Source of the DNA: a virus | Reading direction: 5' to 3' (one strand) | Length of the DNA stretch: 40,169 nucleotides | IMG/VR virus record: IMGVR_UViG_3300045988_013378 | Shown here: one piece after another, positions 1 through 40,169 of the stretch | How positions within the stretch are numbered: the stretch's first letter is position 1 | Layout: every line of letters begins with the position of its first letter | Made by a program: the position numbers and the translations under genes | The notes under the pieces: model-generated | The model's database searches: none | Seen by the model: the letters and a program-made list of their open reading frames with translations, nothing else | What the model was told of the DNA's origin: nothing

Positions 1-48
1 CGAGATGACGTCGAGTCTCGTGGGCTCGGAGATGTGTATAAGAGACAG
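1..48. other. Illumina Nextera-type library adapter (sequencing artefact, not biology)
   Basis: The sequence reads CGAGAT + 8 nt (GACGTCGA) + GTCTCGTGGGCTCGG + AGATGTGTATAAGAGACAG, the layout of an i7 index primer plus transposase mosaic end. Its exact reverse complement sits at the other contig end. Confidence 0.95.
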
Positions 49-1622
49 GTTGTAACATTACCGGAACTGTTGCTTGCATTGCCCGTGTTATCGGTGTACT
101 TGGTCACGGGTTGCATCACAGCACGAAGGTCAGACGGAAGCGCCGCCATCAAACTGTTTGCCAAGGGGCTTGTGGGGGTTCCATCATTGCCATAAAGGGT
201 TTTCCGCTTATAGCAAGCGTTCCAGCCACCGCTATTCGTATTGCTGGTGTTCCAACTGAAATAACCTGTGCCGGAAATATTAGTATTGTATTTGCTGTCA
301 CACAGGGCAACAGCGGCACTCCCAATTTTTCCAATCTGAAAATGGATCTTATTCCCGCCTTCACGGGCCGAATTGTGATTGAACCCCAAAATGAAAACAT
401 TGACCGCCAAATTGGAAAAAGTGGTGTTACCCACCTTACCATTGATCTTGATTTCCTTCACATCACCAACGGCCCAATAGTTGGCCCCCAAACCTGCGGA
501 ACTGACTTCCCGGATGGTTGCCCAACTGTTATCGTTCAGAACCTTGGTGGGCAATGTCACTTCAACGGAACAGGTCTTATTGGCCGGGGCCGTGTGGTTG
601 GTGCCAGCGCCCACGCTGACGGTGATTGTGGCGCTTCCTTTGGCCTTGGCGGTAACAGTTACCACCGAACCGGAAACGCTCACAGAAGCCACCGTGGGGG
701 CGCTGGAAGTGGCCGTAATCTTACCATCCCCCGCCCTTGTCACGGTGATGGTGTCCGTGGTCTTTGCGGCGGTCAGTTTGATGGAAGTCTTATTCAAAGA
801 CGAACTACCAGCGGCCTTGGCAATGCTCCAAGCAACCGTTTTGGCCCCGGTGCTTCCATCAGCCCACTTGTAGTTCGTTTTCGGCGTGAAGGTGGCATTG
901 TAGGAACCGGCGTTCGTGCCGCTGGTGGTTCCTCCAAGCGTCATTTTCCCGCTGTCATAGTTGTTCCAAGTGGGGCTTTGGGCCGAACCGGTATAAGTAA
1001 GGCTGTTGCTCTGCGTGGGGATCGTCATGGTGGCGGCGTTGATCGTCCAAGTCACTTCCTTGGCGGTCTGCGTACCGTCTGCCCACTTATACCGCCCCTT
1101 GGGTGTGAAAGTGGCCGTGTAGGTTCCCGCATTGGTGCCGGTAGTCACGCCGCCCAAGGTAAGCGCATCGGGGTTATAAGCGTTCCAAGAAGGGCTTTGG
1201 GCCTGTCCGTTATAGGTCAGGGTGCCATTCTGCGAAGGAAGAACATTGATGGTATAGACGATACCGGACACAGCATCCAAGGCCGCATTTGCGGCATCCT
1301 GTGCGTTCTGTGCCGCTTCCACACAGGTTTCGATCTGGTTCAACAGATACGGGTGGGCGGTTTGGTCAAGATTGTGTTCGCTCACCTTGCTTTCTGCCGT
1401 GCCTTTTTCATCATAGTTCATGTTAGGAAGCTGTTCGGCGGGAACCTTACCGTCCACCAGATCAGCCTTCCCGGATTGACCTTTCTGAAGGGCTTCAATG
1501 GCATCCGCATTGGCCTTCATTTGGGTATCAATCTTATCCATGTTTTCATTCTGAACCCCTACATCATAAAATTCAGATTCAAGGGGTTTAGTCAGCTTGT
1601 AGTTGGTTGTTTTATTCGCCAT
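49..1622 (-). CDS. Tail fibre / receptor-binding protein, 3'-truncated by the contig end (not in the ORF track because it has no stop)
   Basis: My own translation starts at ATG 1622-1620: MANKTTNYKLTKPLESEFYDVGVQNENMDKIDTQ..., a typical Firmicutes phage fibre N-terminus. It continues with two Ig-like repeats, a Big_2-like segment (TITVTRAGDGKITATSSAPTVASVSVSG..ATITVSVG) and an unassigned C-terminal domain. The frame stays open into the adapter, and the start overlaps the stop of the upstream gene. Confidence 0.8.
807..1244 (-). repeat. Tandem duplication of a ~73-aa Ig-like module inside the tail fibre
   Basis: Residues 127-199 and 200-272 align at about 60% identity: LTYNGQAQSPSWN..GTNAGTYTATFTPKGRYKWADGT..VTWTI versus LTYTGSAQSPTWN..GTNAGSYNATFTPKTNYKWADGS..VAWSI. 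Confidence 0.7.
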
Positions 1623-2163
1623 TCTTCAAAACCTCGTTTCTCAACTGATTATGGGTATAGGCGGCAAGCTGGGCATGGGTAAACCGCCCAAGTTCCGCAT
1701 GGGTGTTATAAAGCTGAAGCAAGGTCACAACCATGTTTTGGGGAACAACCCGGTTCAGCAAAGATTCAACATCATTGAAGTTGTTCTTTGCGGCCAACCC
1801 GATTTTCACAAGAAGCTGATAGGTGCCTTCTTCCACATCAGCGGAATAGTTTCCCTTCCCGCACAGCGTTTCAAGGATGTTCCGAAGCTGGGGCAAGGTG
1901 TACGGAAGTTCTTCATTGATCCGGGTCAGAATACGGAACCGGCGATCTTCAAGACTGTCCGTGCCTTTGGGGGTGATCCCCAAAATCTTTTCCCACCGGG
2001 AAAGGCCCATGTTTCCAGCGGTGGGAATGAACTGGTTATCAAGAAGATCATCCGTGGTGTTCCACGCCTTTTCAATTTCCGGCTGTTCGCTCCCCATGAT
2101 CCCCTGAAACTCCGCATAATCACGAATGACATAGGGAAGATAATCAATCAGTTTGCGTTCCAT
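1612..2163 (-). CDS. Baseplate/tail-fibre-associated protein, XkdU/YmfQ-like (DUF2313)
   Basis: 183-aa ORF lying between the Baseplate-J gene and the fibre gene. The N-terminus MERKLIDYLPYVIRDYAEFQGIM and overall layout resemble DUF2313 proteins of PBSX-like tails. Confidence 0.65.
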   Translation of the reverse strand: MERKLIDYLPYVIRDYAEFQGIMGSEQPEIEKAWNTTDDLLDNQFIPTAGNMGLSRWEKILGITPKGTDSLEDRRFRILTRINEELPYTLPQLRNILETLCGKGNYSADVEEGTYQLLVKIGLAAKNNFNDVESLLNRVVPQNMVVTLLQLYNTHAELGRFTHAQLAAYTHNQLRNEVLKNGE

Positions 2164-2176
2164 GCTCCCGGCCCCC

Positions 2177-3409
2177 TTATCCGTTGATCACGATGGTTCC
2201 CGGCTCAATGGTTCCCAAAACCGGGATGTGATCAAGGGTCAGGGTACAGTTCGCCGCTTCACCGTTGATCTTGGTGTTGGCAATATCCAGAATACCGGTG
2301 ATCCCCAACAGGCGGCTTTCCACCTGACTGATACGAACCACAAGGGCTTCATTCTGGTCTGCCCAACTTTGGGCCAGTTCCAAGAAGTAACCGTTGATTG
2401 CTTCTGTGACATAGGCGGAAACATCATCCCAACTCCATTCCCGCTGATAGTACAAATCGAAGGAAAGGTTGATGGTATCTTCACCCACGCCTTCCACCCT
2501 CACCACATGGCCGATGGGGGCAATGCCCACACCTTCACCGGCGTTCTGAAGGGGATCAACTGCGGTCTGCACTTGACCCACAAGGGTTTCCGAAGGCTTC
2601 TTGAAAGAACTGTTGATGATCACCAGCTTCACGGTTCCGCCCACGGTCAGCTTGCTATTGGCTCCCGCCGCATACACGGCATCCAACCACGCCTTGATTT
2701 CCTCGGACACACCGGAAAGGCCGCTGATCCAAGTGTCGGTTCCCGTGGGCGGGATCAGCTTGGCCGGGTTCAAATCGCTGTTCCAAACCCGATATACCTT
2801 CACACCGCCCACGCCGGGAATGGCGTTCACCTTTTCCAGATAATCCGCACGGTTGCCGCCGAAGGCTTGGGCGTTCAGGCTATCCATGTAACGCTGTCTG
2901 AAAACCTCGGTATCTTCTTCATCCTCACCGGGGATCACCACGGCGGAAATGGAACAGGTTTCAAGCCCGTCCACATACTCAATGGGAATCACCGTTCCGG
3001 TGTAGTCATTACCGGCTTCACCAGCGGTTTCACAGGTGATTTCATACTTACCACTTCCACGGTCAGCCGAAACATAATAGTTCAGTTCTCCGATGGAAAA
3101 GCGGGTGTTCATGGGAAGGTGCAAGGTGGTTGGTGTAATGCTCAACTGCAACACGGCGGGGCTTGCCGGTTGCGGTTTCAGCCCCCTTTCTGCCGCCCTC
3201 AAAATGAGATAAGGGCGGGTTGCGGTGTCCGCAAAGGTTTCATTCAGCACCGTATCAAGGGCAATATAAAGGTTCTGCAATTCCACGGCGGCGGGGGCAT
3301 CACCGCACCAAACCAACGAACCTTCACGGGTGTCCAAATTGCCATTGATGGAAAGCGCCTTCTGAAGCATCCGGGAAAGGATTGCTTCATAGGTCTGTGC
3401 TTCATACAT
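2177..3409 (-). CDS. Baseplate J-like protein (XkdT-like)
   Basis: 410 aa with N-terminus MYEAQTYEAILSRMLQ...REGS...ELQNLY, typical of the Baseplate_J family. Its position in the baseplate block supports the call. Confidence 0.8.
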   Translation of the reverse strand: MYEAQTYEAILSRMLQKALSINGNLDTREGSLVWCGDAPAAVELQNLYIALDTVLNETFADTATRPYLILRAAERGLKPQPASPAVLQLSITPTTLHLPMNTRFSIGELNYYVSADRGSGKYEITCETAGEAGNDYTGTVIPIEYVDGLETCSISAVVIPGEDEEDTEVFRQRYMDSLNAQAFGGNRADYLEKVNAIPGVGGVKVYRVWNSDLNPAKLIPPTGTDTWISGLSGVSEEIKAWLDAVYAAGANSKLTVGGTVKLVIINSSFKKPSETLVGQVQTAVDPLQNAGEGVGIAPIGHVVRVEGVGEDTINLSFDLYYQREWSWDDVSAYVTEAINGYFLELAQSWADQNEALVVRISQVESRLLGITGILDIANTKINGEAANCTLTLDHIPVLGTIEPGTIVING

Positions 3410-3816
3410 CAGATTTCAACCCCCAATTCTGCATTGATTTCACCAAAAATGCTGACCACCGTGAAGGTAGTCAGCACTTTCTTTTTGTTCACCGTAAATT
3501 CAAAGTTCTGAACCGCCGTGATCCTATCATCCTGAAGCAAGGCTTCACGAACCCGGCGTTCAATTTCGGGAATACAATATTCCACATCTTTTCCGATCAG
3601 ATTATGAAGTTCAACCCCATAATCCCAAGAATGGATCAACCATTCATAGCGTTCCGTGTTCAGGATCAGGAAAACCGCCTGTTCCACAGCTTGGATTTCA
3701 TCAATGGTGCCGATGATGGTCAGGTTATCGTGGTTCATCCTGAAAGTACGGCTTGGAAGGGTTTCAATGGTGAAATCCTGTTTAATATCATCCTGCACTT
3801 GCGGAATCATCATCAA
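3409..3816 (-). CDS. Baseplate protein, XkdS-like (DUF2634, gp25-related)
   Basis: 135 aa, start/stop coupled to its neighbours. It occupies the conserved position upstream of Baseplate J in Xkd-type tails. Confidence 0.55.
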   Translation of the reverse strand: MMMIPQVQDDIKQDFTIETLPSRTFRMNHDNLTIIGTIDEIQAVEQAVFLILNTERYEWLIHSWDYGVELHNLIGKDVEYCIPEIERRVREALLQDDRITAVQNFEFTVNKKKVLTTFTVVSIFGEINAELGVEI

Positions 3817-4202
3817 GCCCCCTTTACTCGGTCAATGACCACGAATTTCTTTCCTTGCTGAACCCGGATCAGAAGCACCTTTTCACCGGCCTTCAAAGCG
3901 TTGTGAACCTTGAAGGTTTTCTTGCCAACATAGGCGTGTTTGTGGGCTTCATACGCCGCCGCACCAGAACCGCCGCCCTTGTCCTCGGTGGTGTGGTTTA
4001 CCGTCATATCAACTTCAAAATCAGTCACATTCCGGGTCAGGATCAGCATTTTAGAAGTGTAGATGGATTTCTGATCCACCTGAATTTTCAAGGGTGAAGC
4101 GGAAAGGACAGTTCCAAACAGGATGTTCACCGGCTTTCCGGCTTCCACAGCTTCCACCGCCGCCCGTTTCACAACTTCAACAGGATTAGGCAATAAATTC
4201 AC
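3813..4202 (-). CDS. Baseplate/spike-associated protein, XkdR-like (DUF2577)
   Basis: 129 aa containing NILFGTVLSASPLKIQVDQK, which is like DUF2577. It overlaps both neighbours and matches the synteny. Confidence 0.55.
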   Translation of the reverse strand: MNLLPNPVEVVKRAAVEAVEAGKPVNILFGTVLSASPLKIQVDQKSIYTSKMLILTRNVTDFEVDMTVNHTTEDKGGGSGAAAYEAHKHAYVGKKTFKVHNALKAGEKVLLIRVQQGKKFVVIDRVKGA

Positions 4203-5145
4203 CCCCGATCAGGTCAAGTTCCATCATGTGTTCATCACCCCTGAAGGTGTGGGTGACTTTGTTCACCACCATGTAATTGTTGGTGACAATATCCCCAAGG
4301 TTCAGGGCCACCACCACGGCGCTTCCAGCACGAACCCGCACATCACCGAAAGCGTTCTGAATGGTCAGCTTGCGGGTTTTCTGATCGTACAGCTTCAACA
4401 GGGCATCCGCCTTGGCGGAAGCGCCCGTTTTGGTCTGAACTTCTTCAAAATATTGAAGAACACCCCATTGGTTCATTTTCGCCCCGTCCTGTGCAATGAA
4501 CAATTCCCGCTTACCGGTTTTTTCATTGTTATAGGCCAGCTTGATCTTGTTATAGGTCTGTTCATCAATACTGGATTCATAGCTGAAGTTTTCCCCGGTT
4601 TCTTCATCAATCAGAAGGTTCAGCTTCATGGTATTGATGTTCTTCAGGGTCAGCTTCCCGGCATCGTCATACAGAACATAAAGCTGTTTGGTATTCATCA
4701 GGGTTTCATCAAGGGCGCTCTGGATCATATCAAACAGGGTTTGGTTTTCTTCCACGATGGTTTCAAGGGTATAACCGGTATCTTCCACCGTGCCAAGGTT
4801 CAACCGGAAATCTGTTGCAATGCGCTTCAGAAGGTCGGAAGCCTTCAGCCCTTCTTCCGTGATGGTGTCCTTGTTCTTCAGATAGCGCAACTGATCATAG
4901 GCCACAACATCAATGGTGCCGCCCTTGTCACGCTTTTTCTTGAACACAAACCCATAGAACATGGCGGTTCCGTTCACAGTCAGCTTCACCGGATCACCTT
5001 CAGCAAAGTTCAGCCTCGGCCCCTTGACAACGGTGAACTCTAACTTGCCAGGGGTTCCCTTGCGTTCCAAGGTCAACTTTGCGCCTTCCTCGACAACGGG
5101 GAATTGAATGGTGCTGTTATGCTGGATGAACAATTCAACTGCCAA
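4186..5145 (-). CDS. Baseplate hub protein, XkdQ / late-control-D-like
   Basis: 319 aa lying between the LysM protein and the XkdR-like gene, as in PBSX and skin-element tails. Confidence 0.6.
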   Translation of the reverse strand: MAVELFIQHNSTIQFPVVEEGAKLTLERKGTPGKLEFTVVKGPRLNFAEGDPVKLTVNGTAMFYGFVFKKKRDKGGTIDVVAYDQLRYLKNKDTITEEGLKASDLLKRIATDFRLNLGTVEDTGYTLETIVEENQTLFDMIQSALDETLMNTKQLYVLYDDAGKLTLKNINTMKLNLLIDEETGENFSYESSIDEQTYNKIKLAYNNEKTGKRELFIAQDGAKMNQWGVLQYFEEVQTKTGASAKADALLKLYDQKTRKLTIQNAFGDVRVRAGSAVVVALNLGDIVTNNYMVVNKVTHTFRGDEHMMELDLIGGEFIA

Positions 5146-5160
5146 ACGGAATCACCCCTT

Positions 5161-5832
5161 TCAGGAAGGCAAAGTAAGAACCTGACCGGGATAGATCAGG
5201 TTCGGGTTCTTGATTTTGTCCTTGTTCAGATTATAGATTTTCGTGTAATCGGCCCCGTTGCCCAACTGCTTCTTGGCAATGTTCCAAAGGCAATCACCAG
5301 ATTTCACCGTATAGGTGGCGACTTTCGGGGCCGTTGTGGTGGGCCGGGGTGCCGCCTTAACCGTTGCGGTGGCGGTTCCCCCGGAAGTCTTGGCCGGTTG
5401 CACGGCCACGGTCTTGGTGCCATAGGCTCTGTACTGTTTCAGGTTGATCTTCACCTTCACATCAAAGCCTTCACCGGCATCATCGGTGATTTCATAGGTT
5501 TCAAGGCCAACGGTCAAATTGGTGTAATGGAACATCCCGCCACCGGGCTTCTGCCGGTTCAGGATGAATTGGAACGGGGTCTTGCTCACCTTCAGCCGTT
5601 CAAACAAGGATAGGTAATAGGCGGCGCTTTGCGCCCCACCGTTGCTGAAGGGATAGGACACTTGGGGAAGAACCAATTCAAAGGACACATCCGAAAGGCC
5701 AGCGGCCTTCAGAATGTTGATTTCTTCCCCGTTGATCAGGGTCATGGTCTTGTTCTGGTTATTGATCTTCACCGTCACCTTGGAAGGGGTGATGGGCATA
5801 AGCGTTCCCGCCATATACAGTTTATACGCCAT
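5161..5832 (-). CDS. LysM-domain tail protein (XkdP-like)
   Basis: C-terminal LysM motif YTVKSGDCLWNIAKKQLGNGADYTKIYNLNKDKIKNPNLIYPGQVLTLP. The gene lies directly after the tape measure. Confidence 0.8.
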   Translation of the reverse strand: MAYKLYMAGTLMPITPSKVTVKINNQNKTMTLINGEEINILKAAGLSDVSFELVLPQVSYPFSNGGAQSAAYYLSLFERLKVSKTPFQFILNRQKPGGGMFHYTNLTVGLETYEITDDAGEGFDVKVKINLKQYRAYGTKTVAVQPAKTSGGTATATVKAAPRPTTTAPKVATYTVKSGDCLWNIAKKQLGNGADYTKIYNLNKDKIKNPNLIYPGQVLTLPS

Positions 5833-7976
5833 TACTCATGCACCCCTTCTTCAGAAACTTCCAGCTTTTCAGCAAAGTCATTGGCCCAAGCATCCATGAT
5901 CCCATCCAAATCAGCATCTTTGGAAATGTGGTTTTCATTGTGCTGTTCAACCTTGATTTCAGCGGTAGTGAACCGGTTGATTGCTTCACGCTCCGCAATG
6001 TCACGAAGATAGGCCAAATCTTCTTCAGCAATATCCAAGGCATCAGCGGTGGCCGCTGTGTTGTTTGCAATATCGCCGGTGTTCCCGTAAATGCTATCAA
6101 GATCATTGCCAAGGTTGAAGGCATCCAAAGAATCAGCCCCCATAGAATCCAAGGCGGAAAAATCAAACATACCGGAAACCTTATCGGCCACACCATCACC
6201 CCAAGCGGCACCGGAAGCAAAAGCATCAGCGGCCCAACCATCTTGGAAGGTGTCAAAGGTAGACATTCCTTCATTGAAGGCATCGGCAACGCTTTTATAT
6301 TCCTCAACATTCCCATAGGCTTCAGCGGACTTGGCCGCATATTCGCTTGCTTTGCTGGTGATCCCGGAATAGTCGAACTCAACGAAGGGCAACTTGTTCA
6401 GGGCTTCACAAATACCGGCCACAACTGTAAGGGCCGTAGAAAGAAGGTTATAAAACCATCCCTGAACATTGGAAATGACATTATGGAAGGCGGTTCCGAT
6501 ATTGGAAGCACAAGCCCCCAAAGCGTTCCAGATACCCAAGGCAATATTCGCCACGGACAGGCCAAGGTTTTTGAAGAAGGAAATCACAACCATGATTCCC
6601 CCGCAAATCACACCGAAGCCGCTATTTGCAATTCCGGTGAACTTGGCAACTGCCGCACACGCCGCATAGATAGCCGCAATGACGGCGATAATCAGAAGGA
6701 TGATCCATGTAAGGGGGCAAGCCAAAAGCGCCGCATTTAGGCCCTGCTGGGCTACCGTAGCGGTGAAAGTGGCTCCCGCTTCCATAGCAGTTGCCGCCGC
6801 ATGAACGGCCTTGGCCGTTGCCTGAATACCCATAATGGCATTTGTCACCAGCGCCACACCGTTATAAATCAGCATAGCGGCCACAATACCCATGATGATA
6901 GGCTGAATCCAACTCCAATTATCAACAATCACCGAAGCAACGGAAATCAGAATATCCAATAGCGAAGAAGCCACATTTGCAACCCCCGCAAGCCCATTGA
7001 TCAGGGCCGTGGTAACTTGCTGGAACTTGGTGCTATTGGCAATCTGGTTGATCTTGGTCAGAATCGGGGCGAACATGGAAAGGGCTTTATTTTTCATCCC
7101 GGCCCAAATCTGCGCCCAAGTCTTGGGCATGGAATCGAACTTTGCGTTGGTTTCATCCGCCATAGCAAACATGGCGTTCTTCACCACTTCAGCCGTTACC
7201 TTGCCTTCCTGTGCAACCGTCTTGATGGAACCTTCCGCAATCCCCATATACTTTTCAATAGCTCTTGCGATACCCGGCGCACCGTCCAGAATGGAGTTCA
7301 GTTCTTCACCACGAAGCGCACCCGCCGCCATTGCCTGTGTAAGCTGGATCATGGCGTTGCTTTGCTCTTGGGCCGTAGCGCCGCCAATAACAAACTGCTT
7401 GTTCACCTGCTCCATGAAAGCAATGACCTGATTCATGTCACCGTTGAAGGCGTTACCGGCGTTCAAGCCAAGTTTCGCAACGGCGGAAGCGGTATCAAAG
7501 TAAACGGATCGGGAACGCTGGGCGGAAGCCATGATCTTCTGTTCCAATACATCCACGGAACCGCCATCATCCACCAGCAGATTCAACCGGGCCTTGGTGC
7601 TTGCCAATTTATCCGAAATGTTCTGCACCTTATTGATCCCGACGATACCACCAGCGGCAACGGCAATTTTCTTGATGGTGGACAGAAGTCCATTGGCGGA
7701 ATTATTACCCCCACGAATGGAATTATTGAACTTTTGCTGTTCATTATTGGCGTTCCTGATATTTTCTTCAATGGCATCAAAGGCGGTTCCCGCTTTCGCC
7801 CATTCTTCACGGGCTTCCCGGATTGCCGCCGTGTCAACGGCTCTACCGGAAGCCTGTTGCATGGATTCAAAGGTGTTCAGCACAACACCCATAGCCTTGT
7901 GCATACTCTGAAGGGGGCTGGTAACACCATCATAAAGGGCAATAGCGGTTCGGATAGTTCCCACAGGGATCACCAC
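5832..7976 (-). CDS. Tail tape measure protein
   Basis: 714 aa, Ala/Gly-rich and helical, with a central hydrophobic block. It has a GTG start behind AAAGGTGG and follows the chaperone pair. Confidence 0.85.
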   Translation of the reverse strand: MVIPVGTIRTAIALYDGVTSPLQSMHKAMGVVLNTFESMQQASGRAVDTAAIREAREEWAKAGTAFDAIEENIRNANNEQQKFNNSIRGGNNSANGLLSTIKKIAVAAGGIVGINKVQNISDKLASTKARLNLLVDDGGSVDVLEQKIMASAQRSRSVYFDTASAVAKLGLNAGNAFNGDMNQVIAFMEQVNKQFVIGGATAQEQSNAMIQLTQAMAAGALRGEELNSILDGAPGIARAIEKYMGIAEGSIKTVAQEGKVTAEVVKNAMFAMADETNAKFDSMPKTWAQIWAGMKNKALSMFAPILTKINQIANSTKFQQVTTALINGLAGVANVASSLLDILISVASVIVDNWSWIQPIIMGIVAAMLIYNGVALVTNAIMGIQATAKAVHAAATAMEAGATFTATVAQQGLNAALLACPLTWIILLIIAVIAAIYAACAAVAKFTGIANSGFGVICGGIMVVISFFKNLGLSVANIALGIWNALGACASNIGTAFHNVISNVQGWFYNLLSTALTVVAGICEALNKLPFVEFDYSGITSKASEYAAKSAEAYGNVEEYKSVADAFNEGMSTFDTFQDGWAADAFASGAAWGDGVADKVSGMFDFSALDSMGADSLDAFNLGNDLDSIYGNTGDIANNTAATADALDIAEEDLAYLRDIAEREAINRFTTAEIKVEQHNENHISKDADLDGIMDAWANDFAEKLEVSEEGVHE

Positions 7977-8000
7977 CTTTCTTGGAGAATAGCCGGGGCC

Positions 8001-8204
8001 TTAATGGTGTCGGCCCCGGCGCTGTTTGCGTTCAATTTCCTTCTGCTTCTTCTTTTCAGCTTCCACCCGAACATCAATGGCCGCAATGATGAAGGCCCGT
8101 TCACGCCGGGGCAAAGCATAGAAGGCGGAAGGTGTTAAATGAAGTTCGTGAAGGCAATAGTAAGCAATGTTGGCTTCACCATCACCTTCACAGATCAGTT
8201 TTTT
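8001..8204 (-). CDS. -1 frameshift extension of the tail assembly chaperone (G/GT-type long form)
   Basis: From the slippery site the -1 frame is open for 65 codons (LICEGDGEANIAYYCLHELHLTPSAFYALPRRERAFIIAAIDVRVEAEKKKQKEIERKQRRGRHH) and stops at TAA 8001-8003, just before the tape measure start. Confidence 0.6.
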   Translation of the reverse strand, partial: KKLICEGDGEANIAYYCLHELHLTPSAFYALPRRERAFIIAAIDVRVEAEKKKQKEIERKQRRGRHH

Positions 8205-8620
8205 GCTTCATCAACCTCATCCTGCATGGTGGTATCAAAACCACACACTTCCTGAATCTTGGTCAGGTATTCGGCATATTCGCCGGGGGTCAGCATGGTT
8301 TTCAGAAGGGCATCAGCGCCCATGACCTTGTAGCTGTCCTGAAGTTCCTTATCATTCAGATTGGGGAACACGGTACAAGCCACGGCCAGCTTGCCAAGGT
8401 AAAGATCATAGTCGGTTTCCTTCTGATACTGGTTCTTCTTGCCGGGAACCGGAACACGCTTGGCACAGGACTTCCGAAGGGCTTCATCCTCGGTGCCGGT
8501 GATGGTCTTGATCTCCCAAGGAATGGGGTTGCCATCCTCACCCAAGAAGCGTTTGGAAGCAACAAACTTGATGTTCTCAACGGGAACGGCGTTTTCAGCC
8601 AAAAAAGCGGACAGGCTCAT
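8195..8620 (-). CDS. Tail assembly chaperone, XkdN-like
   Basis: 141-aa acidic protein between the tube and tape measure genes, ending in the slippery site. Confidence 0.7.
   Translation of the reverse strand: MSLSAFLAENAVPVENIKFVASKRFLGEDGNPIPWEIKTITGTEDEALRKSCAKRVPVPGKKNQYQKETDYDLYLGKLAVACTVFPNLNDKELQDSYKVMGADALLKTMLTPGEYAEYLTKIQEVCGFDTTMQDEVDEAKN
8198..8204 (-). promoter_or_regulatory. Slippery heptamer A_AAA_AAC for -1 programmed ribosomal frameshifting
   Basis: The minus strand reads GCA AAA AAC TGA. This is an X_XXY_YYZ heptamer in the correct phase, followed directly by the 0-frame stop codon. Confidence 0.6.
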
Positions 8621-8647
8621 TGTTTTTTCCTCCTATATTTTGATACG

Positions 8648-8685
8648 AAAAAAGGCCCCGGCCCCTACCGAAGTAAGGCCGGGGC
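8648..8685 (-). terminator. Rho-independent terminator (probably partial) after the tail tube gene
   Basis: Minus strand: GCCCCGGCC-(13 nt loop)-GGCCGGGGC, followed by C and TTTTTT. Confidence 0.65.
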
Positions 8686-8692
8686 GCTCTGC

Positions 8693-9169
8693 TTACTGCA
8701 TACCGGCCAAAAGGCTGAAGGTTTCGGGCATCTCGAAATCTTCAAAGGTGAAGTCCATATCTTCATCCAAGTATTCCGCATCAGCATCAAACTTGGCAAG
8801 CAAGCCGCCATCCATATTGCAATCCTTCAGGATCACGGTCTGTCGGCCCACGGAAGAAGTGGGATCTTCATTTGTCACCTGAATGTCAAAATAGACATCC
8901 TCGCCGGTGTCCTTATAACGCTTCATCAGCTCACGGAAGATGGAAGTGTTATAGTGGAAGGTGGCGGAACCCGTACCCTTCCAGCCGGTGGCCTTATTGC
9001 CCTTGCCGGTCTTGCCCAAAATGGGAACTTCCGTTTTGTTCTTCTCAAAGTTGGCTTCAAGGTTGATAGCCTGCATGAAGTTGTAACGGTTATCCCCGAT
9101 GGTCACGAAACATTCAGCCAAGGAAGCGGAAACAGCATCCTTGGCGTTCATGATGGTTCTATCTGCCAT
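8693..9169 (-). CDS. Tail tube protein (XkdM-like)
   Basis: 158 aa immediately after the sheath gene. Sequence MADRTIMNAKDAVSA...ECFVTIGDNRYNF...EVPILGKTGKGNKATGWKG resembles XkdM-family tubes. Confidence 0.8.
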   Translation of the reverse strand: MADRTIMNAKDAVSASLAECFVTIGDNRYNFMQAINLEANFEKNKTEVPILGKTGKGNKATGWKGTGSATFHYNTSIFRELMKRYKDTGEDVYFDIQVTNEDPTSSVGRQTVILKDCNMDGGLLAKFDADAEYLDEDMDFTFEDFEMPETFSLLAGMQ

Positions 9170-9184
9170 GATGGTTGTACCTCC

Positions 9185-10501
9185 TTACTGAACATAGACG
9201 GTCATATAAAGCTGTTCCATAGCGTTCACGGGGGTCACATAGTCAGTAACCACCACGGATTTCTTGGTATCGCCCTTTTCAACCGTCACATTTTCGCCGC
9301 TGAAGTTCTCAATGGCCCGAATATCCTGAAGTTCCGTGTGGTGCTTCACAATATCGTTCCAAAGGGAAATCCGGCCAGCGGCATCATTGGGAACCTTGCC
9401 AAGATACTTCTTGCCGAACAGAACGGCAATATCATTGGCGATCTGATCCAAAACTCGGATCGTCTGGTTGCTGGAAAAGTCGCTGGACTTTTCATCCGTG
9501 ATGGAAATGAAGCTGTTAATGTCGGTCAGGACACACACCGCTTCATCCACACGATGGAACATGAAGGAACCTTCCCTGATCCCGTTTTCAAGCTGGGTCT
9601 GCGTGAAATCGGTGTCCACATCGTATTCACCATCATAGGTCATGTTGGTGGCGCTCTTATTGACCGCCGTGCCGCCGATCACACCCGTAACCCAAGGGAT
9701 CAGGGCGGTGGAAGTCTTGTCGGAAGTCAGGCCGTTCTTGACGCTCACAACGCCTTCATAGTCGGCCAGCTTGCGGAAAAGAACCACCTGAAACTTCTTG
9801 CCCACATCATCACGCATACGCTTTGCGAAAGCCGCAAACAGGGCGGTGATGGTGGCCTTGCTCTCGGTGCAACCCATAGCGTTGAAGGTGTACGCTTCCG
9901 CCTGATCAAGATAGGTCTGATAGTCGGAATCGGCCACGGTGCCATTGGTGCCGCCCGTCAGGGGCAAGGAAGCGGTCAAGGAAAGGGTTCCGCTGGACTT
10001 CCAATCCAGATAGTCATTGGCCTTCAGGCCGGTAATAGCGGCCACACCTTCCTGAAGATCAACCTGAACGGTTCCCAAGAAGGTTTCCACATCGAACAGG
10101 GGCTTCTGTTCGGTGCTGTTTTCATTGGCCGTGATCACAACCCGAAGATCATTGCCACGGGTGCCGGGGTATTTGGCTGTTGCGTAGGTGTTGGACGCTT
10201 TCACGCCGCTGGAACCAAGGCGGAAGAAATGAACGGTCTTGGCGTGAAGGAAGATTTCACGCATGGGCTTCAGTTCATCCGCCGTGTACGCATAGCCGAA
10301 AATCTTCTGACTGTTCTTGATGAAGTCAGCCTGTTCCACCGTGAAAATCTTGCCTTCAGGCCCCCAATTCATGGCAAGGGGGATGGTGACAATACCACGG
10401 TCAGAAAGGGTGGCGCTTGCCTGCGCCACAGAAATGAAGTTGATATATGCACCGGGCAGAACCTTGTTCTGCACCAAGAAGGTGCCGCCGCCAAGGGCCA
10501 T
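9185..10501 (-). CDS. Contractile tail sheath protein (XkdK-like)
   Basis: 438 aa with N-terminus MALGGGTFLVQNKVLPGAYINF, typical of sheath proteins. It lies upstream of the tube gene. Confidence 0.85.
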   Translation of the reverse strand: MALGGGTFLVQNKVLPGAYINFISVAQASATLSDRGIVTIPLAMNWGPEGKIFTVEQADFIKNSQKIFGYAYTADELKPMREIFLHAKTVHFFRLGSSGVKASNTYATAKYPGTRGNDLRVVITANENSTEQKPLFDVETFLGTVQVDLQEGVAAITGLKANDYLDWKSSGTLSLTASLPLTGGTNGTVADSDYQTYLDQAEAYTFNAMGCTESKATITALFAAFAKRMRDDVGKKFQVVLFRKLADYEGVVSVKNGLTSDKTSTALIPWVTGVIGGTAVNKSATNMTYDGEYDVDTDFTQTQLENGIREGSFMFHRVDEAVCVLTDINSFISITDEKSSDFSSNQTIRVLDQIANDIAVLFGKKYLGKVPNDAAGRISLWNDIVKHHTELQDIRAIENFSGENVTVEKGDTKKSVVVTDYVTPVNAMEQLYMTVYVQ

Positions 10502-10502
10502 A

Positions 10503-10706
10503 TTAGTTCACCTTACCTTTCATAAAGTCTTTGATCAGCCCATCAATCTGATCATGGGTGTATTCCTTCCCATCTTCCAAAAGGACAGACAGAAGATCAC
10601 GCCGGTCAGCGTATCTCTTGAAGGTCAACACCCGTTCTTTGGGGAATACCACCGGGGCCGTGATGGGCGGTTCCTGTGCGGTGGTGGCTTTCTTTCTGGT
10701 AGCCAT
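10503..10706 (-). CDS. Small hypothetical protein
   Basis: 67-aa ORF, tightly packed between the tail-completion and sheath genes. Confidence 0.4.
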   Translation of the reverse strand: MATRKKATTAQEPPITAPVVFPKERVLTFKRYADRRDLLSVLLEDGKEYTHDQIDGLIKDFMKGKVN

Positions 10707-10710
10707 TCAA

Positions 10711-11139
10711 TCACCCTTTCTTTGGCTCCACATCCACATCCAAGGTTTCCATTGGGGTTTCCTCGGACGGGCGGGATAGTGTCAGATTGAAGTTGACGAA
10801 GAAGTGAAGAACCCCATCTTCAACTTCATAACTCATGGAAGTTCCGTGAAGCACATCCCCATTGGGAAGGGTGATGAACTCCAAACATTCCATCAAATCC
10901 CCGGCCACCGTGAACAATTCGGTGTTGTTCCTCCCGCTGGTGGGGAAATAGTGAATATCCAGCGGGTTCCGGTTCATGAACCGGTTCTTCTGCAACGGGG
11001 AAATGTCGGGCTTCAGAACGGCAATGAAAAAACAGGGTTCTTTGAAACCCTGTTCCACATCGTTCTGATAGATTTTGTACCCGGCCCCAAAGGTGGCGTT
11101 CAGCTTCATGGAAACACCTTTGATGATTTCATTGATCAA
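10711..11139 (-). CDS. Tail completion / tail terminator-like protein (XkdJ position)
   Basis: 142 aa. The call rests on synteny (after the HK97 gp10-like gene, before the sheath); I recognise no diagnostic motif. Confidence 0.45.
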   Translation of the reverse strand: MINEIIKGVSMKLNATFGAGYKIYQNDVEQGFKEPCFFIAVLKPDISPLQKNRFMNRNPLDIHYFPTSGRNNTELFTVAGDLMECLEFITLPNGDVLHGTSMSYEVEDGVLHFFVNFNLTLSRPSEETPMETLDVDVEPKKG

Positions 11140-11639
11140 CTGAACACCCCCTTCAAGGCTTCATACAACATATCATTCAGAACGGACGGGGCCAAGGTTT
11201 TCACTTCCTGTTCGGAAATCGTCAGCATGAACCGCCCCTTCACCCAACTTGCCTTCAAGGTCTTACCCAAGGCGGGAACATAGCGCCCCGGCGTTTGCCG
11301 GTGGCCGTATTCCACATAGGACGCATATTCCAAGTTGTTGATGATGGTCACGGTGTACTGATCCCCATGTTTTTCAATGGGAAGGATCGTCCACGCATCA
11401 CGCAAGGAACCCCCGCTGTAACCGGCCCAATATTCCTGCTTGGCTTCATCCGTAGCATAGGACGGAACCACGCCAACCGGGGTTCTTTTCTTCACCTTGT
11501 TCAGAAGGATTTGGGCAACCTTCTTGGCGGCATCCCGGCAAAGTCGATCCATGTCAACTTCCGAAAGCTGTTGAAGGCGTTCATCCTGCTTCTTCAATTC
11601 CCGGTAATCACACCGGCCCCATCTCGCCATCAGACCCAC
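11136..11639 (-). CDS. HK97 gp10-family head-tail joining protein
   Basis: 167 aa containing KRTPVG...GGSLRDAWT...YASYVEYGH, which is like the gp10 family. Confidence 0.65.
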   Translation of the reverse strand: MGLMARWGRCDYRELKKQDERLQQLSEVDMDRLCRDAAKKVAQILLNKVKKRTPVGVVPSYATDEAKQEYWAGYSGGSLRDAWTILPIEKHGDQYTVTIINNLEYASYVEYGHRQTPGRYVPALGKTLKASWVKGRFMLTISEQEVKTLAPSVLNDMLYEALKGVFS

Positions 11640-12001
11640 CCCCTGAAGGGTTCAAGCATGATTTCTTGATGGTTAGAGAAAACACCCGGTTCACCGGAAC
11701 GGGAATAGGTGAAGGTTCGTTCCACATCATTTGGCCGGGTGACAATGATCTTACATCCTGCGGGAACCTTCACATCCGGGGAAAGGAACAGCTTCACCAC
11801 CTGTTGGGCGGTTGCCACTTCATCCCCATTGGTTGAAGTTAATGTTTCAAAAGACAGCTTGCACGGCTGATTCTGAAGAAGCGGCTTTTCTTCAGAATCC
11901 GTCAGGTGGGTGACAGGATCGGTGACTTCCTCACGGATGAAGATAGAACACCGATCCTTCCACAACCGTTCCAAGGCGGTTCGCACGGCCTTATTTACCA
12001 T
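11630..12001 (-). CDS. Head closure / head-tail adaptor protein
   Basis: 123 aa. Size and position in the connector block support the call. Confidence 0.55.
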   Translation of the reverse strand: MVNKAVRTALERLWKDRCSIFIREEVTDPVTHLTDSEEKPLLQNQPCKLSFETLTSTNGDEVATAQQVVKLFLSPDVKVPAGCKIIVTRPNDVERTFTYSRSGEPGVFSNHQEIMLEPFRGWV

Positions 12002-12375
12002 ACCAACCGCCTATAACGGTAGATTTCACCAATGCGCCCGTTGATCAGATAATCAATCAGGCTGTTCAACCTCTGTTCAGGGGTTGAACTACCTTCACCA
12101 AGGGCAAAGGTAATGTTGGTGTCACCTTCCTGAATGGATTTCACCGCCGCATCCAAATCAAACCCTTCAAGCTGTCCAGAACACTTCTTCATGTTCAGGT
12201 ATTCGCCCACGGCCATAGAAACGGCCAGACTTTCCAACCCCTCCGGGATTTCGGAAAGGTTGGAAAGGTTTTTGATCCGCCATTGAACATTGTTCAAGAC
12301 AATATCCAACAGCGGATCATCAGCGGCCCCCGCCACGCCAAGGGCCGTTAGCATTGCAACCGCTTTATCACGCAA
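11995..12375 (-). CDS. gp6-like head-tail connector protein
   Basis: 126 aa, the first gene after the major capsid gene. Confidence 0.55.
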   Translation of the reverse strand: MRDKAVAMLTALGVAGAADDPLLDIVLNNVQWRIKNLSNLSEIPEGLESLAVSMAVGEYLNMKKCSGQLEGFDLDAAVKSIQEGDTNITFALGEGSSTPEQRLNSLIDYLINGRIGEIYRYRRLVW

Positions 12376-12390
12376 CGGGGTTCACCGCCT

Positions 12391-13572
12391 TTAGCCACGG
12401 GAAAGAATCCGGGCAATGGGAATGGCCTTGTGGTTGATGTAGGAACGCTGACTTGCGGTGCTTTCACCGGAATGAACCAGCGTCCAGTTGCCGCCGTTTT
12501 CCAGTTCAGCCGCCGTGGGGCTGGTGCTTGCCTGCGTTTTCTTCTCATAGGACAGGCCGAAGGGGGCGAAAACCTTACGCTGACGCATATACAGCAAATC
12601 TTCACCGCCGTTGGTCTTGGGGTCACGGGCCATTTCATAGGGAACCTTTACGCCGATGTCCTCATAAGAGAAGGCACCATTGCCCATAGCATAGGTGGTG
12701 TACTGAACGCCAGCAACCACATAATCATTGGCCGCAAGGGTCTTGGAACCGAAGTAAGGCGTGACCTTGGACAGAAGGATTTCGCCATCGGCGGGGGCGC
12801 CAGAAGCAATGATCTTCAAAGCGCCATCGGTGTTGGCGTCGGCATCAAAATAGCCTTCAGAAACAGGCATCTGATCAGTGACGATCACCAGCTTACCGTT
12901 CCAAGTACCCAATTCCAAATCACGCTGAATCCCGTCCTTGTCGGTGTACTTCAGGCGTTCGATCAGGTTCAGGTTTTCAAGGCCGGTGGAAACATCACTA
13001 TGGCAGAAAACCAAAGTGAACTTCTTCTTGTTCGCACCGCAAGCCTTGTTTGCCGCCGTGTTCAGGGTAGTGGCGGTCATAGCGCCGGGAACGGTGGTGG
13101 TGTGCTTCTCCACAAATTCCTTGTTCTTGGTGTCGGTGGTGGACATGGCGAAAATGCCCTTCAGGATGGAAAGAATGGTGGCTTCATCCAGTTCATCCTT
13201 GTACTGTGCAACCTGTTCGCTGATGTTCGCCATGAAATCAACGCCACCGGTCACATCATAGGAGAAATCACGCTCTTTCCACGCCTTGGCACGGCCAACC
13301 ACCACAACACCCTGTTCAAAGGTCTTGGTGGAAGTGGCGGTAATGTCGGTAGAACCGTCATAGTTCACCGCATCACCGTCAATCAGGCCACGCATGGCAA
13401 GACGGGCGTAAGCGGTGCCGTTCTGACCGCTGAACACTTCCTGAATGTCAGGGTTTGCGGCCAATGCACGGGATTTCTTGATTTCGTTCATGTTCAGGTT
13501 GGGAACACGGGCCACCATGTACTTGAACGCTTCAGCATTGAAACTCTTGGAATCAAACTTGTTGTTAGGCAT
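12391..13572 (-). CDS. Major capsid protein
   Basis: 393 aa lying directly after the scaffold gene, with a strong RBS. The composition is typical of HK97-fold capsid proteins. Confidence 0.8.
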   Translation of the reverse strand: MPNNKFDSKSFNAEAFKYMVARVPNLNMNEIKKSRALAANPDIQEVFSGQNGTAYARLAMRGLIDGDAVNYDGSTDITATSTKTFEQGVVVVGRAKAWKERDFSYDVTGGVDFMANISEQVAQYKDELDEATILSILKGIFAMSTTDTKNKEFVEKHTTTVPGAMTATTLNTAANKACGANKKKFTLVFCHSDVSTGLENLNLIERLKYTDKDGIQRDLELGTWNGKLVIVTDQMPVSEGYFDADANTDGALKIIASGAPADGEILLSKVTPYFGSKTLAANDYVVAGVQYTTYAMGNGAFSYEDIGVKVPYEMARDPKTNGGEDLLYMRQRKVFAPFGLSYEKKTQASTSPTAAELENGGNWTLVHSGESTASQRSYINHKAIPIARILSRG

Positions 13573-13617
13573 AGTTCAAAACTTCCTTTCTAAAAATAAG
13601 ATTTGTAGGGGTGTTGG

Positions 13618-14220
13618 TTAGTCCAACTTTGCATCCGGGTGGGCTTCCAAATACTGACACAGTTCATCATAGGTCATTTTGGAAGGATCATCACCGGCCG
13701 GGGGTGTATCACTCTTTTCACCGGGCTTGGCACCCTTGAACTTCTTATCAGGGGCCTTGGTGTCAAACAGAAAAGCCGTGTCCTGACCGTCCACCAGCTT
13801 CTTGATTTCGTCACCCAAACCCTTCACCGTGCCATCATCGGCCAGTTCAGCCTTGGCAAGAAAATCAGCCATCAGCGCCTTAACAGCGGTGTTGTTCTTG
13901 GCCTTGGCTCCGGTCAATGCCACATCAACGGCGTTGCCAATCTTCAACGCCTTCATTTCGGCTTCATGGGCCTTCTTCTGATTGGCGTTGTCGGTCTGAA
14001 GCTGGGTGATCTGATCCTGAAGCGCCTTGGTGTCACCTGTGGACTTCTTCAGCGTTTCAAGCTGGGTGTCACGCTCTTTGATCGTGTTCTTTGCGTTGGT
14101 CAGTTCGGTGTTGACCTCGTTGAAGCGGCTTTTGGTTACGAAAGAACCGTTCAGGCCCTCCATGACCTTATTGGCCTGTTCCTCGGTCAAGCCCCATTCC
14201 AGCAGTTTTTCCTTTGTCAT
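13618..14220 (-). CDS. Scaffolding protein (Phage_GP20-like)
   Basis: Coiled-coil, Lys/Glu/Gln-rich protein beginning MTKEKLLEWGLTEEQANKVMEGLNG. ATG 14220 sits behind GGAGG, which is better than the track start at 14235. Confidence 0.8.
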   Translation of the reverse strand: MTKEKLLEWGLTEEQANKVMEGLNGSFVTKSRFNEVNTELTNAKNTIKERDTQLETLKKSTGDTKALQDQITQLQTDNANQKKAHEAEMKALKIGNAVDVALTGAKAKNNTAVKALMADFLAKAELADDGTVKGLGDEIKKLVDGQDTAFLFDTKAPDKKFKGAKPGEKSDTPPAGDDPSKMTYDELCQYLEAHPDAKLD

Positions 14221-14318
14221 AGTGATAACCTCCAAATCCTTTTTTACCGTGGGTTAGGAACCACGATTTCATTTAGATTTCTGTTTACCGCCCACAAATC
14301 CAAAACGGCGATGGTATG

Positions 14319-14350
14319 AAAAAACCACCACCGGCCAAAGGCCGGGGTGG
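14319..14350 (-). terminator. Rho-independent terminator after the MuF/orf54 pair
   Basis: Minus strand: CCACCCCGGCC-TTT-GGCCGGTGGTGG, followed by TTTTTT. Confidence 0.7.
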
Positions 14351-14358
14351 TCAGATCA

Positions 14359-14523
14359 TCAATATAGGGATTTTTCATCCAGTTCAGGTGGCCGGTAAGG
14401 GGTTCCCTTATCCAAACAATCCTGAATAATGGCTTCCACTTCCGCTTCCTCGACACCCATCAGGGCGAACAGGGGGAAGTTCTCATGAAATCGTTCAAGA
14501 TATTGTTCAATCAGTTCAGCCAT
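14359..14523 (-). CDS. Small acidic protein (54 aa); candidate partner or immunity protein of the MuF C-terminal domain
   Basis: MAELIEQYLERFHENFPLFALMGVEEAEVEAIIQDCLDKGTPYRPPELDEKSLY. The RBS AAAGGGG overlaps the MuF stop codon. Confidence 0.45.
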   Translation of the reverse strand: MAELIEQYLERFHENFPLFALMGVEEAEVEAIIQDCLDKGTPYRPPELDEKSLY

Positions 14524-14537
14524 TTTCAACACCCCTT

Positions 14538-16427
14538 TCACGGCTGATTTGCAATCACCTTCAACATATCTTCATACATGGCATAGGACTTGGGAAGATA
14601 TTTCTTGATGGTTGCCAAACTTTCCGGGGAAGTCATGGTTGCGGAAGTCATTTCCGCAAAGGCTTCAGTTCCAAGGCCCCAATCAATCCCGTTGTAAGTT
14701 CGGGTTGTCCAGTAGGAACCGCCACCATGACCAATGCCACAGCGGATTTTTCCACGGGTGGCCCCTTCCAATATATCAGAAAGATCACCGTACTGCAATG
14801 GGGTTAATGCCTTCACTTCCGCTTGAACGGCGGCATAGGCATAAGATTTTTTCACCTTGAACCCACCATACTTGATGTAATAATCAGCGGTGTTTTGCGA
14901 CATCCAGCCTTTTTGTACCCAATACGGGAAATCATCTTTATGGGCCTTCATGTCAGCAAGAACCCGATCCACCCAATCATTCACTTCATCCTTGATGGTT
15001 TGTGGAAAAGCCCCGCCCTTGTAAGTAGAAGAAAAATGCCATTGCCCATTCGGGGTTCCAAGCTGTGCCGCAAGGCCATCAATGGCATGGCCGCTTTCAT
15101 GGAAAGTGGTGGCATAAGGGGCGCTCCAAGAACGGCCCTTCCCGTCAGCGTCAATATTCACATAAATGCTATTGCCCTGACAGTATGCACCGCCTTGATG
15201 GTTCGCCTTTGCAACCTTGATTTTGGTTTCATACTTATCCCAAGCGGCCTGAAGGTCAGGGCTTTGGCAAGCGTCCACACGGTCACGAATCTGATCATAA
15301 TGGTCTTTGCCGAACTTCTTTCCAAACTCGGTGTTGTAGTCACGAAGCGTTTTGGCAACACCGGCCCCGGTTGCAACGGTCAAGCCAGCCTTGGAACCAC
15401 CGTTCACGAAGGTCTGAACCCAATCAGCATATTTCATGTTGGCGGGAACATAGTACACATCCCCATCAGCGTTCCGGGCGGCTCTTTCACCGGCATACTT
15501 GGGATCAATGGCCGGGGCCGTAGTTCCTCGACAGTTGGGGTGGAAGGGTGGCACGGTCACGCCGGGTTCATATTGGGAAATGGGGATCACCTTACCATCA
15601 AGCCCACCACAAATGGAACAGGTATGGGAATCCAGCGTTTCAATGATTTCCACCATTTCAACATCCAAATCCTTGTAACATTCCTTAGTTGCAACGGCGT
15701 TGAAATAGGTGGTTTCGGTGTTGACCAACCGCCCCGCCTTATACCGATGAACCCCGAACTGCTTCTGAATGGCCGTGGTGATCTTGGACGGGGAATCACC
15801 CCGAAGAAGCCCTTGCGTCAGGCTCTTACTGACCGAACCCACCAAATCATTCTTGTTCAGCCAACAGCGATCCCGGAAGGTTCGCCCGTCCGTTGTCCAA
15901 GGCTTTGAAAGCAAGGTTTCAAGTTTCTTCTGATCCAGCCCGGTAATATCCCAACCAAGGCCAACGCCCTTCTGAACCTCAAAGGCCGTGTGGGTGTAGC
16001 CATTGCCCACAACTTTCTTCAACAGGGCATCCAGACTATCAACCTGATTGCCATACAGCAATTCAAGCTGTTGCTGAATACCTGTCTGAACAGCTTCAAG
16101 GCGGGAAATGTGGAACCGGGCGGACGCATTTTCCAGCTTCTTCAGCCATGCCGCATCCAACCCGGCCTGTTCACCGATCTTGATATACTGTTCAACGCTC
16201 CAATGAAATTCTTCAAGCTGTCCAGCGGTCAGCCATTTTCGGGCATCGGTCAGGCTGATTTGGTTGTTCACCGCAAAACGAGCATACCAGCTTTCAATTT
16301 CCTTCTGAACTGAACGCTGGGCATCCAAATACAGTTCTTCCATGTCCTGAATGGTTCGCTGGGCTTCTCGGTGGGCGCTGTCCTCCAAGATGGAAAACCG
16401 TCCACGCCAATAGTCCGCATTTCTCAT
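14538..16427 (-). CDS. MuF / SPP1 gp7-like minor head protein fused to a C-terminal HExxH (zincin-like) domain
   Basis: The true start is ATG 16427 (MRNADYWRGRF) behind GGAGGA; the longer track ORF runs through tRNA-Leu. The MuF core ends at PPFHPNCRGT. About 320 extra residues follow, carrying HESGH (nt 15087-15101). Confidence 0.85.
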   Translation of the reverse strand: MRNADYWRGRFSILEDSAHREAQRTIQDMEELYLDAQRSVQKEIESWYARFAVNNQISLTDARKWLTAGQLEEFHWSVEQYIKIGEQAGLDAAWLKKLENASARFHISRLEAVQTGIQQQLELLYGNQVDSLDALLKKVVGNGYTHTAFEVQKGVGLGWDITGLDQKKLETLLSKPWTTDGRTFRDRCWLNKNDLVGSVSKSLTQGLLRGDSPSKITTAIQKQFGVHRYKAGRLVNTETTYFNAVATKECYKDLDVEMVEIIETLDSHTCSICGGLDGKVIPISQYEPGVTVPPFHPNCRGTTAPAIDPKYAGERAARNADGDVYYVPANMKYADWVQTFVNGGSKAGLTVATGAGVAKTLRDYNTEFGKKFGKDHYDQIRDRVDACQSPDLQAAWDKYETKIKVAKANHQGGAYCQGNSIYVNIDADGKGRSWSAPYATTFHESGHAIDGLAAQLGTPNGQWHFSSTYKGGAFPQTIKDEVNDWVDRVLADMKAHKDDFPYWVQKGWMSQNTADYYIKYGGFKVKKSYAYAAVQAEVKALTPLQYGDLSDILEGATRGKIRCGIGHGGGSYWTTRTYNGIDWGLGTEAFAEMTSATMTSPESLATIKKYLPKSYAMYEDMLKVIANQP

Positions 16428-16452
16428 GGGCGGTTCCTCCAATCCTGAAAAA

Positions 16453-16538
16453 TGGTGCTGAAGGTGGGATTTGAACCCACACGCCTTGCGGCAACGGATT
16501 TTGAATCCGCCGTGTCTGCCTATTCCATCCACTTCAGC
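16453..16538 (-). tRNA. tRNA-Leu (anticodon CAA), class II with long variable arm, CCA encoded
   Basis: GCTGAAG acceptor stem pairs with CTTCAGC-A-CCA. The anticodon loop is TTCAAAA, the T arm is GTGGG-TTCAAAT-CCCAC, and the variable arm is about 13 nt. Confidence 0.9.
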
Positions 16539-16608
16539 TTATTAGGCCACGCTGTTTCTTCATAGGGGCTTGCGCCTTGCTGAATTTTGGTTCCTTCCTT
16601 TGTGGCCT

Positions 16609-16683
16609 TGGTAGCCCGTGCCGGGATCGAACCGGCGTTACCGCCGTGAAAGGGCGGTGTCTTGACCACTTGACCAACGGGCC
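16609..16683 (-). tRNA. tRNA-Glu (anticodon TTC), CCA encoded
   Basis: GGCCCGTTGGTCAAGTGGTCAAGACACCGCCCTTTCACGGCGGTAACGCCGGTTCGATCCCGGCACGGGCTACCA folds as a cloverleaf with anticodon loop CTTTCAC. It closely resembles Firmicutes tRNA-Glu. Confidence 0.9.
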
Positions 16684-16785
16684 ATGATGGGCCGGGGAAG
16701 GGAATTTCACCCTTTGGCGGGTAGGAGTAATAGCACCCCGCCACACTCAATGTCTGCCCCGGCGTATATTGTGAAACGGCGGGGG

Positions 16786-18273
16786 TTATTCGCCCCCACC
16801 ATTATCACCTTGGTTCGGGTTGCCGGTCTGGAAAGCCCCGGCGTATTCCTGTGCCTGTGCCATAGCTTCTTCCTTTTCCTTCTGCAACCGGGCCATTTCT
16901 GCTTCAACATCCGTAACCCACGGGTGCTGTTCCACAATGGTTTCATTGGACAGAATACCAACGGACTTGGAACAGTTTTCAATGGATTCCGATTCATTGA
17001 TCAGAATATCCCTGTTGAACACAATCGCCACATCATCCGTGAAATCTCCAACGCCGGTGTTGCTGAAGTGGTTGTTGATGAACCACAACAGTTCTTCAAA
17101 GGCCGCTTGGAACTCGGTTTCCATGCCGTTTGCGTCAAGGTCAATGTCAGAATACATGGATTGAATGTTCATCTGATTGGGATTCCCGGACAAGCGATCA
17201 TCTTTGGCATCGTAGCCACGGGCATTTTCAATCAGGGCTTTCTTGAACACATCCAAAATGGCCTTGTAGTTCTCGGAACTGACTTCCACCGTCAGGGTGG
17301 TAACACCACCATCATCACGAACCTTCACGGCTCCGAAGGTGGCAAGGTTGCGGCGGAACTCACCAAGATTTTCACCATCGTAATTCTTCAGGATCAGGAT
17401 GGTGTTCCGTGCGTCCTCTTGCATATTGTTTTCAAAGTCGGAAATCATGGTGTTGATTCCGTCCTGAAGGGTTTTCACACGGCGAATCAGGGGGATTTCC
17501 TGTTTGTTATACTTGAACGGAATCAGGGGAATCCGTTCCCAATTCAATTCGGTGGGTTCCTTGCCTTCTTCCTCAATGGTGAAGTAGCTTTCATGTTCCC
17601 CGGCTTCCACATCAGGCTTCAGTTCGCTTCCATCATAGATATACCGGTAAAGGCCATCGGTCTTGAACAGTTCAACCCGTTCAATGATTTTCTTGGTATA
17701 TCCATCCCACACTTCCTGCGGGTAAAGACGGATAGCAGAATCAAGGATGGTGTGATCATCGTCAGCCCAAAACGGAAGGACTTCATAGGCTGGGAAATGC
17801 TTGAAGGCCAAATTGCCCTTTTTGTCATAGAACGGGAACAACCAGCCAAGGCCACCATTCAAGGCATCTTCACAAACATACTTCAGAAGCCGGTGGAACC
17901 GCTTATTGAACACATTGTTCAAAGCATCCGCATAGGCTTTATTCTGACAGTTCACCGTGAAGGGCTTGCCCACAAGGTAGTTGGTTTTCTGATCCACCAT
18001 CAGGGCATATTGGTTATCAATCAGGCGATTGTTCGGAAGATTATCCACTTCCTGAAGTTTGCCATCAGCGCCAATGATTGTGCGCTTCCGGTTCAGAATG
18101 TCATGACGGCCTTCATAGTAATCAGCGCCCTTAATCTGATCCAGACGCTTCAGGCTGTTCTTCCATTCACGGATTTCAGCGGCGTAAAACTGAAGTTCAG
18201 TCATGCCGGTTCGCCCACCCTGAAGGATCAGGCGGTTGATACGCTCCATAGCGTTATCCAGAAACATATTCAA
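16786..18273 (-). CDS. Portal protein (SPP1 gp6-like)
   Basis: 495 aa, lying after the large terminase gene. The acidic C-terminus and the segment DNLPNNRLIDNQYALMVDQKTNYLVGKPF resemble the SPP1 portal family. Confidence 0.85.
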   Translation of the reverse strand: MNMFLDNAMERINRLILQGGRTGMTELQFYAAEIREWKNSLKRLDQIKGADYYEGRHDILNRKRTIIGADGKLQEVDNLPNNRLIDNQYALMVDQKTNYLVGKPFTVNCQNKAYADALNNVFNKRFHRLLKYVCEDALNGGLGWLFPFYDKKGNLAFKHFPAYEVLPFWADDDHTILDSAIRLYPQEVWDGYTKKIIERVELFKTDGLYRYIYDGSELKPDVEAGEHESYFTIEEEGKEPTELNWERIPLIPFKYNKQEIPLIRRVKTLQDGINTMISDFENNMQEDARNTILILKNYDGENLGEFRRNLATFGAVKVRDDGGVTTLTVEVSSENYKAILDVFKKALIENARGYDAKDDRLSGNPNQMNIQSMYSDIDLDANGMETEFQAAFEELLWFINNHFSNTGVGDFTDDVAIVFNRDILINESESIENCSKSVGILSNETIVEQHPWVTDVEAEMARLQKEKEEAMAQAQEYAGAFQTGNPNQGDNGGGE

Positions 18274-18286
18274 TCACCCTTTCCTT

Positions 18287-18442
18287 TCACCATCGGGGGG
18301 GGGCAAAACCCACCGGCCTGTTTCGGGTTTTCTCTAAAACCAAAGACTGATTGGGAAGTTCCACTTCAATCTTCAAGGTTTTATATGGAAGGCGTTCAGC
18401 CCATTGTTCAATCTTGTTCAGAATGTACTTCTGTTCAAACAC
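18287..18442 (-). CDS. Possible small ORF (51 aa) between TerL and portal; below the ORF-track size cutoff
   Basis: GTG start behind AAAGGCGGTGA. Translation: MFEQKYILNKIEQWAERLPYKTLKIEVELPNQSLVLEKTRNRPVGFAPPRW. It contains a C9 run near its 3' end. Confidence 0.3.
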   Translation of the reverse strand: MFEQKYILNKIEQWAERLPYKTLKIEVELPNQSLVLEKTRNRPVGFAPPRW

Positions 18443-18481
18443 GGGCTTTCACCGCCTTTCTTCATTGCTTAATAAACGCAA

Positions 18482-18500
18482 ACACACGGAAACCGTGTGT
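18482..18500. terminator. Perfect 8-bp hairpin after TerL (ACACACGG-AAA-CCGTGTGT), possible attenuator or bidirectional terminator
   Basis: Seen directly in the sequence. There is a T-run on the plus side and only a T-rich tail (TTGCGTTTATT) on the minus side. Confidence 0.35.
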
Positions 18501-18529
18501 TTTTCGTGTGTTTTGTTACTATCATGTTA

Positions 18530-19861
18530 TTAGTCGAAGCTGAAGGCGGGGCCAACCAACATATCTTCCAGCCCGTAACGCATAGCGTCCATAAGGTGGT
18601 TGAAATCATCAATGGGAACATTGATCTTGGCCCCGAACTTATCTTCTGCCCATGTGTAGTTTGAAATCTCTGTGATGAAGTTCACGCATCGGGGATGAAC
18701 AATGATGGTGTAACCCTGAATGTACTGGATTCCGTTATTCACGCTGTCCTTGCCCTTCCGGGCGGCTCTGATACGATGAAGGCCAGCATCCCGCAATTCA
18801 TCAATGCTCTTTGGTTCGGCACAATCGGCCTTGATCCGTTCCTTGCCGTAACCCATGCCGGTGATCCGGTCACAGATTGCCCGGTTCGTCAGGGCCTTTT
18901 CATACAGTTCATCAAAAACCCAAATGGTTCTTTCCTTCTCACTCACCAGCCCACAGAACAGGGCCGTGGGATCGTTGGTATAACCGAAGTCAAGGCCGAA
19001 GGCGCTTTTCACATCAGGCTTCTTGGAAATAGCCAGATAATCAAAGGCTTCTTCCCGCCAATTATCGAAAATCAGGCCATCCACAATGCCCCAACCCCCA
19101 AGGCCAGCCACCTTGTAGCGGCGGGGGTTGTTTTCCTTCATGGTGTTGAACACCTTCAAATCCGCCGTGTCCAGCCATTCATTACACAGGTAATTGGTGG
19201 TTGTGGCGTAAATCTGCCCATCCGGGCTGATCCAGCTATCATGGAACTTGTATGTGGGGTTCCCTTGGGCATCCTTGCCGGTGATCTCCCCGAAGAAGCG
19301 TTTCCTGATCCAATGCTTTTCGTTCCACGGGTTGAATGTCAGCGTGATTTGCTTGAACAGGCCGGTTTCTTCCGGGATAGCACCACGGATGGATTCATCC
19401 AGCATATCAAAATCAGCTTCATTCATGATTTCGTATGCTTCTTCAATCCAGCACCAGCACAAAAACCCTATTTCAACCGTAATTGAAGTGACCTTCAGGG
19501 GATCATCAAGGCCTCGGAAGTAAATCTTCTGACCGGTGGGAAGGTAAGTCATTTCAAGGGGGCTTTCCTTGATTTCCCAATAGGCTGAAACCCCAAGGCG
19601 GTTGATTGCCCATTTCAGTTCGGTGAAACAGGAATCTTTCAAGGTTCTGAACACCTTACGAACCACAAGGGTGTTGGCTTCCGGGTATTGCATCATCCGT
19701 TTGATGATGTTCAGGGCCGTTGTCTTGGATTTCTTGGAAGCACGGCTTCCCTTACACACCCGGTAACGGCCTTTGAAGTTCCAGAAGGTTCCGTAACCCT
19801 TGCCAACCACTTCAGGAAGGTGAACCCGCTTGGCCTGTGGGCTAATCTTCAAGTTGATCAT
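18530..19861 (-). CDS. Terminase large subunit (PBSX/XtmB family)
   Basis: 443 aa with Walker A-like KGSRASKKSKT, the segment IYFRGLDDP and a C-terminal nuclease region. It overlaps TerS by 20 nt. Confidence 0.9.
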   Translation of the reverse strand: MINLKISPQAKRVHLPEVVGKGYGTFWNFKGRYRVCKGSRASKKSKTTALNIIKRMMQYPEANTLVVRKVFRTLKDSCFTELKWAINRLGVSAYWEIKESPLEMTYLPTGQKIYFRGLDDPLKVTSITVEIGFLCWCWIEEAYEIMNEADFDMLDESIRGAIPEETGLFKQITLTFNPWNEKHWIRKRFFGEITGKDAQGNPTYKFHDSWISPDGQIYATTTNYLCNEWLDTADLKVFNTMKENNPRRYKVAGLGGWGIVDGLIFDNWREEAFDYLAISKKPDVKSAFGLDFGYTNDPTALFCGLVSEKERTIWVFDELYEKALTNRAICDRITGMGYGKERIKADCAEPKSIDELRDAGLHRIRAARKGKDSVNNGIQYIQGYTIIVHPRCVNFITEISNYTWAEDKFGAKINVPIDDFNHLMDAMRYGLEDMLVGPAFSFD

Positions 19862-20264
19862 CCCCCGTGATAATCACCGGAACGGCCCCTTCCACACCTA
19901 CCTTGTCCGTGAACATACCATAACGCTTGCCGATCAGTTCAGCGGCCTTCAGCCTTTCTTTGGCTCCAACCTCTTTCTGCGTCAACTCTTGGCAACCGTC
20001 ACCGCACAGGATCGGGATTTCTTCAGTATGTTCACCCCGCATTACCGAAGTCAGGTATTTCATGACTTCTTCAGCATCAGCGATCTTGGCCGAATGAAGT
20101 TTTTCAAGTTCGGTTTCGATGTACGCTTTCAAGTCAGGTTTTGCAAGGTTTTCAGAACCCGTCTGCTTTGCGGTCTTAGGCGAATACCCGGCCTTGATTG
20201 CCGCATCCGTAGCGTTGCCGCTGATCAGGTATTCATCACAGAACTTCCGCTGTCTTGGTGTCAC
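19842..20264 (-). CDS. Terminase small subunit (P27/Terminase_4-like)
   Basis: The N-terminus MTPRQRKFCDEYLISGNATDAAIKAGYSPKTAKQTGSENL is the characteristic HTH N-terminus of this family. Confidence 0.8.
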   Translation of the reverse strand: MTPRQRKFCDEYLISGNATDAAIKAGYSPKTAKQTGSENLAKPDLKAYIETELEKLHSAKIADAEEVMKYLTSVMRGEHTEEIPILCGDGCQELTQKEVGAKERLKAAELIGKRYGMFTDKVGVEGAVPVIITGDDQLED

Positions 20265-20292
20265 AGGTATTCACCCCTTTCATTAGGCATAG

Positions 20293-20320
20293 AAAAAGCG
20301 CCCCGGTTTCCCGTAGGCGC
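20293..20320 (-). terminator. Rho-independent terminator between the late regulator and terS
   Basis: Minus strand: GCGCC-UA-CGG-GAAA-CCG-G-GGCGC, followed by TTTTTC. Confidence 0.55.
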
Positions 20321-20333
20321 AATTTCTTATTTA

Positions 20334-20843
20334 CTATTCTACCGATTCTTTACTCTGTTTGAAACCGGTGGCACTCTGGTTTTCTCGGTTGTTTAGAAAG
20401 TCGCTGTTTGCCTTGGCAAAAGCAAGTAAACCTTTTCCGTGAAGTTCAAAAACCCATTGCATAGAATAATTCAGTTCTTCAGAAATATCTTCCCATTTTT
20501 TCAACTGAATATAGCGCCCGATCAGAATATTTTGCTGATCAAGGTCAGGAATCCGGTTGATCATGGTGAACGCTTCCTGTTTCATGCTCACAAGTTCATC
20601 AATCCGGGCATTGATCTTGGCTTCAAGATCAATAATCTTGGTGATGGTTTCTTCAAGGGTATTCTTGGGGCCTGAAGTCTGAACCTTGTCCTGTTTCAGT
20701 TGGCTTCCGGTAGAAGTCAAGCTGGAACGCAAGGTTGCAATGGTGCTATCAAGCCGATGGATCAAACGATCCGTTTTCCTGATTTGGGCAAAGTATTCTT
20801 TAGCCTGTTGGGAAAGGTCTTTGTCATTCACTATGTAACACAT
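20334..20843 (-). CDS. DUF1492-like / sigma-70 region-4-like putative late-gene regulator
   Basis: The C-terminal segment QQNILIGRYIQLKKWEDISEELNYSMQWVFELHGKGLLAF looks like a region-4 HTH. The gene lies directly upstream of terS, as in many Firmicutes phages. The start may be GTG 20831. Confidence 0.55.
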   Translation of the reverse strand: MCYIVNDKDLSQQAKEYFAQIRKTDRLIHRLDSTIATLRSSLTSTGSQLKQDKVQTSGPKNTLEETITKIIDLEAKINARIDELVSMKQEAFTMINRIPDLDQQNILIGRYIQLKKWEDISEELNYSMQWVFELHGKGLLAFAKANSDFLNNRENQSATGFKQSKESVE

Positions 20844-20900
20844 CCTTTCTGGAATAAATGTTGAAGGGCATCAAACGCCGGTATTTCAAGGGCTTTCGGA

Positions 20901-21022
20901 AAATCCTTCAACATTCAAGATCAGAAACGCCTTCTTCACTATTATTACATTCTTCATATACTATATATTTTTTCTTCTAAATAATTGAAGTAATCTGTTG
21001 AATGTTGAATGTTGAAGGATTT
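20901..21022. repeat. AT-rich inverted-repeat element, copy A
   Basis: Left arm AAATCCTTCAACATTCAAGAT. The right arm is its reverse complement with one mismatch, preceded by three tandem heptamers GTTGAAT GTTGAAT GTTGAAG. The element is homologous along its length to 38812-38927. Confidence 0.8.
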
Positions 21023-21101
21023 CACATAAAATCAAGGTATTGCAAGGGTTTCAGGGCCTTCAACATCATTCCATATATATTGAAGGCCGCTGTTCCAACC
21101 C

Positions 21102-21386
21102 CTACTGAAGAAAGACGGGAAGAACCGGAACCCCACAATCAGAATCCTTTTTATTGGCGAAATATCCTTCACCAGCGGGAAGGGGTTTATAGCCACCATC
21201 GGGGATTTTGACAATTCCAGAAACATCCATAGCCGTTCCACCACAACGGCACATGATACAAAATGGCGAAGGCTTGTGATTCTTACCAAATTCTTCAATG
21301 CCCTTTTCCAAGAACATCCACCATGACCGTCCGCATTTATCACAGCGGTATTTCATGGCCCCATGAACCAAAACTTCTTTTTTCAT
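21102..21386 (-). CDS. Cys-rich small protein (putative zinc finger)
   Basis: 94 aa with CDKC...CIMCRC motifs; start/stop coupled to its neighbour. Confidence 0.45.
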   Translation of the reverse strand: MKKEVLVHGAMKYRCDKCGRSWWMFLEKGIEEFGKNHKPSPFCIMCRCGGTAMDVSGIVKIPDGGYKPLPAGEGYFANKKDSDCGVPVLPVFLQ

Positions 21387-21589
21387 CGGTATTCCCTCCC
21401 GGTCTTACGGTCTTTGATTTCAATGCGGTTCAGAAGTTCAAACCCCGCCAAACGGGTGATGTACTTCAGGACGAAGATCAGGGTGTTCACCCGCTTCTGC
21501 TGTTCATCCTCGTCACGGATGATATTCTTTGTGCCGTGGTAGGCTGTCGGATCGTGATACCCTTCAGCATTTTCCCAAGGTTTAGGCAT
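21383..21589 (-). CDS. Hypothetical protein (68 aa)
   Basis: Start MPKPWENAEGY behind AAGGAGGG. It overlaps the stop of the upstream gene (ATGCCTAA). Confidence 0.45.
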   Translation of the reverse strand: MPKPWENAEGYHDPTAYHGTKNIIRDEDEQQKRVNTLIFVLKYITRLAGFELLNRIEIKDRKTGREYR

Positions 21590-21929
21590 CGGTTTTCCCT
21601 CCTTCTTCTCTGTACCATTCTTCAATGTCACACCCAATGTCCTTCAGCTTTTTACGGGCCAACCACCCATCATCGGCTTGTTCCATCAGGTAATGTTCCC
21701 GTAGCTTCAAGGTTTCGGCATAGAACAGCTTCCACGCCAGCTTCAGGCGCTTTGGGCCAAAGCCAAATTGGGTATGAAGCATCCACAGGATGGATGATTC
21801 TTTGTCCATGTCAAAGGCCCGATCATTTTCCACAATCTGTTTCTTGATTTCCTGATCCAAGGCCCGTTCTTCAGCTTTATTGAACTGAACGGCGAAAATT
21901 TTACCACCGGACTTCTTAAACATCGGCAT
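21582..21929 (-). CDS. Hypothetical protein
   Basis: ORF starting MPMFKKSGG behind GGAG; no domain recognised. Confidence 0.45.
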   Translation of the reverse strand: MPMFKKSGGKIFAVQFNKAEERALDQEIKKQIVENDRAFDMDKESSILWMLHTQFGFGPKRLKLAWKLFYAETLKLREHYLMEQADDGWLARKKLKDIGCDIEEWYREEGGKTDA

Positions 21930-22557
21930 GGTATTCACTCCAAATATCATCGAAGCAAACCGGAATCAGGGCGTGAACCTTGTCCAACAGGATCAGGGCC
22001 ACTTCCCGCATCTGCGGGTGTGCGGCGGGTGAACAGCGCAACTTCAGGAAATGCCGCCATTCACGAATGTTGGCCGTCATGACCACTTCCGTTTTCAGGC
22101 TGTTGGGAAGAACCGAACGGGCTTCTTGCGGTGTGCATCCTTCCGCCAGCATATCAAAATAGCGAATTTCCACCCCTTCACAGGCATCCCGCCAATAGTC
22201 ATAGGCTCTGGAACCGGGTTCAAGGAAGCAAGGTTCAATCACCGTGATTTCCTCACCGAACTTGCCCTTGCCGTAATTACAATAGCGGGTGGATTCCTGA
22301 CAGTAAGAAGCCATCCGGTGGCGGACGATCTCATGAGAAACCCCACGATCACAAATGAACTTCACCGTAAAGGAACAATGTTCCAGAACCGCTTCATGCC
22401 CACGCTTGATGATCCCGGCAACGAACTTTTCAGCGGAACCTTCCGTGATCTTATCCTCGGACTTGTAGCAGACACGGCCACATTGTTCCAGCCGCTTCAG
22501 AATGGTGGCCCCATCAATCGGGGTGATAAACTGCACATCAGGCTTGATAATTTTCAT
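21916..22557 (-). CDS. thyX: FAD-dependent thymidylate synthase ThyX
   Basis: ThyX signature RHRMASYCQESTRY, plus EHCSFTF-like HEAVLEHCSFTV. The likely start is MKIIKPDVQF behind GAGG. Confidence 0.9.
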   Translation of the reverse strand: MKIIKPDVQFITPIDGATILKRLEQCGRVCYKSEDKITEGSAEKFVAGIIKRGHEAVLEHCSFTVKFICDRGVSHEIVRHRMASYCQESTRYCNYGKGKFGEEITVIEPCFLEPGSRAYDYWRDACEGVEIRYFDMLAEGCTPQEARSVLPNSLKTEVVMTANIREWRHFLKLRCSPAAHPQMREVALILLDKVHALIPVCFDDIWSEYHADV

Positions 22558-22568
22558 TTTCTTCAACC

Positions 22569-22895
22569 TCACAATTCATTCCGGTGCTGTGACCGGTAAG
22601 GATCGAACCCTTCAGGGTAACGCTGTTCCAGCTTTTTCAAGTTTTCTTCCATGACCGTATCAAGGTCAGAACCAATGGCATCACACAAAACGGCCAAATA
22701 CCAAGCCACATCACCAAGTTCTTCAATCATGTGGCGCTTGTTCAGTTCATGGCCGTGGAAGAAATGTTTCTTCACCTGTTCGGCCACTTCACCGGCTTCA
22801 CCGCAAAGGCCCAAGGCACATTCCAGCTTCAGCCGATCCATGTTGGAACGGTCAGCGGTTCGCAAGGAATCCCGCATATAACGGTTAGCGTTCAT
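22569..22895 (-). CDS. MazG-like nucleoside triphosphate pyrophosphohydrolase
   Basis: GLCGEAGEVAEQVKK...EELGDVAWYLAVL is the EExxE/ExxD pattern of the all-alpha NTP-PPase fold. Confidence 0.8.
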   Translation of the reverse strand: MNANRYMRDSLRTADRSNMDRLKLECALGLCGEAGEVAEQVKKHFFHGHELNKRHMIEELGDVAWYLAVLCDAIGSDLDTVMEENLKKLEQRYPEGFDPYRSQHRNEL

Positions 22896-23190
22896 CGGCG
22901 TGTTCCTCCGCTTTCAGATCGTCCAGTTCAAGAACCGTCATAATGGCGTAATTGGCAAGGTCAATCAGGGTATCACGGATAGATTCATCCTTGACTTCCT
23001 GAACCTCGGATTTGGTCAGGCTCTTGAACCGGGCCAGCTTATCCCCAAGTCTGATCCGGGGCATTGCCATTCCTTCTTCCGTGAAGGTCTGGTGAAAGCT
23101 ATCGCCATAGTCATGATTTTTCATGGCATACAAGGCATTGATTTCCTTGCAAATATCGGCATGGCGTTCCGTTTTGGTTTTAGGTAACAT
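22885..23190 (-). CDS. DUF1599-like (MazG-fold, nucleotide-modification-associated) protein
   Basis: YAMKNHDYGDSF...RLGDKLARF...DLANYAIM resembles DUF1599. The start is behind AAAGGA. Confidence 0.5.
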   Translation of the reverse strand: MLPKTKTERHADICKEINALYAMKNHDYGDSFHQTFTEEGMAMPRIRLGDKLARFKSLTKSEVQEVKDESIRDTLIDLANYAIMTVLELDDLKAEEHADER

Positions 23191-23962
23191 TGAAATCATC
23201 CTTTCTGTTCGGAATCATTTTTTTCTTGGCGGCTATGTAGAAGTTTTTATCCACTTCAAACCCATAGGCGTTTCGGCCTAATTCATAAGCGGCACGAAGG
23301 GTTGTTCCGCTTCCGGCAACAGGATCAATAACCACATCCCCCGGATCGGTAAACACTTCAATCAACCGCTTCAGCACACCAACCGGCTTTTGGGTGGGGT
23401 GGATTTTGGGATACTCCTTCCGGTTGTCCCGTTCCCAAGTGAACCAGTTGAAAACCATGTGCTTGTTTCCGTCAGGGCCAATGTTTCGGAACTTGGGAAG
23501 TTTATCCCGATACAGCACCACCGCAAATTCTGTGGCACCAACAATCTTCATGTTGGCCTTCAGAACTTGGGCGGAATAGTTCTTTGTAAAGAACAGCGGG
23601 TAAGACTTTTCAAACCCATATTTCTTCCCGTAGTCAATGACGGTTTGCATCTGCTCAAAGGCACAGAACACAATCATAGCCGGGGCCTGTCCTTTCTCCT
23701 TTGGTTCCTTCCGAAGAAGGCGGTTGCAGAAGTGCATATATTCCGCAATCTTGAAGGTGCCATCCGTATGAAAGAAGCTGGATTTTGCCAACTTACTTTC
23801 CCCGTTCTTGTTGTCGCCGCCCTGATACCACATAGGATTACTTGCGTAAGCATCAACCCCGATATTATAGGGAATATCAGCAATGACAAGTTGGGCTTTG
23901 GGAATATTGTACCTTTTGAAATTTTGAAAATTATCATGGTACAGTTCAATTTTAGTATCCAT
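23180..23962 (-). CDS. Orphan DNA methyltransferase, beta-class N6A/N4C (N6_N4_Mtase)
   Basis: Motif IV (IADIPYN) lies N-terminal to HPTQKP and motif I (VIDPVAGSGTT). No cognate endonuclease gene is nearby. Confidence 0.85.
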   Translation of the reverse strand: MDTKIELYHDNFQNFKRYNIPKAQLVIADIPYNIGVDAYASNPMWYQGGDNKNGESKLAKSSFFHTDGTFKIAEYMHFCNRLLRKEPKEKGQAPAMIVFCAFEQMQTVIDYGKKYGFEKSYPLFFTKNYSAQVLKANMKIVGATEFAVVLYRDKLPKFRNIGPDGNKHMVFNWFTWERDNRKEYPKIHPTQKPVGVLKRLIEVFTDPGDVVIDPVAGSGTTLRAAYELGRNAYGFEVDKNFYIAAKKKMIPNRKDDFNVT

Positions 23963-23965
23963 TGG

Positions 23966-25855
23966 TTATTCCTCACTTTCTTCTACAAACACCCGGCATT
24001 TCCCAAGGCGGCTGATCCACTTATCCACAATCACCAACCCACAACGCTTGGTGATCTGTCTGGAAAACTCGATGTTGGAAAGGGCTTGGAAGTTGTTTGC
24101 AATGCAATATTCCTTATACTTCCGGTAAACCGTCTTGGTAGGCTCATTCACAATGCAATCCAGCCCAATTTCTTTGATGAACCCAATAATGGGATTGTTG
24201 TTTTCCTCGTATTCGTCCAACTGCCCCTGAACTCTGCTGGATGTGGTGAACTGTGCGTTCCCAAGAACCCGCTTCAACCCCTGAAGGCCAAGCAAGGCCA
24301 GATATTCCATTGAACCCTGTTCACACAGTTCATCCTTGATGAACGGGCGGAAGTCAGCATCGTTGGGGGTAAACTTGGCATCGAAGGGAACAATCACCAA
24401 ACGCCGCTGAACGGCTCCGGTTTTGTCCTTGATACGGGGAATATTGTTGGCGCTGAACAGGAACTTGGAATAATTGTTGAACTCAAAGGGGTCTTGGCCC
24501 TTGCGCTCCACATTCACCCGATCACCTGTGACCAGTTTTTTGAACACAGAAGCATTGGCAATAAATTCATCACCAATATCATCACCGATGTTCGCCAGCT
24601 TGCCGAACAGTTCAGCGGTTTTGAACCTATCACCCAATTCCTTCAGGTCAAGGGAAGCAATGTTCTGATCTCCAAGAAGGTTCTTCACCACATGAAGGAA
24701 GGTGGATTTGCCGTTGCTCTTATCGCCAATCAGGATGAAGGCTTTGCCAAGTTCGTTGCGGCGGTACATACAATAGCCCACCATTTCTTCCAGCAAGGCC
24801 CGAACTTCAGGATCATCACAGGCCAGCCGGTTCAGGGTATGATCCAACAGATCATCATGGGCGGCGGGGTTGTACGGCCACGGGATTTTGTTTGTAATGA
24901 CCACATCCGGGGTGAACTCTTTGAAGGAACCATCCCGGATATTGTAAAGGCCGTTGCTGAAAGCAATGATATTCGGGTTGGTGGCCTTGGTGTTTTCCTC
25001 AATCATGATTTCCAGATAGGACAGGACTTCCGAACGCCACGCCCGTTTCAGGTTGCTGATCAGCTTGATCATGGCCCCTTCAATCTCACCGGCACCGGAA
25101 ACATAGATACCATCCTTGTAAATGTGAAGCTGGTTATTGATCTTCACAATATGGTTGTTGTTCTTCAGGTAGGTGGCGAACTTATCAAACAGGAAGGTTT
25201 TATCCCGGAAGAAGGATGTTTTCTTGAAAGCATCATCCCGAAGGATCACATCAAGTTCCTTGTCGGAAAGGGGCTTCTTCAGCACATAACGGTTAATCAG
25301 CCTGATACATTCACGGGCTTCTTCCTTGGTGAAATCGTCACTCTGAAGGGTCAGAATGTAGTTGAACAGGGTTTGGTTCCGCCCATCACCTTCCCCAAGG
25401 TTCGGGAAATCATAGTTGCTTTTCACTGGGGTCAGCCACTTGGGAAGTTCCTGAATCTCCCCTTCAGGGAAGTCATACAGAATGGGCCGTTCCACGCCAC
25501 CGGACTTCAAGATTTCATAGCTGTTATTGGCTCCAACCTTTCCATCCGTGGTGATACCCACGGCCAAGGTGCATTTCGTCCAGCTTTTTTTAACACCACA
25601 GTTCTTGAACAAGAAGTGTTTTCCCCGTGTGGTGGCGTACACTCTGCACTTCAGTTCTAAATCCTGAACAATTCTGAACAAAAGTTCAGATGTTTCCGCA
25701 TCGTCCACATCAATCAGGATGGTTTCTTCTCCAAGAATACCGGCGTATTCATCAAGGTCTTGGACTTCTGAACGGGTTTTCAGTTTTTCAACACCTTTGA
25801 ACTTTTCAAGGCATTGTTTGTTTCTGGTAGGCACATAGCCCCTAAACAGTTCCAT
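23966..25855 (-). CDS. Primase-polymerase / D5-like SF3 helicase (P4-family primase C-terminal domain)
   Basis: 629 aa. The N-terminal region ILIDVDD...TTRGKHFLF looks like a prim-pol domain, and the Walker A motif is LIGDKSNGKST. Confidence 0.85.
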   Translation of the reverse strand: MELFRGYVPTRNKQCLEKFKGVEKLKTRSEVQDLDEYAGILGEETILIDVDDAETSELLFRIVQDLELKCRVYATTRGKHFLFKNCGVKKSWTKCTLAVGITTDGKVGANNSYEILKSGGVERPILYDFPEGEIQELPKWLTPVKSNYDFPNLGEGDGRNQTLFNYILTLQSDDFTKEEARECIRLINRYVLKKPLSDKELDVILRDDAFKKTSFFRDKTFLFDKFATYLKNNNHIVKINNQLHIYKDGIYVSGAGEIEGAMIKLISNLKRAWRSEVLSYLEIMIEENTKATNPNIIAFSNGLYNIRDGSFKEFTPDVVITNKIPWPYNPAAHDDLLDHTLNRLACDDPEVRALLEEMVGYCMYRRNELGKAFILIGDKSNGKSTFLHVVKNLLGDQNIASLDLKELGDRFKTAELFGKLANIGDDIGDEFIANASVFKKLVTGDRVNVERKGQDPFEFNNYSKFLFSANNIPRIKDKTGAVQRRLVIVPFDAKFTPNDADFRPFIKDELCEQGSMEYLALLGLQGLKRVLGNAQFTTSSRVQGQLDEYEENNNPIIGFIKEIGLDCIVNEPTKTVYRKYKEYCIANNFQALSNIEFSRQITKRCGLVIVDKWISRLGKCRVFVEESEE

Positions 25856-25891
25856 GCTTCAACGCTCCCCCCCCCCGAAAGGTTTTATTGT

Positions 25892-27694
25892 TCATCGTTC
25901 CACCCCGAAATCTTTCAACCGATCCCAAGCAACATCAATGTAATATTGCTTGTCCAGTTCATCCGGGATAGGAAGGTTGGTCACATCATCATTGATGAAG
26001 AAACAATGATCCGGGGTGTTGCCGAACTTTTCAGGGTTCTTTTCCCGGCCCTTGACGATTTTCCCGGAAACCTTGAAGATTCCGCCCTTGCTCTGATCCT
26101 TGGAAGCGAACACCCGGAAGGTTTTATCCGTCTGAACCTCACCGCCGCTGAAGCGGGTGATTTTCTTGGAACGGCCTTTTTCATCCCTGATCTTGGCTTC
26201 CGTAATCACCGGGGAATAAAGGGCATATTTATACTTGCTGGACACCTTCACAACCTTCTGAAAATCTCGAAGATTGGAACATTCCATGATGGTTGTTTCC
26301 GGGCTGATCCCATGAAGGAAATAGTTCACAATGGCCCGGTTGACAATGGGAAGGTCATAATCCAGATCAGACAGCTTTTTGACATAGGCACCCTTGCACT
26401 TCCAGCGGGGTTTCCCTTTTTCATCACGAAGCGGCCCGGAAGGAATAATGATGTAATTGTTCACATCCTTCTGATACACCTTTTGAAATTCATCAAATTC
26501 AAGGCGCATCCCGGTTCTTTGCTCCCACCCCCAACACAGATCGTCCAGCATTTCAAAATCTTCATACCGGCGAAGTTTGACCAAAATACCATCCGTGTTG
26601 CTCTGGATGATTTCACAATGATCTTCCAGCCGTTCAATCAAATCCAGAAGAAGAAGCTGACCGCCCACACAAACATTGTTGGCTTGCCGGGGGTCATACA
26701 TGGCATTGTGCTTATCCTTCATAGCGCCATAGGTGCTGTTCAGAACAATCTTGTAAGGCTGTTGCATGGGGTTCTTCTCCGCCTTCAGCTTCAGGCGGGT
26801 GTGATAGATTTCCGCATACTTGGAAGGATCGTGAACATTACGGGAAAGCCACTTATAAACCAGCATCAAAGACGGGTAATAGGAAGCCACATCCACATTG
26901 ACAAACCAACCTTCCCCGTGATATTTGGGAATGGCCCCGTGAAGGCCACCCCAAGCGAACACATGGGGAACCCCGGCCACATCCAGTTCAAGGGTTTTGG
27001 AATAATCACGGTTCAAGGGGTTCTTGTACCAATTCAAAACTTCCGTGTATTTTTCGATCCGCAAGCTGGGCGGGAACTCAATTTCAAATTCATCATTGTG
27101 TTCCCTTTGAACGGCCCCAAGGATTTTGGCGGAAAGCTGTGCTTTGGTGCGGCCAATGTCAGAAATGGGAAGGTGAAACGCCTTCACAAGTGACATTTGG
27201 GCATCAAATTCATCTTCCTTCCGCCGTAACCACACTTCCACCGTCTGTTCCACATCATGGCGGCAATATTTGACCGTTTCGGCCAACTCTGCTTCAGTCA
27301 AAGGCCGGTCAATGTCGAAGGGAACAGAAGTTTCTTTGATGGAATGGCCCATGAACGCTTCCAGCGCCTTCAGGCTGATTGGCGGGTTCGGCATCACATC
27401 ATAATTGATCAGCGGGTATTCCCTGAACAGGCTTGAATATCTGTAACCGGGTTTGTCCTCTGCAATGATCCAATCATTCACAGGCTTTGGATCAAACCCA
27501 CACAGAATGGCCTTTAGGATGTACTGATCATAGTTCCGGGAATTGTAACCGGCCCAAATCACGCCCTTGTGTTCCTCATAGAAACGCTTCAGCTTGTCGG
27601 GATCATTGATAATCACGGTTTCTTTCCGGGCGTTCAGGTCGATTAGGACAACCAACCAGTCATACCGGAAAACCTCAAAATCATAGAAGATCAT
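25892..27694 (-). CDS. Family B DNA polymerase with 3'-5' exonuclease
   Basis: Exonuclease motifs YDFEV, GYNSRNYD and YCRHDV. Polymerase motifs DVASYYPS (A), LNSTYG (B) and SNTDG (C). Confidence 0.85.
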   Translation of the reverse strand: MIFYDFEVFRYDWLVVLIDLNARKETVIINDPDKLKRFYEEHKGVIWAGYNSRNYDQYILKAILCGFDPKPVNDWIIAEDKPGYRYSSLFREYPLINYDVMPNPPISLKALEAFMGHSIKETSVPFDIDRPLTEAELAETVKYCRHDVEQTVEVWLRRKEDEFDAQMSLVKAFHLPISDIGRTKAQLSAKILGAVQREHNDEFEIEFPPSLRIEKYTEVLNWYKNPLNRDYSKTLELDVAGVPHVFAWGGLHGAIPKYHGEGWFVNVDVASYYPSLMLVYKWLSRNVHDPSKYAEIYHTRLKLKAEKNPMQQPYKIVLNSTYGAMKDKHNAMYDPRQANNVCVGGQLLLLDLIERLEDHCEIIQSNTDGILVKLRRYEDFEMLDDLCWGWEQRTGMRLEFDEFQKVYQKDVNNYIIIPSGPLRDEKGKPRWKCKGAYVKKLSDLDYDLPIVNRAIVNYFLHGISPETTIMECSNLRDFQKVVKVSSKYKYALYSPVITEAKIRDEKGRSKKITRFSGGEVQTDKTFRVFASKDQSKGGIFKVSGKIVKGREKNPEKFGNTPDHCFFINDDVTNLPIPDELDKQYYIDVAWDRLKDFGVER

Positions 27695-27828
27695 CAACTC
27701 ACATCCTTTCAGCTTTTGTGAAATCGGTCAGCGTTTCCGCCTTATCAGCCCCGCCACGGGAAGGCTTTCACTTGGGGCCACTCCGGGGCTTTCGCCCCGG
27801 CTTGAAAGTGAACTTTCAAAAATGGTTG

Positions 27829-27877
27829 GTGTCCTAAAAGACACTTCCATTGTAAAAAATTTTGGGTCAGTTTTCAA
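27829..27877 (-). promoter_or_regulatory. Promoter TTGAAA-17-TACAAT with a 16-bp inverted-repeat operator 4 nt downstream (in front of the polymerase operon)
   Basis: -35 at 27872-27877, -10 at 27849-27854, operator GTGTCTTTTAGGACAC (minus strand) at 27829-27844. The architecture matches the early promoter at 37440-37488. Confidence 0.55.
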
Positions 27878-28337
27878 CCTCGAAAACTTCTTCAACGGTG
27901 ATGGAATTGAAGCGGGAATCATCGTAGTCCACCGCATATTCCAAGTTTCCATCAATGGCTTCCGCCACATCAAGAACAAGCTGGGAAAACTGCTTGTAGC
28001 TGGTGAAGCTGACAGGAACACCGGAATCCAGCTTTTCAAGGAAGCCCATAGCGGAAGCGATCATGTTTTTGTCATTCTTGGTGCCGTAAAGGACACGGTT
28101 CATGAAAAGGCGCTGGTTCTTGAACTCACCGGACAGGATTTTGAAGGACACGGCCAGCATGGGGCGGTTGGGATCGGCCTTGGTGCCTTTGATCTCCATG
28201 CTTTCCAGCTTCACTTCATACTTGCCAGCGGGGATGGTGGGGAAATCACCGCCGCCGTTCTTCTTGGCATCCTCCACATCAGCCTGAAGGCCCTTCAGAT
28301 CAACAGAACGATCAATCTTGTCAAAATCAATAGCCAT
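27867..28337 (-). CDS. DUF669-like putative ssDNA-binding protein
   Basis: MAIDFDKIDRSV...FPTIPAGKYEVKLESMEIKGTK resembles DUF669. It is adjacent to a Sak4-like ATPase, the usual pairing. Confidence 0.6.
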   Translation of the reverse strand: MAIDFDKIDRSVDLKGLQADVEDAKKNGGGDFPTIPAGKYEVKLESMEIKGTKADPNRPMLAVSFKILSGEFKNQRLFMNRVLYGTKNDKNMIASAMGFLEKLDSGVPVSFTSYKQFSQLVLDVAEAIDGNLEYAVDYDDSRFNSITVEEVFEVEN

Positions 28338-28365
28338 AGTTTTTTACCTCCAAAAAATGTATTTA

Positions 28366-28753
28366 TTAAATGGTTTTCAGAAGATCAGCCAACCCACCAA
28401 ACAGGGTATCAAGCACCTTGGCCGCTTTGTCAGCCGTTTCCTTGGCCCTGTTCATGTTGTCAACTTCTTCTTTCGTAGGGGAAAAACCACCATCAGGAAT
28501 GAACAGATCATCAGGAAGAACGGTGTTCAGCAGATGATCAAGGGCCGCATCCGCCATCACATCACAAAAATCTTCATGATGTTCAGCGTAATTCCGAATG
28601 GCGATCTTGGCGGCGGAACGATGAAGTTCGATCAGGGCTTCACCATCAGCACCGGGCGGGGGGGGGGATCAGGTTGGCGCACACCTGAATCTTGCGGAAC
28701 AGGCCACGCTTGTTCATTTCCTCTTTGAAATGGTTCAGGGCATCGTTTTTCAT
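28366..28753 (-). CDS. Hypothetical 128-aa ORF split by a C10 (minus-strand) homopolymer
   Basis: ATG 28753 sits behind AAGGAGG. The frame stops 4 codons after the run at 28658-28667, and the +1 frame is open from the run to 28366. A 9-nt run would give one ORF. Confidence 0.5.
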
Positions 28754-28766
28754 TTTGGGTTCCTCC

Positions 28767-29102
28767 TTATATTTGGTTGGAAATTATCTTTCCAATTTCC
28801 CTGACTGCATGGGCGATCTTCTCACGGTTTATCCGTTTTTCTTGAAGAACACCCGTGATAACTGCGGCTTCCGTCTGAATGTCCTGAAAGGCTCTGTGAT
28901 TGCTTTCAAGGTCAGCTTCATAGGAAGCAAGGTCTGTGTTCTCACCGGCCTTGGCCGATCTGACTTCTTCATCAGCCTCTTCAGCGTATTCCCGGAAATA
29001 CTTGGCCGCTTCATAGCCCATGTATTTTTCAACCAGATATTCAAAATCACGGGCCTTGAAGATGGTTTCAGGCTTCCCGGCAATCATCAGCACATCAGCC
29101 AT
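28767..29102 (-). CDS. Hypothetical acidic protein
   Basis: 111-aa ORF; TAATG coupling to the upstream gene. Confidence 0.5.
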   Translation of the reverse strand: MADVLMIAGKPETIFKARDFEYLVEKYMGYEAAKYFREYAEEADEEVRSAKAGENTDLASYEADLESNHRAFQDIQTEAAVITGVLQEKRINREKIAHAVREIGKIISNQI

Positions 29103-31087
29103 TATTCTTCACGCTTCTTCCGGGTACGGCGGGGCGGGTTAGCATCCGTCTTGGGTGCGGGTTCCTCTGCCTGTGCCTTGGGGCGATCCCACAGGGGGCA
29201 ACCATCGGGGCCGCCTTCCTTGTGGCAACGGTGGCCAGCGTCAATGGACGGACAAAGGGGGATTTCCGGGTTTTGATCGTGCTGTCTGAAAATGCGTTCA
29301 CCGTCCGGGCATTTGGGAAGATCGTTCCAAGGCGGGGTGTCACCGGTGGCCGGTTCATCAACAGGAACAGAATCATCCTTTTCACCGCCGCCCGGTGTCC
29401 AAGTTCCATCAGGATCACCACAAGCCGCCTTTGCCGCATCTTCAGCCGGATCATAGTTACCAGCCGGGGGCGGGGTTACAGTCTTGGCCTTTCTGCCCCT
29501 TCTGCTGGGCGCTGTGGTGGGCGTGTCGGTGGTTTCAGGTACGGGGGTAGCCGGGGCATTGCCGCCACGCTTCACGGCTCCTGCGGCCTTCTGGTTGGCT
29601 TCCTCGTAGACTTCACAGAAAGCGTCATAGGTCAGCGGGATTTCCTTATCATGGACAGTCAAACGGCCACCGCCGAAGATCACTTCAGAAGTCTTGAAAG
29701 ACAGCACCCGTTCATCATCGTCCGCCACGATACGGGCCACCAGATCAACCATACCGGCCACCTTGTTTGCCACCTTATCCTGAAGGTTCGGCTTGATGGA
29801 ACTGATCTTATCGCCGCCCTTGCGGGTCAGGTCACGGCTTCTGTCCTCATGGCTGATCAGGATGATGTTTTCATAGTCCAGATTCACAAGCCGCTTCAGG
29901 GTGTTCAGGAACTCGCTTCTGACCATATCCCACGCACGGAAGGAATCATCAGATTCATGCTTCCAGCCCTGACGGTCACAGATGTAAACCCGGCACGATT
30001 CATAAACATCTTCCAGAAGGTCAACCACGATGGTTCGGAAATCGTTCTGTTTCTTTTCCAGTTCGGCCACGGCATCCATGAACACTTCATAGGCCAACTT
30101 GCGCTTGGTGATACGGCCTTCCACCGTAACGGTGTCACGAATGGCGATATAGGGGGCATCCACAAACTTGATGTTGCCATCCGTGTTCAACATCAGGGGA
30201 TCGGGGAACTGATTGGCAAAGAAGGTTTTGCCGCTGAAGGGTGCGCCGTAAAGCCACACAACCTTCTTCTTGGTGGCGTTCAGATCACGGCGTTCATTCT
30301 TGGGAAGTAACATATAATCCCATCCTTTCTGACAATATTCTTCATACTCACACCATCCACAAAAATGGTTTGGGTTCTTGGGAAAGTCTGTGGCTTCAAC
30401 CATGTGCTTCACATCGGTCAGGAAGTCCACAATCTTCATGGGGTTGTACTGAACCGGCATCAGCGTTGGTTCAGAATCTTTCAAGGCCGCTTGCAAGCGG
30501 TCACGGAATTGGGAAAGGGTTTCGGTGCTTTTCTGCCTGATCTTGGGCTTGGGAACAATCAGGAAATACATATTTCTGATCCGGTGGCCGGGATGGGTCA
30601 GTTCATACCAATACTTGTATTCGTGAAGCTGACCGGAAACGGCGTAGTTCTTGGCGTTGTTGGAATACTTGAAATCGTACAGATCAAACGCTTCAAATTC
30701 ATTCAAATCTTCACCAGTGATCAGGCCATCCAGCTTCAGGCCCTTCCCCACGGGAACCAGATAATCCATGAAGCCGATGAAATCAGCGTTCCCAATAGGC
30801 AATTCAAAGGTTCCGCCCGGTGGCAACATGGCCTTTGCCTTGGGGATCATGGCTTCCAGCTTCATCATTTCATGAATGTGATCATCCGTCAGAACCGGGA
30901 AGCTGTTCTTGTAGAAGTCAAGGGCTTGTTCAACCCCTTCTTCAATGCCGGTGTGAAGGGCGGTGCCAAGGATCAGGGCGTTGTCTGCATCCGTGTTCGG
31001 GATCGTGTCTATCCCTTCCACATATCGCAAGCGGTATTTGTATGGGCATCTATCAAAGACTTCAACCCGGCTGTGGGAAACTCGCAT
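29102..31087 (-). CDS. Fusion protein: Cas4/RecB-like PD-(D/E)XK nuclease + Sak4-like RecA-type ATPase + Pro-rich, Cys/His-rich tail
   Basis: N-terminus SHSRVEVFDRCPYKYRLRY...DLYDFKY...CGWCEYEEYC. Walker A is VWLYGAPFSGKT. The tail contains CPDGERIF...CPSIDAGHRCHKEGGPDGCP. Confidence 0.75.
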   Translation of the reverse strand: MRVSHSRVEVFDRCPYKYRLRYVEGIDTIPNTDADNALILGTALHTGIEEGVEQALDFYKNSFPVLTDDHIHEMMKLEAMIPKAKAMLPPGGTFELPIGNADFIGFMDYLVPVGKGLKLDGLITGEDLNEFEAFDLYDFKYSNNAKNYAVSGQLHEYKYWYELTHPGHRIRNMYFLIVPKPKIRQKSTETLSQFRDRLQAALKDSEPTLMPVQYNPMKIVDFLTDVKHMVEATDFPKNPNHFCGWCEYEEYCQKGWDYMLLPKNERRDLNATKKKVVWLYGAPFSGKTFFANQFPDPLMLNTDGNIKFVDAPYIAIRDTVTVEGRITKRKLAYEVFMDAVAELEKKQNDFRTIVVDLLEDVYESCRVYICDRQGWKHESDDSFRAWDMVRSEFLNTLKRLVNLDYENIILISHEDRSRDLTRKGGDKISSIKPNLQDKVANKVAGMVDLVARIVADDDERVLSFKTSEVIFGGGRLTVHDKEIPLTYDAFCEVYEEANQKAAGAVKRGGNAPATPVPETTDTPTTAPSRRGRKAKTVTPPPAGNYDPAEDAAKAACGDPDGTWTPGGGEKDDSVPVDEPATGDTPPWNDLPKCPDGERIFRQHDQNPEIPLCPSIDAGHRCHKEGGPDGCPLWDRPKAQAEEPAPKTDANPPRRTRKKREE

Positions 31088-31425
31088 TGTTTCACCCCTT
31101 TCACAATAGTCTTGAAGGCTTCAAAGCCTTCCGGGTAAAGGATGAACCCGAACCCCTGTGAACCGTTGATTTGGGCCAAGTTACGCTTCTGAAGCACAGA
31201 TGGGGTTCCATCGGTGGCCTTCAGCTCTACTTCAAGGGCAATGCCCTTCACGGTGATCCGCATATCAGGAAGGCCACTTTTCACATACCGGCTTCCGCCC
31301 CAACGCTTTTCATAAAAACCACAGGGCGGGGCGCTCATGCGGTCAACTGGTTCACCCAAGGGATAAATCCCTTCACTTTCCAACCACTTCTTCAGACGGT
31401 TTTCAAAGTTCTTTTCACCGGCCAT
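31009..31425 (-). CDS. VRR-NUC-type nuclease
   Basis: GLPDMRI...LEVELK...SVLQKRNL is the D...ExK...Q motif of VRR-NUC. It is linked to an SNF2 helicase, as usual. Confidence 0.7.
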   Translation of the reverse strand: MAGEKNFENRLKKWLESEGIYPLGEPVDRMSAPPCGFYEKRWGGSRYVKSGLPDMRITVKGIALEVELKATDGTPSVLQKRNLAQINGSQGFGFILYPEGFEAFKTIVKGVKQCEFPTAGLKSLIDAHTNTACDMWKG

Positions 31426-31429
31426 CGGC

Positions 31430-31705
31430 TCACCCCTCCAACATCTGAATCAGGCTGTGAATACCTCTGACTTGGGTGAAGCCCTGAATTTTACCCGTTC
31501 CAGCGTAGAATTGGAACAGTTTATCATCAGACTTCCGCCAACAATGGAAATGTCCGGTTTGCTCATTCTTCAGTTGGTATTCAATGCCGTGGGCTTCAAA
31601 CTGCTGAATGGCATAGGCGATCCGGTCGGGGTTCTTTGCAACCCGTTCTGAATGAACCTGTTTGGCATGATTTTTCAGGGCATCCCACACTTCATCCCTT
31701 GCCAT
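31430..31705 (-). CDS. Hypothetical protein (91 aa)
   Basis: The likely start is MARDEVWDALK. The longer track ORF overlaps the upstream gene. Confidence 0.4.
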   Translation of the reverse strand: MARDEVWDALKNHAKQVHSERVAKNPDRIAYAIQQFEAHGIEYQLKNEQTGHFHCWRKSDDKLFQFYAGTGKIQGFTQVRGIHSLIQMLEG

Positions 31706-32099
31706 CGGCCCCACCACCTTCCGCCAAATAGTCACACCATGCAAGGAAGGCACGGCGCAACGGGTTAGTGTTGCCATCATCGGCCCATCCTGCAAAGCCA
31801 ATCCACCCATCCCGGTTGAAGCTGATACATTCACGCCGGGTGAAATAGTGGGCGTTCATGTAGATGTAACACTCGGTAATGTGGCCGTTGGTGGCCTTCT
31901 TCATGTCAACCCGTTTGCTCAAAGTCATGGTGACGGAAGTTTCACCGGCCTTATTGGATTTCTTCAATTCCTTCTGAAGCATCATGCAAAGGATCAAAAT
32001 ATCACCTTCATCAATGCTGTCATAGGTCAGGCCCTTGGCGCTGAAATACTCCCGAAGTTCATTATTGGTGCAAACAGGTTCAAAGCCCCGGCAACTCAT
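31692..32099 (-). CDS. Hypothetical protein
   Basis: 135-aa ORF behind AAAGGGG. Confidence 0.45.
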   Translation of the reverse strand: MSCRGFEPVCTNNELREYFSAKGLTYDSIDEGDILILCMMLQKELKKSNKAGETSVTMTLSKRVDMKKATNGHITECYIYMNAHYFTRRECISFNRDGWIGFAGWADDGNTNPLRRAFLAWCDYLAEGGGADGKG

Positions 32100-32542
32100 G
32101 ACTTATCCCCTTTCAGGGTGATCTTCACATAACCGGCCTTGGCGGTGGTCTTGGAACACTCGGAAGCAATGTCCGGGTATTTCTTCTTCAGCTTGGCGGA
32201 ATCAATGCTGGTGGCATTGGTGGGCTTCACAAGGGTAAGGTTCAGAACATCGGATTCAAACTTATCCACGCCGAACTTCACCATTGCTTCATACAGCTTG
32301 GCCTTCATTTCCTTTTCCTGATCCTCAATGGCCTTCTTGTGGGCCGTCAGGGAAGCAATGGCGTTCAGGGTGGCAAGCTGGGTGTTCTTGAACTCCTGAA
32401 GGGCCGTTTCTTCATCGAAGGTGGCTTCTCCACAGGTGTTGTGATCCTCGGAACAAGAGTATTCACAGAAACCACAATCCGGGCAGAAATGACAACACCC
32501 ATTGAACTTCTTCATAGGACATTCGTTGTTACATTTGATCAT
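32096..32542 (-). CDS. Cys-rich N-terminus + coiled-coil protein (possibly Gp157-like)
   Basis: 11 Cys in the first 37 aa (CNNECPMKKFNGCCHFCPDCGFCEYSC), followed by a helical region. The Gp157 resemblance is only my impression. Confidence 0.4.
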   Translation of the reverse strand: MIKCNNECPMKKFNGCCHFCPDCGFCEYSCSEDHNTCGEATFDEETALQEFKNTQLATLNAIASLTAHKKAIEDQEKEMKAKLYEAMVKFGVDKFESDVLNLTLVKPTNATSIDSAKLKKKYPDIASECSKTTAKAGYVKITLKGDKS

Positions 32543-33120
32543 TTTTCTGGTTCTCCTTTCAGATAAACATTCAACTGCTTCAGGCCGAAGGCGGAAGCGG
32601 CTTCATGGTTGTCAAAATAAATGTCGATCTGGTTTTCACCGTATTTGTCAATCACCCATTGGGCGGGGCGATCCTGAACGATGTATTCACCCAAGCCTTC
32701 CACTTCCACCACGGTTCCCAAGGGAAGCGGGGAAGCACAGGAAACACCGGCTTTCAGTTCCACACCAGCGGCACCATACACAATGCCGTTGGGCCGGTTC
32801 TTGGCCCATTCACCGCAACACTTTTCACAGGAACAATAGGCGGTAATTCTGAAATTGCCTAACAGCACCGGTTCAGGTTCGGCGGGTTCTTCCACCAGCG
32901 GAGTTTCCACCGGCTCCAAGGTCACATCCGGGGTCACGGCGGTAAGCTGATCCGGTTCAATGGGGGCATCTGGGGCCTTGCTGTTGACAGCAGAACAGCG
33001 CCCAAATATAAACCCCATTGCAAGGCCCATCAGAAGGGCCACAAGGAACATCCGCCTGAACCGCTGGTTAAGGGCTTTGCGGCGCTGTTGCCGCTTGCTC
33101 ATACTTTCTGAATAGTTCAT
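32539..33120 (-). CDS. Membrane-anchored 3D-domain protein (YuiC/MltA-3D-like putative peptidoglycan hydrolase)
   Basis: Transmembrane segment FLVALLMGLAMGFIF, a Pro/Glu linker, then FRITAYCSCEKCCG...AAGVELKAGVSCASPLPLGTVVEVEGLGEYIVQDR. Confidence 0.7.
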   Translation of the reverse strand: MNYSESMSKRQQRRKALNQRFRRMFLVALLMGLAMGFIFGRCSAVNSKAPDAPIEPDQLTAVTPDVTLEPVETPLVEEPAEPEPVLLGNFRITAYCSCEKCCGEWAKNRPNGIVYGAAGVELKAGVSCASPLPLGTVVEVEGLGEYIVQDRPAQWVIDKYGENQIDIYFDNHEAASAFGLKQLNVYLKGEPEK

Positions 33121-34426
33121 CGGTATAGTCCTTTCTCATTTCCAAAGTGGAAAGAATATCTTCTTCAACCGTTCCCGGACAGATCATCAGGTAATAGAAA
33201 CATGGCCGTTCTTGCCCAAGGCGGTGAATACGCTTTTGGGATTGCTCCCACAATTCCGAACCTTGGGGAAGGCTGAAGTAAATGATTTTGTTGGCAAGCT
33301 GGAAATTGCCGCCCATTGCACCGGCTTGATACTGAATGAAGGTAATGCTATTGTGCTGGTAGCGGTAAGCATCCAAGTTCTTTTCTTCACCGGAAAGAAC
33401 AGACACAGGCCGGTTCAGGCCCTTGGCAATCCCCTTCAGGCGTTCCATTTCTTCCGTGAAGTTATAGAACACAATCAAGCGATCTTCCGTGCTGTTCACC
33501 AAATCCCGGAAGGCTTCATAACGGGCCGGGTTATATAGGCCGCAAAGCTGACGGGCGTAAAGGCGGCGGGTCAAACTGGTATCACCGATCAATTCCCGTT
33601 CACAATGGGCATTGGAACCGTAGAAATCCGCATCCAGTTCAAATTCACCAAGGTTGGCGCTGTCAATCGCAATATAGCGATCATTCCAGAACTTCCAATA
33701 AAGGGGTGAAGGGCGGGTTTTGACCTTGATCCAGTTCCGTTTTGGAAGGCTGATCCCGGCCTGTTCGGTAGTCATGAAAACGGCCCCATGTTCGGCCAGC
33801 TTCATCTTCAGCCGGTCAACATTCTTATAGCCGGTAATCTGTTGCCGCCAAAATCCATCGGTTTCAACCCATTCCGTTTGAATGTACTGCTTCCAGAACA
33901 GTTCTTTTGAAATCTTCCACCCCAACAGTTGGCATTGGCTCCACAGGTTTTCATACTTGCCGCCCGTGGGGGTGCCTGACAGAAGGATCACATTATCCGG
34001 TTTCAGCCCAAGAATGAACTTTGACCGTTTGGCGTTCTCGTTCTGGATCAGGGAACTTTCATCCAACATCAGCGTGAAGCCGGTCAGGGTTTTCAGCACA
34101 TTCCGCCTGAAGGTCAGTTCGTAGTTGATCACGCCAATCATCAGGGTTGGAACTTCATGCTGAACCTGTTCAAAGAACCATTTGAAGGTTTTGGGGTTGG
34201 TCAGGTCGAACACACAATTCCGGGTGTAGTGGTCTTGAAAATGTTCAATCCAGTCTTGAACTTTTGAACATTGGCACACCACCAGATTGATCCGCTTGTT
34301 CAGCTTCATCATTTTTTCGGAACCAACAAAGGTTTTCCCAAGGCCCATATCAAGGTAATAGGCCACCCGGTTCTTCCCCTCGGTTTCATCAAGGGCCTGT
34401 TGCTGGTGCTGAAACAGCGTGATCAT
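33068..34426 (-). CDS. SNF2-family helicase
   Basis: LFQHQQQAL, MGLGKT (motif I), MLDESS (motif II), LLSGTP, and a C-terminal helicase domain with QSQKRIHRLGQ. Confidence 0.85.
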   Translation of the reverse strand: MITLFQHQQQALDETEGKNRVAYYLDMGLGKTFVGSEKMMKLNKRINLVVCQCSKVQDWIEHFQDHYTRNCVFDLTNPKTFKWFFEQVQHEVPTLMIGVINYELTFRRNVLKTLTGFTLMLDESSLIQNENAKRSKFILGLKPDNVILLSGTPTGGKYENLWSQCQLLGWKISKELFWKQYIQTEWVETDGFWRQQITGYKNVDRLKMKLAEHGAVFMTTEQAGISLPKRNWIKVKTRPSPLYWKFWNDRYIAIDSANLGEFELDADFYGSNAHCERELIGDTSLTRRLYARQLCGLYNPARYEAFRDLVNSTEDRLIVFYNFTEEMERLKGIAKGLNRPVSVLSGEEKNLDAYRYQHNSITFIQYQAGAMGGNFQLANKIIYFSLPQGSELWEQSQKRIHRLGQERPCFYYLMICPGTVEEDILSTLEMRKDYTDELFRKYEQAATAPQSP

Positions 34427-34791
34427 AGGGTTTCAGGCCCTTCAATCATGGAAAGGTAATTTTCCACATTCACACCACGGGAAAGAAGTTCGGCCTTCAT
34501 AGCCATTCCCAAGGGGCTGTTCAAGGCGTAATCACTCACCTGTTCCGGGGAAAGGGAAGTGATGTTGAACAAGGACTGTTTCACCAACTCGGAATGACCG
34601 CCACCGAAGGGATCAAAAGGGCAACAGTCAGGGGCGGCTTCAATGTCACGAACCACCATAGCTATCACCACGCCGGGGCGGTTCTTCAGCATCTTCACCG
34701 TGTTCAACAGGTGATCGGTTCCCATTTCTGCGGGGCGGAAAGCCTGTCCACCGGCTCCGATCCACAAGGTTCCATCAAATCTGGTTTTCAT
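34423..34791 (-). CDS. Hypothetical protein
   Basis: 122-aa ORF behind AAAGGAG. Confidence 0.45.
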   Translation of the reverse strand: MKTRFDGTLWIGAGGQAFRPAEMGTDHLLNTVKMLKNRPGVVIAMVVRDIEAAPDCCPFDPFGGGHSELVKQSLFNITSLSPEQVSDYALNSPLGMAMKAELLSRGVNVENYLSMIEGPETL

Positions 34792-34813
34792 TGCTTTACT
34801 CCTTTTCTAAAAA

Positions 34814-35242
34814 TCAGGCCGTAAGGCCGAAGAAAGAATTGAACTGATCAGCACCCACATAATCACGGAACTTGGTGGGGTTGATGTAGTAATTCCAGCA
34901 AGCGCCGGTTCCGGGAACAGCGTTCCCGAAGGGAAGAAGGCCACGCTGAAGGCCGATTCTGACGAACTGATCAGATTTTCCCATACACCGGGCGGCTTCC
35001 TTCACGCTGATCTTCTTGATAGGCGGTTCCGCAACCGGGGCGGCTCCATAACCCATCAGGTAATCAAAGGAAACGCCGGTGGCATCGGCAAGGGCCTTGA
35101 TACGGTCAGGGCCGGGGGTGTTCTTCCCGGAAAGGTATTGGCTGATAGCGGCCTTGGAAGCCCCGGCCTGTTCAGACAGGGCGGATTGGCTCATGTTGGC
35201 CTGTTCCATAGCGTTCTTCAAACGCTCTGCAAAGGTGGTCAT
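34814..35242 (-). CDS. Two-HTH regulator: XRE-type N-terminus + excisionase/MerR-like C-terminus
   Basis: FAERLKNAMEQANMSQSALSEQAGASKAAISQYLSGKN, and ISVKEAARCMGKSDQFVRIGLQRGLLPFG. ATG 35242 sits behind AAAGGAG. Confidence 0.65.
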   Translation of the reverse strand: MTTFAERLKNAMEQANMSQSALSEQAGASKAAISQYLSGKNTPGPDRIKALADATGVSFDYLMGYGAAPVAEPPIKKISVKEAARCMGKSDQFVRIGLQRGLLPFGNAVPGTGACWNYYINPTKFRDYVGADQFNSFFGLTA

Positions 35243-35256
35243 TGTGCGTACTCCTT

Positions 35257-36102
35257 TCATTTTTTAATTTCAGATTCGGCAAGCCGTTTCCGAAGTTCGG
35301 TCATAAATTCACGGGTTCGGTTGATCGGAAGGCCAGCGGCAAGCCGTTCTTCTTCAAAAGCAAAGCGGATTTCCAGTTGATCAACTGAATAATCAGCCCG
35401 GAAGGTTCGCCAAGTCCGGTGTTCCATGTCCAACAGCTTTGCCCACAGATCGGGAAAATGTTTTCGCAAGTTCCGTAATTCTTCAAGGCTCTGCAACGGA
35501 CAGCACCAACAGGAAACCCGGTGGAAAATCTCATACAAGCCACCCCAATCAAAACCGTGGGAATAGCAGTATTTCAAACAATCGGCTTCCGTCCAACCCC
35601 ATTCCGCCAATGGGTGACGGTGTTCGGGGTTCTGATTGTGTTCCCGTTCCAACCGGTATTCTTCATCAGCCGCAAGGCCAATCAACTGAATAACGGTGTA
35701 TTCTTCACGAAGATGGGCGAGATACTTATTGATGATTCTGGTTTTCAATTCAGCAGTACACCAACGGGCTTGCGGCCCCGGCCAGCTTTGACCTTTTTTA
35801 TCTTGCAATTCAGGGTTGTGGCGCTTGGGTTGGTATTCAAACATGAACCAATCAAAAGATTTTGGATTTTGAACCCGTGTGAACTTGATTCCCGCATCCA
35901 TGAAGATTTTTTCAAGCTGGTTGATATGCTCCATCATGGCCGGGAACTCCATCCATGTGTCACAGTACACCACTTCATGAAGGGGATATGTGACAGGATC
36001 GGCTTTGTGTCGGGCCAGCCATTCAAGGCCAAGGGCGGTGGAATCCTTACCACCCGAAAGGGATAGAATCCAATATTCGGGTTTCTGGTTTATTTCATTC
36101 AT
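35257..36102 (-). CDS. PAPS-reductase-family PP-loop protein
   Basis: PP-loop SLSGGKDS, WCT.ELK-like RWCTAELK, and a C-terminal cysteine cluster SCWCCP. Confidence 0.8.
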   Translation of the reverse strand: MNEINQKPEYWILSLSGGKDSTALGLEWLARHKADPVTYPLHEVVYCDTWMEFPAMMEHINQLEKIFMDAGIKFTRVQNPKSFDWFMFEYQPKRHNPELQDKKGQSWPGPQARWCTAELKTRIINKYLAHLREEYTVIQLIGLAADEEYRLEREHNQNPEHRHPLAEWGWTEADCLKYCYSHGFDWGGLYEIFHRVSCWCCPLQSLEELRNLRKHFPDLWAKLLDMEHRTWRTFRADYSVDQLEIRFAFEEERLAAGLPINRTREFMTELRKRLAESEIKK

Positions 36103-36108
36103 TGGTTA

Positions 36109-36730
36109 TCACTCCTGTTCTTCAAAGGCCACTTCACATTCTCCACAGAGAACATGAACTTCCTTGGTGGCCCGGATGATGGTTCCGCAACAGGGGCAAA
36201 CATACTTACGGGAACTTGATCCCCCCCCCCTTTCGGGAACCCTTCAGCGGATTGGTACGGGGCCGAACCAGACAGAACCCGGACTTGCCAAGGGATTTCA
36301 CAAAGGCTTCAGCTTGCGGGTTCAGGGTGGTTTTGTGCCATCCGTACTTTTCGCCTTTCTCCACGGTCAGCCCGTGGGCTTCAGCGGTTTCCTTGAACTT
36401 CCTGTTATGGTAGGAACCGGAACGGGAAGTGTCTTGAACATTGTCCTGAAGGTTCTGAAGGTGAACCATTTCGTGAAGTAAGGTTCCACAGGTTTCTTCA
36501 AAGGGGCGGTTCAGGTATTCGGCGCACAGGTTGATTTCGTAATAGCCGCCTTCCTTGGTGCCGTCTTGCCACGCCTTCCAACCAGTACACCACCCATAGG
36601 CCCCACGGGTATGATCCGGGGAAACGGTAATCACAGGCTTTTCCAGCTTCCCTTCAAAGAAGGCTTTGTTGAACTTTGAAAACAAGGTTTCAAGTTCATC
36701 AATGACCGGTTTCAAACTGACTTCATTCAT
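36109..36730 (-). CDS. SprT-like zinc metallopeptidase whose C-terminal zinc ribbon is out of frame after a G10 run
   Basis: HEMVH zincin motif. The 0-frame stops at 36206. The +1 frame after the run (36221-36230) encodes SSSRKYVCPCCGTIIRATKEVHVLCGECEVAFEEQE and stops at 36109. Confidence 0.65.
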
Positions 36731-36747
36731 GGCTCTTACTCCTTGCG

Positions 36748-36763
36748 GTGTCCTTTAGGACAC
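36748..36763. promoter_or_regulatory. 16-bp inverted-repeat operator copy O2 (GTGTCCTTTAGGACAC) overlapping the cro-like stop codon
   Basis: Identical to the copy at 37440-37455. A weak promoter-like signal TTGAAA-17-TTTGAT (36770-36798) lies 6 nt upstream on the minus strand. Confidence 0.5.
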
Positions 36764-36961
36764 TTTCGCATCAAAAAAAATTCCCACCGGGGTTTCAAGG
36801 TTCAGAAAATCCACAATCTTCTGAATCTCGCCTTGGGTGAACTCCGAACCCCCATTACACTTTCGGTAAAAGGCGGATCGGGAAATCCCAAGGACTTCAC
36901 ACAGCTTGGCACGGGTGACACCCCGAACAGACATTTCATATTCCAAGCGGGCCTTGTTCAT
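36755..36961 (-). CDS. Cro-like small HTH protein (68 aa)
   Basis: MNKARLEYEMSVRGVTRAKLCEVLGISRSAFYRKCNGGSEFTQGEIQKIVDFL. ATG 36961 sits behind AAAGGA; the 109-aa track version lacks an RBS. Confidence 0.65.
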   Translation of the reverse strand: MNKARLEYEMSVRGVTRAKLCEVLGISRSAFYRKCNGGSEFTQGEIQKIVDFLNLETPVGIFFDAKVS

Positions 36962-37160
36962 TCGCTCACATCCTTTCTTCAAAAATAGAACAGCCAAAGC
37001 CCCAACAAGCAATTTCCGGGCGGTCATACCTTTTACATGGGGATTGATACCCAATACCCGAATCCATAAACCGGGGGCGCTCATGTTGTCGCTGTTGCCC
37101 TGCCATCATCAGCACCGGTGGGGCAGTTCCGGTGGACGGGCCATCAGGCCCGTTTCGGCT

Positions 37161-37400
37161 TTAAGAATTGAAACATCCTTCTCCGATCACTGCGAAGTAA
37201 TGCCAACGAAATTCTTCATCAGCTTTAAGAAGGCGAACCTTGATCCCAAATTGGTGCATACCGCTGAAGCGCCTATCGCAAGCCCATTTATGAATTGCAA
37301 TTTCTTTGGCTTCTTTGGCGGTTTTCGCTTCAACATGGATGATCCAACTTTGTTCCCCGCCTTTCTTTGTATAAAAACGAACTTCATAATACTTACTCAT
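37161..37400 (-). CDS. Hypothetical 79-aa protein, first gene of the early transcript
   Basis: ORF behind GAAAGGGG, immediately downstream of the early promoter/operator. Confidence 0.5.
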   Translation of the reverse strand: MSKYYEVRFYTKKGGEQSWIIHVEAKTAKEAKEIAIHKWACDRRFSGMHQFGIKVRLLKADEEFRWHYFAVIGEGCFNS

Positions 37401-37439
37401 ATCCCATATACCCCTTTCGGTGTCTTATTCGCTTTTGCC

Positions 37440-37488
37440 GTGTCCTTTAGGACACCATCATAGTATCACACCCCTTGTCGCTTGTCAA
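37440..37488 (-). promoter_or_regulatory. Early lytic promoter TTGACA-17-(TG)-TACTAT with operator O1 4 nt downstream
   Basis: -35 at 37483-37488, extended -10 at 37460-37465, operator GTGTCCTTTAGGACAC at 37440-37455 covering the expected transcription start. Confidence 0.65.
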
Positions 37489-37537
37489 CCCCATTTGTGG
37501 ATTAAAAGAAACTTTTTTTGTTTTTTTGCTTTAGGGG

Positions 37538-37566
37538 TTGCAAAAAAGACACATTGCGGTTATACT
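37538..37566 (+). promoter_or_regulatory. Repressor promoter TTGCAA-17-TATACT, divergent from the early promoter
   Basis: It lies 30 nt upstream of the GTG start. A degenerate operator-like sequence GTTGCAAAAAAGACAC (37537-37552, 12/16 match) overlaps the -35 box and spacer. Confidence 0.6.
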
Positions 37567-37596
37567 GTTGTTACTAACCGTGAAAGGGGTGTTGAT

Positions 37597-38226
37597 GTGG
37601 CTGATTTGACTATGGGCCAAAAAATCAAGGCTTTGCGTGAAGAAAATAATCTTACTCTTGAACAGGTGGGCAATGCTGTTGGTGTAGGTAAAAGCACCGT
37701 TCGGAAATGGGAAAATGGGATTATTGCCAATATGCGCCGTGATAAAATAGCAGACTTGGCGAAAGTTCTTCACACCACACCGGCCTATTTAATGGGCTGG
37801 AAAGAAGAAGTTGAATTGGATAACCTATTTAGAATTGAAAAGCGAAAGTTCCCATTACTTGGGAACATTGCTTGTGGAACCCCTATCTTTGCCAACGAAG
37901 AAAAGGAACTGTATGTGGAAGCTGGTGCAAACATTCATGCTGATTTCTGCTTGAAGGCCAAGGGCGATTCCATGATCGGGGCCAGAATCTATGACGGGGA
38001 TATTGTGTTCATCAGAAAACAGGAAATGGTGGATGATGGTGAAATTGCCGCTGTCCTGATTGGTGATGAAGCCACATTGAAGCGTGTTCAATATAATCCT
38101 GAAGAAAACGAACTGTTGTTGTTCGCTGAAAATCCAAAGTATAAAACCATGCGTTACACAGGCGAAGAACTGAATCATATCAGGATTCTTGGAAAAGCCG
38201 TAGCCTTCCAAAGTGATATTCGTTGA
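37597..38226 (+). CDS. CI/LexA-type repressor: XRE HTH + S24 self-cleaving peptidase
   Basis: HTH LTLEQVGNAVGVGKSTVRKWENG, a Ser in AKGDSMIGAR and a Lys in ATLKRV. The start is GTG 37597 behind AAAGGGG, or ATG 37612. Confidence 0.85.
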   Translation: MADLTMGQKIKALREENNLTLEQVGNAVGVGKSTVRKWENGIIANMRRDKIADLAKVLHTTPAYLMGWKEEVELDNLFRIEKRKFPLLGNIACGTPIFANEEKELYVEAGANIHADFCLKAKGDSMIGARIYDGDIVFIRKQEMVDDGEIAAVLIGDEATLKRVQYNPEENELLLFAENPKYKTMRYTGEELNHIRILGKAVAFQSDIR

Positions 38227-38242
38227 AAGGGGGGGGAACCTC

Positions 38243-38815
38243 ATGTTTGGAAAAAAAGAACGCTGTGCGATATGCGGTGAAAAACTTTCCTTTACGGCAA
38301 TTCAAATCAACGGTGGTTCCATTTGTCCTGCTTGCAACCGTCTTTCCACCGGCTCCCCCTTGGCATCTGTGGAACAGGTGAAAAAGGCATGGGAAGAAAA
38401 CCACAATCGTTTCCGTAACTTCAAACCCGGAATGATCATTTCAGATTTCGTAAGCGGCGTTTTGTTCATTGATCCTGAACAGAAAATGTTTTACCTGTCC
38501 AACAGTAAAAAAATAAAGCTGGAACCTGTTGTTTTCAAGTTCTCTGAAATCAATGCCTTCAAGATTGAACAGGTTGGACAGAAAACCATTACTAAGACAA
38601 AAGGCGGGATTGGTAGGGCCGTTGTTGGCGGGGCCTTATTCGGAACAGCCGGGGCCATCGTTGGTGCCACAACTGCCAAACAGGAAACGAAGGAAGTTGG
38701 TGGCGTTCCAATTTTATATGTTGATTTGTCCATCAACGGGATGAACACCACCGTTTCCATCTCCAACCCACCCCTGAAAGCCGCTGATTATCTTGAAAAC
38801 GCCATGAACGAATAA
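38243..38815 (+). CDS. Zn-ribbon (DUF4428-like) + glycine-zipper protein; lysogeny-module moron
   Basis: MFGKKERCAICGEKL...SICPACN, and GGIGRAVVGGALFGTAGAIVGATTA. The ATG is 16 nt after the repressor stop, behind a G8 RBS-like run. Confidence 0.6.
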   Translation: MFGKKERCAICGEKLSFTAIQINGGSICPACNRLSTGSPLASVEQVKKAWEENHNRFRNFKPGMIISDFVSGVLFIDPEQKMFYLSNSKKIKLEPVVFKFSEINAFKIEQVGQKTITKTKGGIGRAVVGGALFGTAGAIVGATTAKQETKEVGGVPILYVDLSINGMNTTVSISNPPLKAADYLENAMNE

Positions 38816-38927
38816 TCCTTCAACATTCAAGATCAAATCCCTTCTGGTTATATTTTTCATACTTCTTATATACTCTTTTTTTTTCATGTTTGAAGTATCT
38901 GCACTATCTTGAATGTTGAAGGATTAT
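38812..38927. repeat. AT-rich inverted-repeat element, copy B (22-bp perfect terminal inverted repeats)
   Basis: ATAATCCTTCAACATTCAAGAT (38812-38833) and its exact reverse complement (38906-38927). The core is homologous to copy A. The left arm overlaps the moron stop codon. Confidence 0.8.
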
Positions 38928-38982
38928 CCCAAACCGCTTGCCTTACCGGGCTTTTGGTTCATTCAACATCCATTCAAAATGC

Positions 38983-39027
38983 AAAAAAAAATGACCGCCC
39001 CCGGTCTTGCACACCGGAAGCGGTCAG
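38983..39027 (-). terminator. Rho-independent terminator on the minus strand upstream of int
   Basis: Minus strand: TGACCGC..CCGGT-loop-ACCGG..GCGGTCA, followed by T9. Confidence 0.6.
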
Positions 39028-39130
39028 GCGAAACAAACCCTTTTGAAGTTAATGTTTCAAACGCCTTTGAACATTATATCACATGGGGTTTAGCTTTGCC
39101 ATACCCAATTTTGAAAGTTCAGGTGATATA

Positions 39131-40121
39131 ATGCGAAATCCAAACGGGTATGGAACGGTTGCAAAGCTATCAGGCCAACGCCGCCGCCCATACATTGTGA
39201 AGAAAACCATAGGTTGGAATGACAAAGGCCATCCCATCTATGACATTATCGGCTATGCTGAAACCCGTGAAGCCGGGAACATCATGCTTGCTGAATACAA
39301 CCGTGATCCTTGGGATGTTGACCGGGCCAAGATCACCCTTCAACAGCTTTTTGACCTCTGGAAAGAAAAGAAGGCCCCGAAGCTGGGTGAATCCAATCGT
39401 TCTTCCCTCTGTTCAGCGTTCAAGCATTGTTCAGCGTATGTGAACAAACCTTACAAGCAACTGCGATCCTACCAAATGCAAGAAACCATTGATGGTTGTG
39501 GGAAAGGGTATAGCACCCAAGCGGCCATCAAGAACCTGTGGGGCCACCTTGACCGGTTCGCCCTTGAAATGGATATAATAAACCGGTGCTTCTCCGAACT
39601 TCTGACTTCTGATCCAATACCGCCCACCAGCCGCCTTCCGTTCACCAACGATGAAATCAAAACGGTGTGGGAACATCAGTCTGATCCTTGGGTTGATACG
39701 GTTTTGATCTTGCTATATTCCGGGTGGCGTATCTCTGAATTTTTGAACCTGAAACCTGAAGATATAGACTTGAAGGAAGGCACAATGAAGGGCGGCACCA
39801 AAACGAAAGCCGGTAAGAACCGCATTGTTCCCATCCATCCAAAGATCAGGCCCTTGATTGAACGGCGGCTTGCCGAAGGTGGCCCCCGGCTGATCAGCTA
39901 CAATGGGAAGATTTGCAATCAAACTCAATACCGGATATTTTGGGCGGATATTATGAAGGCCCTGAAACTGAATCATACCCCGCACGAATGCCGCCACACC
40001 TTTGAAACCAAATTGGATAGCGCCGGGGCCAATCGGAAATGTATTGATTTGCTCATGGGCCATGTGTCCAAGGACACGGGAAACCGGGTCTATAATCACA
40101 AGACTTTGGACGAACTGAAGG
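39131..40121 (+). CDS. int: Tyrosine recombinase / phage integrase, 3'-truncated by the adapter (not in the ORF track)
   Basis: My own translation from ATG 39131 behind AGGTGA: MRNPNGYGTVAKLSGQRRRPYIVKK... Catalytic residues are R in SGWRISEF, K in GGTKTKAGKNRIVPI, HxxR in HECRHT, H in LMGH and Y in RVYNH. Confidence 0.9.
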
Positions 40122-40169
40122 CTGTCTCTTATACACATCTCCGAGCCCACGAGACTCGACGTCATCTCG
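40122..40169. other. Illumina Nextera-type adapter (artefact)
   Basis: CTGTCTCTTATACACATCTCCGAGCCCACGAGAC + TCGACGTC + ATCTCG, the exact reverse complement of positions 1-48. Confidence 0.95.

Follow-up and report, generated by a model that had tools for sequence, protein, structure and literature searches.

The locus described here is probably a MuF-type polymorphic effector cassette, in which a phage head protein carries a C-terminal protease-like domain that would be injected into the host, with the small adjacent gene orf54 encoding its partner. The cassette is found in the IMG/VR virus record IMGVR_UViG_3300045988_013378 (40,169 nucleotides; "the window" hereafter denotes this whole stretch). 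The combination of a swappable domain with a partner is in line with the model of MuF polymorphic toxins (Jamet 2017, PMC5576092), and the arrangement is of a known kind, metallopeptidase domains and small downstream ORFs having been described for MuF toxins in 2017 (PMC5576092). The original prediction of an effector with a partner was supported in every test that was possible, and none of the three outcomes named as speaking against it occurred, namely a capsid or decoration fold of the C-terminal domain, invariance of this domain among MuF homologs, or a small ORF that neither is co-conserved nor interacts with it. The features of the locus, all on the minus strand, are the following.

14538..16427, minus: MuF-zincin fusion gene, with ATG at 16427 and TGA at 14540..14538; 629 aa, about 70 kDa.
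15519..15833, minus: MuF/SPP1 gp7 core domain, aa 199-303 (PF04233 and TIGR01641).
15362..15373, minus: left cassette boundary, a sharp recombination breakpoint within a Gly/Ala-rich linker at aa ~352-355 (...GLTVATGAGV...), where DNA identity stops.
14541..15344, minus: C-terminal zincin-like domain, aa ~362-629, of an uncurated family (from homologs and the AF2 model).
15087..15101, minus: HESGH, aa 443-447, predicted zinc-binding/catalytic motif followed by Asp (HESGHAID; alignments A1, A3 and A5).
14709..14738, minus: GIGHGGGSYW, aa 564-573, the conserved His, Tyr and Trp being candidate transition-state stabilizers (conservation in A5).
14649..14666, minus: EAFAEM, aa 588-593, the first Glu being the predicted third zinc ligand (conservation and model helix).
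14530..14537, minus: Shine-Dalgarno-like AAGGGGTG of orf54, read from the sequence, adjoining the MuF TGA at 14538-14540.
14359..14523 (stop included), minus: orf54, a 54-aa acidic protein, predicted cognate inhibitor or immunity-like factor (phrog_29127 and linkage).
14319..14352, minus: intrinsic terminator 3' of orf54, a 13-bp G+C-rich stem (14352..14323) followed by U6.

On sequence comparison, aa 1 to ~355 of the fusion protein is a conserved SPP1-gp7/MuF minor head protein. The core domain is recognized by PF04233 (E 4.7e-13; 50.3 bits, with a gathering cutoff of 29.6) and by TIGR01641, phageSPP1_gp7 (E 1.2e-21; 77.1 bits, cutoff 39.65), and its end at aa 303, together with the PPFHPNCRGT motif at aa 293-302, agrees with the original prediction that the MuF core terminates at this motif, at about codon 300. 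PHROG minor head protein families span aa 1-397 of the fusion protein, and phrog_4728 spans its full length. The minus-strand gene order is TerS, TerL, portal, two tRNAs, MuF, orf54, scaffold and MCP, so that the MuF gene is flanked by portal (16786-18273) and scaffold (13618-14235) within an SPP1-like head module. It is only for SPP1 gp7 that location inside the capsid, binding to the portal and release on infection are known (cited in PMC5576092). The phage itself is probably a myovirus, and a temperate one, with Faecalibacterium and related Oscillospirales as hosts. The temperate lifestyle is suggested by the presence of near-identical copies within large bacterial contigs: cultured Faecalibacterium tardum and Faecousia intestinalis have 96%-identical copies, in contigs of 60 kb and 147 kb, and contigs of 0.6-1.5 Mb carry homologs of orf54. 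A PHROG scan of the approximately 20 larger ORFs in the 40-kb window detected no integrase. Neither megablast with the locus nor tblastn with the C-terminal 240 aa yielded a match in 50,697 annotated phage genome records; thus, no annotated isolate in that set has the locus.

The C-terminal ~270 residues are predicted, with a confidently modelled fold, to form a zincin-like metallopeptidase of the gluzincin type (HExxH plus Glu). In the AF2 model (pLDDT 95.2, pTM 0.92), strands at residues 30-33, 41-43 and 46-48 form a three-stranded sheet that precedes the HExxH helix (65-78), and the conserved Glu of EAFAE is located on a later helix (209-225); in other words, the domain models as a zincin-type fold and not as a capsid or decoration protein. 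The HESGH motif had been placed exactly, at nt 15087-15101, and the later GIGHGGG and EAFAEM segments are found at aa 564-570 and 588-593, respectively. The family is large, with 43 close homologs and 2,004 representatives of 50%-identity clusters (E<=1e-3). The H, E and H of HExxH and the Asp at position +3 are invariant in 32/32, 32/32 and 48/48 aligned members (alignments A1, A3 and A5, respectively), and therefore a chance occurrence of HExxH was rejected. H193, Y198 and W199 of the GHGxxYW motif (domain numbering) are invariant in A5; divergent cassette types retain the His and the Tyr (YGHGSQYY, WGHGKKYY), with a second Tyr in place of Trp. The first Glu of EAFAE (E214 in domain numbering) shows full or at least 90% conservation and is kept in divergent homologs, whereas the second Glu is lost in these. 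An inactive pseudo-enzyme was likewise discarded, given that all catalytic-type residues are invariant. One family member, P0007, has Y instead of the first His of HExxH.

The C-terminal domain of the window protein shows no significant sequence match in Pfam, NCBIfam or the PDB. This distinguishes it from the catalogued MuF metallopeptidases and, because it matches neither a Pfam nor an NCBIfam model, the scheme of Jamet would class it as a 'C-terminal extension of unknown domain'. Among known peptidases, the domain might be remotely similar to the M34 family. The M34 family includes anthrax lethal factor (LF), PPEP-1/Zmp1 and PPEP-2, highly specific endopeptidases that cleave few target proteins. 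The candidate features in common are the HExxHxxD signature on the active-site helix (HESGHAID here vs HETAHAID of PPEP-1), a later E-[AF]-F-A-E helix with the third zinc ligand (the EAFAEM region is matched with PKEFFAES of PPEP-1), a conserved Tyr that precedes the Glu helix and, C-terminally, a P-x-[ST]-Y block; the motifs follow one another in the same order. The PDB search with the single sequence and the first profile returned noise only (lysozyme repeats, ficin, Vs.4), and a profile search with the family gave PPEP-1/Zmp1, LF, MMP-20 and thimet oligopeptidase as the top, weak matches (E 0.36-2); in the case of PPEP-1 (E 0.36), two colinear blocks, HExxHxxD and ExxAE, are aligned. The Pfam ATLF model (PF07737) does not match the window protein at E<=10, and its matches in 12 of 32 and 9 of 48 relatives are all below the gathering threshold (best E 8.6e-4).

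The structural comparison also stays below significance. Foldseek finds nothing at E<=0.001 for the domain model in the PDB; its weak matches (E about 1-6, TM 0.15-0.19) are enriched in LF and PPEP-1, for which the values (E 2.4-6, TM 0.15-0.19) fall short of a structural superposition with M34. The same search against BFVD retrieves only unannotated 'minor capsid proteins' with the same architecture. When the family was compared by hhalign to the Mx1/ATLF-like zincin of another locus (L003), the HExxH helix alone was aligned, with 21% probability, and accordingly this comparison provides no link to a curated family. There are also differences from M34: the HExxH-to-Glu spacing is ~140 residues in the window family vs ~40-45 in M34, a helical insertion of ~100 residues lies between the two predicted metal-binding helices, and this insertion has invariant motifs of its own, SDILEGAT and GHGxSYW.

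The cassette nature of the locus is most apparent from comparison with closely related phages. In four other loci (L166, L181, L201 and L186), the 97-99% DNA identity to the window ends at 15362-15373, and homology to these variants resumes at 14362-14369, upstream of the terminator, L166 and L186 having flanks of 97-99% identity; at the protein level, homology stops at aa 357-366. Hence the exchanged unit consists of exactly the domain and orf54 (~14365-15365 in the window), and the terminator, which is outside this unit, is common to all cassette variants. Five C-terminal types, that of the window and four alternatives, are found on MuF N-termini with 93-98% identity, and five C-terminal clusters on N-termini that are 83-100% identical to that of the window. 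The alternatives are a divergent homolog, another HExxH domain, a PBECR2 nuclease (PF18810, E 1.2e-11) and a glutamine-deamidase toxin (Gln_amidase, 'papain fold toxin 1', PF15644, E 3.9e-13), the latter two matches being above the gathering thresholds. Thus, the C-terminal domain is polymorphic among MuF homologs with near-identical N-termini, as had been anticipated, and two of the five types are curated toxin domains. Distinct small ORFs of their own abut the domain gene in three of the four alternative cassettes; the PBECR2 cassette lacks such an ORF and instead has an RHH-like ORF ~290 nt downstream.

These exchanges bear directly on the possibility that the zincin is a prohead maturation protease, acting on the scaffold, portal or capsid protein, with orf54 as a small head or assembly protein. 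No prohead protease was found among the scanned head genes (portal, MuF, orf54, scaffold and MCP), the N-terminal part matches phrog_595, a family with the label 'head maturation protease', and in one relative the domain is fused to an XkdF-type protease. However, a nuclease, a deamidase or another domain takes its place in phages whose portal, scaffold and major capsid genes are 97-99% identical, so that the domain cannot be needed for building this head; moreover, the small ORF varies with the C-terminal domain and not with the head genes, and SPP1-type heads assemble without proteolysis. A head-maturation protease was therefore rejected, on account of the isogenic phages that swap the domain out, and this explanation of the locus is highly improbable.

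Among the members with scanned N-terminal domains, the zincin is carried by phage head proteins only or is encoded by a stand-alone gene next to one, and no bacterial secretion-system carriers were found in this set, whereas many other MuF warheads also occur on bacterial secretion-system toxins. Other carriers of the domain are Phage_min_cap2 and VG15; in L003, it is attached to an unrelated 60-aa N-terminal module within a five-cassette array, and in L001 and L005, it is a separate gene. The more complex architectures raise the question of whether the domain is a processing peptidase, which would cleave its own polypeptide or capsid-internal proteins, in the head or after ejection, and so free or activate cargo, with no host target and with orf54 blocking premature cleavage. 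Zincin-like MPTases are a hub domain of polyvalent proteins, for which autoprocessing has been proposed, and one phage-type MPTase clade shares the Asp three residues past HExxH (Iyer et al., PMC5512222). Architectures of the kind expected for such a role exist in the window family: in P0092 and P0175, the zincin follows an ADP-ribosyltransferase within one polypeptide, that is, carrier, ADP-ribosyltransferase and zincin, a location that fits a polyvalent-protein processing peptidase rather than an independent toxin, and another architecture combines a 2'-5' ligase, an XkdF protease and the zincin. In the window protein, by contrast, MuF is the sole other domain, which leaves no cargo to be freed; isogenic phages carry, as alleles of the zincin, a stand-alone nuclease and a deamidase toxin, and the separately encoded domain of L001 and L005 needs no release. 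Furthermore, the Pfam MPTase-PolyVal model does not match the window domain at E<=10 and is absent from the families matched by at least two relatives. A processing role seems unlikely for the window locus.

Several resemblances to the polyvalent-protein MPTases (PMC5512222) are nevertheless evident, namely a phage-borne zincin on virion-packaged carriers including MuF, a remote link to lethal factor, variable inserts between the catalytic helices, the Asp +3 after HExxH in one clade, and co-occurrence with ART in some members. The window locus differs in that its zincin belongs to a simple protein of two domains and is accompanied by a small gene for a dedicated partner, such a partner being unmentioned in the description of the polyvalent MPTases in PMC5512222.

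The association between the domain and its small neighbor is nearly absolute. In the forward direction, the small ORF (orf54 or a homolog) is located directly downstream of the zincin in 81/81 loci that have room downstream and, in the reverse direction, the zincin is found upstream of the small ORF in 52/54 loci; the linkage holds down to 41% identity of the domain and 30% identity of the partner, and 36 non-redundant pairs of zincin and orf54 were extracted. Co-conservation of orf54 with the domain is thereby borne out, and the two are exchanged as one cassette. The orf54 product matches phrog_29127 (E 1.3e-6) and has 164 homologs, all of them stand-alone proteins of 47-89 aa. In the AF2 model, it consists of three short helices and an acidic, disordered tail with a nearly invariant aromatic residue at its end; Foldseek finds no structural analog of this model in the PDB.

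By analogy with known MuF toxins, orf54 most likely encodes an inhibitor that is the cognate partner of the domain. Small downstream ORFs accompany 89% of the MuF toxins (PMC5576092), and in the Apk2/IapK pair the immunity protein occludes the active site of the MuF toxin (PMC12226406; the example is also given as Apk2 with IapK/Aph1). The alternative, in which the domain is an effector and orf54 is a domain-specific chaperone, a packaging adaptor or a second co-injected factor, draws on the divergence of orf54, which is about as fast as that of the domain (30-45% vs 41-50% identity) and lower than in typical immunity proteins, and on the character of the protein, which is tiny and helical with an acidic disordered tail, like many secretion chaperones. 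Against this alternative, the three of four alternative cassettes with an unrelated abutting small ORF present the classic toxin-immunity layout (PMC5576092), the MuF toxin Apk2 is neutralized by such a downstream protein (PMC12226406), and an orphan orf54-like ORF with no zincin nearby in another phage (L126) is easier to explain as an orphan immunity gene than as a chaperone. A non-inhibitor function of orf54 thus appears improbable.

In the scenario that we favor, the fusion protein would be packaged into the virion and leave it together with the DNA, and early in infection the domain would cleave a protein of the host (alternatively itself or co-packaged proteins); orf54 would bind and block the active site and silence the protease in the cell that produces it, in the way that IapK silences Apk2. 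A more specific and bolder version, which we regard as possible although rather doubtful, is that the zincin and orf54 make up an undescribed phage-specific protease-inhibitor pair that is widespread in phages of gut Clostridia. Under this version, the nearly invariant C-terminal Tyr of the three-helix orf54, at the end of the acidic tail, would plug the active site in the manner of a product mimic, the partner would be shed at packaging, and the M34-like endopeptidase, now armed and of high specificity, would enter with the DNA and cleave a host defense or regulatory protein.

Comparison with described systems places the locus close to the MuF polymorphic toxins (PMC5576092), of which 191 have been catalogued, 20% with metallopeptidase domains (Jamet et al. 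2017, PMC5576092). Like these, it combines an N-terminal MuF/gp7 head-protein domain encoded in the packaging module with a variable C-terminal enzymatic domain and a small ORF immediately downstream, the host belongs to Firmicutes (Bacillota), and the C-terminal domains are exchanged between related phages. A looser parallel is T4 Alt, a head-packaged enzyme that is delivered with the DNA and modifies proteins of the host as infection begins (cited in PMC5512222 and PMC5576092). Alt is a capsid-packaged ADP-ribosyltransferase, with a different carrier and chemistry, and its packaging and ejection are demonstrated, whereas those of the window protein are inferred.

The roles proposed for phage MuF toxins are those of an interbacterial weapon, a modulator of the lysis-lysogeny decision and an anti-defense effector, and the only types studied in the cited literature are a nucleotide-pyrophosphokinase (Apk2) and an ADP-ribosyltransferase (EFV). 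The locus adds a large uncurated family of protease-like warheads with a clear catalytic signature and a dedicated family of small partners with almost absolute linkage to the domain. It also reveals, for phages of the abundant human gut commensal Faecalibacterium, a natural allelic series in which warhead and partner are swapped between flanks that are 97-99% identical and which is suited to asking what each warhead brings to the phage. The bolder version, with a protease-inhibitor pair, would be directly testable with these naturally isogenic Faecalibacterium phages bearing five alternative warheads. If both families were curated, thousands of genes now called 'minor capsid protein' would be better annotated. 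The value of the locus is incremental rather than conceptual, as a well-supported, unsurprising example of a known MuF toxin arrangement.

With respect to expression, orf54 is probably translationally coupled to the MuF-zincin gene. Its ATG is at 14523..14521, AAGGGGTG ends 6 nt and the G-run 8 nt 5' of this ATG, and the encoded protein has a pI of 4.2, with 13 acidic and 4 basic residues, so that the original description of a 54-aa acidic ORF with its ribosome-binding site at the MuF stop codon is accurate, AAGGGGTG directly adjoining the TGA. An alternative GTG start, which overlaps the MuF stop, would yield a protein of 60 aa; this GTG is missing in some relatives. The strong terminator that had been proposed to close the pair was recovered with a dG of -28.2 kcal/mol (z = -5.7; 0/200 shuffles as stable) and is located just outside the interval 14359-16427.

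The MuF fusion gene lies in an SPP1-like head module, in which the same-strand gene order is TerS, TerL, portal, tRNA-Glu, tRNA-Leu, MuF, orf54 (a small ORF), scaffold, major capsid protein and myovirus tail genes. The features of the gene and its immediate surroundings are as follows (all on the minus strand of the window; ORF and motifs read from the sequence).

16427 (ATG) to 14540..14538 (TGA): MuF fusion ORF, 629 aa, ~70 kDa
aa 199-303: Pfam Phage_Mu_F domain (E 4.7e-13, above the gathering score)
aa 200-306: NCBIfam TIGR01641 phageSPP1_gp7 (E 1.2e-21)
aa 293-302: PPFHPNCRGT motif
aa 443-447 (nt 15087-15101): HESGH motif
aa 564-570: GIGHGGG motif
aa 588-593: EAFAEM motif
14523 (ATG) to 14359: orf54, 54 aa, starting 14 nt beyond the MuF fusion stop
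14352..14319: G+C-rich hairpin of 13 bp followed by U6 (dG -28.2 kcal/mol, z = -5.7; 0 of 200 shuffles fold as well)

Translation of the ORF places all four motifs of the original prediction where it had put them, and the acidic ORF and the strong terminator that it described behind the MuF stop are both present. With 13 acidic residues against 4 basic ones, the product of orf54 has a pI of 4.2; the spacer of 14 nt before it opens with AAGGGGTG, immediately abutting the MuF TGA, and the small ORF is probably translationally coupled to the fusion gene. The two tRNA genes between portal and MuF, tRNA-Leu(CAA) (16453-16538, minus strand) and tRNA-Glu(UUC) (16609-16683, minus strand), belong to a cluster that is kept across the lineage with variable content: there are four tRNAs in one related locus, L201 (Glu, Leu, Thr-GGU and Gln-UUG), and Glu only in two others, L220 and L221. 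In three close relatives (L140, L181 and L186, at about 2760-3000), the gap that separates tRNA-Leu from the MuF start codon is longer by ~215 nt, a stretch missing from the window (16427-16452 compared) and from the related locus L166.

A scan of IMG/VR with the MuF N-terminus (aa 1-374) yielded 80 loci, in which five clusters of C-termini are joined to N-termini 83-100% identical to that of the window.

C-terminal tails and downstream ORFs of the MuF loci
Cluster 0, 30 loci: the zincin of the window; orf54 downstream
Cluster 1, 16 loci: 296 aa, HEEMH...YGHGSQYY...ETLAN, homologous to the zincin family (hhalign 93.5%, E 2e-7); own 70-aa ORF downstream
Cluster 2, 9 loci: 347 aa, another HExxH domain (HEFGHQLDD...SEMIAEGW), no Pfam match; own 50-aa ORF downstream
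Cluster 3, 9 loci: 134-137 aa, PBECR2 nuclease (PF18810, E 1.2e-11); no abutting ORF, RHH-like ORF ~290 nt downstream
Cluster 4, 7 loci: 183 aa, Gln_amidase 'papain fold toxin 1' (PF15644, E 3.9e-13); own 72-aa ORF downstream

The borders of the exchange are sharp at the DNA level. Between 18300 and 15362 of the window, L166 (cluster 1) has 98.7% identity; its match resumes at 14369 and runs to 12476 at 97.6%, and no DNA in between can be aligned. L186, of cluster 4, shows the same pattern with breakpoints at 15368 and 14365. Therefore, the swapped unit spans ~14365-15365 of the window and covers precisely the zincin domain and orf54: it begins in a Gly/Ala-rich linker (aa ~352-355) and finishes at the orf54 stop, and the terminator and the scaffold and capsid genes lie outside it and are common to the cassette variants.

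The small ORF is a dedicated partner of the domain, as the linkage holds in both directions. A domain-profile scan of IMG/VR gave 78 loci; once the window and the loci found before are counted in, an orf54-type ORF is present in all 81 loci that have downstream sequence, starting -4 to +42 nt from the domain stop, down to 41% domain identity. Conversely, a scan with the small-ORF profile produced 54 new loci, of which 48 encode the domain immediately upstream and another four a divergent homologue with the motif set HEMAH/HEFNH, WGHGxxYY and SELWAN; of the two exceptions, one is a weak match only and the other is L126. On five distant contigs, the domain is directly followed by an orf54 homologue of 46-64 aa (30-85% identity) with invariant Y, F, F-P and I. 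The database contains 164 orf54 homologues; every one among the matches listed stands alone, is 47-89 aa long and lacks annotation. In the AlphaFold2 model of orf54, aa 1-40 form three short helices (pLDDT about 88-91) and a disordered acidic tail follows; the fold has no counterpart in PDB. Of 36 non-redundant members of the family, 27 have Tyr as their final residue and the others W, H, V or I; in the window, this C-terminus is encoded at 14359-14400. In L126, a locus of another phage, the orf54-like ORF (2989-3150) has no zincin nearby. It sits at the end of a tail module, where the gene before it encodes a secreted protein of 601 aa that contains SLH and pectate-lyase-like repeats, and is possibly an orphaned immunity gene.

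PHROG minor-head-protein families reach only aa 1-~397 of the fusion, and aa 375-629 have no match in Pfam, NCBIfam or the PDB sequence set. The domain was not found in the annotated phage genomes searched, but metagenomes contain 43 close homologues, and its profile retrieves 2,004 matches at E<=1e-3 (356 at E<=1e-30) from 1.84 billion cluster representatives, mostly proteins of ~450-700 aa among the matches listed; by sequence comparison, this is a real, large family. Two alignments (32 and 48 members) show complete or almost complete conservation of H-E-x-x-H-x-x-D, of G-H-G-x-x-Y-W, of the Asp in SDILEGAT and of the first Glu in EAFAE. Because these catalytic-type residues are invariant, the conservation argues for an active zinc endopeptidase.

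The AlphaFold2 model built with the family alignment (pLDDT 95.2, pTM 0.92) starts with three short strands and continues with the HExxH helix (residues 65-78 of the model), a long helical insertion and the EAFAE helix (209-225), a predicted order that is that of the zincin core topology (Iyer et al., PMC5512222). Foldseek detected no significant neighbour of the model in PDB, and its weak matches are mainly anthrax lethal factor and PPEP-1/Zmp1. ATLF is the most frequent sub-threshold Pfam family among the members (12/32 and 9/48, best E 8.6e-4), and a broader family profile places PPEP-1, lethal factor, MMP-20 and thimet oligopeptidase at the top of PDB (E 0.36-2). In the PPEP-1 match, weak as it is (within that E range), two blocks are colinear: HEsGHaID of the domain with HETAHAID, and atEAFAem...kkylPksy with PKEFFAES...SACPQTY. 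Taken together, sequence and model identify a putative gluzincin-type metallopeptidase domain that is probably a distant relative of M34; it does not qualify as a member of ATLF or of MPTase-PolyVal and is therefore assigned to neither.

The domain-partner unit is found also on Phage_min_cap2 and VG15 carriers, and in two loci the zincin is a separate gene immediately behind MuF: the genes are 36 nt apart in L001 (4840-6717) and overlap by 47 nt in a different frame in L005 (1893-3795), which could reflect a genuine split, a frameshift or an error in sequencing. In L003 (ENA ERZ27268086 k141_125807, 2932-8708), the unit occurs twice within an array of five consecutive cassettes that share an unrelated N-terminal module of ~60 aa (…DDRWITINADEEEGRKGQHVLIKENGxIVYGLGGKFK…); the C-termini are two copies of the zincin, one Mx1/ATLF-like zincin and two copies of a Cys-protease-like domain (phrog_7104), each cassette with its own small ORF (orf54-like of 64 aa, DUF7675 of 66 aa, or 60 aa). 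In L004 (2199-5011), a zincin-bearing Phage_min_cap2 gene is broken by a NUMOD4/HNH_3 homing-endonuclease ORF into genes for 284 and 336 aa. As judged from these comparisons, the exchange of domain with partner and the varied carriers are the hallmarks of polymorphic toxin systems.

Some longer relatives join the zincin to other enzymes in one chain: Phage_min_cap2 or MuF, an ADP-ribosyltransferase and the zincin (P0092, P0175), or a 2'-5' RNA-ligase-like domain, an XkdF-type serine protease and the zincin (P0107). The position of the ADP-ribosyltransferase between carrier and zincin and the fusion to an XkdF-type protease would fit a processing peptidase of the polyvalent-protein kind; this role is possible but less likely here, given that the MuF fusion of the window has no cargo to release and that the domain is allelic with stand-alone toxins. 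Phages that share these head genes do without the domain, which practically rules out a prohead maturation protease.

MuF polymorphic toxins were described in 2017, when 20% of the 191 then recognised had metallopeptidase domains (PMC5576092), so the kind of system is known and the concept published. New are this particular zincin family and its partner family, both abundant and neither with a curated model, and a natural, very clean series of alleles in phages of Faecalibacterium. SPP1 gp7 is established to reside inside the capsid at the portal (summarised in PMC5576092), and MuF-fused domains have been proposed to enter the cell with the DNA (Jamet et al., PMC5576092; Iyer et al., PMC5512222). 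The comparisons show how the protein is built, which residues are conserved, the class of fold, the linkage of the two genes and the exchange of the cassette; from these we infer packaging, ejection, catalysis, a substrate and inhibition for the domain and orf54. [quoted passage not shown] Most simply, orf54 would be the cognate inhibitor, which until packaging would shield the cell that makes the phage or the virion under assembly. The precedent characterised by experiment is the MuF toxin Apk2, whose active site is blocked by IapK (PMC12226406); by speculation, orf54 could be a plug-type inhibitor acting via the conserved C-terminal Tyr that ends its floppy acidic tail. A chaperone or adaptor is a possible alternative role. 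The predicted effector with a partner is supported as far as sequence analysis reaches.

Copies of the domain with 96% identity are present in the cultured isolates Faecalibacterium tardum CLA-AA-H175 (60 kb contig) and Faecousia intestinalis CLA-AA-H192 (147 kb contig), and more distant ones in Clostridia, among them Acutalibacter and Neglectibacter, and in a few further phyla; the contigs that carry orf54 homologues reach 1.5 Mb. Because of these copies in isolates and on large contigs, the phage is probably temperate; no integrase was found among the ~20 larger ORFs scanned in the 40-kb window. The replication and nucleotide genes of the phage itself occupy 21916-36102 (all on the minus strand):

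21916-22572: thymidylate synthase
23180-23962: DNA methyltransferase
23966-25855: primase
25892-27697: DNA polymerase
29102-31087: exonuclease/Sak4-like protein
33068-34426: helicase
35257-36102: PAPS-reductase-like protein
within 21916-36102: SSB
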